Source of the DNA: an uncultured Actinomycetota bacterium | GTDB taxonomy: Bacteria; Actinomycetota; Actinomycetes; Propionibacteriales; Nocardioidaceae | Assembly: GCA_963811585.1 (NCBI GenBank) | Contig: CAWERR010000009.1 | Span: 150,282 to 214,281, forward strand | DNA length: 64,000 nucleotides | Direction: 5' to 3' | Shown here: positions 1 through 64,000 of the stretch, piece after piece | How positions within the stretch are numbered: the stretch's first letter is position 1 | Layout of the letters: each line of letters opens with the position of its first letter | The notes under the pieces: model-generated | Database searches by the model: none | What the model was told of the DNA's origin: nothing | What the model saw: only the letters and a program-made list of their open reading frames with translations | Translations under genes and position numbers: made by a program

Positions 1-88
1 TCAGGGTGCCGTCGTCGGTGCGGAGCCAATCCCCATCGGGATCACGGTCTGCGGCAGCGGCCAGCAGTCCGGGAATGGTGTCCGGCAT
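1..88 (-). CDS. partial CDS, 5' end only (continues beyond left edge); N-terminus reminiscent of AMP-dependent synthetase/ligase
   Basis: Minus-strand ATG at 88..86. MPDTIPGLLAAAADRDPDGDWLRTDDGTL reads to the window edge without a stop. Only 29 aa are visible, so the family is a guess. Confidence 0.3.
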   Translation of the reverse strand, partial: MPDTIPGLLAAAADRDPDGDWLRTDDGTL

Positions 89-335
89 GTCTGCAGTCTG
101 GCCGAGCCGCGCGACCCCCGGCAATGCAGACGGCGTTGGTATCAGGCGGGGCCTCTCTTGCTCCTGAAACCCAAAGCCAAGGAGGCAGTCATGTTCCCAC
201 CGAAACTCGGTCCACTCCTCGTGGGCAGCCGCAAGGACGACCAGGAGCGGGTACGTCGGCGGACCAAAGCGCGGCGCGGCACGAAGCCGTCGCGGCACGC
301 TCAGCCGGCACCGCGTCAGCCTGAGTAGCCATCAC

Positions 336-605
336 TCAGGCTGCCGCGGTCTTGCGCGGCCGACCTCTCGGTCGCTTGCGGGCGACCACAACTCCCCCGA
401 TGAACAGCTCTCCGCCCCAGACGCCCCAAGGCTCTCGCCTCTCGCGTGCGCCGGCCAGGCAGAGTTCACGGACCGGGCACTCGAGGCACAGGCTTTTGGC
501 GAGCTCGAGCTGACCGGGGCTCTCGGCGAACCACAGCTCGCCGTCGTTCTCGCGGCAGGGCAGACCCTGCGCTGTTGTGGGCAGCCCGATCGCGTGTGCG
601 CTCAC
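336..605 (-). CDS. whiB7: WhiB7-type WhiB-family transcription factor (Fe-S cluster, EPW motif, C-terminal AT-hook)
   Basis: 89 aa with a GTG start. Four Cys (C...CLEC-x5-C), EPWGVWGGELF, and the C-terminal KRPRGRPRK AT-hook, matching the remembered mycobacterial WhiB7 C-terminus. Confidence 0.85.
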   Translation of the reverse strand: MSAHAIGLPTTAQGLPCRENDGELWFAESPGQLELAKSLCLECPVRELCLAGARERREPWGVWGGELFIGGVVVARKRPRGRPRKTAAA

Positions 606-778
606 GCCACCCGACCCACAACCGGTCGGGACGCGTGGGTGACGTTGCGGTGCTGCGACCGAGCACGGCGGTCAGCCCGGAGGCGTCGACGGAGGGCGGC
701 ACCTGCGAAGTAAGAGCGGGCGCGCTCGCGGTGGTAGGAGTTTTCGGCTGATGCGAAGTGTTCGAAGGTGTTCAACAT
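602..778 (-). CDS. 58-codon upstream ORF (leader peptide candidate) translationally coupled to whiB7
   Basis: Below the ORF-track length cutoff. ATG at 778..776 is preceded by AGGAG (revcomp of ctcct at 786..790). Translation is MLNTFEHFASAENSYHRERARSYFAGAALRRRLRADRRARSQHRNVTHASRPVVGRVA. Its TGA (604..602) overlaps the whiB7 GTG (605..603) as GTGA. Confidence 0.45.
   Translation of the reverse strand: MLNTFEHFASAENSYHRERARSYFAGAALRRRLRADRRARSQHRNVTHASRPVVGRVA
610..630 (-). promoter_or_regulatory. 7-bp GC-rich hairpin immediately upstream of the whiB7 start, inside the uORF 3' end
   Basis: cccgacc-cacaacc-ggtcggg. It lies 5-25 nt upstream of the whiB7 GTG and could mask the initiation region unless the uORF is translated. 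Confidence 0.35.
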
Positions 779-948
779 CTCTGGCTCCTGATTGGCTTGA
801 CTCGATGACTTGAGCCTGCCGACCTAAGGTGCCGCTACACATGAGGACAATGCCTTATCTCGCCACGACTACGACCTCAGATGCCTTAGACCCAGGCGTA
901 GGACCGCGATCCACCGCATCGTGAGTCATGACGCTCGCGTCCAGCCCA

Positions 949-1668
949 TCACGTCGGCTCGACGAAGGTGGCCGTCTCGACCAGGCCGGAGAACAACTGG
1001 ACTCTCTTGCCCTCCCCAGTGCCGAAGACGAGGGCGCTGAGTATCAACAGCGATCCGTCGACGTCGAGGATCCAGTACCGGTCGACCACCGGCTCGCCGA
1101 GATCCCGGCCGAGGTCGTCGCCCGATTTCCAGATGTGCAGGGTGTCCTCGACGCACGTCTTGTAGTCGAGGTCGGCCGGTGTAGTCAGCTTGAGGTAGAG
1201 CCCGTCGTACCCGCCGACCGACACCGGGACAGGCTTGCTCGTGGTCGTCAGCTTCTGCGCTGCCAGCGCGGCAGCGACGTCCTCGGCGGTTGCGCCGACA
1301 GTGGAAGTTGTGCCGGAGGCCGAGCATGGCTCCTCGTAGACACCGTCGACTGCGTGGTACCCGATAACCCCACGGTTGTTCCAGATGAAGGGACCACCGC
1401 CGTCGAAGTTCTCCGGGACGTCGATGACGGCAAGGGGCGCTTCATTTCCCCCGGCGGCGGCGACCGCCCATCGGCCAGCCAGTATTCTCCGCCCGACGTC
1501 CCAGTTAGGGAGTACTTCGTAGTCGGGCTGTGCTGTGCTCCTGGTGGGCGTCTCGCCGTTCCCTGCCGGGTCGGTCCCTGTCTGGCCGTCGCTGGTGCAG
1601 GAGGCAAGCAGGACCACCGCGGCGGCAAGCGTTGCCGGGAGGGCGCGAGCCGTGATGATTCGGTTCAT
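949..1668 (-). CDS. putative secreted lipoprotein, unknown function
   Basis: Internal start MNRIITARALPATLAAAVVLLASC carries a signal peptide plus lipobox (LLAS-C). The longer 286-aa ORF upstream of it looks non-coding. Confidence 0.6.
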   Translation of the reverse strand: MNRIITARALPATLAAAVVLLASCTSDGQTGTDPAGNGETPTRSTAQPDYEVLPNWDVGRRILAGRWAVAAAGGNEAPLAVIDVPENFDGGGPFIWNNRGVIGYHAVDGVYEEPCSASGTTSTVGATAEDVAAALAAQKLTTTSKPVPVSVGGYDGLYLKLTTPADLDYKTCVEDTLHIWKSGDDLGRDLGEPVVDRYWILDVDGSLLILSALVFGTGEGKRVQLFSGLVETATFVEPT

Positions 1669-1723
1669 GATGATCTCCTTCGCGGCCGCCGCATGCGACC
1701 TTGTGATCCAGTGGCGCGCCGTC

Positions 1724-1767
1724 GGGTATCGGTGGCCCTCCGGCGCGGGTATCAGCCGGGTATCAGC
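1724..1767 (+). promoter_or_regulatory. three phased GGGTATC direct repeats (two perfect tandem 11-mers CGGGTATCAGC) in a divergent promoter region
   Basis: GGGTATC at 1724, 1747 and 1758 (spacings 23 and 11 nt). TTGACG follows at 1771-1776, GACAGT at 1796-1801, and the ATG of the SARP gene at 1808. Confidence 0.4.
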
Positions 1768-1807
1768 CCTGTTGACGCCCCCGCACGAGGGCGCGGACAG
1801 TGGAGCC

Positions 1808-4800
1808 ATGGGTATCGCCGTGCTCGGCCCGATCCGGGTCGACGGTCAGGTCAACGGGCTGAGCCCGAGGGACCGAGTGGTCTTGTCAGCGCTGGTCGTG
1901 AGAGCCGGCGAGCCGACCAGCACCGAGGCGCTGGCGGACGCGCTGTGGGGGGAGGAGCAGCCCGCCTCGTGGGCGAAGGTCGTTCATGGCTGCGTCGTAC
2001 GGCTGCGCAAGCGGCTGGGTGCGGCGGCCATCGAGTCGGGATCGTCGGGTTACCGCCTCACCTTGAGCGACGAAGAGCTGGACCATCGCCTGTTCGAGCG
2101 GCTGCTCGAGCGCGGGCGTGAGGCGCTTTCGGGTGGCGATCCGGAGCGGTCGTCATACCTGGTTCAGGAAGCCCTGGATCTGTGGCGCGGGCGGGTGCTG
2201 GTGGACCTGGAGGAGTGGGAGCCGGGGCGGGTCGAGGCCGAACGGCTCGAGGGTCTGCGGATGGATGCCGAGGAGCTGCGCGTGGAGGCCGAGACGCGCG
2301 CCGGGCACGCGCAGGCCGTGCTGGAGGAGGCACGAACGCTGGTCGCGAAGGCGCCGTTCCGGGAGCGGCGTTGGGCGTTGCTCGCCAGGGCACTGCACCA
2401 GGCGGGCCGCCAGGCGGAGGCCTTGGGCGCGCTCAAACGGGCTCGCGCGATGCTGGTCGACGAGCTCGGCCTGGATCCGGGCCGTGAGCTCGTGGAGCTC
2501 GAGCAGCTGTTGTTGCGGCAGGACCCTTCGTTGGCTCCGCCAGGGGAGAGGGAGGTCAGTGCTGACTGCCCCTATCGCGGGCTCCTGCCGTACGACGCTG
2601 CGGATGCCGACTCGTTCTTCGGTCGCGATGACGACGTCGGGGCGTGCCTGAGGCGGCTCAGGGACTCGGGTGTCCTGACGGTCATCGGGCCCTCGGGTAT
2701 CGGAAAGTCCTCACTGGTCCGGGCCGGTGTGATGGCAGCTCTCGTCCGCAGTGGGACGCCGGTACTGGTCACCACACCGGGGGCGCATCCGATGGACTCG
2801 ATCACCGGGTTGAAGGCCCGCGGCCGACAGACTCTTGTGGTCGACCAGGCCGAGGAGGCGGTCACGGTCTGCTCAGACTCCGCCGAACGGGAGCGGTACT
2901 TCGCGGCGCTGGCAGCCCATGTCGGCGCAGGCGGAGTGCTGATTCTCTCGCTGCGGGCGGACCACCTTGGCGACCTGGCGCCGTACCCGGATATCGCGCG
3001 CGTCCTCGAGGACGGCCTGTATCTGCTTGGTCCCATGAGCGAGCCGGACCTGCGCAGCGCGATCGAGGGCCCCGCCCGTCGAGCCGGCCTGCGGCTCGAG
3101 CCGGGCCTCGTCGACCTCCTGATCCGCGAGGTCGAGGGTGAGCCGGCTGCGCTGCCGATGCTCTCGCACGTGCTGCGCGAAACCTGGGAACGTCGCGAAG
3201 GCCCGACGCTGACCGTCGACGGATACCGCGCCACGGGGGGCATCCGATACGCCGTCTCCCAGTCGGCGGAGCTCCTGTACGACGCGATGGACGATTCCGA
3301 ACGCAGCCGGCTCCGTAGCCTGCTGCTCCGGCTGGTGATGCCCACCGAGGACGGCGACCCGGTGCGCGCCAGGGTGCCGCGCGCCAAGGTCGCCGCCGAC
3401 GACGCACACCAGCGACTCGTCGAGCAACTGGTGGAGGCTCGCCTGGTCAGCATCGACGGCGACACGGTCCAGATTGCCCACGAGGCGCTGGTACGGGTGT
3501 GGCCACGGTTGCGTGGCTGGCTCGACGACGACGTCGACGGTCAACGACTCTTCCGACATCTCGCCGGTGCAGCCGACGCCTGGGACGCCATGGGTCGACC
3601 GGACAGCGAGCTCTACCGCGGGACGAGGCTCGGCCGCACCCTGGAGTGGCGAGCACGCGCCGCCCCTGACTTGAACGCCACCGAGGACGCGTTCGTCGCT
3701 GCGTCCGTTGCCCTCTCGGAAGCCGAACTGCGCACCGCGGAGACCCGGATCGCCCGCGAACGCTCGGTCAACCGTCGACTGCGAAGCGCCTTGGCCGGAG
3801 TCGGCGTCCTGCTCGTGATCGCGCTGGTCGCAGGTGTCATCGCCGTACAGACGGCCGACCGCGCACAACGCGACCGGGACCGCGCCGAGCTTGCGTCCGT
3901 CCAGGCTGAGCGGGCGTCAGCGCGGGCCGAAGCAGCGGCGGACTTGGCGGACGCCAGGCGCGCCAGCGCCCAGGCACCCTTGCACGAGGACGTCACGACC
4001 GGGCTGCTACTCGCTGTCGCTGCACTCAACATTGACGCCACCCCGCAGGCCCGCGAGAACCTCGGCGCAGCCCTGACCCGCGCAGGGCCTTTGTCCGGGG
4101 TGCGTGACATCGGCGAGATGGCTGGGGCACCCGGCACGGCCTGGCTCGCATCGATGGCGGCGAGCTCGGACGGTGCCTGGGTAGCCGCTAGCTGGCCCAA
4201 CGGGCAAGGGGTGCTGCTCTTCGACGCCTCCACGCTGGCGCCCGTCGAGTTCGAGGACGGCACCTCCAGCCTTGCGGTCGCCTTCTCGCCGGACGGCAAG
4301 CAGCTGGCGGTCGCCCACAACCAATGGGTTCCGGAGGGCCGGCCGAGAGTCGACCTGCCCATCCGGCTGTACGACTTGCCGGGAGGCGCGCGGTCCGAAA
4401 GTCAGCTCGGCGGCCTGCCGCCGGACAGTACGGTCGAGTATTCCCTCGACTTCAGCCGGGACGGCAAGCGGATTGCGGCGGCCGTCCGGCAGTGGGACAG
4501 GTCGAGATTGGAGTGGAACCCTCGAGGACGGGCCGCGGTCTGGGACCTGGCCAACCCATCGCAGCCCTTGTTTAGTGAGCGCGTGCCGGACTTCGCAACT
4601 ACGGCCCTGAGTCCGAACGGTCGACTCCTCTACGTCCTGGTCCCGGGTGGCCGGCCACTGCGTGTCTACGACGTCGACTCTGGCCGCCTGATCCGTTCCA
4701 TCGACAACGCACCCCTCAAGGCCGCCGGAACGCAGGTGTCCGCGGAGATCGCTGGCGATCGGCCGGCGAACCTCCTCGACGTCAGCCCGGACGGCGCGAC

Positions 4801-6109
4801 GCTCGCCGTCGCGACCGGGAACCAGGTCCTGCGGTTCGACGCGGTGACCCTGGAGGTCCGCAGCCCAGCGCTGCGCGCCCACACGGCTGACGTCAGTGAG
4901 GTCGGCTTCTCCCACAACGGGCGACTCCTGGTCTCTGCTTCTGACGACGGGACCGCGATCGTCTGGGATGCCGCCTCGGGTGGCCTGCTTCATCGATTCG
5001 TCGGGCGCGGTGGTCTCCGCAATGCTGCGTTCAGCGCCGACGACCGGACCGTGTACACGACGGGGGGCGACGGGGCGATCTTGGCCTGGGACGTACGAGG
5101 GGCCAGCCGGCTACTCACTCTGGGGGAGGACACCAGTGGGATGGAGGAGCAGGACTACCTGGTGTCGCTGCCGGCGCCGGACGGCCACACAATCGCCCGG
5201 GTGGAATCGGGCAGATTGTGGTTCGAGGACGCCAGGACCGGCCGCAGAACCACGCGCCCGGTCCCCACCGGCGACACGAACTTCATCTGGTCGCCTGACG
5301 CGCGCTGGCTCTTGTCGAGCGGCGGCGACGAGTACCTGAAACTGTGGAACGCAGCGTCTGGCGCCCTCGCCGCCAAGAAGTTCGGCTACGGGCCGAGCGA
5401 AGTGCTGGCAGCCTTCAGCCCGGAGAGCGACAAGGTGTACGTGCGGGGCTCGGACTCGAGTCTGCGGACGTTGGACAGGGCGTCCCTAACACCGATGTAC
5501 GACGACGTCGAACTGGGCAGCCAGCCGACCGCCATCGTGCCCCACCCGGACGGCTCTGTCATCGCCCTCATGCACGAGGGCCAATTCCTTCGCGTGCAGC
5601 CCGAGACTGCGGAGATCCTCGAAAGCGAGCCGCCGGGACTGCTGTCGCCTTCGGACCAGCTAGGCGCCTTGTCTCCGGACGGGTCGCTGATGGCCACGTC
5701 GGACGTGAACTACAACGTGGGACTGCTCGATCTGGAGAGCCATGAATGGATCGGCCCGGACTCGCAAACGCGGACGGGTGACCTCACGTACGCCCCCGAC
5801 GGCAGCCAGTTCGCCACGCTCCAGCGGGAGCGAATCCGGCTCTGGGACGGTCGCACAGGCGAGTACCAGGCCAGCCTTCCCCTCCCCAGCCGGACCGCAC
5901 ACCTGTCGATCTCATACTTGCCCAACAGCAAGGGTCTCCTCCTCGCAGCCACTGACGGGCGCACGTGGGTTGTGGATACCCGCACGAACAGATGGGTGCA
6001 ACGCGCCTGCACATCAGCCGGCCGCAACCTCACGCAGGAGGAATGGAAAGAGTTCTTCCCCAACCGGCCGTACGACGTCACCTGCCCACAGTGGCCGGCC
6101 GGGACATGA
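1808..6109 (+). CDS. SARP (OmpR-type wHTH + BTAD) fused to a STAND P-loop NTPase, a hydrophobic helix and about 12-14 WD40 blades
   Basis: ATG at 1808 (MGIAVLGPIRVDG). SARP/BTAD signature through ...LGLDPGRELVELEQLLLRQD. Then CPYRGLLPYDAADADSFFGRDDDV and Walker A VIGPSGIGKSSLVRAG, followed by the helix LAGVGVLLVIALVAGVIAV. Repeated xFSPDGxxLA...WD blades run to the C-terminus. Confidence 0.85.
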   Translation: MGIAVLGPIRVDGQVNGLSPRDRVVLSALVVRAGEPTSTEALADALWGEEQPASWAKVVHGCVVRLRKRLGAAAIESGSSGYRLTLSDEELDHRLFERLLERGREALSGGDPERSSYLVQEALDLWRGRVLVDLEEWEPGRVEAERLEGLRMDAEELRVEAETRAGHAQAVLEEARTLVAKAPFRERRWALLARALHQAGRQAEALGALKRARAMLVDELGLDPGRELVELEQLLLRQDPSLAPPGEREVSADCPYRGLLPYDAADADSFFGRDDDVGACLRRLRDSGVLTVIGPSGIGKSSLVRAGVMAALVRSGTPVLVTTPGAHPMDSITGLKARGRQTLVVDQAEEAVTVCSDSAERERYFAALAAHVGAGGVLILSLRADHLGDLAPYPDIARVLEDGLYLLGPMSEPDLRSAIEGPARRAGLRLEPGLVDLLIREVEGEPAALPMLSHVLRETWERREGPTLTVDGYRATGGIRYAVSQSAELLYDAMDDSERSRLRSLLLRLVMPTEDGDPVRARVPRAKVAADDAHQRLVEQLVEARLVSIDGDTVQIAHEALVRVWPRLRGWLDDDVDGQRLFRHLAGAADAWDAMGRPDSELYRGTRLGRTLEWRARAAPDLNATEDAFVAASVALSEAELRTAETRIARERSVNRRLRSALAGVGVLLVIALVAGVIAVQTADRAQRDRDRAELASVQAERASARAEAAADLADARRASAQAPLHEDVTTGLLLAVAALNIDATPQARENLGAALTRAGPLSGVRDIGEMAGAPGTAWLASMAASSDGAWVAASWPNGQGVLLFDASTLAPVEFEDGTSSLAVAFSPDGKQLAVAHNQWVPEGRPRVDLPIRLYDLPGGARSESQLGGLPPDSTVEYSLDFSRDGKRIAAAVRQWDRSRLEWNPRGRAAVWDLANPSQPLFSERVPDFATTALSPNGRLLYVLVPGGRPLRVYDVDSGRLIRSIDNAPLKAAGTQVSAEIAGDRPANLLDVSPDGATLAVATGNQVLRFDAVTLEVRSPALRAHTADVSEVGFSHNGRLLVSASDDGTAIVWDAASGGLLHRFVGRGGLRNAAFSADDRTVYTTGGDGAILAWDVRGASRLLTLGEDTSGMEEQDYLVSLPAPDGHTIARVESGRLWFEDARTGRRTTRPVPTGDTNFIWSPDARWLLSSGGDEYLKLWNAASGALAAKKFGYGPSEVLAAFSPESDKVYVRGSDSSLRTLDRASLTPMYDDVELGSQPTAIVPHPDGSVIALMHEGQFLRVQPETAEILESEPPGLLSPSDQLGALSPDGSLMATSDVNYNVGLLDLESHEWIGPDSQTRTGDLTYAPDGSQFATLQRERIRLWDGRTGEYQASLPLPSRTAHLSISYLPNSKGLLLAATDGRTWVVDTRTNRWVQRACTSAGRNLTQEEWKEFFPNRPYDVTCPQWPAGT

Positions 6110-8859
6110 TGCCAAGCCCCCTGCTCGAGACGAAGTTCTATCTCCCGAGGTCGCGGCGTGGGCTGGTGTCGCGTTCGCGACTGATCGGGCGGCTTGACCG
6201 CGGGACCGAGTCGAAGTTGTTGCTCGTTTCCGCACCGGCCGGTTTCGGCAAGACGACTCTGCTCGCAGAGTGGCTCGCTGGGGAACCGACGAACCTCGGC
6301 GGTGAGTGGTCCGTCGCGTGGCTGTCGCTCGATCGGGGCGACAACGACTCCACCACGTTCTGGACCTACGTGATCGCTGCGCTGCGGACGGCGGCGCCCG
6401 GCGTCGGCGCGCAAGAGCTCGCACTTCTGCAGGAGCCTCAGCCGCCTCCGATCCAGCTGGTGCTTACCACGCTTCTCAACGACCTCGGCGCGTTGCCGAG
6501 CGACATCGTGCTGGTGCTCGACGACTACCACCTCGTCGACGCGCGCGAGGTGCAGGAGGCGATGGCTTTCCTGCTCGACCATGCACCTCCGCGGCTGCAC
6601 TTGGTGGTCGCCAGCCGCGCAGATCCCGCGTTGCCGCTGGCCCGGCTGCGGGCCCGCGGTGAGCTCGTCGAGATACGGGCTGCCGACCTGCGCTTCACGA
6701 CCGACGAGGCCGCGGCGTACCTCAACGAGATGATGGGCCTGCAGCTGGCGGCACCGGATGTGGCCGCGCTCGAAGGCCGCACCGAAGGGTGGATCGCCGC
6801 GCTTCAGCTGGCCGCGCTCTCCATGCAAGGCCGCGACGACGTCGCCGGCTTCATTGCCGGTTTCGCGGGCGACGACCGGTACGTCGTCGACTACCTGGTC
6901 GAGGAAGTCGTGCAGCGTCAGCCCGAGCAGGTGCAGACCTTCCTGCTGCAGACCGCCATCCTTGGCCGGCTGAGCGGTCCACTTTGTGAGGCCGTCACCG
7001 GCCAGGCTGACGCCAAAGCCATGCTCGAGGCGCTAGACCGGGGGAACTTGTTCCTGGTCCCGCTCGACGACCGCCGCCGGTGGTACCGCTACCACCAGCT
7101 CTTCGCAGATGTGCTGCATGCACGCCTGCAGGACGAGCAGCCCGAGCAGGTCCGGGAGCTGCACGGTCGCGCAAGCGTTTGGTATGACGAGAACGGCGAG
7201 CAGTCCGCAGCCATCCGGCACGCGCTGGCCGCCGAGGACTTCGAGCGAGCGGCCGACCTGGTGGAGCTGGCGATGCCGGCGACGCGGAGGAACAGGCAGG
7301 AGGCGACGCTGCGTGGCTGGCTCGAGATGCTGCCCGACGAAGTAGTCCGCGTGCGGCCCGTGCTGAGCATCACCTTCGTCGGCGCCTTGCTGTCCACGGG
7401 CGAAATCGCAGGCGTCGAGGCGCACCTTCAGGATGCGGAGCGTTGGCTGGACGAAACAGGCAACTTGCCCGTGGGGCCGACAGATTCGCCGACCGAGATG
7501 GTCGTCGTGGACGACATGGAGTTTCGCCGTCTTCCCGGTTCGGTCGCCGTTTATCGTGCCGCACTGGCTTTGCTGCTGGGCGATGCTGCCGCAACACTGA
7601 CCCACGCCCAGCGGGCTCTCGATCTTCTTCAGGCAGACGATCATCTCGGGCATGGAGCGGCCGCGGCACTGATCGGACTCGCGTCCTGGGGAAGCGGGGA
7701 TCTGGCAACAGCGCACGACGCGTATGCCGATTGCATAGCGAGCATGCGCCGAGCCGGACACCTATCCGACGTACTCGCATGCTCGATCACGCTCGCGGAC
7801 CTCCGGATCACCCAGGGCCGTCTCCGCGACGCGATGCGCGCCTACGAGCAGGCGTTGGAGCTCAACCCCGAGCAGGGCCAGCCAGTTCTCCGAGGAACAT
7901 CCGACATGTACGTCGGGATGAGTGCGCTCCACCGGGAGCGAAACGAGTTGGATGTCGCCAGAGAGTTACTGCTGCGAGTCGAGGAACTGGGCGAGCACAT
8001 CGGGATGCCGCAGAACCGTTATCGCTGGCGGGTCGCGATGGCTCGGATACGGGAGGCTGAAGGAGATTTCGGTGGCGCGGTCGACCTGCTCGACGAGGCG
8101 GAGCGAGCGTATGTAGGTGACTTCTCGCCCAACGTGCATCCGGTTCCAGCAGTGAGGGCACGTACGTGGATCGCGCAGGGAAGGGTTGATGACGCGCTCG
8201 GCTGGGCCCGTGAGCAGGGTCTGTCCATGGACGACGAGCTCAGCTACCTGCGCGAGTTCGCGCACGTCACCCTGGCGAGGGCGGTGTTGGCCCACGATGA
8301 GGGCAAACGCGCAGCGGCCGCCTCTGACGACGCGATTTCATTCTTGGAGCGACTCCTCGACGCAGCAGAGCATGGGGACAGGACGGGAAGCGTCATCGAG
8401 ATCCTGCTGCTGCAGGCGCTAGCGCATCACAGGCGAGGCGACATCCCGGCTGCGCTCGAGCCATTGGAACGCGCCTTGACGCTGGCCGAGCCGGAAGGCT
8501 ACGTCCGGATCGTTATTGACGAGGGCACACGCATGGCGATCCTGTTGAGAGCTGCCGCGGACCAGGGGATCGCCCCGAGCTATGTTCGTCGACTCTTGGT
8601 GGCGTTTGGCGAGGCTGATGACAGCCCGAGCACCAAGCAGGATCTGGTCGATCCACTGAGCGAACGCGAGCTTGACGTCCTCCGGCTTCTCGGGACCGAC
8701 CTGGGCGGCCCGGAGATCGCCCGCCAGCTCGTGCTGTCGTTGAACACCGTCCGAACTCACACCAAGAACATCTACGCCAAGCTCGGCGTGAACAACCGTC
8801 GCGAAGCGGTCCGCAGGGCCGGCGAGCTGGACCTGTTGTCGCGAACCCGCAACCGATAG
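6106..8859 (+). CDS. MalT/LAL-family LuxR transcriptional regulator (AAA/STAND ATPase + TPR-like region + C-terminal LuxR HTH)
   Basis: ATG at 6106 overlaps the upstream TGA (ATGA). Walker A LLVSAPAGFGKTTLLAEW. C-terminal LSERELDVLRLLGTDLGGPEIARQLVLSLNTVRTHTKNIYAKLGV. Confidence 0.85.
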   Translation: MMPSPLLETKFYLPRSRRGLVSRSRLIGRLDRGTESKLLLVSAPAGFGKTTLLAEWLAGEPTNLGGEWSVAWLSLDRGDNDSTTFWTYVIAALRTAAPGVGAQELALLQEPQPPPIQLVLTTLLNDLGALPSDIVLVLDDYHLVDAREVQEAMAFLLDHAPPRLHLVVASRADPALPLARLRARGELVEIRAADLRFTTDEAAAYLNEMMGLQLAAPDVAALEGRTEGWIAALQLAALSMQGRDDVAGFIAGFAGDDRYVVDYLVEEVVQRQPEQVQTFLLQTAILGRLSGPLCEAVTGQADAKAMLEALDRGNLFLVPLDDRRRWYRYHQLFADVLHARLQDEQPEQVRELHGRASVWYDENGEQSAAIRHALAAEDFERAADLVELAMPATRRNRQEATLRGWLEMLPDEVVRVRPVLSITFVGALLSTGEIAGVEAHLQDAERWLDETGNLPVGPTDSPTEMVVVDDMEFRRLPGSVAVYRAALALLLGDAAATLTHAQRALDLLQADDHLGHGAAAALIGLASWGSGDLATAHDAYADCIASMRRAGHLSDVLACSITLADLRITQGRLRDAMRAYEQALELNPEQGQPVLRGTSDMYVGMSALHRERNELDVARELLLRVEELGEHIGMPQNRYRWRVAMARIREAEGDFGGAVDLLDEAERAYVGDFSPNVHPVPAVRARTWIAQGRVDDALGWAREQGLSMDDELSYLREFAHVTLARAVLAHDEGKRAAAASDDAISFLERLLDAAEHGDRTGSVIEILLLQALAHHRRGDIPAALEPLERALTLAEPEGYVRIVIDEGTRMAILLRAAADQGIAPSYVRRLLVAFGEADDSPSTKQDLVDPLSERELDVLRLLGTDLGGPEIARQLVLSLNTVRTHTKNIYAKLGVNNRREAVRRAGELDLLSRTRNR

Positions 8860-8873
8860 CCGTCAGTCAGCCC

Positions 8874-9430
8874 TCATCGAACACGCTTCACGGGCAGGAT
8901 GGCCACGGCTCCGATGATGGCGCAGGTCCCGGCGACCGTGTACATGAGGCCGTAGCTGCCGTCGCCGATGGCGAGGATGGCGGGCGCGATTGCCGGTGCG
9001 ACGGAGAAGGGCAGCGCGCTGGCGATGTTGAACACGCCGAGATCCTTGGCTGCGCTGGCCGGGTCAGGCAGCACGTCGACCACGAGCGCCAGGTCGACGG
9101 CAACATAGGTGCCGAAGCCCAGGCCGCCGATGGCCATGCCAACGAGGAAGCCGTTGAAGTCGCTGGCGATGGCGGGCCCAGCCTCGACGACGTACGGTCG
9201 CTCATCTTGCCGAAGAACGGGTTGGCGACCATGGACACCAGAGCACCCGTGCCGGCGGCGAGGGACAAGCTGTTCGGTGCATCGTCGATCCCCACCAGGG
9301 AGTTGACCTTCAAGGCCAAGGTGACTAGCAGGGGCGCGAGGAACAGCAGGGAGGTGCTGATAACCGCCAACGTGTAGAGCGAGATGAAGCCCCATCCGAC
9401 CGGAGGTAGTGCGCGTGACTCTGGCTCCAC
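8874..9430 (-). pseudogene. MFS transporter remnant (internal deletion plus frameshift)
   Basis: The N-terminal MFS-like part (…FFGKMSDRT) is in the frame of ORF 8888..9430. The C-terminal MFS-like part (AGPAIASDFNGFLVGMAIGG...DLALVVDVLP...ILPVKRVR) is in the frame of ORF 8874..9545. The junction is near 9175-9195. Total length is about 185 codons against about 400+ expected. Confidence 0.65.
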
Positions 9431-9459
9431 TTCCAGCAGGGTAGCCAGCGGGCATTAGG

Positions 9460-10128
9460 TTGGCTCGTATGCGCATCGCGATTGTTGGCGGGCACGGACA
9501 AGTGGCCCGACCCCTCCACCCCCTCCTCGTCCGCGCCGGGCACACACCCGTTGCGCTGGTGCGAAAGGAGGACTACCGCTCCGAGCTTGAACGAATGGGC
9601 GCGGAGGTCCGACTGCTCGACATCGAGCGCGAGGATGCCACCGCTTTCGCCCAGGCGTTCGGCGGCTGTGACGGAGTCGTCTTCGCCGCTGGTGGCGGTC
9701 CCGACGGCAACAAGGAGCGCAAGCGCACGGTCGACCTGGAAGGCTCGCTGAAGTCCATCGCGGCAGCAAAGACAGTCGGCATCCGCCGGTTCGTGCAGGT
9801 GTCTGCCATCAACATGGACAAGCCTGTTCCCGCTGACGCCGGTGAGGTGTGGAGGGCGTACGTCGAAGCGAAGCGTGACGCCGATGCCGCCCTGCGCGAC
9901 AGCGGCCTGGACTGGACGATCATTCGACCGGGCCGTCTCACCGATGACCCGGGCACCGGCGCCGTCTCACTCGGCCCCGACCTGTCGCGGGGCGACGTAC
10001 CCCGCGCCGATGTTGCTGCAGTGCTAGCGGAGGTGGTGGGTTCTGAGGCCGCCATCGGCTGGCAGTGGGACCTGGTGACTGGCGATACGCCGATCACCGA
10101 AGCCGTTCAGCGGGCGGCCGCTCGGTGA
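9460..10128 (+). CDS. NAD(P)H-binding SDR-like protein (NmrA/atypical SDR type)
   Basis: MRIAIVGGHGQVARPL Rossmann-type N-terminus and typical length. The start is 9460 or 9469. Confidence 0.7.
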   Translation: MARMRIAIVGGHGQVARPLHPLLVRAGHTPVALVRKEDYRSELERMGAEVRLLDIEREDATAFAQAFGGCDGVVFAAGGGPDGNKERKRTVDLEGSLKSIAAAKTVGIRRFVQVSAINMDKPVPADAGEVWRAYVEAKRDADAALRDSGLDWTIIRPGRLTDDPGTGAVSLGPDLSRGDVPRADVAAVLAEVVGSEAAIGWQWDLVTGDTPITEAVQRAAAR

Positions 10129-10157
10129 GTGCGACGGACCAGGGTTAGCGTGGCTGC

Positions 10158-10736
10158 GTGAGCATCGTGGTGAAGCCCGCGACCACGGCACGGTTCAACG
10201 ACGTGGCGACCATGGTCGGGCCGAAGAACCCCGACTCCTCCGTGTGCTGGTGCCTCAGCCATCGAGTCGACGCCAAGACCAACCGTGAGCTTGTCGGACG
10301 TGCGCGAGGCGAGTACGTGAGAAAGCTCTGCAGACGCAAGGTCTCGCCGGGCGTCTTGGCCTACGAGGATGACGTGGTCGTGGGCTGGGCCGCCGTCGCA
10401 CCTCGATCCGAGCTGCCCTTCGCGCGGTCGACGAAGATTCCGCACGTCGACGACCTGCCCGTCTGGTCGGTGTGGTGCATCCGAGTACGTCCCGGCCACC
10501 GCGGCAAAGGCATCTCCCACAATCTGCTCGAAGGCGCCGTGGAGTTCGCGCGGTCGAAAGGTGCAAGGGCTGTCGAGGGCTATCCGGTAGACAACAAGGG
10601 CAAGAAGGTCGACCTCACGATGGCGTACGTCGGGACCCGCACAGTCTTCGAGAAAGCGGGCTTCACCAAGGCCGCTGACACCGACTCGGTGTCAGGTGGA
10701 TTCCCTCGGGTGATCATGCGGTTGGACCTGCGCTGA
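10158..10736 (+). CDS. GNAT family N-acetyltransferase
   Basis: 192 aa with a GNAT core-like RVRPGHRGKGISHNLLEGAVEFARSKGARAVEGYP. Confidence 0.7.
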   Translation: MSIVVKPATTARFNDVATMVGPKNPDSSVCWCLSHRVDAKTNRELVGRARGEYVRKLCRRKVSPGVLAYEDDVVVGWAAVAPRSELPFARSTKIPHVDDLPVWSVWCIRVRPGHRGKGISHNLLEGAVEFARSKGARAVEGYPVDNKGKKVDLTMAYVGTRTVFEKAGFTKAADTDSVSGGFPRVIMRLDLR

Positions 10737-10759
10737 CCCTGCTGAATGCCTGGCCGTAG

Positions 10760-11164
10760 TCAGCCCGGGTCCCCGCTCGCAGCCAAGGCCAGGACAGTGT
10801 TGACACACGACGCCGCGATGAGCGGGACGCCGACGCGCTTGGGCACCTTCCCGGTCAACGTGAGCAGTGTGGCCGTGAGTGTGTCCGACGCGTGGATGAG
10901 GGGGGCTTCGGCGAGTGCGTTCCGACGCTCCGGTCCGTCCTTGACCAACAGCTGGCGGCCGAGCAGCACGGTCCTGATCCCGAACAGTCGGAAGGCGTAC
11001 ACGGCCGCAGGGCTCTGGGCCGCGGGACCTTCGATCCGGCGGATCAGGATGTTCGGTGCCACCAGCCCGATGGTTCCGAACGTCAGTCGCGTCACGCCTA
11101 GCGCGACCCGTGCCCGATTGGCGACTTCGTCGGTCGCCGTACGTCTGGTCAGTCTCATTGTCAT
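10760..11164 (-). CDS. small hydrophobic membrane protein, unknown function
   Basis: Only the last 134 codons of ORF 10760..11938 look coding (MTMRLTRRTATDEV...). Several hydrophobic segments are present. The upstream part is antisense to the OYE gene. Confidence 0.5.
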   Translation of the reverse strand: MTMRLTRRTATDEVANRARVALGVTRLTFGTIGLVAPNILIRRIEGPAAQSPAAVYAFRLFGIRTVLLGRQLLVKDGPERRNALAEAPLIHASDTLTATLLTLTGKVPKRVGVPLIAASCVNTVLALAASGDPG

Positions 11165-11260
11165 AGGGAGCCCCTGGATCTGGCGCACTCTGCTAGCGCG
11201 CTTGCGCATCATTTCATGATTGACGTTGCGGAAATCGGCGGCCGGTGAGAGTGTCCCGGC

Positions 11261-12634
11261 ATGGCCACCGCAGGCCCGTCCGCCGACGACCCGATCTTTA
11301 CGCCGTTGAGGTTCCCCAGCGGGCTCACGATCAAGAACCGAGTGCTGCGTAGCAACATCTCTGGCCGCATCGACAACTATGACGGTTCCGGCACCCAGGC
11401 CCGCGTCAACTGGGAGGAGCAGTTCGCCCGGGGCGGCGTCGGAGCGGTGCTGTCCGCGCACGTTCCCATCCACGTCCGTGGGCGGGTGCTGCCGAACTAC
11501 GCGCTCATCGACGACGACGATAAGGTGCCTTTTTGGCGAGTGGTGGGGGAGCGGGTTCATGCGCACGGGTGCGCGTTTCTGCTGCAGTTGAGCCATAGCG
11601 GCCGCCAGCGCGACATCGGTGGCGTCGAGAACGCCGCGAACATCGCCGTCAGCTCCACCAGCAAGCCGGACCCGGTGCACGGCCTGCCGTCTCAAGCCAT
11701 GACCCAGGACGAGATTGCCGATGTCGTCGCCCGGTTTGGCCACGGTGCCCGTCGTGCCCGGGAGGCGGGTCTGGACGGAGTTGAGCTGCATGCGTGCAAC
11801 GGCTACCTGTTCACCCAGTTCCTCTCCTCCGCGATCAACGACCGCACTGACGGGTACGGCGGGTCCCTGGAGAACCGTGCTCGCTTCCTGCTCGAGGTGA
11901 TAGCCGCGATCCGCCGCGAGGCGGGTGCGGACTTCCACCTACAGGTCAAGATGAGCGCGGTGGACCACGGGAACGCGGTCTTCCCGTGGAGCGCCAAGGG
12001 CAACACGCTGGAAGAGTCCGTCCAGGTGTTCAAGTGGGCGGAGGAGGCCGGTGCCCACGCCGTACACGTCTCCACCGGCAACTTCTTTCCGCATCCGCTG
12101 AACCCGGCCGGCGACTTGACCCCCGGCGACGTGATCGGCACCTACGACACCATGCTCTCGTCGGGCAACAAGACTCTGCGCAACTATGCGCTGTGGCGGT
12201 TCAGGCCGACGCGGCCGCTGATGCGGTGGGTGTGGCAGCGCACGGTGCCCGACAACCCCGAAGGCCAGCTGCTGCCGACAGCAGCCGAGGTCAAGCGCAA
12301 CCTGTCGATCCCGGTGATCGTCACCGGCGGCTTCCAGACGGCGTCGGTGGTCCGGAAGGCACTTCGTGATGGTCAGTGTGACGCGGTCAGCATCGCTCGG
12401 CCGCTCATGGCCAACCCTGACCTGGTGCACCAGTGGGCGGCGGGCGTGGACCGTCCGGAGCGGCCTTGCAGCTACTGCAACCTGTGCCTGTTCCACGCCC
12501 CCGAGGACCCACTTGGTTGCTATGACATACGCCGTTTCGACAACGACCATGACGCCATGATCAGACAGATCATGTCCATCTACCGACCAGACGGCTGGAC
12601 TCCGCGGTCGCCAGACCAGCCCACCGAGCCCTGA
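11261..12634 (+). CDS. NADH:flavin oxidoreductase, Old Yellow Enzyme / 2,4-dienoyl-CoA reductase-like family
   Basis: 457 aa. Motifs [33 protein letters not shown] and VIVTGGF are typical of OYE-like TIM barrels. Confidence 0.8.
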
Positions 12635-12765
12635 CCGAGCAACCGGAGTTCGGCCGAGCATTCGTCGAGCAGCTTCCCCGCGTCGCCAAGCCGTGCGCCC
12701 ACGCAGTCGCCGTCCGGTGCTTCGGAGTTGCGATGACCTGCGGCTGACGAAATCGGTGTTCTGGT

Positions 12766-12817
12766 GGGCGGCTCAACGACTCTCGCCCTTTCAGCGGGTG
12801 GCTCAACGACTCTCGCC
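12766..12817. repeat. 22-nt direct repeat (GGG[C/T]GGCTCAACGACTCTCGCC) x2 with 30-nt period
   Basis: Copies at 12766-12787 and 12796-12817 match at 21 of 22 positions. They lie in the gap between the OYE gene and a small minus-strand gene. Confidence 0.7.
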
Positions 12818-12910
12818 GGGGAGACGAATACGACACCTTCAAGCGTCAGCAGCTTGATGCCAAGTAGCCGCGCCAACACCGAGGTCTCGACGACGAAGCC
12901 CTGCGAGAGA

Positions 12911-13096
12911 TCATCTGCGCGAACGGGCTGCGCTCCCAGCACCGGTGGACCCACCACTGCGATGCGACGATTGGCCGCCTCCGCTGCCGTACGCGTCCAA
13001 CCTGCGCGACGCCTGCTGCGTCGCGACCTTGATCTGCGCATATCGCTCACGTCCCGCCTTGCTTCCCAGCACGTAGCCGACGCCAAACACCGCCAT
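12911..13096 (-). CDS. small YtxH-like protein
   Basis: MAVFGVGYVLGSKAGRERYAQIKVATQQASRRLDAYG.... It is the last gene of a three-gene minus-strand set. Confidence 0.45.
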   Translation of the reverse strand: MAVFGVGYVLGSKAGRERYAQIKVATQQASRRLDAYGSGGGQSSHRSGGSTGAGSAARSRR

Positions 13097-13107
13097 GGTC
13101 GCGAGTT

Positions 13108-13278
13108 TCACGCGTCGGAGTTCCTGTTTCGAACCGCAGACACGGCCGCGCTTACCAACGTGACGGCAACCATGGACCCCGCGGCTGTCAGGCCAGACCT
13201 GACTGCGGATGCTGGCTTTCCACTGGTCACTGGCCCGACCAGCTTCTCCCACTTGGACTTTCGGTGAAACAGCTTCAT
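13108..13278 (-). CDS. small membrane protein (one TM helix)
   Basis: MKLFHRKSKWEKLVGPVTSGKPASAVRSGLTAAGSMVAVTLVSAAVSAV.... It starts 12 nt after the stop of the upstream coiled-coil gene. Confidence 0.45.
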   Translation of the reverse strand: MKLFHRKSKWEKLVGPVTSGKPASAVRSGLTAAGSMVAVTLVSAAVSAVRNRNSDA

Positions 13279-13289
13279 GACAGTTCCTC

Positions 13290-14252
13290 TCAACGCGCTC
13301 GTCGCAATGCCGTGACCAATGCCGCCTTCGACATGGTTGACCTGCCAGGTATGTCCTTGGCCTGGGCCCGCTTCATGAGCTCCTGACGAGACAGGTTCTC
13401 CAGCGTTGCCGGCCCGCTCGACCTCCCCTTGGCCCGCCCACCGGACCTGCTCTTTGCCTGCGGTCCCGACTCTCTCGACTTCGTGACGCGAGGCCGGGTG
13501 GCGCTGGACGTCTTCGCGGCCGATGCTCCACTCGGCCTTTGCTGTGCCTGCTTGGCGACGGCGTCTACGCCCGCCGCCTCACGCTGGGCGTGCGCAGAGA
13601 GGTTCTCCGCCTCATGGTGAGCCTGGTCAGCGGCGGCCTGTGCCGCCGCGGTGGCCTCGTCCGCGAGCCTGCGCGCTTCGGCGAGCTGTGCAGTCGCGAT
13701 GCTCAGTTGGCCCTGCGCTTTTGCCTGCGCGGCCTGCGCTTCTTCGCGCGCCTTCTGCGCGCGCTCTTGCGCGTCCGCCTCTTCGCGAGCGATGACCTTG
13801 TCGGCTCGCGCTTGTGCTTGTTGCCGCGCCTCTTCGACCTTCGTCTCCGCGGCCGCTCGAGCCTCGGCGACACGATCCTTGACGTGCTGGTCCTGCTCGC
13901 GGCGAACCTCGGTCACGCGCGATTTGCTCTGTCGTGCGGTCTCCTTGGCATGCTCCGCCAGTTCTTTCGCTTCTTCGGCGGCCTGAATCGCTCGAGCCTC
14001 AGCCTCGCGAGCCTGCTCCGTGGCGACGTGGGCACGTTGGATGCGTAGCTCCACGGAGTCGCCGATGATGGGCAACGAGTCCTTGATCGACGCTCCAGCG
14101 CTGCGCAACGAATCCATGGCGCCGCCGTTGGAGTCGGCGCCGCCAGTCGGGTTCAGGGCGCGGGCCAACAGCCACGATGTATTGCGCGGCAGGTCCTTCA
14201 CCCCCGTCGCCAACACGGATGTGACACGGCTTCGCGATCGCTTGTTCGGCAT
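13290..14252 (-). CDS. long Ala/Glu/Gln/Arg-rich coiled-coil protein with a C-terminal Rho_N/SAP-like motif
   Basis: Start MPNKRSRS. About 200 aa are low-complexity helical (AEEAKELAEHAKETARQSK...). The C-terminus is LSRQELMKRAQAKDIPGRSTMSKAALVTALRRA. Confidence 0.6.
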   Translation of the reverse strand: MPNKRSRSRVTSVLATGVKDLPRNTSWLLARALNPTGGADSNGGAMDSLRSAGASIKDSLPIIGDSVELRIQRAHVATEQAREAEARAIQAAEEAKELAEHAKETARQSKSRVTEVRREQDQHVKDRVAEARAAAETKVEEARQQAQARADKVIAREEADAQERAQKAREEAQAAQAKAQGQLSIATAQLAEARRLADEATAAAQAAADQAHHEAENLSAHAQREAAGVDAVAKQAQQRPSGASAAKTSSATRPRVTKSRESGPQAKSRSGGRAKGRSSGPATLENLSRQELMKRAQAKDIPGRSTMSKAALVTALRRAR

Positions 14253-14363
14253 CAGTTCTCCCTCCCTGGCACGCCAACGTGCGGCGGCCATGTCCTCGGC
14301 TCGCTACGTACCCAGATGCTGGAACTGGTAACGCAACCGACGACATCGAGCGGCCACCGGCCC

Positions 14364-14717
14364 CTAGCGGTGCTCCACCACTGCGAGCTGGAGCTGGGCA
14401 GCAACCTCTTCCGCACACTCCTCCGCTGACCTTGCGCTCGTATCGACCTCAGCTGCGTAGTGCATGCCGTCGTGGATGTCCCCGGCCTGCCGTACCGCCC
14501 AGCCGACGGGACGCTCCTCGGGCCGCCCCGCCTCCCTGTCAGCACACCAGCGGGGGTGCCCAGTAGGGACATCAAGAAAACGCTCGGTCGGCCTCCACGA
14601 GGACCGCTGGAACCCGCAGCCGACGTTGGAGCTCTTTCGCCAGGCTCGTCTTGCCCGACGATGAGGGCCAGAAAGCAAGATCACGAGAGGCGGCGACACC
14701 CCTGATTTCGTCGACAT
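14364..14717 (-). pseudogene. chloramphenicol phosphotransferase-like (CPT) P-loop kinase remnant
   Basis: PLVILLSGP is in one frame, SSSGKTSLAKELQRRLRVPAVLVEADRAF in another (ORF 14572..14886), and the C-terminal HDGMHYAAEVDTSARSAEECAEEVAAQL is back in the first frame. About 117 codons remain against about 180 expected. Confidence 0.55.
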
Positions 14718-14818
14718 CGCGACACGGTAGCCATCGCGGAACTCGCTTGACCACGGGGTACCACGCGGAAAGAATCCGCGGACCGATGAATCCGGCCCGA
14801 GGCGGTGTCAGTTCAGGC

Positions 14819-15340
14819 ATGACCACAGGAAAGATCGACCCAAGGTATGGCGATGCGTCGGCCACTGCGCCGCCATGGAATGACATCGAGCGGCTCCTCG
14901 CCGACGCGCAGCTCTACTGGATCATCACAGTCCGCGCGGATGGGCGTCCGCACGCTGTACCACTCGTCGGCGTGTGGCACGAGGGCGCGTTTGCCTTCTG
15001 TACCGGCGCGGAGGAGCAGAAGCAGCGGAATCTCGACTCCAATCCGCAGGTGGCGATTACCACCGGCAGCACAGGTGCCAACGGCTGGGACCGTGGCAAG
15101 GACATCGTGGTCGAAGGCACGGCGGTGCGGGTGACCAACGCCGAGGCGCTCCAGGCGCTGGCGGCCGCGTGGTTCGCCAAGTACGGCGAGGACTGGCATT
15201 TCGAAGTGCGAGGCGATGAGTTCGTGGAGCTCAGTGGCTCCGGAGGCAGCACCACGGGGGGTGCACGGGTCTACCGGGTCGCGCCGGCCAAGGTCATGGT
15301 GTTCGGCGACCCGCACGGCCAGACGACCTACCCGTTCTGA
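14819..15340 (+). CDS. pyridoxamine 5'-phosphate oxidase family (split-barrel flavin/F420-binding) protein
   Basis: ATG at 14819 (MTTGKIDPRYG). LYWIITVRADGRPHAVPLVGVW is typical of the PNPOx-like fold. Confidence 0.65.
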   Translation: MTTGKIDPRYGDASATAPPWNDIERLLADAQLYWIITVRADGRPHAVPLVGVWHEGAFAFCTGAEEQKQRNLDSNPQVAITTGSTGANGWDRGKDIVVEGTAVRVTNAEALQALAAAWFAKYGEDWHFEVRGDEFVELSGSGGSTTGGARVYRVAPAKVMVFGDPHGQTTYPF

Positions 15341-15347
15341 GCTGCGC

Positions 15348-15698
15348 ATGGTGACTGTCGACGACGTACGACGACTGGCGCTCAAACTGCCGCGGACCAC
15401 GGAGCACCTCATCCACGATCGCGTGAAGTTCCGGGTCAAGCAGCTGGTCTACATTGCATTCTCCCGGGACGAGACCCTGATGGGCTTCGCGTTCCCCAAG
15501 GAGCAACGTCCAGCGCTGGTCGAGAGCCAACCGGACAAGTTCCTGCTCCCGTCGGCAGGGGACATGCGCTACAACTGGGTCGACGTGAAGACGGCGCTCC
15601 TCGAACCCGAGGAAATGACCGAGCTGGTGACCGACGCGTGGACGATGGTGGTCCCGAAGTATGTTGCCCAGGGGTACTTCGACTCTCGCGGTACCTGA
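15348..15698 (+). CDS. MmcQ/YjbR family DNA-binding protein
   Basis: MVTVDDVRRLALKLPRTTEHLIHDRVKFRVK... is a typical YjbR N-terminus; 116 aa. Confidence 0.65.
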   Translation: MVTVDDVRRLALKLPRTTEHLIHDRVKFRVKQLVYIAFSRDETLMGFAFPKEQRPALVESQPDKFLLPSAGDMRYNWVDVKTALLEPEEMTELVTDAWTMVVPKYVAQGYFDSRGT

Positions 15699-15734
15699 CC
15701 CAGATCACTGGTCCACACGAACGAAGGGTCTGCA

Positions 15735-16502
15735 ATGACCACTGAACCGTCACCACGGCTGGTCGGCGACGAACTGGCCCGGCTGTTGAAGCTGGTCGAG
15801 GACGCCGACAGCGTCGAGTTGAAGTTGACCGTGCCCGAGGTGTCACATCGGTCGACCATTGCGGCCCTCGGGCTCGACCCGCTGGAAGCCCAGATCCGGC
15901 AGGTGTTCTTCTTTGACACGCCGGACCTGGCGCTCAACGAGGCGGGTGTCGTGGCACGGGCTCGAAGAGTCCAGGGCCGCAATTCTGACTCTGTGGTGAA
16001 GCTGCGACCCGTCGTGCCCGCCGACGTACCGGTCGACCTCCGTCGCTCGGATGACTTCTCGGTTGAGGTGGACGCGATGCCAGGCGGGTATGTGTGCTCG
16101 GCCTCGCTCAAGGGCAAGCTCTCACCCAATGCCGTCCTCAGGTCGGTGTCCGGCAAGAAGCCGCTCAGGAAGCTGTTCTCGAAGCAGCAGCGAGCGTTCT
16201 TCGCTGCACACGCCCCCAACGGGCTGACGATCGACGACCTCTCGATCCTCGGTCCCATATTCGTGCTCAAACTGAAGCTGCCTAAGGATACGTTCTCGCG
16301 CCCAATTGTCGTCGAGATGTGGCTGTACCCGGACGGATCCCGAATCCTGGAGTTGTCCACGAAGTGCCTGCCAGACGAGGGCGTGAGCGTTGCGCTCGAG
16401 CTCCGCCGGTTCTTCGAGGACAAGGGGATTGAGATTTCTGACCAGCAACAGACCAAGACGAAGACCGCCCTGCAGTACTACTCCTCGGAGCTAGAGGCGT
16501 AA
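15735..16502 (+). CDS. CYTH-like (triphosphate tunnel) domain protein, uncertain
   Basis: 255 aa. The N-terminal SVELKLTV strand motif and alternating beta pattern fit CYTH. The call is from memory only. Confidence 0.4.
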   Translation: MTTEPSPRLVGDELARLLKLVEDADSVELKLTVPEVSHRSTIAALGLDPLEAQIRQVFFFDTPDLALNEAGVVARARRVQGRNSDSVVKLRPVVPADVPVDLRRSDDFSVEVDAMPGGYVCSASLKGKLSPNAVLRSVSGKKPLRKLFSKQQRAFFAAHAPNGLTIDDLSILGPIFVLKLKLPKDTFSRPIVVEMWLYPDGSRILELSTKCLPDEGVSVALELRRFFEDKGIEISDQQQTKTKTALQYYSSELEA

Positions 16503-16528
16503 GTGCCACCGAAGAAGCACCAGGTCAG

Positions 16529-16601
16529 TGGGCCCCGTGGGACTCGAACCCACAACCCGCGGATTAAAAGTCCGCTGCTCTGCCAATTGAGCTAGAGGCC
16601 C
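16529..16601 (-). tRNA. tRNA-Lys (anticodon UUU), no encoded CCA
   Basis: The hand-folded cloverleaf runs GGGCCTC-TA-GCTC-AATTGGCA-GAGC-A-GCGGA-CTTTTAA-TCCGC-GGGTT-GTGGG-TTCGAGT-CCCAC-GGGGCCC-A. Confidence 0.9.
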
Positions 16602-16790
16602 CGCCGCGTGACCAAGTATGGGGCAACCGGTGGCAACAAAATCCGGTGGATCGGGAATGGCCGCGTGGTCTAGCGTCTTGTCGAGTTTCAGGATGAGAGG
16701 GCTCCTTGTCACGACGATGAGCTTCGGAGTCCAGCAGCCTCAGCTGAGCGTTCCGAGTTCATCGCGTCGAGGTCCCCCTCGTGACGTTGC

Positions 16791-16811
16791 TGGACCGCTA
16801 GATTCGGTCCA
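16791..16811. promoter_or_regulatory. perfect 7-bp inverted repeat TGGACCG-n7-CGGTCCA upstream of the MFS efflux gene
   Basis: It ends 20 nt before the start codon at 16832 and just upstream of the RBS CAGGAGAG (16821-16828). It could be an operator or a 5'-UTR hairpin. Confidence 0.35.
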
Positions 16812-16831
16812 CCAGACGCTCAGGAGAGACC

Positions 16832-18364
16832 GTGATGGACGACGACCGGCCCACCGGAGAGGCTGTCGAAGAAGCACCTGCTTCGACTGATGAGCTCGAC
16901 CCACAGCGCTGGCTCGCGCTCGGCATCATCGCCGTCGCCCAGCTGATGATCATCCTGGACGCGTCGATCGTGAACATCGCGCTGCCCTCCGCACAGGAGG
17001 ACCTCGGGATCAGCGACGCCGATCGGCAATGGGTCGTCACGGCATACACGCTCGCCTTCGGCGGCTTCCTGTTGCTCGGCGGCCGGATCGCCGACTACAC
17101 GGGCCGCAAACGCACGTTCATCATCGGACTCATCGGCTTCGCGGGCGCCTCCGCGCTCGGCGGCATCGCCACCACCGCGGGCATGTTGTATGCCGCTCGA
17201 GGTCTCCAAGGCGCGTTCGCCGCGCTGATGGCACCCGCCTCGCTGTCCCTGATCACCGTCATGTTCACCCTTCCCAAGGAGCGCGCAAAGGCCTTCGGGG
17301 TCTTCGGCGCAGTGAGTGGCGGTGGCGCGGCCATCGGGCTGATCGTCGGCGGCGTGTTGACCGAGTACGCCTCGTGGCGCTGGTGCCTTGGTGTCAACGT
17401 GCCGTTCGCCCTCGGCACGGCTTTGGCCGCGTGGCCGGTCGTGCACGAGAGCAAGGCTCACGGCGACACCCGTTACGACATCCCGGGCGCCATCTTGGCC
17501 ACAACTGGCCTGGTCTCCCTCGTCTACGGCTTCACCGAGGCCGCGAAGCTCAAGGACCCCGGCCAGAGCACCGAGGTGCAAGGCTGGACCGCGCCCTCGA
17601 CGGTGTTCTTCCTGGCTGCTGCGGTGGTGCTGCTCGTCGCGTTCGTCTTGTGGGAGATGCGCGCCAAGAACCCACTCCTCCCGCTCCGCATCGTCCTCGA
17701 TCGAAACCGTGGCGGGTCCTACCTGGTCTTTTTGCTGGTCGGTGCCGGCCTGTTCGCGATGTTCCTGTTCCTCACCTACTACTTCCAGATCACGTTGGGC
17801 TACAGCCCGCTGAAGTCCGGCTTCGCATTCCTGCCGTTCAGCATCGGCATCATCGTCACCGCCGGGATTGTGGCTCAGCTGCTTCCGAAGATCGGTCCGA
17901 AGCCACTGATGGTCCCCGGCATGGTGATGGCCGTTGTCGGCATGCTCCTGCTCCTGCTGATCACACCTGACACGGCGTACTGGTCGCATGTGTTGCCGGC
18001 GATGATCATCATGAGCGCAGGCCTGGCGGGCGTCTTCATCCCCGCGGCCAGCACGGCCCTCGTCGGCGTCGGTCACCACGATGCCGGGGTGGCCAGCGCC
18101 GTGCTCAACACAGCCCAGCAGGTTGGCGGCTCGCTTGGGCTGGCCCTGCTCAACACGTTGTACGCCGCGGCGGTGACGGACTACATGGCCGAGAACCTGA
18201 CGGACCCCGCAGACACCGCGAGCGTGACACAGCTGGCACTGGTCCGTGGATTCCACGTCTCGTTCTTCTGGGGAGCGGTGATGTTCTTCCTGGCGCTGCT
18301 CACAGTCATCTTCCTCATCAACGCGAAGAAGGAAGACGTGCCGACCGAGCCGGGCATGGTCTGA
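16832..18364 (+). CDS. MFS transporter, DHA2 (EmrB/QacA-like, 14-TMS) drug:H+ antiporter family
   Basis: 510 aa. LALGIIAVAQLMIILDASIVNIALPS and GGRIADYTGRKRTFI are DHA2 hallmarks. Confidence 0.85.
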   Translation: MMDDDRPTGEAVEEAPASTDELDPQRWLALGIIAVAQLMIILDASIVNIALPSAQEDLGISDADRQWVVTAYTLAFGGFLLLGGRIADYTGRKRTFIIGLIGFAGASALGGIATTAGMLYAARGLQGAFAALMAPASLSLITVMFTLPKERAKAFGVFGAVSGGGAAIGLIVGGVLTEYASWRWCLGVNVPFALGTALAAWPVVHESKAHGDTRYDIPGAILATTGLVSLVYGFTEAAKLKDPGQSTEVQGWTAPSTVFFLAAAVVLLVAFVLWEMRAKNPLLPLRIVLDRNRGGSYLVFLLVGAGLFAMFLFLTYYFQITLGYSPLKSGFAFLPFSIGIIVTAGIVAQLLPKIGPKPLMVPGMVMAVVGMLLLLLITPDTAYWSHVLPAMIIMSAGLAGVFIPAASTALVGVGHHDAGVASAVLNTAQQVGGSLGLALLNTLYAAAVTDYMAENLTDPADTASVTQLALVRGFHVSFFWGAVMFFLALLTVIFLINAKKEDVPTEPGMV

Positions 18365-18390
18365 CGGCTCGACGAGTCAAACGCTGACGT

Positions 18391-19806
18391 TCAGGCAGCG
18401 TTGTCTGGGTTGAGGCGGTGGGTGCCGGTGTGGTCGACGAGCCAGTATCTGCCGTGGGGTGATCGCCACAGGTAGATGCCGGGGAAGGGTTGTTTCACTT
18501 GCCATTTGCCGTGGGTGCGGATGCGGTGATGTCGTCGGGTCAGGGGTCCGAGTTTCCCGATCCCGGTTTGCCCGGGTGGTCCCCCGCCGCTTCCGTTGGT
18601 CGAGCCGGTTCCGCCGGTCGAGCTTGTCGAGTCCCCGGCGGTCGAGCTTGTTGAGACCATGGGCAGGTAGGGGATGGTGTGGTCGAGGTCCATTGTGCGG
18701 CTGGTGCAGGACGCGTAGGGGAAGGTGTCGGCCGGGGTGATGATGTGGATGGCTTCGCGTATCTGGTCGGGGATTTCGTAGGCGTCGACGGGGGCGATGC
18801 CGGCGATGTCGATCACGGGTTTGAGGCTGATGGTGCAGTCGCCGAGCCATCGTTTGGCTTGGTCAACGGTGACGGGTCCGATCCCTTCCACCCGGGCTAC
18901 CCCGTCACCGGAGTCCAGCGATTCCTTGGTCATGTGGACGTAGAGGACGGCTTTGGGTCGTGGGTCGACCTTGATGCTGACTCCCCGCACGAACGGAGTC
19001 GGGTTCCCACTCGGCTCGACCGACGCGGGTAGGTCTGTGGTCTGGGCGGTGGCGTAGAGGTCCATGGTGAGCTGTGGGTTGGCGAGGATGCCGAGGGCTT
19101 TGGACCGGCGGATGTCTTTCGAATCCGAATCGCCGAGGAGTCCGAGGGCGTCGGCGGTGCGGTTGAGGCCGGCGTCGAATTGGAGGGCGTCTGGTCCGGC
19201 GGCGGCGAAGGCTCCGGTGATGGTGCCGGTCTCATCGGCCGGGTTGAGCCAGACTCCGCGGTTGCGGCGGTGGGATTCTTCGCGTTGGCGGGCGTAGTCG
19301 GGGTCGGTGTCGATGATCGCGGCCTGGACTACTTTGGCGAGGCGTCCCCAGGTCAGCGAGTGGGCGTATTTGGCGACCCGTCGGTCCACCACGGCTGCGG
19401 TCTCTTGGGAGACGTCGCGGGTGTCGGTGGCGATCTGGCGTCCGATCCACGGTTTCACCTCCCCGGCACAGATCCGTGCCCACAGCATCGGCAGGCGGTG
19501 ACGCAGGTCGAGGGCGTCGCCGATCAACCTGGCGGCGGATGCGGGGGAGATGGCGAGTTCGGCACCGAGTTCGGCGGGGCAGAACTCCGACACCTCAGGG
19601 GTGCCGTCGCCGCCGTAGCAGATCATCTGCTCGACTCCGGGTAGCTCGTAGCTGGTGGGTTCGAGGACGCCGTTGAGGTCGGCCCAGTGGGCGGCGTCTT
19701 GCAAGATGGCGACCTCGGCACGTTGCGCCGATGCTTGCATTGCTCTGATGTGTCGCAGGGTGGCGTCTGCGTCGAGGTTGCTGCGGTCGGTGTTGGTGTC
19801 GAGCAT
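18391..19806 (-). CDS. DUF222 / HNH endonuclease (REP13E12-like family) carrying an in-frame repeat insertion
   Basis: 471 aa with the DUF222-type N-terminal region. HNH signature DLDHTIPY ... GGGPPGQTGIGKLGPLTRRHHRIRTHGKWQ. A 22-24 aa STSST-rich insert lies between the two halves. Confidence 0.8.
   Translation of the reverse strand: MLDTNTDRSNLDADATLRHIRAMQASAQRAEVAILQDAAHWADLNGVLEPTSYELPGVEQMICYGGDGTPEVSEFCPAELGAELAISPASAARLIGDALDLRHRLPMLWARICAGEVKPWIGRQIATDTRDVSQETAAVVDRRVAKYAHSLTWGRLAKVVQAAIIDTDPDYARQREESHRRNRGVWLNPADETGTITGAFAAAGPDALQFDAGLNRTADALGLLGDSDSKDIRRSKALGILANPQLTMDLYATAQTTDLPASVEPSGNPTPFVRGVSIKVDPRPKAVLYVHMTKESLDSGDGVARVEGIGPVTVDQAKRWLGDCTISLKPVIDIAGIAPVDAYEIPDQIREAIHIITPADTFPYASCTSRTMDLDHTIPYLPMVSTSSTAGDSTSSTGGTGSTNGSGGGPPGQTGIGKLGPLTRRHHRIRTHGKWQVKQPFPGIYLWRSPHGRYWLVDHTGTHRLNPDNAA
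18598..18658 (-). repeat. three tandem copies (one degenerate) of the GGGTCTCGACAAGCTCGACC repeat family inside the HNH CDS
   Basis: The plus strand reads ggtcgagccggttccgcc / ggtcgagcttgtcgagtcc / ggtcgagcttgttgagacc. The last two copies have a 24-nt period, so the reading frame is kept. Confidence 0.8.
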
Positions 19807-19894
19807 GGGGCTGAATCTATCGGTGGCCGCCGACAGTTCTGAGGCTCAGAATCCCTTATGCACAACGGGCTTTCGAGACTTTCTTGCCTCGTTT

Positions 19895-20093
19895 CCGGTG
19901 ATCGAGCGTGTCGAGATCACCGGGTCTCGACAAGCTCGACCGCCGGGTCTCGACAAGCTCGACCAGCCTGTGCGTTCCGCAGCCGCCGGCGTGTGGCAAC
20001 CAACAGCGCGGCTTCCGGCGTTGCTGCGCCTTTCACCACGAGCGAAACCGCGGGGGTCTCGACAAGCTCGACCGACGGGGGCAGCTCGACCGG
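19895..20093. repeat. cluster of the same repeat family (one inverted copy, two tandem copies with 23-nt period, one more plus a partial copy)
   Basis: ccggtgatcgagcgtgtcgagatcaccgg at 19895-19923. gggtctcgacaagctcgacc at 19922-19941, 19945-19964 and 20054-20073. Partial cagctcgaccgg near 20082. Confidence 0.8.
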
Positions 20094-20200
20094 CGAGGGG
20101 TTCCTCGAGCGGCAGTGGGACAGCGCGACCGCCGTGGTGGCGGTACTCGACGGTGCATATCCTCGGGTGATCCGTGCAGGCCCCAACACCAAGGAGACCA

Positions 20201-21088
20201 GTGGCTGAGTCCTTGATGATCCATGTCGATGGGCAGTTGTTGCCGCGCGACGAAGCCCGCATCTCGGTGTTCGATGCCGGCTTCCAGTCGGGTGACGCGA
20301 TCTGGGAGGGGCTGCGTATCTACAACGGCCAGCCGTTCCGCCTCGAGCGGCACCTCGATCGTCTCGAACAGTCGGCCACGGCACTGCGCATTGCCCTGCC
20401 AGGCGCCCGAGCCGACATCGAGGCCGCCCTTCGTGACACTCTCGATGCAAACGGTATGACGGACGACGCCCACGTCCGACTCATGGTGACTCGTGGCGCG
20501 CGCTCCACCTCAGGGATGGACCCTGCGAACGCCCCGGCGCGAGGCAGCCTCGTCATCATCGCCGAGCACAAGCCGGTCGAGCCCAGCCCGACACCGCAAC
20601 GACTCCGCACGGCAAGCATCCGGCGACCCCCGCCGCACGTGCTCGACCCGGGCATCCATCACGCCAACCAGCTCAACTCGATCCTGGCCCGGCTCGAGGT
20701 GACCGAGGATGCGGACGTCGACGCTGCCCTGATGCTCGACGTGCACGGGTACGTCGCCGAAGCCGACACGGCGAACATCTTCTGCGTCATCGGCGGAGTC
20801 TTGCTGACGCCGCTGGCAACCGCCTGCCTGCACGGCATCACCAGGCAGATCGTCCTCGATCTCGCCCAAGCACGAGGCGCGACGGAAGCACTCGCTGCCC
20901 GCGAGCAGCAGCTGACGTTGTTCGACCTCTACCGCGCCGACGAAGTGTTCGTGACAGGGACGGTTTGCGAGCTCGTCCCGGTGACCACGATCGACCGCCG
21001 ACAGATCGGGAGCGGGAAGCCGGGACCGGTCTGGCAGAGCCTGCTCGACGACTATCGAGCGCTGGTGCAAGAAGAGACAACGGCCTGA
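20201..21088 (+). CDS. class IV (fold type IV) aminotransferase: branched-chain aa / D-aa aminotransferase or ADC lyase-like
   Basis: GTG at 20201 lies 4 nt after AAGGAG (20191-20196). ISVFDAGFQSGDAIWEGLRIYNG...RLERHLDRL is typical of the family. Confidence 0.75.
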   Translation: MAESLMIHVDGQLLPRDEARISVFDAGFQSGDAIWEGLRIYNGQPFRLERHLDRLEQSATALRIALPGARADIEAALRDTLDANGMTDDAHVRLMVTRGARSTSGMDPANAPARGSLVIIAEHKPVEPSPTPQRLRTASIRRPPPHVLDPGIHHANQLNSILARLEVTEDADVDAALMLDVHGYVAEADTANIFCVIGGVLLTPLATACLHGITRQIVLDLAQARGATEALAAREQQLTLFDLYRADEVFVTGTVCELVPVTTIDRRQIGSGKPGPVWQSLLDDYRALVQEETTA

Positions 21089-21094
21089 GCCAGC

Positions 21095-22651
21095 TCACTC
21101 CGTCGGCGCACCGCGCACAGCGATGTGGGTCAACGCACGCAGCGCTGGCTCGGCGGCGAACAGAGCCATGGACGTCTGGGTGTCGCCGAACAGCTCGATC
21201 AGCCACTCGCGACCGTCGTGGCCGGGCTCACCCGCTGCGACGACTGACACGTAGCCCATCCGGGCCAAGTACGCCCGCTCGGTCTCTTCACCGTCAGTGA
21301 GCGATGCTGAGTACGAACCGCCTCTGAGGGCTGCCAGAGTCGCGGGGAAGTCCTCTGCGTTGTACGGCGTGCCAGACGTCAGCTCGACGCCCGAAAGCAG
21401 GCCTCGCGCATCAGGTCGCAGCATCCGACCGAGTACGTCGATCAGGACGCCTTCGTGGTTGCAGCTGACCCACCACGACGCCACGTCGTACACCTGTGAG
21501 ATCACGTCGGCGGCAATCTGAAGACGCCATTCGACGGTGTTCTCGGGCGCTGCCGCGAACGATCGCAGTGCCACGTCCATGACGATGCCGGCGTCCTCAG
21601 GCAACAACGCAGCCACAGGAGTCGGTGAAAGCAGGACCCCCTCCGTGGCGACGCGTCTGGTGCGCTTGTGGCGGTACTGGGCCGCGTCGGCAAGACGCAA
21701 CAGGGTGCGTGCGGCGGTCTTCGGCGACTCGCTGGGATCGGGCCGGCTCGCCGTCGTGGCAGCCCCCACCGCCAGGCCGGTGCCGTGCGGCAACGGCATG
21801 TCGGCCAGCCGCTTCTCCAAGGCTTGCACTTCATCCTTCTCGGCGCCGCAGATGAGGACGACGAACTCGTCGCCACCCATCCTGGTGACATGTACGTCGG
21901 CCAGATCCTCGGCTGCTGTCGTGATTTGAGACGCGACCAGCTTGAGCAGATCGTCACCAGCCGTGTGGCCGAACGAGTCGTTGATCTTTTTCAATCCGTT
22001 GATGTCGCATAGCACCACTGACACCGGGTCGAAGACAGTCTGCGTGTCGAGCCTGCGTTCGAGCCACTCGTCGGCTGCGCGGCGGTTTCCGACGCCCGTC
22101 AGGGCGTCGGTGTACGCCAGGTGAGAAAGGTCCGCCAGCAACTCGAGGCGCGACAAGCCTGCCGACATGAGCCCGACCAGTACTTCACCGACGGCCAGGT
22201 CCACGTCATCGAACTGCTCGCCGTCCTCGCGCGCAAGGTAGATGTCGCCCCACACACGGTCCGCAACCCGCACCTGGAACGAAGCAGCGTGGCGCTTGCC
22301 GATTCTCACCAGCAGGTCGCGGTCAGGACCTGCGGTGTCGGGGTCGTCGAGAGAGCCGCGCCAGGAGCGTTCGCCGCCGCCGACCGTCGTCATCAGTTGG
22401 GAGTACTCGCTCAGCAGGTAGTAGGAGTCCTGCGGCCACATTTCTTCCCACTCCGTCAGCTGGCCAAGGTTGTGCAGGATTTTGACCCGGCCGCGTTCGA
22501 GCTCGAAACGGGACACCGAGGCCGACGCCGCGCTGAGTGCGGTCAGCGCCGTGCCGAGGGTTTGTTCGGCGAGCTCCTTGACCGACATACACGTCAAGGT
22601 CGCCTCGGCGTAGTCGCGCAGGAGGTGCCAGCGGTCAGCAGTTGCAGACAT
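21095..22651 (-). CDS. GGDEF diguanylate cyclase with GAF-like sensor regions
   Basis: ATG at 22651. DALTGVGNRRAADEWL and RMGGDEFVVL (GGDEF active site). Confidence 0.8.
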   Translation of the reverse strand: MSATADRWHLLRDYAEATLTCMSVKELAEQTLGTALTALSAASASVSRFELERGRVKILHNLGQLTEWEEMWPQDSYYLLSEYSQLMTTVGGGERSWRGSLDDPDTAGPDRDLLVRIGKRHAASFQVRVADRVWGDIYLAREDGEQFDDVDLAVGEVLVGLMSAGLSRLELLADLSHLAYTDALTGVGNRRAADEWLERRLDTQTVFDPVSVVLCDINGLKKINDSFGHTAGDDLLKLVASQITTAAEDLADVHVTRMGGDEFVVLICGAEKDEVQALEKRLADMPLPHGTGLAVGAATTASRPDPSESPKTAARTLLRLADAAQYRHKRTRRVATEGVLLSPTPVAALLPEDAGIVMDVALRSFAAAPENTVEWRLQIAADVISQVYDVASWWVSCNHEGVLIDVLGRMLRPDARGLLSGVELTSGTPYNAEDFPATLAALRGGSYSASLTDGEETERAYLARMGYVSVVAAGEPGHDGREWLIELFGDTQTSMALFAAEPALRALTHIAVRGAPTE

Positions 22652-22947
22652 CTCGCCCCCTAACGCGCGTCGATGTTCCATGGGTGTTCGCGGATTGTCC
22701 TCCTACGGTTACCCTCGCAGAAGGCGAACGACACCGTTATCTCGCGGGCATCCACCGAACGACGCGAAGTTTCGACTGATATACCCGGGGATGCCAGGAG
22801 TTCGCCGCGGTCACGACTGACTCGGAAGCAGAGCGTGGACCCGCTCACGGATACGTTATCTCAATGGCTGTGATTCGAACGGAGTTATCCCGCGGCGGTA
22901 GATCCGCTCCCCTTGGAGGGATCCATGGCCCTCGCTACGTTAGGACC

Positions 22948-23232
22948 ATGGCGAATCAACTGCGGCGGGTACGAGCAGCGGTTACGCTACGTTTGTCGGC
23001 TTCGCAGCGTAGATTTCTCGGTGTCAATGTCGCTGCCGATGTCCCGGAACGGCCCCGGAAGGCGAAATCCGTGAACGACCAGCTGGACGTCAAAGTCCAC
23101 GACAGCCAGGTCCTCGACGAGATCGAGATGATGACCAATCTCATCATCGCGACGTCTGAGGCCGACGGTCCGCTGAGTCAGGGCCAGATCGACACGATCC
23201 TCGGCGTCCGCGAGGATGTGCCACACATCTGA
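22948..23232 (+). CDS. small conserved-looking hypothetical protein
   Basis: MANQLRRVRAAV...MMTNLIIATSEADGPLSQGQIDTILGV. The start is uncertain (22864 or 22948). Confidence 0.45.
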   Translation: MANQLRRVRAAVTLRLSASQRRFLGVNVAADVPERPRKAKSVNDQLDVKVHDSQVLDEIEMMTNLIIATSEADGPLSQGQIDTILGVREDVPHI

Positions 23233-23337
23233 GCGCAGGTTCTTCTCGATCCAGCGCGGTGCACGACGCGGTTGCACGGTCGTGGCAGCCACCCCCTAGC
23301 ATTGCGTTGATCATTCCGCATTCGACGGGAGTATGCC

Positions 23338-23955
23338 GTGCCCTTCCGTTTTCGCCCCACGGACACGACGTTCTACGATCTCTTCGCCGATTCGGCCAAG
23401 AACCTTGTTGTCGGGGCAGAACTGCTCGCCGAGATGCTCCCCGTCGACAGTGACCGTAAGACCATTGCAGCCCGCATGCGCGAGGCCGAGCACAACGGAG
23501 ACGAGACCACCCACGCCATCGTGCGCCGGGTCAACACGACGTTCGTGACGCCGTTTGACCGCGAAGACATCTACCGCCTCTCAGCCGCCCTCGACGACGT
23601 CATGGACTTCATGGAGGAAGCCGTCGACCTCGTCATCTTGTATGAGATCGACGAGCTTCCCAGCGAGCTCGCCAACCAAGTCGAAGTGCTGCAGCGGTCG
23701 GCCGAGCTGACTGCCGAGGCGATGCCGCGGTTGCGCACCATGCGCAACCTCGAGGAGTACTGGATCGAGATCAACCGCCTCGAGAATGATGGTGACAAGT
23801 CCTATCGCCGCATCGTGGCGAAGCTGTTCAACGGCCAGTACGACGCCCTGACGGTTCTCAAGTTCAAGGACGTCGTTGATTCGCTCGAGGCGGCCATTGA
23901 CGCCTTCGAGAAGGTGGCCAACGTCGTCGAGCAGATCGCCGTCAAGGAGTCCTAG
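23338..23955 (+). CDS. DUF47 (PhoU-like, YkaA/PitR type) phosphate-transport accessory protein
   Basis: GTG start. FYDLFADSAKNLVVGAELLAEML and TPFDREDIYRLSAALDDVMD are typical, and it sits directly upstream of pit. Confidence 0.8.
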   Translation: MPFRFRPTDTTFYDLFADSAKNLVVGAELLAEMLPVDSDRKTIAARMREAEHNGDETTHAIVRRVNTTFVTPFDREDIYRLSAALDDVMDFMEEAVDLVILYEIDELPSELANQVEVLQRSAELTAEAMPRLRTMRNLEEYWIEINRLENDGDKSYRRIVAKLFNGQYDALTVLKFKDVVDSLEAAIDAFEKVANVVEQIAVKES

Positions 23956-24013
23956 GGATGACCTTCCGGTCAGGTAGGTCATCGTCGCGCGCGCACTCCC
24001 TCGAGGGCGGCCA

Positions 24014-25006
24014 ATGGAGCTAGCGCTCGTCATCGCCGTCGTCGTCATCGCGTTGGGATTCGACTACACCAACGGTTTCCATGACGCCGCCAACGCGATC
24101 GCGACCTCGGTCTCGACACGTGCACTGACACCGCGCATCGCACTCATCTTGGCGGCGGTCATGAACTTCGCCGGAGCGTTCCTGGGACAAGAGATCGCCA
24201 CCACAGTGAGCGACGTCATCTCGCCGCCGAGCGGCAACCAGGGGCTCGTCGTAGTCGCGGCTGGTTTGATCGGCGCGATCGCCTGGAACCTCACCACCTG
24301 GTACTTCGGTTTGCCGTCCTCGTCGTCGCATGCCCTGATCGGGGGCCTAGTGGGCGCCGCCCTCGCCTCGGGCAGCTTCGTGGACTGGACGTCCATCCAG
24401 GAGAAGGTCCTGATCCCGATGGTGGCGTCACCACTGGTGGGCTTCATCGTGGCCTTCGCCTTCATGCTCGCGATCATGTGGATTTTCCGGCGCCGTAACC
24501 CCGGCCCGACCAACCGCGGCTTTCGGTTGGCGCAGACCGTTTCTGCAGCGGCCATGGCACTTGGCCACGGCCTGCAGGACGCCCAAAAGACGATGGGTGT
24601 CATCTTCCTTGCCCTCGTCACGGGAGGCTACGCAGCGCCCGGTGATGATCTGCCGACGTGGGTCATCGCCTCCGCAGCGGGCGCAATCTCGCTCGGCACG
24701 TATTCCGGTGGGTGGCGCATCATGCGCACTCTCGGCCGCCGCATCATCCACCTCGACCCGCCTCGAGGCTTCGCTGCAGAGACCACGGCCGCCTCGATCC
24801 TCTACGTGACGGCCTACGTATTCCACGCCCCGATCTCCACCACCCACAGCATCACCTCAGCGGTGATGGGTGCCGGGGCCACCAGGGGCAAGGGCGCAGT
24901 CCGCTGGGGGGTCGCAAAGTCGATCGTCGGTGCGTGGGTGCTCACGTTCCCGATGGCTGGGCTCGCTGCTGCAGTCGTGTACGCCGCCGTGCGCTTTATC
25001 GCCTGA
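24014..25006 (+). CDS. pit: inorganic phosphate transporter, PiT family
   Basis: GFDYTNGFHDAANAIATSVSTRAL and ISTTHSITSAVMGAGA are PHO4/PiT signature repeats. Confidence 0.9.
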   Translation: MELALVIAVVVIALGFDYTNGFHDAANAIATSVSTRALTPRIALILAAVMNFAGAFLGQEIATTVSDVISPPSGNQGLVVVAAGLIGAIAWNLTTWYFGLPSSSSHALIGGLVGAALASGSFVDWTSIQEKVLIPMVASPLVGFIVAFAFMLAIMWIFRRRNPGPTNRGFRLAQTVSAAAMALGHGLQDAQKTMGVIFLALVTGGYAAPGDDLPTWVIASAAGAISLGTYSGGWRIMRTLGRRIIHLDPPRGFAAETTAASILYVTAYVFHAPISTTHSITSAVMGAGATRGKGAVRWGVAKSIVGAWVLTFPMAGLAAAVVYAAVRFIA

Positions 25007-25008
25007 GG

Positions 25009-25893
25009 TCACTCGGGCCGGTGGTGCTCCGTGGCCACGATCTTGCCCTTGGCCCGATGCAGCACCACGACATCGGCGGGAGACATGGCGATCGGGTCGA
25101 GGCCGAGAGCGGCATACATCTCAGGCAAGACCGGACGATGGGAGCAGTAGGCAACCCGCTTGCTGCCTGCCAACGCCTTCCCGAGCCTACGATGAATGCG
25201 TCGCGGGTCGGCGGCGGCCTCCGACAGAGCGGGATCGAGCCTCATCCTCGCGCCGGACGCGTTCGCGAACGGCAGCACGGAGTCGACACATCGCACTGCG
25301 TCGCTCGATACCACCCGCCGGATGGCGTACACCTGCAGCAGAGCCGTGATGTGCTCGGTCTGCGCGTAGCCGTCGTCGTTGAGCGTGCGTTCGGAGTCGT
25401 CGCCTTTCCATGCCTTGCGGCTCTGCGCCTCCGCATGCCGGACGAGCACCAGCGGGCTGCTGGCGTATGCCGCCTTGGCGAACCGCCGGACGAGCTGTAC
25501 GTCGTGGGGGTAACTGAGCTTCCGGAGCGCTGAGCTGATCGAAACCCAACGGGCATCGCTGACCTCGTCGTTGGGCTCGAATCGACTCAGGTCAGAGTCG
25601 TCGCCGGCGCGAGCAGCCCAGTAGTTGACCACTTTCGGTCGAGGCTCGGCGTCACTGGCGCCGACTTCGTAGCGTTGCTCCGGTAACGGCACTCCCAGGG
25701 CGACTTGCAATCCCGTCTCTTCCCGCACCTCCCGCACGGCCGCCACCGGGCTCAGCTCGCCCTGGTCGAGCTTGCCCTTGGGCAGGGACCAATCTCCGTA
25801 GCGGGGACGGTGGACCAGGACCACCTCCGGCTCGTGGCTGCCGTGGCGCCAGACCACGGCACCCGCCGCTCTGATCAGTCGGGTGGGCGCCAC
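25009..25893 (-). CDS. bifunctional NUDIX hydrolase / histidine-phosphatase protein (MutT1-like)
   Basis: Nudix box GKLDQGELSPVAAVREVREETG is followed by the histidine-phosphatase LVLVRHAEA. It neighbours ppk1, as in Mycobacterium. Confidence 0.75.
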   Translation of the reverse strand: MAPTRLIRAAGAVVWRHGSHEPEVVLVHRPRYGDWSLPKGKLDQGELSPVAAVREVREETGLQVALGVPLPEQRYEVGASDAEPRPKVVNYWAARAGDDSDLSRFEPNDEVSDARWVSISSALRKLSYPHDVQLVRRFAKAAYASSPLVLVRHAEAQSRKAWKGDDSERTLNDDGYAQTEHITALLQVYAIRRVVSSDAVRCVDSVLPFANASGARMRLDPALSEAAADPRRIHRRLGKALAGSKRVAYCSHRPVLPEMYAALGLDPIAMSPADVVVLHRAKGKIVATEHHRPE

Positions 25894-25952
25894 GATCGAC
25901 TACTCTCACATGCGGGCACGACAGGTGTCCATCGAGTCGAGGGGCACCGGCA

Positions 25953-27017
25953 GTGACGCGATGGTGGACGGTGATCGGTGCCGTCGTGGCCTTGCTGCTG
26001 ATCGCGGTTGCGGTCGTGGTGTGGCAACAGTCGCAGGGTCCACAGAGTCGCATCGACGCAGCCCTCGCGACCATGCCCGACGACGTACAGATCGCCAGCT
26101 TCACTGACTGGCGTGCGGCGCGCGACAACATCGCTGACGTCTCGTCGGACTCGACGGTGCATGAGCGGGCGGACTTCTTCGATGCCGCGTACGAAAGAGA
26201 CTTCTCGACACTCTCGCTCCTCGCGACCTACGAGGATGCGATGACCCGGACCTACGGCTGGTCGGTCCTCGACCTCGAGTGGGAGATGTACGGACAAGGG
26301 CGCGAAGGCGCGGTTGCCGTGCTGAAGGTGCCTGACGGCTTCGACTACGCGGAGGCAGACGCAACGTTGACCGAGCTCGGATACCCGGAGCCCGGCGACG
26401 ACGGGGTCCGGGCAGGGGGCCCTGACCTCATGGCGGCGATCGAGCCAGGCCTGACACCGCAGCTCGGCTATCTCGTGCTGCTCCCTGACGAGCACCTCAT
26501 CATCGCAAGTGACAATGCGGCGTACGCCGCCTGGACCGCCACTATCGCCGAGGGCGACGCCGACTCGCTGTACGACTCGGACGACGTTACGGCGATGTCT
26601 GACGTGTTGGGGGAGTCCGCCGTTGCGACGGTGGTGTCGATCGGTCCGCGCGCGTGCATCGTCTCGGGCTTCGGCGACGCAGCACCGGCCGAGCGCAAAC
26701 TTGCCCGCCAGCGCATCAGCGACGTGGGCGGCATCAACCCGCTCACGGTCCAAGCTCTGGCGACGGACACGCGTGGGCGCCTTGCGGTTGTGATGGGGTT
26801 CGAGAGCTCCGACCAAGCCGATCAGGATGTGATCGCTCGCCAGGAGCTGGCGACAGGGGAGGCGCCCGATCAAGGAGGCACCTTCGAGGAGCGCTTCACC
26901 GTGACGAAGGCCGAGGTGGCTGACGAGACGGTGCTGCTCCAGCTGACACCGACGTCCGACGACGCCCAGCTGCTCTCCGACTTCAACCGGGGTGGGCTGC
27001 TGTTCGCGTCGTGCTGA
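25953..27017 (+). CDS. membrane-anchored hypothetical protein
   Basis: The N-terminal helix WWTVIGAVVALLLIAVAVVVW is followed by an acidic 320-aa domain with no motif I recognise. Confidence 0.55.
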   Translation: MTRWWTVIGAVVALLLIAVAVVVWQQSQGPQSRIDAALATMPDDVQIASFTDWRAARDNIADVSSDSTVHERADFFDAAYERDFSTLSLLATYEDAMTRTYGWSVLDLEWEMYGQGREGAVAVLKVPDGFDYAEADATLTELGYPEPGDDGVRAGGPDLMAAIEPGLTPQLGYLVLLPDEHLIIASDNAAYAAWTATIAEGDADSLYDSDDVTAMSDVLGESAVATVVSIGPRACIVSGFGDAAPAERKLARQRISDVGGINPLTVQALATDTRGRLAVVMGFESSDQADQDVIARQELATGEAPDQGGTFEERFTVTKAEVADETVLLQLTPTSDDAQLLSDFNRGGLLFASC

Positions 27018-27019
27018 TC

Positions 27020-29281
27020 TCACCGGTGTACGGCGCTTGCTGCATCCCGTCGCCGACGGTGCATCGCGATCAGCACGGACTGGAGGTCGGCAAGGGGCTG
27101 ACCGTCGGCGTCTCTCGCATGCCGCTCCCACTCGCCGTCCGGTTGCAGACACCAGGACGCCGTCTCGTCGTCGAAGGCTTGGTCGAGGAGCTGGCCGAGC
27201 TCGTCGACGTGAGCACGCGTCGGCACCTCGACAAGCACCTCGACGCGGCGGTCGAGGTTGCGGTGCATCAGGTCGGCAGACCCGATCCAGGCCTGGGGCT
27301 CGCCGCCGTTCTCGAACCAGAAGATGCGGCTGTGCTCCAGGAACCGGCCCAGGATGCTGCGAACGGTGATCTTGTCGGAGAGGCCGGGGACGCCGGGACG
27401 CAGCGCGCAGATACCGCGAACCCACAGTTCGACCGGGACCCCGGCACGCGATGCACGGTAGAGCGCGTCGATCGTGGCCTCGTCGACGAGCGCGTTGATC
27501 TTGATCCGGATCCGGGCTGGGCGGCCGGCACGGCCGTGCTCGATCTCGCGCTCGATCCGATCGATGAGCCCATTGCGGACGGACTCGGGAGCGACGAGCA
27601 GGTGTGGGTAGTCGCGTTGCCTGGCGAACCCGGACAGGTTGTTGAACAGGTTGCTGATGTCGCCAGTGATGCCGTCGTCGGCGGTCAGCAGCCCGATGTC
27701 TTCGTAGAAGCGCGCGGTCTTCGGGTTGTAGTTACCGGTGCCGATGTGGGCATAGCGCCGGATACCGACGCTCTCGTCGCGGACGACGAGTGCGAGCTTG
27801 CAGTGGGTCTTCAGGCCGACCAGACCGTAGACGACGTGGCAACCGGCCTGCTCGAGCTTGCGCGCCCAACGGATGTTGGCGCGCTCGTCGAACCGCGCCT
27901 TGATCTCGACGATCACGAGCACCTGTTTGCCCGCCTCGGCCGCGTCGATGAGGGCCTCGATGATCGGCGAGTCTCCGGATGTGCGGTACAGCGTCTGCTT
28001 GATGGCGAGCACGTGCGGGTCGGCAGCCGCCTGCTCGAGGAAGCGCTGCACGCTGGTGGCAAACGAGTCGTAGGGGTGATGCAGCAGTACGTCGCGACCC
28101 GAGATGGCGGCGAACATGTCGGCGGGGCTCGACGACTCGACCTCGGCCAGGTGGCTATGGGTGTGTGGCACGAACGCCGGGTACTTGAGCTCCGGACGGT
28201 CGAGATCGACGATGCCGTGCAGTCCGGTCAGGTCGAGTGGCCCGGGAAGATGGAACACCTCGCTCTGCGACACGTCGAGCTCCGACACCAGGAGATCGAG
28301 GACGTGATCGTCGATCGACTCTTCCACCTCCAGCCGTACCGGCGAGCCGAACCGGCGACGCTGCAGCTCCCGCTCGAGCGCCTTCAAGAGGTTCTCGGCG
28401 TCGTCTTCCTCCACCTCGAGGTCCTCGTTGCGGGTGACCCGGAACGTGTGGTGCTGCAGGACCTCCATCCCCGGGAACAGCTGGTCGAGGTGGGCGGCGA
28501 TGACGTCCTCGAGCGGAACGAACCGCTGCTCTCCGAGCGTCACGAACCGCGGGAAGATCGGCGGCACCTTGACGCGAGCGAAGTGCTCCTTCCCGGTCTC
28601 GGGGTTGCGGATCGTCACGGCGAGGTTGAGCGACAGACCGGAGATGTAGGGGAAGGGGTGGGCAGGGTCGACCGCCAACGGCGTGAGCACCGGGTAGATC
28701 CGGTCGGTGAACAGCTCCTGCATCCGCTTCTGCTCGTCGGTGTCGAGGTCGCCCCACCGCAACAGCGCAATCCCCGCCTCCGAAAGTGCCGGCAGCACGT
28801 CTTCGCGGAACAGCTGGCCGTGGCGGCTCATCAGCTCGCGCGCTTCGGACCAGATCGCCGCCAGCACGTCGCGAGGCATCCGGCCACTAGCGGTGGGGAC
28901 CGCGACTCCGGCCTCGAGACGCCGCTTCAGGCCGGCTACCCGGACCATGAAGTTCTCGTCCATGTTGCTGGCGAAGATCGCCAAGAACCGGGTGCGCTCC
29001 AGAAGCGGCAGGTCTGGGTCCTCGACGAGGGCGAGCACGCGGCTGTTGAACTTCAGCCAGGACAGCTCGCGGTCGAGGAAGCGATCCTTCGGCAGGTCGT
29101 CGTCTGCTGGTTCGTAGGGCGGCTCGACGTCGAACGAGTCGGCAGGTGTCGCCCGTGGCATCGCGTCGGTCGGACCCTCCTCTGGTGCTCCCGCCGTCTT
29201 TGCGGGCAACCTCACCGGCAGCGAGCCGGGCGAAGACTCGGCGCTGGGGTCGTTGGGAACCGTTGCGGACGACGTGGACAT
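27020..29281 (-). CDS. ppk1: polyphosphate kinase 1
   Basis: 753 aa. [16 protein letters not shown], two PLD-like domains, [31 protein letters not shown]. Confidence 0.95.
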
Positions 29282-29389
29282 ACGTGAATCCTCTCACCAC
29301 TGGGTGAACGCAGGGTTACGTCGCCAGGGTTCGGTCACAACGTCCGTAGCTCCGAGCGCTATCGCGACCCGTCGTACGGACGCAAGGGA

Positions 29390-30307
29390 TCAGCGGCGCT
29401 CGTACATCACGTCGACCGCGCTGGTCGTAAAGCCCAGCTTCTCGTACACCGCCACGGCAGGTGTGTTGTCTGCTTCGACGTACAGCACCACCGTGTCGAG
29501 GCCGCGGTCACGCAGGTAGCGGAGACCGGTCAGCGTCAATGCCTTGCCGAGCCCGAGGCCCTGCGCCTCGGGGGCGACCCCGACGACGTACACCTCACCG
29601 ACGTGGGGGACGCCGTCGTCGACGCGATGCTCCTTGGTCCAGTGGAAGCCGAGAAGCTCGCCCCCGCGCTCGGCCAGGAAGAAGCCCTCGGGGTCGAACC
29701 ACGGTTGCCGCATCCGGCGGTCGAGGTCGCCGCGCTCGGTGCCGCCCTGCTCGGGGTGGTCGGCGAACGCGCGGGCATTGACGTCGAGCCAGGCATCCTC
29801 GTCACGACCGGCTTCGAACGTGCGGACGGTCACGTCGGGCGGATAGCGTGGCTCGTCGAGCGGGTCACTCAGCGAACGACGCATCTGCCAGAGGTCCCGA
29901 ACGCGCGTGAACTCAAGACGTCCGGACAGGAAGCGAGCGGCGGCCTCGTCGCCATGGGCCCACACGCGCAGACCCCGATCGCCTGACTCGACCACCAGCC
30001 GCTTGATCAGGGCGGTCCCAACCCCATGCCTGCGGTGGTCCGGTGCCACCACGGCATGCGCGCTGCTGGGTCCCTCTTCGGTATGACGCACGTGCGCGTA
30101 GCCGACGAGCGTGCCGTCCTGCGCCGTGGCGAGCAAATGGCGGCTTGCCCTGTCTGGAAACTGCAGGTCGAGGCGTACCTGGTCGTCGAGGGGTCCGACG
30201 CCGTCGACCTCGAGAGCGGCCGCCTCGATGGCCTGCACTGCCTGGCGGGTCGGCTCGTCGACCTCATCGACGACGGTGATCGAGATGGCGCCTTCGTCAG
30301 CGCTCAC
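29390..30307 (-). CDS. mshD: mycothiol synthase (tandem GNAT domains)
   Basis: 305 aa, two GNAT repeats, [22 protein letters not shown]. The GTG start overlaps the glnR stop (GTGA). Confidence 0.8.
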
Positions 30308-31038
30308 GGATGCGTGGCCTGCTTGGCCTGCGCACCCTCAGGATCGGCGCCACGCGAGCGAGTCGGCAGCACGAACCGGTAGCCGACGTTGCGCACGGTG
30401 CCGATCAGCGCCTCGTGCTCAGGCCCGAGCTTTGCGCGCAGTCGTCGTACATGCACGTCGACGGTGCGGGTGCCGCCGAAGTAGTCGTACCCCCACACCT
30501 CGTGCAGCAGTTGCTGGCGGTTGAACACCCGCCCCGGGTGCTGTGCGAGGTGCTTGAGGAGCTCGAACTCCTTGAACGTCAGGTCGAGTGGGCGGCCACC
30601 GAGATGCGCGGTGTATGACGACTCGTCGATCTCCACGTCGCCGCTCTTGATGATCGTCGGCTCGTGGTCGCCGTCGGCACCCGCCAGCGCCAGCCGTCCC
30701 ATGCCGAGCCGCAGCCGGGCCTCCACCTCTGCCGGCCCAGCAGTCGACAGCAGTACGTCGTCGATGCCCCAGTCGGCCGCGACGACGGCGAGGCCGCCCT
30801 CGGTGACCACCACGATCACAGGTACGGCGACACCGGTGGTGCGGACGAGACGGCACAGGCTCCGGACCGCAGCGAGGTCGTGCCGACCATCGACCAGCAC
30901 GACGTCGCAGTCAGGCGCCTCGACCAGCACCGTCGGCTCGGCCGGGAGGATGCGGACCTGGTGGGGCAGCAGCGCGAGAGCGGGGATGATCTCCGCAGAT
31001 GGTTGGAGCGCGTTCGTGAGCAACAGCAACGTGCTCAT
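30304..31038 (-). CDS. glnR: GlnR, orphan OmpR-family global nitrogen response regulator
   Basis: [21 protein letters not shown]...[21 protein letters not shown]...[18 protein letters not shown]...[35 protein letters not shown]. This closely follows the remembered Streptomyces GlnR sequence. Confidence 0.85.
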
Positions 31039-31113
31039 CGGTTGCCACCTCCAAAACGTGCGAGGCCCACGGCGGTTCGCCGGGGCCCCATCGCGGTTGC
31101 GACAATACCGGAC

Positions 31114-31419
31114 ATGGCGAGTGCATCGACCCCAGCGACGAGCGCTGAGACCACCACGCACGCCGCGGTGACGGTCCGCTACTGGGCGGCCGCACGCGCA
31201 GCGGCTGGCGTCTCGGAGGAGATCCTGCGTGGCTCCACGGTCGCCGACGTACTTGCGGCTGCACGTGAGCGGCACGCGGATGAGCCGCGTTTTTCGTCGG
31301 TGCTCAGCGTCTGCTCGCTCCTGCTCGGCGACCGTCCGCTGGGCTCGTCACAGCTGTCGGAAGTGGCGGTGACCCAGGGCGACACCCTGGAGGTGCTGCC
31401 ACCCTTCGCCGGTGGCTGA
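31114..31419 (+). CDS. MoaD/ThiS-family ubiquitin-like sulfur carrier (C-terminal GG)
   Basis: 101 aa ending ...[18 protein letters not shown] followed by the stop. Confidence 0.7.
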
Positions 31420-31437
31420 TCCGCCGGAATTCTCAGC

Positions 31438-31824
31438 TCAGTCTTCACCGCTGCCGTAGGGCCGGGTGATGATCTCGAGGAAGTGCCCGTTGGGGTCCTC
31501 CCAGTAGACGCCGCGTCCGCCGTCGTTGGTGTTGAACTCGCCCGGGCGTTTTTTGAAGGGGTCGGCCCAGAACGGCAGCTGGCGCTCCTTGATCCGGCCG
31601 AAGATGGCGTCGAACTCGTCTTCGCCGACGAGGAACGCGTAGTGCTGAGGCGTGAACGGTTCGGAGTCGTCCATGAAGTCGAGCGAGACCTCGTTGCTGA
31701 GCTCGACGACGAGGAAAGGCCCGTAGGGCGTCGGGCCCGCCACCCCGAGGATCTCGGACATGAACTGCGCAGACGCCTGTTTGTCCTGGACGTGGATGAT
31801 GTGGTGGTTGAGCTGGATGGTCAT
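31438..31824 (-). CDS. VOC (glyoxalase/bleomycin resistance/dioxygenase) family protein
   Basis: MTIQLNHHIIHVQDKQASAQFMSEILG...HYAFLV...GVYWEDPNGHFLEI. Confidence 0.7.
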   Translation of the reverse strand: MTIQLNHHIIHVQDKQASAQFMSEILGVAGPTPYGPFLVVELSNEVSLDFMDDSEPFTPQHYAFLVGEDEFDAIFGRIKERQLPFWADPFKKRPGEFNTNDGGRGVYWEDPNGHFLEIITRPYGSGED

Positions 31825-32139
31825 GCCGCACTCCTTCGGGGAGAGAGTTGTACGCAGAATAGTTGAGCCACCGGATCCTGCAGATCCGGCGGCTCGTTCC
31901 CTAGCTGAGACGGCCATCTCACCATCTGACCAGTTCCGAAATAGCCGTCCCGAGACGCGCGTAGCCTGGCTGCATGCAGTCGACGTACCTGACGAAGCGT
32001 CGCGCGGTTGACCATTGCCGCTGCGCTGCGGCGCTGTGTCGAATGCCCTGACAGGGCACCCCTCGACTCCTGTGAAAACCGTCCACCGCTTCTTCCCCGG
32101 CCGCATCCGCGGCAGGGCCACGACCACGGAGGTAGCTGC

Positions 32140-32991
32140 ATGAGCCGCGACGCTGTACTCGTCGACGCTGACTGGGTCGAGAGCCATCTCGACGACGACA
32201 AGATCGTGCTGGTTGAGGTCGACGAGGACACTTCAGCCTACGAAAAGGGACACATCAGGGGCGCCATCAAGATCGACTGGAAGCAAGACCTCCAGGATCC
32301 GGTCCGGCGCGACTTCGTCAACAAGGAGCAGTTCGAGGAGTTGCTGTCGAGCCGCGGAATCGCCAACGACGACACCATCGTGCTGTACGGCGGCAACAAC
32401 AACTGGTTCGCCGCCTACGCCTACTGGTACCTCAAGCTCTATGGCCACGAGAAGGCGCTCCTCCTCGACGGCGGTCGCAAGAAGTGGGAGCTGGACTCGC
32501 GCGAGCTCACCGCCGACACCGCCTCTAGGCAGCCGACGTCATACGCGGCCAAGGAGCCTGACCTTGACATCCGCGCATTCCGTGACGAAGTGGTCGCGGC
32601 CATTGGTGCCAAGAACCTCGTCGACGTGCGCTCACCCGACGAGTACGCCGGAAGGCTGTTGGCGCCTGCGCACCTGCCGCAGGAGTCGGCGCAGCGCGGC
32701 GGCCACATCCCGACAGCCGCCAACATCCCGTGGAGCAAGGCTGCCAACGACGACGGCACGTTCCGCTCCGACGAGGAGCTGAAAACCCTCTACCAGCAGG
32801 CCGGCGTCGCGTTCGGGTCGAAGGACACCATCGCGTACTGCCGGATCGGCGAGCGCAGCGCACACACCTGGTTCGTGCTGCACGAGATCCTCGACGAGAA
32901 GAACGTGAAGAACTACGACGGCTCGTGGACGGAGTACGGCTCGCTCGTTGGTGTACCGGTCGCCATTGGCGAAGAGCCCGGGGAGGCCTGA
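32140..32991 (+). CDS. thiosulfate/3-mercaptopyruvate sulfurtransferase (tandem rhodanese; SseA/CysA type)
   Basis: ATG at 32140. GHIRGAIKIDW and active-site loop AYCRIGERSAHTW. Confidence 0.85.
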   Translation: MSRDAVLVDADWVESHLDDDKIVLVEVDEDTSAYEKGHIRGAIKIDWKQDLQDPVRRDFVNKEQFEELLSSRGIANDDTIVLYGGNNNWFAAYAYWYLKLYGHEKALLLDGGRKKWELDSRELTADTASRQPTSYAAKEPDLDIRAFRDEVVAAIGAKNLVDVRSPDEYAGRLLAPAHLPQESAQRGGHIPTAANIPWSKAANDDGTFRSDEELKTLYQQAGVAFGSKDTIAYCRIGERSAHTWFVLHEILDEKNVKNYDGSWTEYGSLVGVPVAIGEEPGEA

Positions 32992-33288
32992 GTGTGCGGA
33001 GCCAAGGCGGGCGGTCCGAGCCTCGACGGCGTTGACGTTGCGGCGGAGTCGATCATCCAGGGCATCGTCGTGCGTGGCGAAGAGCCGGTCGGCAACGCGT
33101 ACGTACGCCTGCTCGACGGTACGGGTGAGTTCGCGGCGGAGGTCCCGACAAGTGCCACGGGTCAGTTCCGCTTCTTCGCTGCGCCTGGCGACTGGACCCT
33201 GCGGACGCTTGCCCCGGGGGTGGCGTCGGTGGACCAGCAGGTGACCGCGTCCCGCGGCGACGTCGCGGAGGTGCGGATCACCGTCTGA
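32992..33288 (+). CDS. DUF1416 protein (SseC-like), coupled to the rhodanese gene
   Basis: The GTG start immediately follows the rhodanese stop. IQGIVVRGEEPVGNAYVRLLDGTGEFAAEVPTSATGQFRFFAAPGDWTLR. Confidence 0.75.
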   Translation: MCGAKAGGPSLDGVDVAAESIIQGIVVRGEEPVGNAYVRLLDGTGEFAAEVPTSATGQFRFFAAPGDWTLRTLAPGVASVDQQVTASRGDVAEVRITV

Positions 33289-33416
33289 ATCGTCGGTGGC
33301 TCCGGCGCTGCCGTCGGTGGCGTGTCGCTCGATCCGAGCGAGCGGCACCTACACTGCTCTGGACCTGCCACGGGCTGACGCCGTCGTGGCTTTTAACCAG
33401 ACGAGCGAGGACGACG

Positions 33417-33797
33417 GTGGCCGTTGAGCGCGACGAGCGCCCGTGGGGGTTCTACGAGGTCGTCGACAGCGGGGCCGGGTTCCGAGTGAAGCGGATCTGC
33501 GTGAAGCCAGGGCAACGGCTGAGCTACCAGCGACATCGGATGCGCAGTGAGAACTGGTTCTTCGTCGGCGGCTTTGGCACGGTGACGCTCGATGACGCGG
33601 TGACCCCCGTATCGGTCGGAGCGACGTTCCAGGTCCCGCTCGGTGCGGCGCACCGGGTGGAGAACACCGGCCACGACGATCTGGTGTTCATCGAGGTGCA
33701 GACCGGAAGCTACTTGGGGGAGGACGACATCGAGCGGATCGAGGACGACTACGGCCGCCATGGCGAGGCAGAGGCCCGCGCACGGTTCGAACCCTGA
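33417..33797 (+). CDS. cupin-domain protein (type II phosphomannose isomerase C-terminal cupin-like)
   Basis: ERPWGFYEVV...KRICVKPGQRLSYQRHRMRSENWFFVGG...HRVENTG. Confidence 0.7.
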   Translation: MAVERDERPWGFYEVVDSGAGFRVKRICVKPGQRLSYQRHRMRSENWFFVGGFGTVTLDDAVTPVSVGATFQVPLGAAHRVENTGHDDLVFIEVQTGSYLGEDDIERIEDDYGRHGEAEARARFEP

Positions 33798-33813
33798 CTC
33801 GGCGTCGGCCTGC

Positions 33814-34968
33814 TCAGTTGACCTGCGTGTCTTCGGCCAGGGCCTCGTCGGGATGGCGCTCGATGTAGCCGGCGATCTTGCCGCGCTCGATCGACCTGAA
33901 CAAGGAGCGGGTTTGTCCTGGGTCGAGGCGGACGATGCTCTGCCCGCTGACCTCGTCAAAGGACCCGAAGGGCGCCGTGACGAACTGGACGTGCTCCGCA
34001 TCCAGGTCACGCATGGCCAATGCCAGGCCACGGATTTCGTCGTTGTCCCACGTCTCGTCGACGGTGAGGTATCGCGTCAACGTGTTCAGCACTTTCCCGA
34101 AGCGGATCGGGTTGCGGGTGGTCGAGCTCGACAACAGTTTGCCCATCAGCGCGCGTAAGAAGTTTTGCTGCCGCGCCATCCGGCCGAAGTCGCTCTCCTT
34201 GTCACCCGGTATGTCGTAGCGGGTTCGGACGTATTGCAACGCCCGCTCACCCTCGATGGTCTCCCACCCCTTCGTCCAGGTGACGTTCTGACTCGTGTCG
34301 GTGAAGGTCTCCGGGATGTAGACGGCGACACCTCCGACGGCGCTGGTGAGGTCGCGGAACCCGGCCCAGTCGATGATCGCGACATGGTCGATGGTGAGGC
34401 CGGTCAGGTTCTCCACGGTCTTGACCGCCAGCGCCGGCCCGCCGTACGAGAAGGCGGCGTTGATCTTGCCGTGCCCGTTGTCGTAGGGGTAGTCCTCGAT
34501 CTCGACCCAGCTGTCGCGGGGGATCGACACCAGCTGGGCAGACTCTCGGCCAGCGGGAATATGGACCACCATGATGGTGTCGCTGAGGTGTTCCCAGGGG
34601 GTCCACTTGCCGTCGGCCATGTCCTCGGCGACGGACAGCCCGACATTGCCGTGGTCGGCGCCAAGAAGCAAGATGTTCAAGGCGTATTCCGACTCGTTGT
34701 GGTCCTTTTCCGGTTGCGGCGTGATACCAGCGTCGATCCGGGGGATCTTGCCGATCTGGTCGTTGGCCCACCACAGATAGCCGCCAGCAGTGGTGACGAG
34801 GAGGATCAGGACCAACCCCACGGCGGTCCACACCTTGTGGCGCGTGAAGATGGACCAGCCGCTCGCGGGCTTGGGCGCGGGCGCAGCGGCGGCATCGGGC
34901 TGATCGGCGGAAGGCCCGGTGGATGCGGCATCGGGCTCAGCCGGAGTGTCGTGTGGTTCGTCCCCCAC
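33814..34968 (-). CDS. LCP (LytR-CpsA-Psr) family cell-wall glycopolymer ligase
   Basis: TM anchor, then NILLLGADHG...DTIMVVHIP...SIPRDSWV...KINAAFSYGG, plus a LytR_C-like tail. Confidence 0.85.
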   Translation of the reverse strand: MGDEPHDTPAEPDAASTGPSADQPDAAAAPAPKPASGWSIFTRHKVWTAVGLVLILLVTTAGGYLWWANDQIGKIPRIDAGITPQPEKDHNESEYALNILLLGADHGNVGLSVAEDMADGKWTPWEHLSDTIMVVHIPAGRESAQLVSIPRDSWVEIEDYPYDNGHGKINAAFSYGGPALAVKTVENLTGLTIDHVAIIDWAGFRDLTSAVGGVAVYIPETFTDTSQNVTWTKGWETIEGERALQYVRTRYDIPGDKESDFGRMARQQNFLRALMGKLLSSSTTRNPIRFGKVLNTLTRYLTVDETWDNDEIRGLALAMRDLDAEHVQFVTAPFGSFDEVSGQSIVRLDPGQTRSLFRSIERGKIAGYIERHPDEALAEDTQVN

Positions 34969-35043
34969 GAGTTCCCCTCCCGGCCAGGCGGTGATGACGA
35001 CGCGAGCGTACCCGACGAAATCGGCGTTGCAGGTCGGGTTCGG

Positions 35044-36204
35044 CTAGTCGACGCTGGTCGGGCTCCCCAAGCCCTGATCGGGATACTGCTTGAGATATCC
35101 CTCGATGTCGTCGTCCTTGATGGCCGTCCACAAGTCGAGGGACTGCTTCGGCTCGAGCCGGACGATGCTCTGCCCGTCAGAGGTTGTGTCATAGCTCCCG
35201 AACGGCGCTGTCAGGAAGTCCACGTCCTCGGTCCTGATGTCGCGCAGCGACAGCGCCAACGAGCGGATCTCGTCGGTGTCCCACGTCTCGTCGACCGTGA
35301 GGTAGTTGGTGACGGTGCCGACAACCTTGGACAGCCGGAACGGGTTCTTGGTAGTCGACCCCGAAAGCAGCTTGCCCATCGTGGATCGCAGGAAGTTCTG
35401 CTGCCGCTTGATGCGGTCGAAGTCGCCGTTGGCGAGACCGTGGCGCGTACGCACGTACTGAAGAGCCTGCTCACCCTCGAACGTGTGCCAGCCCTTCTCC
35501 CAGGTGATCCGTTGCGAGTCGTCGTAGAACGTCTCCGGGATGTAGACCTTGATGCCACCGAGTGCACTCGTCAGGTCGCGGAAGCCGACCCAGTCGATGA
35601 TCGCGATGTGGTCGATCTGAATGTCGGTCAGCTGTTCGACTGTCCTGAGCGACAGCTCAGGTCCTCCGTACGAGAAGGCGGCGTTGATCTTTGCGTGCCC
35701 GTTGCCAGCCGGGTAGCCGTCGATCTTCACATAGGCATCTCGGGGGATCGAGACCAGCTGCACGGACTCACGGTCAGCGGGGATGTGGGCGATGATGATC
35801 GTGTCGCTGAGGTGCTGGTACGGCGTCCACTTGCCGTCCTCGAGGTCTTCGGCGACGGACTGCCCGATATTGCCGTGGTCGGCGCCGATCAGCAGGATGT
35901 TGAGTGGCTGGTTGTCTTCGTTGTGGTTCTTCTCGGGGTTCTCGGTCACCCCCATGTCGGCACGTTGGATCGTGCCGAGCTGGTGGTTGAGCCACCACAC
36001 GAAGCCACCCGTCGTACCGCCGAGCACGGCCAGCACCACGGCAATCGAGACGATGACAACGTGGCGGCGCATGAAGCCTCGAGGCTTGACTGCCTTGCGC
36101 CTGCCGCCGGCCGGAGAGGTGTCGCCGTTTGCCACGCCAGGACCGGTGTCGACGGCTGGATCGGTCGTCGATCCCTCATCGGACGGTGGGCGTGGTTCGC
36201 TCAT
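35044..36204 (-). CDS. LCP (LytR-CpsA-Psr) family protein, tandem paralog
   Basis: ATG at 36204 (MSEPRPPS). Motif order matches the neighbour (NILLIGADHG...DTIIIAHIP...SIPRDAYV...KINAAFSYGG). Confidence 0.85.
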   Translation of the reverse strand: MSEPRPPSDEGSTTDPAVDTGPGVANGDTSPAGGRRKAVKPRGFMRRHVVIVSIAVVLAVLGGTTGGFVWWLNHQLGTIQRADMGVTENPEKNHNEDNQPLNILLIGADHGNIGQSVAEDLEDGKWTPYQHLSDTIIIAHIPADRESVQLVSIPRDAYVKIDGYPAGNGHAKINAAFSYGGPELSLRTVEQLTDIQIDHIAIIDWVGFRDLTSALGGIKVYIPETFYDDSQRITWEKGWHTFEGEQALQYVRTRHGLANGDFDRIKRQQNFLRSTMGKLLSGSTTKNPFRLSKVVGTVTNYLTVDETWDTDEIRSLALSLRDIRTEDVDFLTAPFGSYDTTSDGQSIVRLEPKQSLDLWTAIKDDDIEGYLKQYPDQGLGSPTSVD

Positions 36205-36378
36205 AACTCTCTCTGTCTTCGAGGCGCGCTGCCCGCGGCAGGCGGGGCGCTGGCACGCGGGGTTCGCGGCAGACTCTCCGGTCCAGTTTGCCAAGGATCG
36301 GCACAACCGGGAAATCGGGCCAGAGACTCCTGAGGATGTTCAGGACATTTTCAGGTTCGATGTAGCGGGTCTGGCACG

Positions 36379-37230
36379 ATGTGGCGTATGACGGCCGCGC
36401 CACACCCCACGACCCTGATCACGGTCGCCCCCACCGGGGCGGAAACGGCCAAAGCGGACGTACCGGCCCTGCCCACCACGCTCGACGAACTCCTCGCGAC
36501 AGCCACCGCATGCGAGGCTGCGGGCGCCGCGATGATCCACCTTCACATCCGCGACGCCGATCACCGCCCCACGCTCGACCTCGGCCTCCTGAGCGCCGCC
36601 GTCGCGGGAATCCGCGAGACCACCGACCTCGTCGTCCAGCTGTCGACCGGAGGATCGGTGCACGACCCCCTCGACCAGCGACTGAAGGTGCTCGACGCCG
36701 ACCCCGACTCCTGCTCCCTGACGATGGGCACGACCAACTTCGGCGACGACGTCTTCATGAACCCCTACCCGTTCGTGCAGGAGCTCTACGCGCTGTCTCA
36801 GGAGCGCGAGGTGGTCCCTGAGTTCGAGCTGTTCGACCTGGGCCACGTGGCCGCACTGCACCGGCTGCTCAAGACCCACGGGCTCCCTTACGGCGGGCGC
36901 GTCCACTGCGATCTGGTGATGGGCGTGCCTGGCGGTATGCCTGGCACCGCAGACGCGTTGGTCGCGGCAGTTCAGGCTCTTCCCGCCGAGACGACCTCCT
37001 GGTCGGCGACCGGGATCGGCCGGACTACCCTGGCAGTGGCGTTGGCATCGCTGTCCAAGGGCGGCCACCTGCGGGTCGGGATGGAAGACACCCTGACACT
37101 GGCGCGTGGAGTTCCCGTGACACACAACCGCGAGCTCGTGGAGCGAGCGGCTGCGTTGTGCGAGCTTGTGCAACGCCCCGCGATGAAGACGAAGGAAGCC
37201 CGCGAGTTCCTCCAGGTCAAGCCCCGCTGA
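36379..37230 (+). CDS. 3-keto-5-aminohexanoate cleavage enzyme family (BKACE/DUF849)
   Basis: ITVAPTGAETAKADVPALPTTLDEL...AGAAMIHLHIRD is the BKACE signature N-terminus. Confidence 0.75.
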   Translation: MWRMTAAPHPTTLITVAPTGAETAKADVPALPTTLDELLATATACEAAGAAMIHLHIRDADHRPTLDLGLLSAAVAGIRETTDLVVQLSTGGSVHDPLDQRLKVLDADPDSCSLTMGTTNFGDDVFMNPYPFVQELYALSQEREVVPEFELFDLGHVAALHRLLKTHGLPYGGRVHCDLVMGVPGGMPGTADALVAAVQALPAETTSWSATGIGRTTLAVALASLSKGGHLRVGMEDTLTLARGVPVTHNRELVERAAALCELVQRPAMKTKEAREFLQVKPR

Positions 37231-37250
37231 CGTCGTTAGACTCTGCCGTC

Positions 37251-37349
37251 GTGGACGCCTTCTATGTCAGCCTGCTTGTGATCGTGGCCCTCGGCATCGC
37301 GTGGCTCGCCGGCTACTCCGTCTTCGCGCTGTTCCGCGGCCAGAGCTGA
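37251..37349 (+). CDS. tiny membrane protein (32 aa)
   Basis: In-frame GTG at 37251. (M)DAFYVSLLVIVALGIAWLAGYSVFALFRGQS forms a single TM helix. It sits just upstream of the nitrobindin-like gene. Confidence 0.35.
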   Translation: MDAFYVSLLVIVALGIAWLAGYSVFALFRGQS

Positions 37350-37360
37350 CGCAGCGACCG

Positions 37361-37858
37361 ATGCCGATCAAGATCCCCTCTGACCTCCACCCGCAGGTGA
37401 TGCCGGTCGCCTTCCTGCTGGGCCAGTGGCACGGCAACGGCCGCGGCGACTACCCGACGATCGAAGCGTTCGAGTTCGGGCAAGAGGTTGCGTTCACCCA
37501 TGACGGTCGGCCGTTCCTCCACTACTTCAGCCGCACCTGGCTCCTCGACGACGAGGGCAACGAGGTGCGTCCGCTCGCCCTGGAGACCGGCTTCCTGCGG
37601 CCCCAACCCGGCGGTGAGATCGAGCTGGTCCTTGCGCATCCGACCGGCTTCGTCGAGATCTACTACGGCAAGGTCGGGGGCGCAAAGCTCGAGCTCGCCA
37701 CCGATGCCGTCGTGCGCACCCAGACTGCCAAGGAGTACGTCGGCGGGCAGCGGCTCTATGGCCTCGTCGAAGGCGACCTGCTGTGGACGTTCGACATGGC
37801 CGCCGTGGGACAGCCGATCCAGTCGCACATCTGGGCCCGTCTCACGCGCTCGGAGTAG
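37361..37858 (+). CDS. FABP-like / nitrobindin (DUF1794) family protein
   Basis: ATG at 37361. LHPQVMPVAFLLGQWHGNGRGDYPTIEAFEFGQEV.... Confidence 0.7.
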   Translation: MPIKIPSDLHPQVMPVAFLLGQWHGNGRGDYPTIEAFEFGQEVAFTHDGRPFLHYFSRTWLLDDEGNEVRPLALETGFLRPQPGGEIELVLAHPTGFVEIYYGKVGGAKLELATDAVVRTQTAKEYVGGQRLYGLVEGDLLWTFDMAAVGQPIQSHIWARLTRSE

Positions 37859-37884
37859 CCGCTACAGGCCCGTAGACTGGGCAG

Positions 37885-38292
37885 GTGGATCTCCAGGAGC
37901 GGTTGCGGTCGCGAGGCTATCGCCTCACACCGCAGCGCCAGCTCGTCCTCGAGGCGGTCACCGACTTGGGCCACGCAACACCGGAAGAGGCCTTTGCCTG
38001 GGTGAAGGAGCGTGCGTCCGGGGTCAACATCTCCACGATCTATCGCACCCTCGAGCTGCTCGAGGAGCTAGGGCTCGTCAAGCACGCTCACCTCAGCCAC
38101 GGTGCACCGACCTACCACGCCGCCGCTGCCCCCGAACACGTCCACCTCGTCTGCCGCACCTGCGAGGGCATCACCGAGATCCCGCCCGCCGAGATCTCGT
38201 CCCTTGTCGAGATGCTGGCTTCGGATCACGGGTTCGTCGCTGATGTCGGACACCTCACGGTGTTCGGCCAGTGCCGGGAGTGTGCGCCATGA
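37885..38292 (+). CDS. Fur-family metalloregulator
   Basis: RLTPQRQLVLEAV...STIYRTLELLEELGLV...HLVCRTC...GQCRECAP, with CxxC pairs. Confidence 0.8.
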   Translation: MDLQERLRSRGYRLTPQRQLVLEAVTDLGHATPEEAFAWVKERASGVNISTIYRTLELLEELGLVKHAHLSHGAPTYHAAAAPEHVHLVCRTCEGITEIPPAEISSLVEMLASDHGFVADVGHLTVFGQCRECAP

Positions 38293-39218
38293 GGTGGTCC
38301 AGCCCGTTGCTGCAGTCGCCCGGAGCCGTTGAGGCCGACGCTGTCGACGCCGGAGTCGCCGCCCACTACGGCGACCCGCTTCGGGAGCAGAAGATCCTGC
38401 TAGGCGGTGACGGGTGCGTCGACCTCTCGCATCGAGACGTTATCCGTGTCGACGGTGCCGACCGGCTGGGATGGCTGCACTCGCTGACCACCCAGCAGAT
38501 CGAAGCACTCCCGACGGGCACCTGGGTCACGACGCTGGTGCTGTCGCCACACGGTCATGTCGAGCACGCGATGACCGGGTACGACGACGGCACGTCGTTC
38601 TGGGCGCACGTCGGTCCCGGCGAAGCTGCCCCACTCGTCGCATGGCTTGACTCGATGCGCTTCATGATGCGCGTCGAGGTCCATGACGTGTCCGAGCAAT
38701 GGGCAGTCCTGGCGCGGACGCCCGAGACGGTCGAGCTCGTCGCCCGGGCCGACCTCGAGTCGGCGGTCACCGGCACGTTGTGCGGCACCTGGGCGCACGA
38801 CGCGCTGCGCATCTCCCGCGGGGAGCCACGCCTTGGGATCGATACCGACCACCGCACGATCCCCAACGAGGTCGGTTGGATCGGATCGGCGGTGCACCTC
38901 GAGAAGGGTTGCTACCGCGGTCAGGAGACGGTTGCGCGGGTGCACAACCTCGGCAGGCCACCTCGTCGCCTCGTGCTTCTCCACCTCGACGGTTCGGTCG
39001 ATCGGCTACCGGCCACCAAGGACGACGTACTCCTCGACGACCGTGTCGTGGGCTTTGTCGGTTCCGCGGCACGCCACTACGAGCTCGGGCCGATCGCCTT
39101 GGCGGTCGTGAAGCGGAGCGTGCCCATCGACGTACCGCTCACCGCCGACGGTGTGCCCGCGTCGCAAGAGGTCGTCGTCGACCCAGAGGTCGGCCTGCAC
39201 GTTCGTGCGCGGGGCTGA
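38289..39218 (+). CDS. ygfZ: folate-binding YgfZ/CAF17-family protein
   Basis: The ATG overlaps the fur stop (ATGA). VDLSHRDVIRVDGADRLGWLHSL and KGCYRGQETVARVHNLG motifs. Confidence 0.8.
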   Translation: MRWSSPLLQSPGAVEADAVDAGVAAHYGDPLREQKILLGGDGCVDLSHRDVIRVDGADRLGWLHSLTTQQIEALPTGTWVTTLVLSPHGHVEHAMTGYDDGTSFWAHVGPGEAAPLVAWLDSMRFMMRVEVHDVSEQWAVLARTPETVELVARADLESAVTGTLCGTWAHDALRISRGEPRLGIDTDHRTIPNEVGWIGSAVHLEKGCYRGQETVARVHNLGRPPRRLVLLHLDGSVDRLPATKDDVLLDDRVVGFVGSAARHYELGPIALAVVKRSVPIDVPLTADGVPASQEVVVDPEVGLHVRARG

Positions 39219-39220
39219 CG

Positions 39221-39637
39221 ATGGGCGGCATCGAGTCCGCGGTGGGGCCCATGTGGTCATGGGTTATTGCCCTGCTCATCATGATCGCGCTCACGTTCGC
39301 GGTCGTGCAGCTCTCGCCCGCGCTCGGGTTCCTCGCCCAGAAACTGTTCGGCCGAGCGGATCCGGTGCCGGTAGAGAGACCTGACGCCAACTCCATCGAG
39401 CGGCTCGCATCCGATGCGTGCCGACTGCGCCGCGACCTGGTCCTGTTGTCACCGAACGCGCCGTTCGCGAAGAGGGAGGCGATCGAGCTGGCCTACGACG
39501 ACGTCCTCATGACGGCCGCCAGTCAGCTCGGCGTCGACCAGGAGCTCACGACGGCTCGGCGCGGTCGCGAGCGCGAGCTCGAACGTCTCCGCTTGGAAGC
39601 CGAGCTCGAGTCCGCAGGCTTTCGCCTCTCCGCCTGA
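39221..39637 (+). CDS. membrane-anchored hypothetical protein
   Basis: ATG at 39221. Helix WSWVIALLIMIALTFAVVQL is followed by a charged helical tail. Confidence 0.5.
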   Translation: MGGIESAVGPMWSWVIALLIMIALTFAVVQLSPALGFLAQKLFGRADPVPVERPDANSIERLASDACRLRRDLVLLSPNAPFAKREAIELAYDDVLMTAASQLGVDQELTTARRGRERELERLRLEAELESAGFRLSA

Positions 39638-39643
39638 CCCAGG

Positions 39644-40909
39644 TCAGCTGGACGAGTTGATCATGCCGGCGCCGAGGGTGACGCCGGTGGCTTCGTCGAT
39701 CAAGATGAACGATCCCGTGGTCCGGTTCTTCTCGTAGGGGTCGCACAGCAGCGGGATCGTCGTGCGGAGCTGCACGCGCCCGATCTCGTTGAGCCCGAGT
39801 TCCTTGGTGTCCAGGTCGCGGTGCAGTGAGTTGACGTCGAGCCGGTACTGGATGTCCTTGACCAACGCGCGCGCCGTCCGTGTCGTGTGCTTGATCGCGA
39901 CCTTCTGACGGGGCTTCAGCGGCGTCGGCGACATCCAACAGATCATCGCGTCGATGTCCTGGCTGGGGGTCGGGGCGTTCTGCGGCCGGCAGATCATGTC
40001 GCCGCGCGACACGTCGACGTCGTCCTCGAGTCGCACCGTCACCGACATCGGCGGGAACGCCTCGTCGAGCTCCTTGTCGAAGAGGTCGATCTCGGAGATC
40101 TTCGACGTCATGCCCGACGGGAGCACCAGCACGTCATCTCCCGGCTTGAGCACACCCCCGGCAACGCGCCCGGCGTACCCTCGGTAGTCGTGGTACTCGT
40201 CGGACTTCGGGCGTACGACGTACTGCACCGGGAAGCGAGTGTCGACGAGGTCTCGGTCAGATGCGACGTGGATGTTCTCCAAGTGGTGGAGCAGTGACGG
40301 ACCTTCGTACCAGCCCATGTGCGCGGACCTGGTGACGACGTTGTCGCCCTTGAGCGCTGAGATCGGGATGATCGTCAGGTCAGGGATGCTGAGCTTCGTC
40401 GCGAACGACGTGAACTCCTTGTGGATCTCGTCGTACCTCTCCTGGGAGTAGTCGACGAGGTCCATCTTGTTGATGCACAGCACGAGGTGCGGCACCCGAA
40501 GCAGCGACAAGATCACCGCATGGCGGCGCGACTGCTCGGTCAGGCCTTGGCGGGCGTCGACGAGGACGAGGCCGAGGTCGGCTGTCGAGGCGCCGGTGAC
40601 CATGTTGCGGGTGTACTGCACGTGGCCCGGTGTGTCGGCGATGATGAACTTGCGGTTGGGGGTCGCGAAGTAGCGGTAGGCGACATCGATCGTGATGCCC
40701 TGCTCGCGCTCGGAGCGAAGTCCGTCGGTGAGCAACGCCAGGTCGGTGTAGTCGTAGCCGCGCGACTTCGAGGTCGCCTCCACCGCCTCGAGCTGATCCG
40801 CGAAGATCGCCTTGGAGTCGAGCAGCAGCCGCCCGATCAGGGTCGACTTGCCGTCGTCGACGGAGCCCGCCGTGGCAAACCGAAGCAGGTCCATGGAAAG
40901 TCCAGCCAT
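39644..40909 (-). CDS. cysN: sulfate adenylyltransferase subunit 1 (GTPase), without a fused APS kinase
   Basis: LLRFATAGSVDDGKSTLIGRLL, DTPGHVQYTRNM, NKMDLV. At 421 aa there is no CysC extension. Confidence 0.9.
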   Translation of the reverse strand: MAGLSMDLLRFATAGSVDDGKSTLIGRLLLDSKAIFADQLEAVEATSKSRGYDYTDLALLTDGLRSEREQGITIDVAYRYFATPNRKFIIADTPGHVQYTRNMVTGASTADLGLVLVDARQGLTEQSRRHAVILSLLRVPHLVLCINKMDLVDYSQERYDEIHKEFTSFATKLSIPDLTIIPISALKGDNVVTRSAHMGWYEGPSLLHHLENIHVASDRDLVDTRFPVQYVVRPKSDEYHDYRGYAGRVAGGVLKPGDDVLVLPSGMTSKISEIDLFDKELDEAFPPMSVTVRLEDDVDVSRGDMICRPQNAPTPSQDIDAMICWMSPTPLKPRQKVAIKHTTRTARALVKDIQYRLDVNSLHRDLDTKELGLNEIGRVQLRTTIPLLCDPYEKNRTTGSFILIDEATGVTLGAGMINSSS

Positions 40910-41820
40910 CAGAAGTAGCCCTCTCGCTTGCGGTCTTCCATGGCGGCCTCGCTGAAGCGATCGTCACCGCGAGTGGCGCCGCGCTCGGTCAGGGTTGCGA
41001 CGGCGATCTCGGAGATGATCGCCGGGATGGTGTCGGCGTCGGACTCGACACAACCGGTCAGCGTCAAGTCGCCAACGGTGCGGAAGCGGACCGTGCGTTC
41101 TTCGACCTTCTCGCCAGGCCGCAGCGGATTGTGCTCGCTCTCGGTGAGGAGCATCTTGTCGCGCTCGAAGACCCGCCGCCGGTGGGAGAAGTAGATGCTG
41201 GGGATGTCGATGCCTTCGCTGCCGATGTAGTGCCAGATGTCGAGCTCGGTCCAGTTCGACAACGGGAAGATCCGCATGTGCTCGCCGGCGTGGATGCGGC
41301 CGTTGTAGAGCGACCACAGCTCCGGGCGCTGCATCTTGGGATCCCACTGACCGAACTCGTCACGGTGGGAGTAGATGCGCTCTTTGGCCCGAGCCTTCTC
41401 CTCATCACGGCGACCACCACCGAAGGCGGCCGTGAAGCCGTTCTCCTCGATCGCGTGGAGCAAGGTGCCGGTCTGCAGCCGGTTACGGCTGGTCTTGCCG
41501 TCGTCGACCACGGTGCCGTTCTTCATGGCCTCCTCGACCGAGGCGATGATCAGGCGGACGCCGAGGCGGTTGACCCAGTTGTCACGGGTCTGGAGCACCT
41601 CGGGGAAGTCGTATCCCGTGTCGACCTGCAGTACCGGGAAGGGAATCTTCGCGGGGTAGAAGGCCTTCTCGGCGAGCCGCATCATCACGATCGAGTCCTT
41701 GCCGCCCGAGAACATGAGCACAGGCTTCTCGAACTCGGCCGCCACCTCGCGGAAGATGTGGATCGACTCCGCTTCCAGCTCTTCGAGCTGGGTGAGGCGG
41801 TAGTCAGCGTGGACGGTCAT
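40909..41820 (-). CDS. cysD: sulfate adenylyltransferase subunit 2
   Basis: ATG at 41820. LEAESIHIFREVAAEF..PVLMFSGGKDS. The stop overlaps the cysN start by 1 nt. Confidence 0.9.
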   Translation of the reverse strand: MTVHADYRLTQLEELEAESIHIFREVAAEFEKPVLMFSGGKDSIVMMRLAEKAFYPAKIPFPVLQVDTGYDFPEVLQTRDNWVNRLGVRLIIASVEEAMKNGTVVDDGKTSRNRLQTGTLLHAIEENGFTAAFGGGRRDEEKARAKERIYSHRDEFGQWDPKMQRPELWSLYNGRIHAGEHMRIFPLSNWTELDIWHYIGSEGIDIPSIYFSHRRRVFERDKMLLTESEHNPLRPGEKVEERTVRFRTVGDLTLTGCVESDADTIPAIISEIAVATLTERGATRGDDRFSEAAMEDRKREGYF

Positions 41821-41962
41821 CAGGTAGACGTCTCCCTTGCATGAGATTCCGGGCAATAGTACTCATGATCGAGCGGCCGCCGAGGCACTTCCCGCTTGCC
41901 TTGTGGCGCACGTGACACTGATCGAGCACCCCTGCGTTGTGCGGTTGTACGACGTACGGCCG

Positions 41963-43012
41963 TCAGCTCCCGGAAGGTGTGGGGGTCTTGGGCTTGTTCG
42001 AGCCGATGGCCTGCTCCATCTCCGCGACGGTCGGCGTACCGAACATCGGCAACCCGTGGTGCTTGCGCAGCCCGCCCCAGACGAGTGGGACAAGCACGAG
42101 CGTCGCCACCCCGACGAGACCGATGAGCTCCGGGTAGGTCTCGTCCTCTCCGGCACCGAGCGGCGCCCAGCCCGCCTTGTCGAGCAAGGCGACGGCAGAC
42201 ATCGTCAACACGACGACAATCCCGCGGCGGATGACTGACGACGGCACGCGAGGGGCGATCTTGGCACCAATAATCGTTCCCGGCACCGAGCCGATGATGA
42301 GCGGGATCGCGATCCCCCAGTCCAGACCGTGGGCGATGATGTTGGAGATGGCTGCCGACAAGACGAGCGGGACGGCCTGGACGAGGTCAGTCCCGACGAG
42401 CTTCACGGCCGACAGCATCGGGTAGAGCATCAGCAACGCGATCATGATCACTGAGCCGGATCCGACCGACGTGACGCCCACGAGCAGGCCACCCAACGCG
42501 CCGACAAGCACGGTGATCACGGGCCTGATAACCGGGTCGCCTTCAGCCTCTTGCGTGCCACTCGTTACCCGCCGGAGCTGGATGTACAGCCGTAACGCGT
42601 ACGTCGTCGCCGCGAACAGCAGGGCGAAGCCGATGCAGATTTTCAAGAAGTCGTCGAGGTCGGCCTCCGGAGCGATCCAGCCGACCAGATGCGGACCCAC
42701 GAACGCCATCGGCACCGAGCCGATGATCAGCCAGCCTGCCAGTTGGAGGTTCGGCGATCCCTCCCGCCAGTGCACGACGGCCCCACCGGACTTGTAGACG
42801 GCGGCTGCCGTCAGATCGGCGGTGACCACGGTCGAGGCGTCGCCGACGCCGAGGAAGATCAGTGCGGGAGTCATCAGGGCACCTCCGCCCATCCCGGTGA
42901 TGCCGACCACGACGCCTACGATGAACCCCGCGATTGCCGTCTTTATCTCGAGGCCGTAGTCGGTGAACACGCCGTCGGCGAGCACCTGTGTGGCTACCTC
43001 GTGGAACTGCAT
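41963..43012 (-). CDS. TauE/SafE-family sulfite/anion exporter-like membrane protein
   Basis: 349 aa, polytopic. GFIVGVVVGITGMGGGALMTPALIFLG is typical of TauE. Confidence 0.75.
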   Translation of the reverse strand: MQFHEVATQVLADGVFTDYGLEIKTAIAGFIVGVVVGITGMGGGALMTPALIFLGVGDASTVVTADLTAAAVYKSGGAVVHWREGSPNLQLAGWLIIGSVPMAFVGPHLVGWIAPEADLDDFLKICIGFALLFAATTYALRLYIQLRRVTSGTQEAEGDPVIRPVITVLVGALGGLLVGVTSVGSGSVIMIALLMLYPMLSAVKLVGTDLVQAVPLVLSAAISNIIAHGLDWGIAIPLIIGSVPGTIIGAKIAPRVPSSVIRRGIVVVLTMSAVALLDKAGWAPLGAGEDETYPELIGLVGVATLVLVPLVWGGLRKHHGLPMFGTPTVAEMEQAIGSNKPKTPTPSGS

Positions 43013-43029
43013 ACGCCCTCCGTCGGCGT

Positions 43030-44349
43030 TTATCTTGCGGCTGGGAGCCAGCCCCCGATAGCGAGCGCGTCGAGTACCTCGGCGAGACAGTCTGCAATAG
43101 GTCGATCAGTCGTGTCGATTTTGACCGCGTCAGTCGGCGGCTCGTAGGGGGACGAGATGCCGGTGAAGTCGGGGATCTCACCCGCCCGCGCCCGGGCGTA
43201 GAGACCCTTGCGGTCTCGGCGCTCGCACTCGGCGAGTGGGGTCGCGACATGCACCAGCACGAAGCCTCCGCCCGCCTGTTCGACCATACGACGTACGGCG
43301 GCCCGGGTGGACTCGAACGGAGCAATGGGCGAGCAGATCGCGATCCCACCGTGGCGGGAGATCTCGGCCGCCACGAAGCCGATCCGAGTCACGTTGGTTT
43401 CCCGGTCTTTCGCGCTGAAGCCAAGCCCCTTGGACAGGTGGCGCCGCACCACGTCGCCATCCAGCGACGTCACCGTGCGGTCTCCCTGCTCGAGCAGGTG
43501 GCCGACGAGAGCGCGGGCAAGCGTCGACTTGCCGGACCCTGACAGACCAGTGAAGAAGACCACCAAGCCTCGCCGATCTCGCGGTGGGCGGTCGCGTTCG
43601 ACGATCGCTGCGATCGCCGCCGGAAGCGTGCCCTCGGCCTTGCGCTCGAGGGTCAGCGTCTCGGAGGCGTAGGCGCCGCACACGGCGGAGATCAGTCGCG
43701 CGTTTGGAGACGCTGCATCCGCACCTGACGTGTCTTCTGGTGAGTCCCATCCGTGGTCGGCTACCGGCACCGCGACCACGCGGGCCTCGCCGAGCACGGA
43801 CGCCGCCTGGAGGGTGGCGCGGACGAGAGCGGGAGCCGAGATGCCATCCGGCATACCGTCGCCGATGCAGGCGATCAGGAGTGGTCTGCGGCTGAGCTCG
43901 TCGGCACGGTTACGGATCGTCGCGAGGTCTGCGCTGGTGAGAGGACGGTGCACGGCGATGGCCAGCAGCTGGTCGGGTGCCTGGGTCTTGTGGACCCGTG
44001 CAGGGGGCAGGTGGAGGCGTTGGAACGGGCCGAACTCGTCGTGCTCCAGCCGCTCCACGGGTCCGGCCAGGCCGACCCGTCCATCGTCGGTGTCCCACGG
44101 CTCCTCGATGGTGAGGCGCCCGAGCGGAGCGCCCTCCGCGTCGATCAGGTCGAGCAAGCCGATGCCGCGGGCCACTTCGGCCGTCTCCGCGGGGACCACC
44201 AAGGTGAGCATCGAGGTGGCTTCGGCCGTGGTGGGCTTGACGAAGCCTCCGGGGCTGTCACGCAGGCAGTCGTTGACGATCAGCTCGAGGTCGTCCATCT
44301 CACGCTGCGTCGGGGTCCACTGCGGGATCGGCACGGGTCGGTCGGGCAC
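43030..44349 (-). CDS. cysC: adenylyl-sulfate (APS) kinase with an N-terminal degenerate ATP-sulfurylase-like domain
   Basis: The C-terminal half has VVFFTGLSGSGKSTLARAL...LDGDVVRRHLSKGLGFSAKDRETN...PYEPP. The N-terminal 230 aa align to the PUA-like and sulfurylase domains, but QTRNP.HRAH is replaced by AVHRPLTSAD. Confidence 0.8.
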   Translation of the reverse strand: MPDRPVPIPQWTPTQREMDDLELIVNDCLRDSPGGFVKPTTAEATSMLTLVVPAETAEVARGIGLLDLIDAEGAPLGRLTIEEPWDTDDGRVGLAGPVERLEHDEFGPFQRLHLPPARVHKTQAPDQLLAIAVHRPLTSADLATIRNRADELSRRPLLIACIGDGMPDGISAPALVRATLQAASVLGEARVVAVPVADHGWDSPEDTSGADAASPNARLISAVCGAYASETLTLERKAEGTLPAAIAAIVERDRPPRDRRGLVVFFTGLSGSGKSTLARALVGHLLEQGDRTVTSLDGDVVRRHLSKGLGFSAKDRETNVTRIGFVAAEISRHGGIAICSPIAPFESTRAAVRRMVEQAGGGFVLVHVATPLAECERRDRKGLYARARAGEIPDFTGISSPYEPPTDAVKIDTTDRPIADCLAEVLDALAIGGWLPAAR

Positions 44350-44440
44350 GGGGGCGATTGTGCCACCTTCGGCTCACCGCGCTGACCGGCTGTCCGGCTG
44401 GCCGTGGGGCTGGAGCCGAGCGACGGTACGCTCACCCGTC

Positions 44441-45403
44441 GTGGCTGATGTCGAGATCCTTGTCGAGGTTGTCCGGTCGGGCTTTGTGGAGAGTCGACAC
44501 GGCGGCTCTGTGGTCGCGGTTGCGGCCGACGGGTCCGTCGACTGGTACGTCGGAGACGTCTCGACCCAGATCTACCCGCGGTCGTGCAACAAGCCCCTTC
44601 AAGCAGCGGGAATGGTGAGGCTCGGACTCGACCTCGACGGGGAACTGCTGGCGCTGGTGGCGGCCAGCCACTCGGGCGAGCCGTTCCATCTCGAGGGGGT
44701 CCGCCGCATCCTCGGCGGCGCGGGACTCGACGAGGGCGCGTTGCAGACGCCCCCGGACTTCCCGATGGACGACGCGGCAAGGCTCGACTTCATCCGGAGC
44801 GGGCGCGCACCCGAGCCGATCTCGATGAACTGTTCCGGCAAGCACGCCGCGCTGCTCGCCACCTGTGTCGCCAATGGGTGGCCGACCGACACCTATCGCG
44901 ATCCCGAGCACCCACTTCAGGTTGCGGTGGGCGGGGTTTTCGCGGAACTCACGGGCGAGGCGGTGTCGTCGATCGGAGTGGACGGGTGCGGAGCGCCGTT
45001 GTTCGCGGCGTCCCTGACCGGGCTCGCGCGGGGCTTCAGCGCTTTGATGCAGGCGGGGCCCGGAAGCGCCGAACGGCGCGTCGTCGAGGCGATCGTGGCC
45101 GCACCTGAGTACACATCTGGGTCGAATCGCGACGAGTCCGCGCTCCTACGGGCTATCCCCGGTGCGATCGGCAAGGCCGGCGCTGAGGCGTGCTACGCCG
45201 TCGCCTTGCCCGATGGCCGCGCGATCGCGCTCAAGATCGACGACGGTGGAGCGCGCGCCCGGCAGGTTGTGATGGCTGCGGCGCTCCGCCGGGTGGGGCT
45301 CGACGGCATACCTGGGGTGGATCTCGCCGCTGTGGAAGCTACCGGTGCCGTGCCCGTCTTCGGCGGTGGCGAGCAGGTCGGTGAGCTTCGCCCGACGTTC
45401 TGA
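44441..45403 (+). CDS. asparaginase (Rhizobium-type / L-asparaginase II family)
   Basis: GTG at 44441. VVRSGFVESRHGGSVV...YPRSCNKPLQA...HSGEPFH...NCSGKHAALLA...GVDGCGAP. Confidence 0.75.
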   Translation: MADVEILVEVVRSGFVESRHGGSVVAVAADGSVDWYVGDVSTQIYPRSCNKPLQAAGMVRLGLDLDGELLALVAASHSGEPFHLEGVRRILGGAGLDEGALQTPPDFPMDDAARLDFIRSGRAPEPISMNCSGKHAALLATCVANGWPTDTYRDPEHPLQVAVGGVFAELTGEAVSSIGVDGCGAPLFAASLTGLARGFSALMQAGPGSAERRVVEAIVAAPEYTSGSNRDESALLRAIPGAIGKAGAEACYAVALPDGRAIALKIDDGGARARQVVMAAALRRVGLDGIPGVDLAAVEATGAVPVFGGGEQVGELRPTF

Positions 45404-45430
45404 GCGGCGGCCGGCGAGCGGGCACCCGCT

Positions 45431-45476
45431 GATTGAGCCTGTCGAGATCGAGGGTCTCGACAAGCACGACCGCCGG
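45431..45476. repeat. inverted pair of the GGGTCTCGACAAGCTCGACC repeat family (degenerate) forming a hairpin
   Basis: gattgagcctgtcgagatc-ga-gggtctcgacaagcacgaccgccgg, between the asparaginase and XRE genes. Confidence 0.65.
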
Positions 45477-45552
45477 AGGGTCGGCGGGAGGGTGAGAAGG
45501 GTCACGCGTGCTCCAGCTTGCAAATGCTAACTATTGCAAGCACACTCGGGGT

Positions 45553-46002
45553 ATGGCCAAACTCAGGGTAACCAAGCCCCTCGCAGACGGTGCGTCCGAA
45601 GCCGCTGCCAAGGTCGGCGCCACCGCGAAGGCGGGCTCGGCCAAGGTCGGGCAGCGCGCGCAGACCTTGGGGGACTTCCTGCGCGACCAGCGTCGCGGAG
45701 CCCAGCTGTCTTTGCGGCAGCTGGCTGACCAGGCGGGAGTTTCCAACCCGTATCTGAGCCAGATCGAGCGCGGCCTCCGCAAGCCGTCGGCGGAAGTTCT
45801 GCAACAGCTGGCGAAGGCGCTGCGAGTTTCCGCGGAGACCATGTACGTCCGCGCCGGGATCCTCGACCCGGTCAGTGAGCACGAGCGTTCCGTACAGATG
45901 GCAGTGCTCGACGACCCCGGTCTCACCGAGCGGCAAAAGCAAGTGCTGCTCGACATCTATGACGCGTTTCGGTTGGAGTCCGACTCCGCCGTCGCCCGTT
46001 GA
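45553..46002 (+). CDS. XRE-family HTH transcriptional regulator (Rv0474-like position)
   Basis: ATG at 45553. LSLRQLADQAGVSNPYLSQIERGLRKPSAEVLQQLAKAL. Confidence 0.8.
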   Translation: MAKLRVTKPLADGASEAAAKVGATAKAGSAKVGQRAQTLGDFLRDQRRGAQLSLRQLADQAGVSNPYLSQIERGLRKPSAEVLQQLAKALRVSAETMYVRAGILDPVSEHERSVQMAVLDDPGLTERQKQVLLDIYDAFRLESDSAVAR

Positions 46003-46061
46003 CTTCCACAATCCGGTGACCTCATCAACCTGAGGTACATCACCACAGAAAGGCAGGAAAC

Positions 46062-46697
46062 ATGCCCCTCAACCCCACGTTGGACAAGACCCGCAAGGAC
46101 CTGGAGCGCGTCCTCGGCGAAATCGACAAGACTCCGTTGTATGCCGTCGTCGGCGTCGGCGACCTGGCCGTAGAGAAGATCCGCGGTGCTCGCACCGAGC
46201 TGACCGCTCGCGCTGCGACCTTTGACCCGCAGGCGTTCCGCAACCAGGCGCAGGCCACCCTGAACGCCCGTGTCGGGTCGTTTCAGGAAGACGTCAAGGC
46301 CACTCCCGAGCAGGTGAAGACCCTGCCGACCAAGGCGCAAGCGGCGTTGGCTGAGCTCCTTGCGAACGCCCTGGCGACCTACGACGTGCTGGCCGGGCGT
46401 GGCAAGGGTCTCGTGACTCGCGTCAGCCACCAGCAATCCACCAGCGACCTGCACGACCAGGCCAAGAGCACCGTGGCCCGCGCCAAGGCGACCACGACCA
46501 CGGTCAAGAAGCAGGCAGCGGCGACGAAGAAGTCGGCGAGTTCCACCGTCGGCACCGCCAAGAAGTCTGCAAGCAAGGCGCGGACCTCCGCGAAGGCGAC
46601 GACGACCAGTGCCAAGAAGACCGCGACTGCAGCGCAGAAGGCCACCTCAGCCGCTGCGGACAAGGTCGGTAACGGACCCGGGGCACCATCTGCATGA
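46062..46697 (+). CDS. HbhA-like (heparin-binding hemagglutinin family) protein with a Lys/Ala/Thr-rich C-terminal repeat tail
   Basis: The N-terminus TPLYAVVGVGDLAVEKIR and a coiled-coil middle are followed by the tail KKQAAATKKSASSTVGTAKKSASKARTSAKATTTSAKKTATAAQKA. Confidence 0.7.
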   Translation: MPLNPTLDKTRKDLERVLGEIDKTPLYAVVGVGDLAVEKIRGARTELTARAATFDPQAFRNQAQATLNARVGSFQEDVKATPEQVKTLPTKAQAALAELLANALATYDVLAGRGKGLVTRVSHQQSTSDLHDQAKSTVARAKATTTTVKKQAAATKKSASSTVGTAKKSASKARTSAKATTTSAKKTATAAQKATSAAADKVGNGPGAPSA

Positions 46698-46706
46698 CCT
46701 GACAGC

Positions 46707-46742
46707 AAGGGCCGCCGTGAGCTATGGCTCGCGGCGGCCCTT
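46707..46742 (+). terminator. strong stem-loop after the hbhA-like gene
   Basis: aagggccgccg(t)gagc-tatg-gctc(g)cggcggccctt, followed by tcgttgtg. Confidence 0.6.
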
Positions 46743-46786
46743 CGTTGTGCACGGTCCGCTGCGGGCGGCCGGTTACGATTGTTGGC

Positions 46787-47089
46787 GTGACCGCGCTCAT
46801 CGACCCCAGTCTTGCTCTTGAGATCGAGAACAAGTTCCTGCTGGTTCTGTGGCTGGCGCTGCTCGGTGTGAAGGGCTTCGCCCTCTGTGACGCGGTCATC
46901 CGGAAGGACGAGTTCTTCGTTGCCGCAGACAAGCAGAACAAGGTCTTCTGGCTGCTTCTGCTTGGCATCTTCCTCGTCCTGCATCTGCTGTTCGGCGAGT
47001 CCATGCTGTTCAACATGATCGGCACTGTCGCGGCGATCGTCTATCTCGTCGACGTTCGACCGACGCTGCAGTCCATGCAGCAGCGCTGA
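46787..47089 (+). CDS. DUF2516 family membrane protein (Rv0476-like)
   Basis: GTG at 46787, downstream of the terminator hairpin. FLLVLWLALLGVKGFALCDAV...KVFWLLLLGIFLVLHLL. Confidence 0.65.
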   Translation: MTALIDPSLALEIENKFLLVLWLALLGVKGFALCDAVIRKDEFFVAADKQNKVFWLLLLGIFLVLHLLFGESMLFNMIGTVAAIVYLVDVRPTLQSMQQR

Positions 47090-47099
47090 GCTCCCGCGG

Positions 47100-47879
47100 G
47101 TGCCGATGGTGGCCGGGCCCGACGGCCCGATCGAATGTCTCGTGAGTGGCTCAGGCGAGCCCGTGACCGTGTTTGCTCACGGGCTGGCGGGATCGATCGA
47201 CGAGACCCGGCCGTTTGGTTCCGGCGTTGCCGGCACCCGGGTCTTCTTCCACTTCCGGGGGCACGGCGCCACGGTCGGCTCGGAGGCGCCGTGGACGTAC
47301 GCCGCCTTGGAGCCGGAGCTCCGTGCGGTGGCCGCCGCGTACGGCGCTCGACGTGGACTGGGCGTCAGCCTCGGCGCCGGGGTGCTGCTCCGCGCCGCGG
47401 TCGAAACTCCTGAGCTGTTCGATCGGCTGGTGTTCGTGCTGCCCGCCACGCTTGACGAGCCTCGCGCCGATCCGGCGATCGAGCTGATGGTGCAGCAAGC
47501 CGAGCTTCTCGAACGCCACGACCTCGCTGGCCTCACCGCCGCTCTCGTGGCGGACCAGCCGGCTGAGGTGAGAGATCGCGCGGACGTCCGCGTGTGGGCC
47601 GAGCGGCGGGCGCGCCGGTTGTCGGCGACGGCGGTGGCCCGAGGGTTGCGTGAGCTGCCGCCGCAGCATCCGCTCGCCAGCCGGTCGGAGCTGCGCGCCA
47701 TCACCTGCCCCGTCCTCGTCATCGGCCAGGAGGGCGACGCAGCCCACCCAGCGAGCCTGGCGCGGGAGCTGGCATCGCTGTTGCCCACGGCGCAGCTCGT
47801 GGTGTTCGACCGCGGCGGTGTGCTGTGGACACACCGAGCCGCCGTCCGATCGCTGATCAGCACCTTCCTCAACACCTGA
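47100..47879 (+). CDS. alpha/beta hydrolase fold protein
   Basis: 259 aa. PVTVFAHGLAGS...GVSLGAG nucleophile-elbow-like motif. Confidence 0.65.
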   Translation: MPMVAGPDGPIECLVSGSGEPVTVFAHGLAGSIDETRPFGSGVAGTRVFFHFRGHGATVGSEAPWTYAALEPELRAVAAAYGARRGLGVSLGAGVLLRAAVETPELFDRLVFVLPATLDEPRADPAIELMVQQAELLERHDLAGLTAALVADQPAEVRDRADVRVWAERRARRLSATAVARGLRELPPQHPLASRSELRAITCPVLVIGQEGDAAHPASLARELASLLPTAQLVVFDRGGVLWTHRAAVRSLISTFLNT

Positions 47880-47926
47880 CGCTGGTGTCGGTGGCGATGT
47901 CGTAGCGGCAGGGTGAGGATGCAGGT

Positions 47927-48427
47927 ATGGAGATCACCCTCGTGCAGGGAGACATCACCACGCAGCAGGTCGACGCCATCGTCAACGCGGCCAACCGCGG
48001 GATGCGTGGCGGCGGTGGCGTGGATGGTGCCATCCACCGCGCCGGGGGCTCGGCTGTGCTCGAGGACTGCAAAGCCCGGTTTCCGCACGGGCTCGCGACC
48101 GGCGGCGCCGGCTGGACTACCGCGGGAAACCTGCCGGCGCGCTGGGTCATCCACGTCGTCGGGCCCAACTACTCAGCCGGCGAACGCGACCGGAGCCTGC
48201 TGACCTCGTGCTACGCCGGCGCGCTCGCCGTGGCCGACGAGCTCGGTGCCGCGTCGATAGCGTTCCCACTCGTCTCGGCAGGCATCTACGGGTGGCCGCT
48301 GGATGACGCAGCGGCAGCCGCGGTCGAGACCCTCCGAGGTGCGGAGACGAAGGTCGCCGAGGCAAGACTCGTGGCGTTCGGCCCAGCGGCGTACGACGCG
48401 ATCACCAGCGCCCTCGAGCAGACCTAG
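47927..48427 (+). CDS. macro domain protein (O-acetyl-ADP-ribose deacetylase, YmdB-like)
   Basis: VQGDITTQQVDAIVNAAN...GGGVDGAIHRAGG...SIAFPLVSAGIYGWP. Confidence 0.85.
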   Translation: MEITLVQGDITTQQVDAIVNAANRGMRGGGGVDGAIHRAGGSAVLEDCKARFPHGLATGGAGWTTAGNLPARWVIHVVGPNYSAGERDRSLLTSCYAGALAVADELGAASIAFPLVSAGIYGWPLDDAAAAAVETLRGAETKVAEARLVAFGPAAYDAITSALEQT

Positions 48428-48434
48428 CTCGACG

Positions 48435-50333
<1,899 letters not shown>

Positions 50334-50436
50334 GAGAAGAACGTGCGTCCTGTCGATGCGGGTGTTGCCGCCACGCGGCGGCCAATCGATCTTATCCGCG
50401 CCCGGGCAGTCCACCGAATCGCTGCACGCCCTGATC

Positions 50437-50487
50437 CGCCGGTCGAGCTTGTCGAGACCACTGGATCTCGACAAGCTCGATCACCGG
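50437..50487. repeat. near-perfect inverted pair of the repeat family (19-bp stem, 4-nt loop)
   Basis: ccgcc-ggtcgagcttgtcgagacc-actg-gatctcgacaagctcgatc-accgg, with 17 of 19 stem positions complementary. It lies between the SDR stop (50498) and the typA start (50333). Confidence 0.8.
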
Positions 50488-50497
50488 AGGTGGCCAG

Positions 50498-51247
50498 TCA
50501 GGGCTCCCGGTGGACCTTGTGCTGGGCGGCCTGTGCTCGCGGCCGAACTACCATCAGGTCGATGTTGACGTGTGCCGGCCGGGTGGCGACCCACACGACG
50601 GCGTCGGCGATGTCGGCGGCGGTCAATGGATCTGGCACTCCGGCATACACAGCATCACGCTTCTCCTCGTCACCACCGAACCGCACCAGCCCGAACTCTT
50701 CCGTTCTGACCATGCCCGGCGCGATCTCGGTGATCCGCACCGGCTTGCCGACCAGCTCGAGGCGCAGCGTCTCGGTCATCACCGCGACGCCGTGCTTGGC
50801 TGCCGTGTAGCCACCGCCGCCTTCGTAGGCAGTGCGCCCTGCCGTCGATCCCATGTTGATCAGTACCCCGTCGCCGCTGGCGATCAGCGCGGGCAGGAGC
50901 GCCTGAGTCACGTTGAGCGTGCCGAGCACGTTGACGTCGTACATTGCCTTCCAGTCCTCGACGTTGGCGGCCGCGACCTCGTCGGCGCCGAATGCGCCAC
51001 CGGCGTTGTTGACCAGCACGTCGAGCTGGCCACCGACCGTGTCGGCCAGCCGGCGTACGTCGTCCGGACTCGTCACGTCACACGCAACCGCCAAGCCGCC
51101 GATCCGCTCGGCCAGCGAGTCGATCCGGTCGCGCCGACGGGCCGCGCACACGACGTGGAAGCCATGTTCGGCTAGCGCGGTGGCGGTTGCAGCGCCGATC
51201 CCGCTGCTCGCTCCGGTGACTACTGCTGTGCCGCGTGCATCACTCAT
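50498..51247 (-). CDS. SDR-family oxidoreductase
   Basis: ATG at 51247. [27 protein letters not shown]. Confidence 0.85.
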
Positions 51248-51310
51248 GGGCGGCATTCTTGCGATCGGAGCAGCGCACCGAGTCGCGGGGGTGCAGGAAA
51301 TACGGGAGAC

Positions 51311-52657
51311 TTGACGGTTGTTGCGCTTCATGGAGGTGTGAACCCGGTGTTCCGACGAGCCGACGTACCGCGTGTCGATCGGCGCGCGCGAGCGTTGAAG
51401 CGCGTGGCGATGCTCAGCGTCCACACGTCCCCCCTCGACCAGCCTGGCACCGGCGACGCAGGCGGCATGAACGTCTACATCGTCGAGCTGTCGCGTCAGC
51501 TGGCCGCTGCAGGCATCGCCGTCGACATCTTCACCCGCGCGACCGAGGGTGACCTGCCGCCCGTCGTCGAGCTGGCTGATGGCGTCGTCGTCCGGCACGT
51601 GGTGGCCGGCCCGTTCGAAGGGCTTACTAAGGCCGAGCTGCCCGGTCAGATGTGCACGTTCGCCCGCGAGGTGCTGCGCACGGAGGCGTCCTACGCATCC
51701 GGCTACTACGACGTGATCCACTCGCACTACTGGCTCTCCGGGCAGGTCGGCGCGCTGGCCCGTGACCGCTGGGGAGTGCCGCTCGTCCACTCCATGCACA
51801 CCATGGCGAAGGTGAAGAACAGCCTGCTCGCAGTTGGCGACCTCGCCGAGCCGCCCGCGCGGATGATCGGCGAGGAGCAGGTCGTCGCGGCCGCCGACCT
51901 GATCGTCGCGAACACCGACGACGAGAGTCGCCAGCTCATCGACCTATATGACGCCGAGCCCGACCGGGTTCGGGTGATCAGCCCGGGTGTCGACCTCGCG
52001 GTCTTCACTCCTGGCTCGACTCAGCAGGCCCGCGCCAGGCTCGGGCTGGCCGCGGACGCCCTCGTGGTGATGTTCGTCGGTCGGATCCAGCCTCTCAAGG
52101 CGCCCGACGTCGTGATCCGCGCAGTAGCCGACCTGCTCGACCGACAACCCCATTTGCGCGACCGACTGGTGGTGCCGGTGGTCGGCGGTCCGTCCGGGTC
52201 GGGGATGGACACACCAACAGACCTGGCCGACCTGGCCGAGTCTTGCGGTGTCGCTGACATCGTCCGGTTCGTCACGCCGCGCACCCAAAGCGAGCTCGTC
52301 GACTACTACAGAGCAGCCACATTGGTCTGCGTGCCGTCCTACAACGAGTCCTTCGGGCTCGTCGCCATCGAGGCGCAGGCGTGCGGCACTCCGGTCGTCG
52401 CGGCCCGCGTCGGCGGCCTGTCCACTGCCGTCTCCGACGGTCGCAGTGGTGTGCTCGTCGACGGCCACGACCCGGCCGACTTCTCGCGCGCCTTCGAGAG
52501 CCTGCTGACCGATCAGGAACTGGCCGACCGGCTCGGCCGCGGCGGTGTGTTGCATGCCCAGCGCTTCGGGTGGGCACGTACCGCCGAGGAGACCCTGACG
52601 GCATACCGCGACGCGGCTGACCTGATGCGTGCCGACGCGCTCGCGATCGCCGAGTGA
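51311..52657 (+). CDS. mshA: D-inositol-3-phosphate glycosyltransferase (mycothiol biosynthesis)
   Basis: [30 protein letters not shown] plus the GT4 C-terminal [19 protein letters not shown]. The start is uncertain (TTG 51311, GTG 51347 or GTG 51404). Confidence 0.85.
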
Positions 52658-53190
52658 CCCCAGCAGTGGGCGCGGCCGACCGGGAGCGTGCCGTCGACAC
52701 CATCAGGGCCGCCCTCGCCGAGGCCGGGCTTGACGCCGCCGAGCTGCGTCCGGGCGTCTTTGCGTTCGACTTGCCCGGCGAACGCAAACTCGCGACCCCT
52801 TGCCAGCTCGTCGTCGGCGACCATGCGCTCGCGGTCCACGCGTTCGTATGCCGCAATCCCGACGAGAACCACGAAGGCGTCTACCGCTGGCTGCTCAGCC
52901 GCAACCTCAAGCTCTACGGGGTCGCCTTCGGCATCGACCACAACGGCGACATCTACCTCGATGGCCGCCTTCCGCTGGCCACCGTCACGGCCGAGCAGGT
53001 CGACCGGTTGCTCGGGTCAGTGCTTTCCTACGCCGACGAGTCCTTCAACACGATCCTCGAGCTCGGCTTCGCATCGTCGATCCGCAAGGAGTGGGAGTGG
53101 CGGATCAGCCGGGGTGAGTCGACCCGCAACCTCGACGCGTTTCGTGGCTGGCTCGACCGCGATGAGGACCCACAGCCGCCGCAGTTGTGA
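52654..53190 (+). CDS. YbjN-domain protein (Rv0487-like)
   Basis: The GTG start overlaps the mshA stop (GTGA). Its position after mshA is conserved. [19 protein letters not shown]. Confidence 0.65.
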
Positions 53191-53379
53191 CTGCGCGACG
53201 TCACCAGCAGCATATTGCCAGGTCGTCAAGCGGAAACCACGTACCGGCAACGTGTCGACAATCACCTCTGCGCAATTTGGATCTGCCCGTTATGACCCCT
53301 ACTCTGTAAGAGGTAAGGGACGCATCCGCGTCTTACGTCGTCACCGGCCCTGCCTGGGCCGCAGAACTTGGAGGAAGTC

Positions 53380-53547
53380 ATGTACACCGCACCGGACGTC
53401 GCGCGCGAGATCGGCGCGTCCAGACGAGCCGAGGCGCGCTGTCATGCCCTCGTATCCGTGGCCCGACTCGCCAACCGCGAGCGTCGCATCAAGCGCCGGA
53501 TAGCGATCGCCGAGACCCGCGTCGCCGGCCAGGCGCTCCACAACTGA
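53380..53547 (+). CDS. candidate small Arg-rich protein (55 aa)
   Basis: Not in the ORF track (under 60 aa). GGAGGA at 53370-53375 lies 4 nt before the ATG at 53380. Translation is MYTAPDVAREIGASRRAEARCHALVSVARLANRERRIKRRIAIAETRVAGQALHN. It sits in a 380-nt gap of lower GC. Confidence 0.35.
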   Translation: MYTAPDVAREIGASRRAEARCHALVSVARLANRERRIKRRIAIAETRVAGQALHN

Positions 53548-53574
53548 CCCTCCTCGCCCAGCGAGGCGGAGACC

Positions 53575-54330
53575 TCAGCGGCCTTGGCTCTTCACCGCTT
53601 CGATCGCCTCGGCGGCAGCGGCGGGGTCGAGGTACTCCCCTCCGGCCGTAGTCGGTCGCATCCGGCTGTCGAGCTCGTAGAGCAGCGGGATGCCGGTGGG
53701 GATGTTGAGTCCGACGACCGTCTCTTCTGACATGCCGTCGAGGTGCTTCACCAGGGCTCGCAACGAGTTTCCGTGTGCTGTCACCAGCACCGTCTGCCCG
53801 CTGCGCAGGTCAGGGACGATCGCGTCGTACCAATAGGGCAGCATCCGGTCGACGACGTCGGCGAGGCATTCGGTGCGCGGCATCAGCTCGGCCGGGAGGT
53901 CGGCGTAGCGCGGGTCGCCGGACTGGCTGAACTCGTCGTCGTCGTCAATCGCGGGTGGCGGTGTGTCGTACGACCGGCGCCACAGCATGAACTGCTCCTC
54001 GCCGTACTGCTCGAGCGTCGCCTTCTTGTCCTTGCCCTGCAGCGCGCCGTAGTGACGCTCGTTGAGCCGCCACGACCTCCGCACCGGAATCCAATGCCGG
54101 TCGACAGAGTCGAGGCACAGGTCTGCCGTCTGGATCGCCCGCCGGAGCACTGACGTGTGCAGGACGTCCGGGAGCAGGTCGCGGTCAGTCAACAAGGTCC
54201 CGCCGCGAGTCGCCTCCGCGCGCCCCTTCTCGGTGAGCGCGACATCGACCCAGCCGGTGAATAGGTTCTTCGCGTTCCAGTCACTCTCGCCGTGGCGGAG
54301 GAGGACGAGGCGGTACGGCGCGTCGTTCAT
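53575..54330 (-). CDS. gpmA: 2,3-bisphosphoglycerate-dependent phosphoglycerate mutase
   Basis: [23 protein letters not shown]...[11 protein letters not shown]...[11 protein letters not shown]. Confidence 0.95.
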
Positions 54331-54383
54331 CCCCGCACCCTATCTGCGCGGGCGGCGCGTCACAGGCCAGCCGGCCAGCGGGC

Positions 54384-55034
54384 TCAGACGCCTGCTGGGT
54401 GCTGGCCCGTCACCAGGAACACGATCCTGCGGGCCATGGATACGGCGTGGTCACCGATCCGCTCGTAGTAGCGGCCGAGCAAGGCCATGTCGATGGCCGG
54501 CTCGACGCCCTGGTCCCAGACGTCGCTCAGCAGAGTGCGGAACATCAGGCGACGAAGCCGGTCCATGTCGTCGTCGGCGATCTCGAGCTGGCGAGCAGCC
54601 TCGACATCGCGGGTTTCGACGATCTCGGCGGCCGCAAGGATCATCTCGTCGGCGGTCCTGGCCATGTCCTTGATGGTGGGGATCAGTATCAGCGGCACTG
54701 CGCGCGTGGGGTAGCGCATCCGGGCCACCTTGGCGACGTGCACGGACAGGTCGCCCATCCGCTCGAGGTCCGCGACCATCCGCAACGACGCCACGAGCAT
54801 CCGCAGGTCGCCCGCCACAGGTGACTGACGCGCGAGGATGTCAAAGCTCTCCTCCTCGATCCGCTCTCGCGCCTCGTCGATCGCGAGGTCACCGCTGATC
54901 ACCGCTTCGGCGGCGGACACGTCGGCGTCTAACAGGGCTTGGGTGGCGGTGGACAGCGCGGCACGAACGCCGCCGGCCATCGCCACGAGTTCGTTGAGGA
55001 TGCTGTCGAGCTGCTGCTGATACTGGTCACGCAT
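54384..55034 (-). CDS. phoU: phosphate signalling complex protein PhoU
   Basis: ATG at 55034 (MRDQYQQQLD). Two PhoU repeats with ERIGD/ERMGD motifs. Confidence 0.85.
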   Translation of the reverse strand: MRDQYQQQLDSILNELVAMAGGVRAALSTATQALLDADVSAAEAVISGDLAIDEARERIEEESFDILARQSPVAGDLRMLVASLRMVADLERMGDLSVHVAKVARMRYPTRAVPLILIPTIKDMARTADEMILAAAEIVETRDVEAARQLEIADDDMDRLRRLMFRTLLSDVWDQGVEPAIDMALLGRYYERIGDHAVSMARRIVFLVTGQHPAGV

Positions 55035-55076
55035 GCCCTGACGGTAGAGCGGCGCGGTAACGCGTCGGCGACGGCC

Positions 55077-55105
55077 GGTGAACGTGGCATGAACAGTGTC
55101 GTAAA
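55077..55105. promoter_or_regulatory. three phased hexamer direct repeats (PHO-box-like; GTTCAC on the lower strand) in the phoU / senX3 divergent promoter region
   Basis: GTGAAC at 55077, ATGAAC at 55088 and GTAAAC at 55100 (spacings 11 and 12 nt). The reverse complement of the first is GTTCACC. Confidence 0.45.
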
Positions 55106-55167
55106 CCACGGGCTCGCCGGCAGCCATACCGCCAGGTCGTGGCTGGCTGGCTGCGTACGATCAGAGT

Positions 55168-56370
55168 ATGGATTCCTCGACCGCAGCCATCCTCGGTGGC
55201 CTTGTGGGTGCCGTCTTCGGTGCGGTGACGATCCTGGCGTTCCGGCTGAGTGAGCGCGACCAGGGTCGCACGGAGACCTCCCCGGTCGAGCCCGCCGTTC
55301 CCGCCGGCGTAGCTGCTGTCCTGTCGGTGCTGCGGTCGTCCGCCCTCGTGGTCGGTGCCGACGACACTGTCCTGAAGGCCAGTGCGCCGGCGCACGTCAT
55401 GGGACTAGTCCGCGGCACAGCGGTGGCGGTCGACGACCTATTGGATCTCGTGCGCCAGGTACGTCGCGACGGCCAGATCCGCGAGGCCGACCTCGTGCTC
55501 AGCCCACGGCGTGGCCGGTCCCTCCAGGTGGCGGCCCGGGTGGCGCCGCTGGGAAGCCGGCTGATTCTCGTCCTGGTGGAGGATCGCACTCGCGAGCGCC
55601 GCGTCGAGGCGATCCGGCGTGACTTCGTGGCCAACGTGAGCCACGAGCTCAAGACGCCCGTCGGCGCCCTGAACGTGCTCGCTGAGGCAGTGGGTGAGGC
55701 AGCGGAGGACCCGGAGGCGGTGCAGCGGTTCTCCGCGCGGATGCGCACCGAGAGCGAACGTCTGACCCGGCTCGTGCAGCAGATCATCGAGCTCTCGCGG
55801 TTGCAGGGCGACGACCCGCTCGGTGAGGCCGATGTGGTGACCGTCGACGCCATCGTCGAGGGCGCCATGGACAGAGTCCGGGTCGACGCAATGGACAACG
55901 GCGTGGACCTCACCTATGTCGCCGACGGCGGCCTCGCTGTGCTGGGCAATCAGGAGGAGCTGGTCGTGGCGGTTGGCAACCTCATCGAGAACGCCGTGGC
56001 CTACAGCGATGCCGGTGACCGGGTCGCGGTGTCCGCGCGACGACGGGGAGACATGGTGGATGTGGTGGTCTCCGACCATGGTGTCGGCATACCGGCTGCT
56101 GAGATCGACCGCATCTTCGAGCGCTTCTACCGGGTCGACCCGGCCCGTGCCCGTGCCACCGGCGGCACCGGACTCGGGTTGTCGATCGTCAAGCACATCG
56201 CCGCTACTCATGGCGGCGAGGCCAGCGTGTGGAGCGTCGAAGGGGAAGGGTCGACGTTCACGCTCACCCTCCCGGCCGCCGAGCTACGGCCGCCGGCAAG
56301 CATGCCCCGCCAGATCAACCGGGCGGCCGCGGCTCCATCCCTGTCCCTCACTGAGGAGGACGCCTCGTGA
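55168..56370 (+). CDS. senX3: phosphate-responsive sensor histidine kinase SenX3
   Basis: N-terminal TM, H-box FVANVSHELKTP, and N/G boxes (NLIENAVAYS, DHGVGIP, GGTGLGLSIV). It is followed by regX3. Confidence 0.85.
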   Translation: MDSSTAAILGGLVGAVFGAVTILAFRLSERDQGRTETSPVEPAVPAGVAAVLSVLRSSALVVGADDTVLKASAPAHVMGLVRGTAVAVDDLLDLVRQVRRDGQIREADLVLSPRRGRSLQVAARVAPLGSRLILVLVEDRTRERRVEAIRRDFVANVSHELKTPVGALNVLAEAVGEAAEDPEAVQRFSARMRTESERLTRLVQQIIELSRLQGDDPLGEADVVTVDAIVEGAMDRVRVDAMDNGVDLTYVADGGLAVLGNQEELVVAVGNLIENAVAYSDAGDRVAVSARRRGDMVDVVVSDHGVGIPAAEIDRIFERFYRVDPARARATGGTGLGLSIVKHIAATHGGEASVWSVEGEGSTFTLTLPAAELRPPASMPRQINRAAAAPSLSLTEEDAS

Positions 56371-57050
56371 CCCGAGTGCTCGTGGTCGAGGACGAAGAGA
56401 GTTACAGCGATGCCCTCGCGTACGTACTCCGCAAGGAGGGGTTCGACGTGGCGCTCGCCAATACCGGGCCACAGGCGATCGAGGAGTTCGCCCGCAACGG
56501 CGCCGACATCGTCCTGCTCGACCTGATGCTCCCCGGCCTGCCCGGCACCGAGGTCTGCCGCCAGCTGCGGCAGATGTCGGCCGTGCCCGTGATCATGGTG
56601 AGCGCCAAGGACGCCGAGGTCGACAAGGTCGTCGGCCTCGAGCTCGGCGCCGACGACTACGTCACCAAGCCCTACAGCCCGCGTGAGCTCGTCGCCCGCA
56701 TCCGGGCGGTGCTACGCCGGGGGCAGGAGCCCGAGCTCGTCCCGGCGACGCTCGAGGCAGGCGGGGTCCGGATGGACACCGAGCGGCATGTCGTCACGGT
56801 GGCTGGGGCCGAAGTGCGGCTTCCGCTCAAGGAGTTCGAGCTGCTCGAGTTGTTCCTGCGCAACGTGGGCCGGGTACTCACCAGAGGTCAGCTGATCGAC
56901 CGGGTCTGGGGAGCCGACTACGTCGGAGACACCAAGACACTCGACGTCCACGTGAAGCGGCTGCGCTCGAAGATCGAGCCCGACCCCACCAACCCACGCC
57001 ACTTGGTGACGGTGCGCGGGCTGGGTTACAAGTACGAAGGTCCGGGCTGA
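56367..57050 (+). CDS. regX3: OmpR-family response regulator RegX3
   Basis: The GTG start overlaps the senX3 stop. VLVVEDEESYSDAL...DIVLLDLMLPG...TKTLDVHVKRLRSKIE...VRGLGYK. Confidence 0.9.
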   Translation: MTRVLVVEDEESYSDALAYVLRKEGFDVALANTGPQAIEEFARNGADIVLLDLMLPGLPGTEVCRQLRQMSAVPVIMVSAKDAEVDKVVGLELGADDYVTKPYSPRELVARIRAVLRRGQEPELVPATLEAGGVRMDTERHVVTVAGAEVRLPLKEFELLELFLRNVGRVLTRGQLIDRVWGADYVGDTKTLDVHVKRLRSKIEPDPTNPRHLVTVRGLGYKYEGPG

Positions 57051-57069
57051 CCTAGCCTGCCGGGAAGTG

Positions 57070-57621
57070 TCAGCCGGACGCCTCAGCGTCGACGGGGCCA
57101 ACGGTCACCTCGGCATAGTCCGGTCCGTCCGACGAGGCGACCGGGACCTCGACCGTGACCGGCGCGGCCTGCTCGAACTCGAACGTCAGAGTGACGAGGC
57201 CCCCTGGGATGACGGTCTCTCCGGTCACCCGGAGTGCACCGCTGTGGGCGGTCTGCTCGGCAGTGTGTGGGGCGAGCTCGATGCCTTCGGTCGGCATCGG
57301 AGCCACCTGGACTTCGTCGCCATCGCCCGTCTCGGCCGTCAACGAGACGAGGGAGTCGGGTTCGTCTGCCTGGTTGATGAGCGCTGAGACGACGGTGCCG
57401 TTTCCCTCGTCGTCGGCGACCACGAGGGCGTTGACGACGTACACCTCGCTGCTGCGGACTGTCACGCCCTCGGCCGGCTGGTACGGCTGCTGAGTTTGAG
57501 CGTCAGTGCCGGCGCCACAGCCGGAAAGGATGGGCAACGCGAGCATCAGGAGCGCCGCGGGGGCGAGTGCGCGCAGCGCCGCACCACGGTGTCGGGCCGG
57601 TGTGAATGCGTTGGTCACCAC
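57070..57621 (-). CDS. lipoprotein, LpqE-like (DUF461-like) position next to carD
   Basis: GTG at 57621. The signal peptide and lipobox LPILSGC are followed by a beta-rich domain. Adjacency to carD matches Mycobacterium lpqE. Confidence 0.55.
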   Translation of the reverse strand: MVTNAFTPARHRGAALRALAPAALLMLALPILSGCGAGTDAQTQQPYQPAEGVTVRSSEVYVVNALVVADDEGNGTVVSALINQADEPDSLVSLTAETGDGDEVQVAPMPTEGIELAPHTAEQTAHSGALRVTGETVIPGGLVTLTFEFEQAAPVTVEVPVASSDGPDYAEVTVGPVDAEASG

Positions 57622-57897
57622 GATGGGTCGGTCCTCCCTGCCGCGCAGCCGCGGGGTCGCTCTCAGACGCCGCGGTTTCAGGCGTCGAGCCGCTGCGGGG
57701 CTCAGCGTATCCAAGCCGCCGCGCGAATAGCGAGATCGGTGGGCTCGCGGACGCCTGACTTGGCCACACAGCACCCGCGACAGGCACGAGATTCGCCGTT
57801 TGTCAAGCCCGAATCAATGCTCTGACCTGGGCAAACACAGTTCCGACCCGCCCCCTGACGTGGTATCCTAGAGGTCCTGGAAAGGGGTAGCTGACAC

Positions 57898-58383
57898 ATG
57901 ACTTTTACGGTCGGCGAAACGGTGGTGTATCCCAATCACGGAGCCGCTGTCATCGAAGATATTGAAACCCGTCAGATCAAAGGTGAGGACAAGCTTTATC
58001 TCGTCCTCCGCATTGTCGCCCAGAACGATCTCGTAGTTCGCGTCCCGGCCTGCAACCTCGATCTCGTGGGTGTCCGCGACGTCGTCGATGCCGATGGCCT
58101 CGAGCGAGTCTTCGACGTTCTGCGAGCAGAGCACACCGAAGAGCCGACGAACTGGTCACGTCGTTACAAGGCCAACCTGGAGAAGCTGCACTCCGGCGAC
58201 GTCATGAAGGTCGCCGAGGTCGTGCGCGACCTGTGGCGCCGCGAGCGTGAGCGCGGCCTGTCAGCTGGAGAGAAGCGGATGCTGGCCAAGGCGCGTCAGA
58301 TCCTCGTCTCCGAGCTCGCGCTGGCTGAGCACACCAACGAAGACAAGGCCGAGACGATTCTCGACGAGGTCCTGGCTTCCTGA
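57898..58383 (+). CDS. carD: CarD-family RNA polymerase-binding transcription regulator
   Basis: [37 protein letters not shown]...[17 protein letters not shown]. Confidence 0.95.
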
Positions 58384-58392
58384 GTCAGAGCA

Positions 58393-58420
58393 GGTCCCGC
58401 CCTCGGCGGGGCCTTGTTCG
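58393..58420 (+). terminator. stem-loop with a T-rich tail immediately after carD
   Basis: ggtcccgcc-ctc-ggcggggcc, followed by ttgttcgtct. Confidence 0.5.
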
Positions 58421-58455
58421 TCTCCTGGTGCGGCCTTTTCCTCGCTGGAGTTCGT

Positions 58456-59088
58456 ATGTCGTCGGTGCTCGGCCTCGTTCCTGTCATCGGCCGCGAGCCG
58501 TTGGTGCACCGTCTCTGCCCCTCCGCGCCCCTCTACGCCCAGGCGGTGGCGGCAGTCGCTGCCTTGGGTCACCCCACCGTGGTGACTGGAAACGTCCCGC
58601 TGCCGCCGGGGCCCTGGTCGCAGTCCCCTGACCACGACGTCGTGGAGCTGCCCGAGGGTGACAGCACGCTCCGGTCGGCGGCAGCCACAGCGGACTGCAT
58701 CGTCATCCATGACCCGCTGTGCCCACTGGTCACTTCAGACTTCATCCGTCGGGTGGTGGCGGCAGCCGCGGGCGCTCCCGCAATCTCTGTGCGCCCGGTC
58801 ATCGACACGGTGAAGGGCACGTCGAGTGGGGTCGTCACAGGCACGGTTGACCGCGAGACCTTGCGGATCGTCACCTCACCCGTCGTGCTCGACCCGGCGT
58901 CCTTCGCGGCGATCCCCGACCTCAGCGTCGCGCTGCGCGACCTCGGCGCGCTCACCCACTGGCTGCGAGAGCGAGCGGGCGTCACCTTGGTGATGGCCCC
59001 GTCTGCGGGCAGGCGGATCGAGGACGACTCCGCACTCGAGCTGATGACGTCGATGGGCGCGGTGGGACACCAGATCAGCGAACCCTGA
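58456..59088 (+). CDS. degenerate IspD-like (MEP cytidylyltransferase fold) protein in the canonical post-carD position
   Basis: It keeps IspD-like CIVIHDPLCPLV and AISVRPVIDTVKGTSSGVVTGTVDRETLRIV. It lacks the AAGxGxR P-loop (VPVIGREPL) and QTPQ (TSPV). An alternative start at 58414 lies inside the carD terminator. Confidence 0.55.
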   Translation: MSSVLGLVPVIGREPLVHRLCPSAPLYAQAVAAVAALGHPTVVTGNVPLPPGPWSQSPDHDVVELPEGDSTLRSAAATADCIVIHDPLCPLVTSDFIRRVVAAAAGAPAISVRPVIDTVKGTSSGVVTGTVDRETLRIVTSPVVLDPASFAAIPDLSVALRDLGALTHWLRERAGVTLVMAPSAGRRIEDDSALELMTSMGAVGHQISEP

Positions 59089-59108
59089 CGGCAGCGTTGC
59101 CGTCAGGG
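59083..59108. terminator. perfect 11-bp palindrome containing the stop codons of both convergent IspD-like genes
   Basis: ccctgacggca-gcgt-tgccgtcaggg. TGA of the plus gene is at 59086-59088, and TCA (the TGA of the minus gene) is at 59103-59105. Confidence 0.6.
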
Positions 59109-59840
59109 GTCGGTCGTCAAGTCGCGGCGTGCCTCAGCGAGCAGGTGTTCGGCGAGCAGCAGGTCCTCGGGAAACGTGATCTTGATGTTCCGGGCGGGTC
59201 CGTCGACGCAGCGCACGGCCAGATCCGTGTAGCGCTGGACGCAGCTCGCCGTGTCAGTCCCCGAAAAACCGTCGCGCTCGGCCTGCTCGTAGGCGGCGAG
59301 CAACGGCGCAGCCCGGAACGCCTGGGGTGTCTGGACCACGACCAGGTCCTTGTCGACCACGCCGTTGCCGGGCTCGGTGAAGATGAGCGCCGGCTGCGGC
59401 CGGACAGGGATGGCTCCACCGTGCCGGTGCGCCTTGTCGACCACCGTGGCGAACAGCTTGGTGCCGGCCAGCGGTCGTGCGGCATCGTGGATGACGACGA
59501 CGTCGATTTCTCCACCGTCGATCCGGCTCGCCAGCGCCCGCAACGCATGCAGTTCCGACTCGTGGCGGGCCTTGCCGCCGACGATGACTCCCACGTCGAG
59601 ATCGCCAACCTCGTCGGCGAGGGCACGCTCGGCCAACTGCCTGTCCTGCTCGGCCGTGACAAGCAGTCGGTACGTGATAGCGGGCACCGGGCCGGCCCAG
59701 CGAAACGACCAAGAGAACACAGGGTGCCCGCCCAGCGGAAGAAACACCTTGCTGATCTGGTCCCCCATTCGTGAACTCGAGCCTGCCGCAAGCAGCACCA
59801 GCGCTGCCCGGGGCTGGCGGGAGTCAGTTTCGGGGGGCAC
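59103..59840 (-). CDS. ispD: 2-C-methyl-D-erythritol 4-phosphate cytidylyltransferase (IspD family)
   Basis: LVLLAAGSSSRMG..KVFLPLGG, VVVIHDAARPLA, VQTPQAFR, GTDTASCV, NIKITFPEDL. It lies downstream of ispF on the same strand. The usual PV.DT.K segment is not evident. Confidence 0.75.
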   Translation of the reverse strand: MPPETDSRQPRAALVLLAAGSSSRMGDQISKVFLPLGGHPVFSWSFRWAGPVPAITYRLLVTAEQDRQLAERALADEVGDLDVGVIVGGKARHESELHALRALASRIDGGEIDVVVIHDAARPLAGTKLFATVVDKAHRHGGAIPVRPQPALIFTEPGNGVVDKDLVVVQTPQAFRAAPLLAAYEQAERDGFSGTDTASCVQRYTDLAVRCVDGPARNIKITFPEDLLLAEHLLAEARRDLTTDP

Positions 59841-59854
59841 CCGCAGAGCCTAAT

Positions 59855-60337
59855 TCAGGCATAGACGAGGGCGGTCGCGATCGCCGCCAGGCCCTCTTCG
59901 CGCCCGGTGAGCCCGAGGCCGTCAGTCGTGGTGGCCGTGACCGTGACGCTCGCGCCACATGCCGCCGAGAGCACCTGCTCCGACTCGGCCCGCCGCGGGC
60001 CGAGTCGAGGCGTCGACCCGATCAGCTGCACGGCAACATTGCCGATCGTGACGCCGGCTTCGCCCAGCCGCCGGGCGGTCTCCGCAAGCAGGGCAACTCC
60101 GCTCGCCCCCTCCCACCGAGGGTCGGACGTCCCGAACTCGCTGCCGAGGTCGCCCATGCCTGCGGCCGAGAGCAGCGCATCGCACGCCGCGTGGGCGACG
60201 ACGTCGCCGTCGGAGTGGCCCTCCAGCCCGGCACTGGCGCCGGGCCACTCGAGTCCGGCAACCCAGAGCGGTCGCCCCGCACGTAGCGGGTGTACGTCGC
60301 AGGCGATGCCAACCCGGGGCAATGGTCCATCGGTCAC
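59855..60337 (-). CDS. ispF: 2-C-methyl-D-erythritol 2,4-cyclodiphosphate synthase
   Basis: [10 protein letters not shown]...[29 protein letters not shown]. Confidence 0.9.
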
Positions 60338-60437
60338 GCACCGATCATGTCAGCCCAGGCCGAACCGTCGGGTGACGAATAGGTGACATCGAGCCTCGAT
60401 CCCTGGCATCTGCGGCTGTGTGAGGCACCATCGAGGT

Positions 60438-61988
60438 ATGACGACTACCCGCCGGCTTGGTGCGCTGCTCGGCGTGGTGTCTGCGTTGGCTGGCCTGGCG
60501 GTAGCCGAGCTGCTCAGCGGATACCTGCACCAACGGGTCTCGCCAGTGATCGCAGTGGCGGAGAGCATCATCGCGCTGACACCGGGCGCGATGATCGAGT
60601 TCGTCATCTCCCTGGTCGGCCAGAACGACAAGCCGTTGCTCATCGGGGTAACGCTGGTCGGGCTGCTCCTGGTGTCTGCAGGTGTCGGCATCCTCGCGTT
60701 CTGGTCGATCCCGGCTGCGGTCGGCGCGTTCGTGGTGATGGGTTTGGTGGCGGCGCTCGCCGTCGCAGACCGGCTCGTGTCGTCGTCAACGACGTACGTC
60801 CCTGTCGTCATCGGGACCGTCGTTTCCGTGGCCACGCTCGTACTCCTCGCGCCGCGGGCAATCGCCTCCCGCCCGCCGCCGCAGGCGTCAGCCCAAACGG
60901 GTGAAGAGCCCAGCTGGCGCGAGCACGACGCCTCGCGTCGACAGTTCCTGGCCCTGTCGGGCGCGATCGCGCTCACAGCGGTGTTTGCGGGGGGCGCAGG
61001 CCGCCTGCTTGCTCGCAGCCGTGCCGCAGTCGAGGCCGCGCGGCGCAAGCTCAGGCTGCCGGTTCGAGCCGTCCCGGCACCAGCCGACGTTGAGGTCGAC
61101 GTCCGCGGAGTCGCGCCCTGGGTCACACCGCAGGCGCAGTTCTACCGCATCGACACCGCGCTGTCGGTGCCGCAGATCCTCCCCGACGACTGGGAGTTGC
61201 GGATCCACGGCATGGTCGACAATGAGCTGACCCTGTCGTACCAAGATCTGCTGGAGCGGGGACTCGAACAGGCGTGGATCACCCTGTGCTGCGTGTCCAA
61301 CGAGGTCGGCGGTGACCTGATCTCCAACGCGTCCTGGTCGGGGGTGCGGATCGCCGACGTGCTGGCCGAGGCTGGGGTGCATCAGGACGCCGATGCCGTG
61401 CTGTCGACATCGCAGGACGGCTGGACGTGCGGTACGCCGCTCGCGGTCCTCACCGATGACCGCAACGCGCTGTTCGCCGTCGCCATGAACGGCGAGCCGC
61501 TGACTCCCGAGCATGGCTTCCCGGTCCGGATGGTGGTCCCGGGGCTGTTCGGCTACGTCTCCGCCACGAAATGGGTCGTCGACCTCGAGGTCAGTCGGTT
61601 CTCCGACTTCTCGGCGTTCTGGACAGACCGGGGCTGGTCGGCAGAGGGTCCGGTCAAGACGCAGTCGCGGATCGACGTACCCAAGCCTGGCGCCGATCTT
61701 GCCGCCGGTGATGTCGTCGTCGCGGGGATCGCCTGGGCGCAGCACACGGGAGTCGCGAAGGTCGAGGTGAGTATCGACAGCGGCGAGTGGGCTGAGGCGA
61801 AGCTCGCCGCCCATCCTTCGATCGACACCTGGCGGCAGTGGTCATACGTCTGGTCGGCGACCTCAGGCGAGCACGAGATCGCGGTGCGAGCAACCGACGC
61901 GTCCGGCTACACGCAGACCGGCGAGCGCGCTGACGTCATCCCGGACGGTGCGACGGGCTGGCACACGATCAGCGTCGACATCGGCTGA
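60438..61988 (+). CDS. molybdopterin-dependent oxidoreductase (sulfite-oxidase fold) with an N-terminal polytopic membrane domain
   Basis: ATG at 60438. Several TM helices are followed by a Tat-like SRRQFLALSGAIAL, then ITLCCVSNEVGG, GFPVRMVVPGLFGYVSATKWV and a C-terminal Ig-like dimerisation domain. Confidence 0.8.
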   Translation: MTTTRRLGALLGVVSALAGLAVAELLSGYLHQRVSPVIAVAESIIALTPGAMIEFVISLVGQNDKPLLIGVTLVGLLLVSAGVGILAFWSIPAAVGAFVVMGLVAALAVADRLVSSSTTYVPVVIGTVVSVATLVLLAPRAIASRPPPQASAQTGEEPSWREHDASRRQFLALSGAIALTAVFAGGAGRLLARSRAAVEAARRKLRLPVRAVPAPADVEVDVRGVAPWVTPQAQFYRIDTALSVPQILPDDWELRIHGMVDNELTLSYQDLLERGLEQAWITLCCVSNEVGGDLISNASWSGVRIADVLAEAGVHQDADAVLSTSQDGWTCGTPLAVLTDDRNALFAVAMNGEPLTPEHGFPVRMVVPGLFGYVSATKWVVDLEVSRFSDFSAFWTDRGWSAEGPVKTQSRIDVPKPGADLAAGDVVVAGIAWAQHTGVAKVEVSIDSGEWAEAKLAAHPSIDTWRQWSYVWSATSGEHEIAVRATDASGYTQTGERADVIPDGATGWHTISVDIG

Positions 61989-62054
61989 GGGCCGGGCTCA
62001 GGCGGGATCGTTGGAGGTGCCGCAGGCCGAGGCTAGTTGGCAGACCGGACGTCG

Positions 62055-63263
62055 TCAGTCGACGTCGTCGGAGGGCGCCGTGAACGTGTTGCAGCGCTCC
62101 AGGTCATTGACTCGGAAGCCCTTGTTGATCCATTCGCGGTTGGAGGCGCCGGAGCCGTGGTCGCGCTCGTCGTCGCCCGCGCCGGGCTCGTCGCCGAAGG
62201 AGCCTGACACGCGGTCGAGCTGGCGAAGCTTCGAACTGTCGATGGGGTAGCTCTCGGCGATGGCGCCGAGGAACAAGCCGCCCAGGCAGCTTGCCTGGAG
62301 TTCCACCCGGCGGTTGAGCTCCTGTCGGCCGTCGAAGTCGTCATACACCGCGTCGTCGAACGCCGTCAGGACGCCGATCTGCTCCTGGATGTGGTGCCCG
62401 AACTCGTGGCCGATGACGATGGCGTAGGCGACGTCGTTGTCTCCGAAGAACGTGCGCATCTGCGAGACGTCTGCGTACATCACCTGGTCGCCGGGGCAGT
62501 AGAACGCCAACGTCCGGCCATCCTCCGGGGAGGCACTTCCGCACGGCGTGGTGATGGATGCGTCGAACGTCACGAGACCCGGCTCGCTGTAGGAATATCC
62601 CGCGCTCTCGATGACAGGCCGCCATTCCTCGTTGAGACAATCCATCAGCGAGTCATAGAAGCGCGTCTGCTCCTCCTTGTCGGCATCGCCAAGGTCTTGC
62701 GCTGGGCAGTCGCCGTTTGCGAGGCCGCCTTGGTCGTAGAGGGTGTTCTGCTGCAGCACGGCTACGACATTGCTCGAGTCGACGGGATCGGCGTTGGGAT
62801 TGGACGCACGCGCGGGTGAGTGGTCGACCCCGACGTCACTGCGCGCGCCGGTGAAGGTGTCGGTCACCGCGCTGACAACAATCAGTGCAAAGAAGGCCAC
62901 AGCGCTGACTCCGACCAACCCCAGCATGAGGCGTCCGCGACGACGTCGCCGCGGTGGCGGCGGAGGCACCCAGCCGCCGTAGCCCAATTGGGGCGCGTAC
63001 CCGTACTGATACTGCGGGGTCGGATGTGAGGGCGGGTACTGCGGGTAGCCGGGCTGCTGGTAGGGCATCGGACCGTAGCCAGGCCGAGGTGGTGGTGGCG
63101 GAGGGTAGCGGTACTGCTGCTGCTGTGGTGGAGGTTGCGGGGGTCCGGGCTGCGGCTGTCGGGAGCGAGATCCACTCGGCTGGGCGTAGTAGCCGGGCGG
63201 CACATACGGCGGAGGCAGGATGCGCGCGGGAGGTAGCGGCCTGGTGGGTTCGGAGTCCGACAC
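62055..63263 (-). CDS. membrane-anchored neutral zinc metallopeptidase (YpfJ-like) with a Pro/Tyr/Gln-rich N-terminus
   Basis: GTG at 63263 is preceded by AAGGAGG (the alternative GTG is at 63287). HEFGHH zinc motif. The TM helix LMLGLVGVSAVAFFALIVVSAV is followed by AFYCPGDQVMY. Confidence 0.75.
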   Translation of the reverse strand: MSDSEPTRPLPPARILPPPYVPPGYYAQPSGSRSRQPQPGPPQPPPQQQQYRYPPPPPPRPGYGPMPYQQPGYPQYPPSHPTPQYQYGYAPQLGYGGWVPPPPPRRRRRGRLMLGLVGVSAVAFFALIVVSAVTDTFTGARSDVGVDHSPARASNPNADPVDSSNVVAVLQQNTLYDQGGLANGDCPAQDLGDADKEEQTRFYDSLMDCLNEEWRPVIESAGYSYSEPGLVTFDASITTPCGSASPEDGRTLAFYCPGDQVMYADVSQMRTFFGDNDVAYAIVIGHEFGHHIQEQIGVLTAFDDAVYDDFDGRQELNRRVELQASCLGGLFLGAIAESYPIDSSKLRQLDRVSGSFGDEPGAGDDERDHGSGASNREWINKGFRVNDLERCNTFTAPSDDVD

Positions 63264-63333
63264 GCTGCCTCCTTTCCCTTGTGGCACGGGAGTTCTGCGC
63301 GGTGAGAACTGGTCGGCAGACTACCCTGGCGGG

Positions 63334-64000
63334 ATGTCACGCAAGCCCGCTCGATGCCTATGGCAACAGCGGGCACAGCCGTTTGCTTCCCTGGTTGCTC
63401 TCATTGCTGCCGCATTCCTTTTCGCGCCCGCAGCCGTGGCCTCGGTGTCGGTGCCGAGCCACCTCGCGGCCGCACAGATCCAGAGTTACTCCGCGACAGT
63501 GCGGGTGAACGTCGACGGAAGCCTGCACGTGTCGGAGGCGGTGACGTACGACTTCGAAGGCGTCGAGACCTCCAGCCTCGAGCGGACCGTCGTGACGCGG
63601 GAGCGGTACGACGCGGATGCTGACCGCGTCTACGAGCTGTCCAACGTGGTGGTTGACGCCGTACAGACCGACGTTGACGCCGACATCAGCACCGACGACA
63701 CCGTGTCCACCGTCGAGGTGGCCTTCCCGGAGCCGCAGCTCGACCAGGTGACGGTGACGTTTGACTACGACGTCTCCGGTGCGGTTGCCGAGACGGCCGA
63801 CGGGCTCGAGGTGCGGTGGCCGGTCGTGCAGGGCTTTGACGTACCTATCAACCAGGTGACAGTCCAATGGAACGCCCGCGGCGTCAACTGGCTGTCGTGC
63901 CTCGTGGGACCGAGCGGTTCGAGCCGCCCGTGCACCACCACCCAGCTCTCCGAGACCGCGGTCGCGACGATGACGCAGCTCGAGGTCGCCCCCGGCGACC
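63334..64000 (+). CDS. DUF2207-like membrane protein, partial (runs off the right edge)
   Basis: ATG at 63334. Signal/anchor FASLVALIAAAFLFAPAAVA is followed by IQSYSATVRVNVDGSLHVSEAVTYDFEG, typical of the DUF2207 N-terminus. There is no stop before 64000. Confidence 0.6.
   Translation, partial: MSRKPARCLWQQRAQPFASLVALIAAAFLFAPAAVASVSVPSHLAAAQIQSYSATVRVNVDGSLHVSEAVTYDFEGVETSSLERTVVTRERYDADADRVYELSNVVVDAVQTDVDADISTDDTVSTVEVAFPEPQLDQVTVTFDYDVSGAVAETADGLEVRWPVVQGFDVPINQVTVQWNARGVNWLSCLVGPSGSSRPCTTTQLSETAVATMTQLEVAPGD

Follow-up and report, generated by a model that had tools for sequence, protein, structure and literature searches.

A predicted membrane-bound SARP/STAND regulator and a probably unrelated MalT-type LAL share a locus in an uncultured member of the Nocardioidaceae

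RESULTS AND DISCUSSION

The locus and the domain organization of gene 1

The window analyzed here (64 kb of DNA from an uncultured actinomycete) encodes near its left end two large regulators in tandem on the forward strand: gene 1 (1808 to 6109; 1,433 aa, with its ATG at 1808 and its TGA at 6107 to 6109) and gene 2 (6106 to 8859; 917 aa). Both have coding-type GC3 values (0.83 and 0.80, respectively), and no further copy of either was found within the 64 kb. A gene for a 239-aa lipoprotein (949 to 1668, reverse strand) is divergent from gene 1, across a 139-bp intergenic region. Pfam scans of 20 ORFs (positions 2 to 31275) returned miscellaneous and housekeeping genes: a NAD-binding protein, GNAT, OYE, PNPOx, and MFS genes, then housekeeping genes. 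They revealed no biosynthetic cluster near gene 1 and gene 2, which argues against an earlier note's suggestion that the two regulators form a two-input sensor of a nearby cluster. The AMP-ligase-like gene that the note placed at the left edge was not recovered either; the ORF at 2 to 328 lacks a Pfam match, and that at 336 to 605 (reverse strand) encodes a WhiB-like protein (Pfam). An Rfam scan yielded a tRNA only.

Gene 1 encodes, in order, a winged helix-turn-helix (wHTH) domain, a BTAD, a full-length nSTAND1 NTPase, and 14 WD40 blades. The wHTH (Pfam Trans_reg_C, residues 17 to 73; nucleotides [nt] 1856 to 2026, forward strand) scores 27.4 bits against a Pfam cutoff of 26.2, and the BTAD (PF03704, residues 91 to 235; nt 2078 to 2512, forward strand; E = 2.6e-34) is matched over the entire model length; an N-terminal OmpR-type wHTH together with a BTAD places gene 1 in the SARP family. 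Consistent with this, residues 4 to 246 match the EmbR structure 2fez (E = 3e-33). The NTPase (nt 2570 to 3604, forward strand) has the Walker A motif GPSGIGKSS and the Walker B motif LVVDQAEE; it matches nSTAND1 (PF20703) across residues 255 to 599 and model positions 1 to 378 of 379 (E = 1.9e-103, 347.5 bits), beginning at CPYRGLLPY. GPSGxGKSS and LVVDQxEE are invariant among 15 gene 1 homologues, as befits an nSTAND1 member with intact Walker A and B motifs. The earlier note had likened the entry motif and Walker A to those of "novel STAND" NTPases, and this reading was borne out: the domain hits nSTAND1 and not NB-ARC, and the NCBIfam AfsR model covers only residues 4 to 300 (143 bits, against a cutoff of 1430).

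Between the NTPase and the propellers lies a predicted transmembrane (TM) helix (residues 660 to 682; 3785 to 3853, forward strand), identified by hydropathy and followed by a helical linker. Beyond it, Pfam WD40 matches, 14 "SPDG"-type blade motifs, and AlphaFold2 together delimit two 7-bladed propellers (about 4091 to 5977, forward strand), and the C terminus, at the end of gene 1, is a helical cap in which C1401 and C1426 are invariant. The AlphaFold2 model of residues 641 to 1433 (pLDDT 82) consists of a long helix and then two propellers; its best matches are tandem 7+7 propellers (2ymu, Apaf-1, and Aip1). The earlier note's reading from the sequence, a SARP joined to a NTPase of this kind and to enough WD40 blades for two propellers, thus held up. 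Relative to L005, the 95%-identical sister genome, gene 1 is under purifying selection (dN/dS = 0.14); its WD40 region is the least conserved portion (dN/dS of 0.19, versus 0.08 to 0.10 for the remaining parts).

A divergent lipoprotein gene and a predicted operator

The lipoprotein has a signal peptide with an LASC lipobox, then a low-complexity linker and a domain of ~170 aa with two invariant Cys residues; it has no Pfam match. Its AlphaFold2 model (pLDDT 84.5) gave only weak Foldseek matches (E ~1e-3, TM 0.3 to 0.5) to the fold that Apa, LpqN, PsbP, and DcrB have in common, and with similarity of this order we withhold a functional assignment. In 50 of 77 gene 1 loci, a homologue is found in the corresponding divergent position (tblastn, E ≤ 1e-8), and a separate, crude ORF scan found a divergent lipobox ORF in 46 of 76; in four of the latter (L004, L007, L016, and L025), the lipobox ORF has no recognizable homology. 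Distant members of the gene 1 family (38 to 46% whole-protein identity) keep the promoter boxes described below, and crude gene calls detect no divergent lipoprotein gene there. The lipoprotein evolves fast: its dN/dS relative to L005 is 0.53, and partners of regulators that are 55 to 79% identical share 27 to 60% identity. No recurrent gene was found downstream of gene 1 homologues in 69 loci, where the largest recurring matches are isolated GerE domains on either strand. The lipoprotein gene is thus the conserved partner of gene 1, and its probable target. The earlier note overlooked this gene, as it did the strongly hydrophobic segment at residues 660 to 682 and the GGTATC boxes.

Three direct heptamer repeats, GGGTATC (1724 to 1730, 1747 to 1753, and 1758 to 1764, forward strand), lie in the divergent intergenic region and form a predicted SARP operator. 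In the window they are 23 and 11 bp apart, compared with 22 and 11 bp in most of the homologous loci; three GGTATC boxes with such SARP-type spacing are present in 76 of 78 gene 1 family promoters. The pattern GGTATCN5GGTATC occurs once in the 64-kb window, against 0.02 occurrences expected. In published SARP promoters, repeats lie 11 or 22 bp apart and the 3′ repeat is 8 bp from the −10 element, which is CACTGT in afsS (PMC10936776). On the lipoprotein side, a candidate −10-like hexamer, CACTGG (1708 to 1713, reverse strand), follows the nearest heptamer (GATACCC, 1730 to 1724) at a distance of 10 nt. The family consensus hexamer, cACAAC, begins 8 nt past the heptamer; counting its most conserved A as the second hexamer position makes the family gap 10 nt, equal to that in the window. 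The weak hexamer lies 8 to 10 nt from the repeat, depending on how the repeat is delimited. Overall, the box geometry of the family appears to match the published rule, as would suit a predicted operator of gene 1; the 23-bp distal spacing in the window and the poor −10-like hexamer count against it.

Facing gene 1, we noted putative promoter elements: TTGACG (1772 to 1777) and GACAGT (1796 to 1801), both on the forward strand and separated by an 18-nt spacer. Their positions are kept in 76 of 78 loci, and TTGAC lies 35 to 36 nt upstream of the start codon in 72 loci. GACAGT ends 6 nt upstream of the ATG at 1808, implying a leaderless gene 1 mRNA. A generic σ70 promoter and terminator scan of positions 1500 to 9600 found nothing above background and did not flag the gene 1 TTGACG/GACAGT pair.

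Boxes and recognition helices covary. Of ~650 protein columns, residue 60 covaried best with the base that lies 5′ of the middle box (normalized MI of 0.76; residue 64 ranked in the top 5), and residue 56 covaried best with box position 4. All three residues lie within the recognition helix of gene 1, SWAKVVHGCVVRLRK. Within a genome, the box variant of each paralogue is matched by its helix variant, and identical pairings recur in other genomes; part of this covariation reflects shared ancestry, because box and helix are inherited together.

The gene 1 family and known systems

The gene 1 family is large, with several copies per genome in Nocardioidaceae and relatives. We found >120 full-length homologues at ≥60% identity and at least 150 clusters at 50% identity covering residues 1 to 680; one genome encodes at least four paralogues, each with its own operator variant. 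No description of a SARP/BTAD protein with WD40 repeats, or of this nSTAND1 architecture, was found in the open-access literature searched.

Like the large AfsR-type SARPs (Streptomyces coelicolor AfsR and PolY), gene 1 begins with an OmpR-type wHTH and a BTAD and continues with a STAND NTPase of the P-loop kind and a sensor made of repeats, and its target-like direct repeats lie 11/22 bp apart; residues 4 to 282 match EmbR and AfsR structures (E = 3e-33 to 1e-29). Unlike them, it lacks the combination of NB-ARC/NOD and TPR: its NTPase is nSTAND1, with AfsR matches ending at about residue 282 to 300, its sensor is a WD40 double propeller, and a conserved predicted TM helix separates the two. 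Its context also differs, being a single divergent lipoprotein gene and not antibiotic regulation. A 2024 review of SARPs distinguishes small, medium, large, and SARP-LAL classes, and has no WD40 or TM class (PMC10972967).

With the nSTAND1 conflict NTPases described by Kaur, Iyer, Burroughs, and Aravind (2021, eLife 10:e70394), gene 1 shares the full-length PF20703 match and a C-terminal repeat sensor; it differs in that a transcription activator takes the N-terminal place of the death-like adaptor or the effector enzyme. BTAD, SARP, and wHTH go unmentioned in that paper. The STAND clade to which gene 1 belongs has been known so far from predicted conflict systems. The gene 1 family thus joins three things usually studied apart: SARP activation, this STAND clade, and a predicted membrane-spanning layout with a WD40 sensor.

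A possible transmembrane STAND receptor

Taken together, these features suggest how gene 1 may work. The SARP activation module and the nSTAND1 switch would be cytoplasmic, joined by one TM helix to a double 7-bladed propeller outside. An envelope or extracellular cue would act on the propellers, possibly with the co-encoded lipoprotein, and promote nucleotide-dependent oligomerization of the cytoplasmic part; the SARP domains would in turn become arrayed along the three GGTATC repeats of the 139-bp intergenic region. Binding would activate the lipoprotein promoter, with its weak −10-like hexamer 8 to 10 nt from the nearest repeat, and could in addition adjust the leaderless promoter of gene 1 itself, which has a good −35 element downstream of the boxes.

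We extend this scheme to the family only tentatively, at somewhat short of an even chance: gene 1 and its relatives would be transmembrane, NLR-like STAND receptors, each driving a lipoprotein gene, with paralogues insulated from one another by an operator/helix code. The extracytoplasmic double propeller would sense the cue, the cytoplasmic nSTAND1 domain would oligomerize, and the SARP would directly drive lipoprotein transcription. The code would pair GGGTATC with His60, CGGTGTC/CGGTAAC with Thr-Trp-Thr...Gln, and RRMTATC with Tyr60/Trp64. If this is true, sensor and NTPase lie on opposite sides of the membrane, and classical auto-inhibition of the NOD by contact could not apply. A testable predicted operator, a single predicted target, and specificity variants make the system tractable, both for how a STAND switch works across a membrane and for how paralogous SARPs avoid cross talk.

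What such a receptor would be for is a separate matter. One proposal concerns role only, and is compatible with the mechanism above: the family could be the cell surface arm of a biological-conflict or immunity system, engaged in phage sensing, competitor sensing, or kin recognition, in which the propellers detect a foreign surface cue and the output is a fast-evolving protective or exclusion lipoprotein, not killing. The definition of nSTAND1 came from predicted counter-invader systems (PMC8195603), at least four paralogues with individual operators coexist in one genome, the WD40 region is the least conserved portion of gene 1, and the lipoprotein evolves fast; however, a dN/dS of 0.53 also fits relaxed constraint. 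PADLOC matched gene 1 to no defense family, its N-terminal module being a transcription activator and not a killing effector, and the window contains no known defense system or defense-island context near gene 1. We regard a conflict role as rather unlikely. The NLR/Avs-type anti-phage systems to which the earlier note likened the pair are marked by a killing or signaling effector domain or by a match to known defense-system models, and gene 1 shows neither.

The layout proposed for gene 1 depends on the hydrophobic segment being a membrane span. This stretch of ~23 residues contains no charged residue, reaches a Kyte-Doolittle 19-residue mean of 2.92 at residues 660 to 682, and is kept in 15 of 15 aligned homologues; it is preceded by RERSVNRRLR, which fits the positive-inside rule. 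The predicted external part has only two Cys residues, both invariant. From hydropathy, charge bias, and Cys pattern, we predict that gene 1 is a single-pass membrane protein with its WD40 propellers outside. The contrary view, that gene 1 is soluble and works as a classical STAND regulator in the manner of AfsR or Apaf-1, its cytoplasmic propellers holding the NTPase inactive until they are relieved by a cytosolic ligand, gains some credence from the treatment of the described STAND regulators AfsR and MalT as soluble cytoplasmic proteins, from the structural likeness of the gene 1 propellers to those of Apaf-1, and from the low AlphaFold2 confidence for the helix (pLDDT 39 to 57 over the first 40 residues of the fragment). 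Set against an uncharged segment and N-terminal basic cluster of this kind, conserved in all aligned homologues, and against an exported lipoprotein as conserved partner, we think it quite improbable.

A predicted membrane-spanning gene 1 has a precedent in its layout. Regulators of the ToxR/CadC type have an OmpR-type wHTH at their cytoplasmic N terminus, cross the membrane once, carry the sensor domain outside, and act on local target genes. The layout predicted for gene 1 from one conserved hydrophobic segment and a positive-inside charge bias would resemble this one. It differs from ToxR/CadC in having a BTAD and a STAND NTPase of ~350 aa between the DNA-binding domain and the membrane and a predicted external sensor of about 700 aa; homology was not detected beyond the wHTH.

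Gene 2 and its chance adjacency to gene 1

Gene 2 is a MalT-type LAL, as the earlier note had recognized: Pfam identifies AAA_16, TPR_MalT (E = 6.5e-68, 229.9 bits), and a GerE HTH, in addition to which it shares the MalT winged helix, and it matches the NOD structure of Escherichia coli MalT (8bob; E = 6e-59). It is not a MalT orthologue, because its score against the NCBIfam MalT equivalog (422 bits) falls under the cutoff of 537. Unlike MalT, its subfamily is linked not to maltose genes, none of which occur near gene 2 or in the homologue loci that we looked up, but to a series conserved among the 80 metagenomic loci of gene 2 relatives: the LAL, then a ~98-aa protein, a DUF4386 protein, and an MFS transporter. 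In about 45% of its close relatives, one protein carries a SARP at the N terminus and a LAL at the C terminus, recalling the SARP-LALs PimR, FilR, and SanG. Described SARP-LALs are without a LuxR HTH (PMC10972967), whereas the ~1,190-aa fusions among the relatives of gene 2 keep GerE; in the window, SARP and LAL are in separate, unrelated genes. We considered and rejected a common origin of the gene 1 SARP and the SARP of these fusions, which are 37% identical and differ in their recognition helices.

Gene 1 and gene 2 meet in an ATGA stop/start overlap (6106 to 6109, forward strand; gggacATGATGcc), read in the junction sequence as the earlier note reported: the ATG at 6106 overlaps the gene 1 stop by 4 nt. 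The orthologous start codon of gene 2 is the ATG at 6109, which gives a 1-nt overlap. Among 77 genomic gene 1 loci, only that of L005 also has a LAL downstream, and no gene 1-like neighbor was found at gene 2 relatives in 80 metagenomic loci or in 6 further look-ups. In L005, 109 nt separate gene 1 from the LAL and include the LAL's own Shine-Dalgarno sequence, caggagacggtgATG; the 3′ end of this spacer matches the native upstream region of the LAL homologue in L079, GGAGACGGTG. Because of that resemblance, we interpret the overlap in the window as derived, by a 109-nt deletion between two GTGA repeats. Since the deletion took the Shine-Dalgarno sequence of the LAL, gene 2 is probably expressed by read-through and reinitiation from the gene 1 message.

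The best explanation, in which we have fair confidence, is that two unrelated regulators stand side by side: a predicted membrane SARP/STAND protein (gene 1) and a stray MalT-type LAL. The LAL would have arrived in the common ancestor with the sister genome, inside a LAL/small-protein/DUF4386/MFS cassette that has since been eroding, and a lineage-specific 109-nt deletion would have removed its Shine-Dalgarno sequence and created the ATGA overlap. The survey of gene neighborhoods indicates that the adjacency is a recent accident limited to two sister genomes and not a conserved coupled pair, and the operon that gene 1 and gene 2 form is probably a product of accident and no designed two-input device. 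That the two form a dedicated, co-expressed STAND pair, with the stoichiometric coupling and two-input sensing proposed in the earlier note, is very unlikely, the conservation data having largely refuted it. In its favor are the 4-nt overlap itself, the intactness of both genes and the purifying selection on them, and the recurrence of SARP and LAL combinations, nearly half of gene 2's close relatives carrying their own SARP. Against it, the adjacency is confined to 1 of 77 gene 1 loci and none of the 80 plus 6 gene 2 loci, the genes in L005 are set apart by 109 nt that include a Shine-Dalgarno sequence and the LAL there has a +1 frameshift, the fusion SARP is only 37% identical to that of gene 1 and has a different recognition helix, and no cluster lies nearby. 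An overlap of stop and start codons is by itself no sign of a functional module; here it marks a gene-order accident specific to one lineage. Within that lineage, a functional link between gene 1 and gene 2 may exist, as gene 2 has stayed intact and evolves under purifying selection (dN/dS of 0.18 relative to L005).

Remnants of the cassette accord with a stray LAL. Downstream of gene 2, on the opposite strand, lies the remnant of the LAL module's MFS transporter gene (8874 to 9545, reverse strand), which compared with L005 has lost ~686 bp internally; neither the window nor L005 yielded any trace of the small-protein and DUF4386 genes. Judging from these comparisons, the cassette is decaying in the window and gene 2 is a displaced copy of its subfamily. 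The +1 frameshift in the L005 LAL is an insertion outside a homopolymer run and may be a real mutation or an assembly error. The MFS protein of L005 is intact (419 aa) and is 79 to 82% identical to the MFS proteins encoded beside LAL homologues elsewhere.

Domain content of the two overlapping genes

Gene 1 (1433 amino acids [aa]) runs on the + strand from ATG 1808 to TGA 6107-6109, and gene 2 (917 aa, +) from ATG 6106 to 8859; public annotation gives the same gene 2 start and product length. The junction reads gggacATGATGcc, so that ATG 6106 overlaps the gene 1 stop by 4 nt (ATGA) and the next ATG, 6109, by 1 nt. GC content at third codon positions is coding-like in both genes (0.83 and 0.80). 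We therefore confirmed the coordinates, lengths, and ATGA overlap that an earlier note had read from the sequence. Its domain calls for gene 1 were also right: Pfam finds Trans_reg_C (residues 17-73), BTAD (91-235), and nSTAND1 (PF20703; 255-599, an end-to-end model match starting from CPYRGLLPY, E = 1.9e-103), with WD40 matches C-terminal to nSTAND1. We counted 14 blade motifs, and the closest structural matches to the AlphaFold2 model of residues 641-1433 (pLDDT 82) are tandem 7+7 propellers (2ymu, Apaf-1, Aip1, and Utp21), in keeping with the "two propellers' worth" proposed. Gene 2, described as a MalT/LAL LuxR regulator, indeed carries AAA_16, TPR_MalT, and GerE and matches the Escherichia coli MalT structure 8bob (E = 6e-59). 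It scores below the MalT equivalog cutoff and is a standard LAL. The AMP-ligase-like gene suggested at the window's left edge found no support.

Gene 1 and gene 2 are not a unit

The earlier note saw in this pair a two-switch design; the domains stand, but a designed pair does not, as tested from both sides. On the gene 1 side, we took one genome per species, giving 77 loci with homologs 38 to 95% identical from Nocardioides, other Nocardioidaceae, Marmoricola, Knoellia, Oryzobacter, and Cryobacterium; several genomes hold two to four family copies. A full LAL lies downstream in only one of the 77, the sister genome locus L005 (the 95% ortholog), which is syntenic with window positions 1-14741 at 90 to 93% nucleotide identity. 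It is missing from the 79% ortholog L003 and every other surveyed locus, and no downstream gene is conserved across 69 loci. On the gene 2 side, none of 80 metagenomic loci with relatives 66 to 73% identical (20 with ≥4.3 kb of upstream DNA) has gene-1-like nSTAND1 or WD40 sequence nearby. The pair is thus an ordinary, accidental one.

Relatives of gene 2 instead have their own recurring surroundings (L078-L083, L084-L163): the LAL, a protein of 91 to 98 aa without a Pfam match, a DUF4386 membrane protein, and, beyond these, a convergent MFS transporter, which is often close. Where downstream DNA sufficed, the small protein (∼98 aa) was retained at 50 of 56 loci and the DUF4386 protein at 51 of 56; six individual look-ups repeated this order. 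A SARP module is fused to, or immediately upstream of, the LAL at 27 of 60 loci (∼45% of gene 2's close relatives). The fusions (P0151-P0154 and others; for example, L080:7648-11220) are ∼1190 aa and retain the C-terminal GerE helix-turn-helix (HTH), giving two DNA-binding domains per protein, whereas described SARP-LALs of the PimR class lack the LuxR HTH.

Junction history and cassette decay

In L005, 109 nt separate the gene 1 TGA from the LAL ATG, and the LAL has its own Shine-Dalgarno sequence (SD), caggagacggtgATG. Because GGAGACGGTG also precedes the start of a LAL homolog in an unrelated context (L079), the 109-nt spacer is ancestral and the window junction a deletion; the deletion falls between two GTGA tetranucleotides. 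Since gene 2 is left without its own SD, its expression most likely relies on the gene 1 transcript and termination-reinitiation.

The other parts of the cassette are decaying. Neither genome has the small-protein gene or the DUF4386 gene. L005 keeps an intact MFS gene (L005:17184-18443; 419 aa; 79 to 82% identical to those beside other LALs), but in the window only a remnant persists (8874-9545, −), with an internal deletion of ∼686 bp relative to L005. The L005 LAL itself carries a +1 insertion at L005:15231-15238, orthologous to window position ∼6930 (GCAGCGTA versus GCAG-GTG), which splits it into open reading frames of 301 and 700 aa; the site is outside a homopolymer run, and the insertion may be either a genuine frameshift or an error of long-read assembly. 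Between gene 2 and the L005 LAL, dN/dS is 0.18, indicating purifying selection, so gene 2 is probably still functional in the window genome.

A gene 1 family with a predicted transmembrane segment and a divergent lipoprotein gene

The family comprises >120 full-length homologs at ≥60% identity, and residues 1-680 can be aligned with no fewer than 150 clusters defined at 50% identity. Gene 1 has one strongly hydrophobic segment, residues 660-682 (Kyte-Doolittle 19-mer mean, 2.92), conserved in 15 of 15 aligned homologs and preceded by RERSVNRRLR. On this basis, gene 1 is predicted to be a single-pass membrane protein, N-in and C-out, whose predicted external part contains just two cysteines, both invariant.

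Divergent from gene 1 is a lipoprotein gene (949-1668, −; LASC lipobox). Homologs occupy the same position at 50 of 77 loci (tblastn, E ≤ 1e-8), and at four others (L004, L007, L016, and L025), the ORF in that position has a lipobox but no recognizable homology. The protein matches no Pfam family and is fast evolving (dN/dS, 0.53); its AlphaFold2 model (pLDDT 84.5) weakly resembles the Apa, LpqN, PsbP, and DcrB folds. One metagenome-assembled genome holds at least four gene 1 paralogs (L040, two copies in L043, and L058), some ∼7 kb apart, and other multicopy groups are L023/L044/L070 and L030/L059/L077; each paralog has its own lipoprotein gene and box/recognition-helix variant.

Promoter boxes and the recognition helix

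A shared promoter architecture precedes the gene 1 homolog at 76 of 78 family loci: three (c/g)GGTATC heptamers at −46, −24, and −13 relative to TTGACG (1724-1730, 1747-1753, and 1758-1764 in the window), a 17-nt spacer (18 nt in the window), and GACAGT. With GACAGT ending 6 to 7 nt ahead of the gene 1 start codon, the mRNA would be leaderless. GGTATCN5GGTATC occurs once in the 64 kb versus 0.02 expected. On the opposite strand, a weak −10-like hexamer of the lipoprotein gene (CACTGG in the window) lies 8 to 10 nt downstream of the nearest heptamer. In SARP-dependent promoters, repeats are spaced by 11 or 22 bp, and 8 bp separate the 3′ repeat from the −10 element, which in afsS is CACTGT (PMC10936776); the family promoters are predicted to follow this geometry, albeit with a weak hexamer. 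A near-palindrome, GTCGACAGTCGA (1793-1806, and in the same place at 76 loci), overlaps the −10-like element of gene 1 family promoters and may belong to the promoter/discriminator region or serve as another operator.

When ∼650 protein columns were compared with the boxes, residue 60 showed the strongest covariation with the base 5′ of the middle box (normalized mutual information, 0.76), residue 64 ranked among the top five for that base, and residue 56 came first for box position 4. These three residues fall within the predicted recognition helix, SWAKVVHGCVVRLRK. Paralogs within a genome carry differing matched pairs, and identical pairs reappear in other genomes: GGGTATC with KVVHGC, CGGTGTC/CGGTAAC with TW(T/P)KVVQG, and RRMTATC with KVVYGCVW. 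Shared ancestry inflates these statistics; nevertheless, that the top columns gather in a single helix favors direct read-out.

A proposed mechanism, and relation to known systems

Gene 1 combines its domain architecture with a conserved, predicted transmembrane segment, a lipoprotein partner, and operator-like boxes that covary with the helix. We propose that the SARP and nSTAND1 parts would be cytoplasmic and the propellers extracytoplasmic; an envelope cue, perhaps involving the lipoprotein, would promote NTP-dependent oligomerization, and the SARP domains would form an array along the phased repeats and turn on the lipoprotein promoter. The promoter of gene 1 itself, whose good −35 element lies downstream of the boxes, may be modulated by these domains as well. 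It makes physical sense for a factor tethered to the membrane to act on the gene beside its own. If this topology holds, propellers outside and NTPase inside preclude auto-inhibition by direct contact as in Apaf-1, MalT, and AfsR, and activation would proceed via ligand-driven clustering or through the transmembrane and linker helix.

By its winged HTH and BTAD, gene 1 is a SARP. It falls outside the AfsR-type large SARPs: matches to AfsR models end at residue ∼300, and its NTPase belongs to nSTAND1. A 2024 review divides SARPs into small, medium, large (NB-ARC plus TPR), and SARP-LAL classes; it lists no class defined by WD40 repeats or a transmembrane segment. The paper defining nSTAND1 (PMC8195603) did so from predicted counter-invader systems and does not mention BTAD or SARP; gene 1 has no PADLOC match. 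Database labels ("nSTAND1 domain-containing NTPase" and "SARP family transcriptional activator/WD40 repeat protein") already name the domains, so the combination is visible in annotation, but our search of the open-access literature turned up no work devoted to it. With its predicted membrane-spanning layout and conserved putative lipoprotein target, gene 1 would be an architectural novelty among SARP/STAND regulators, and one readily testable.

Window neighborhood

Just past the lipoprotein gene lies a WhiB-like transcription factor gene (336-605, −; PF02467, E = 2e-13), conserved only in L005. A tRNA-Lys(ttt) gene (16528-16601, −) lies ∼1.8 kb from a DUF222-domain gene (18391-19806, −). Housekeeping genes at 23338-31275 encode a PhoU-like protein, a PitA phosphate transporter, a NUDIX/histidine phosphatase, polyphosphate kinase, a double-GNAT (MshD-like) protein, and GlnR, which marks the region as core chromosome rather than an island.
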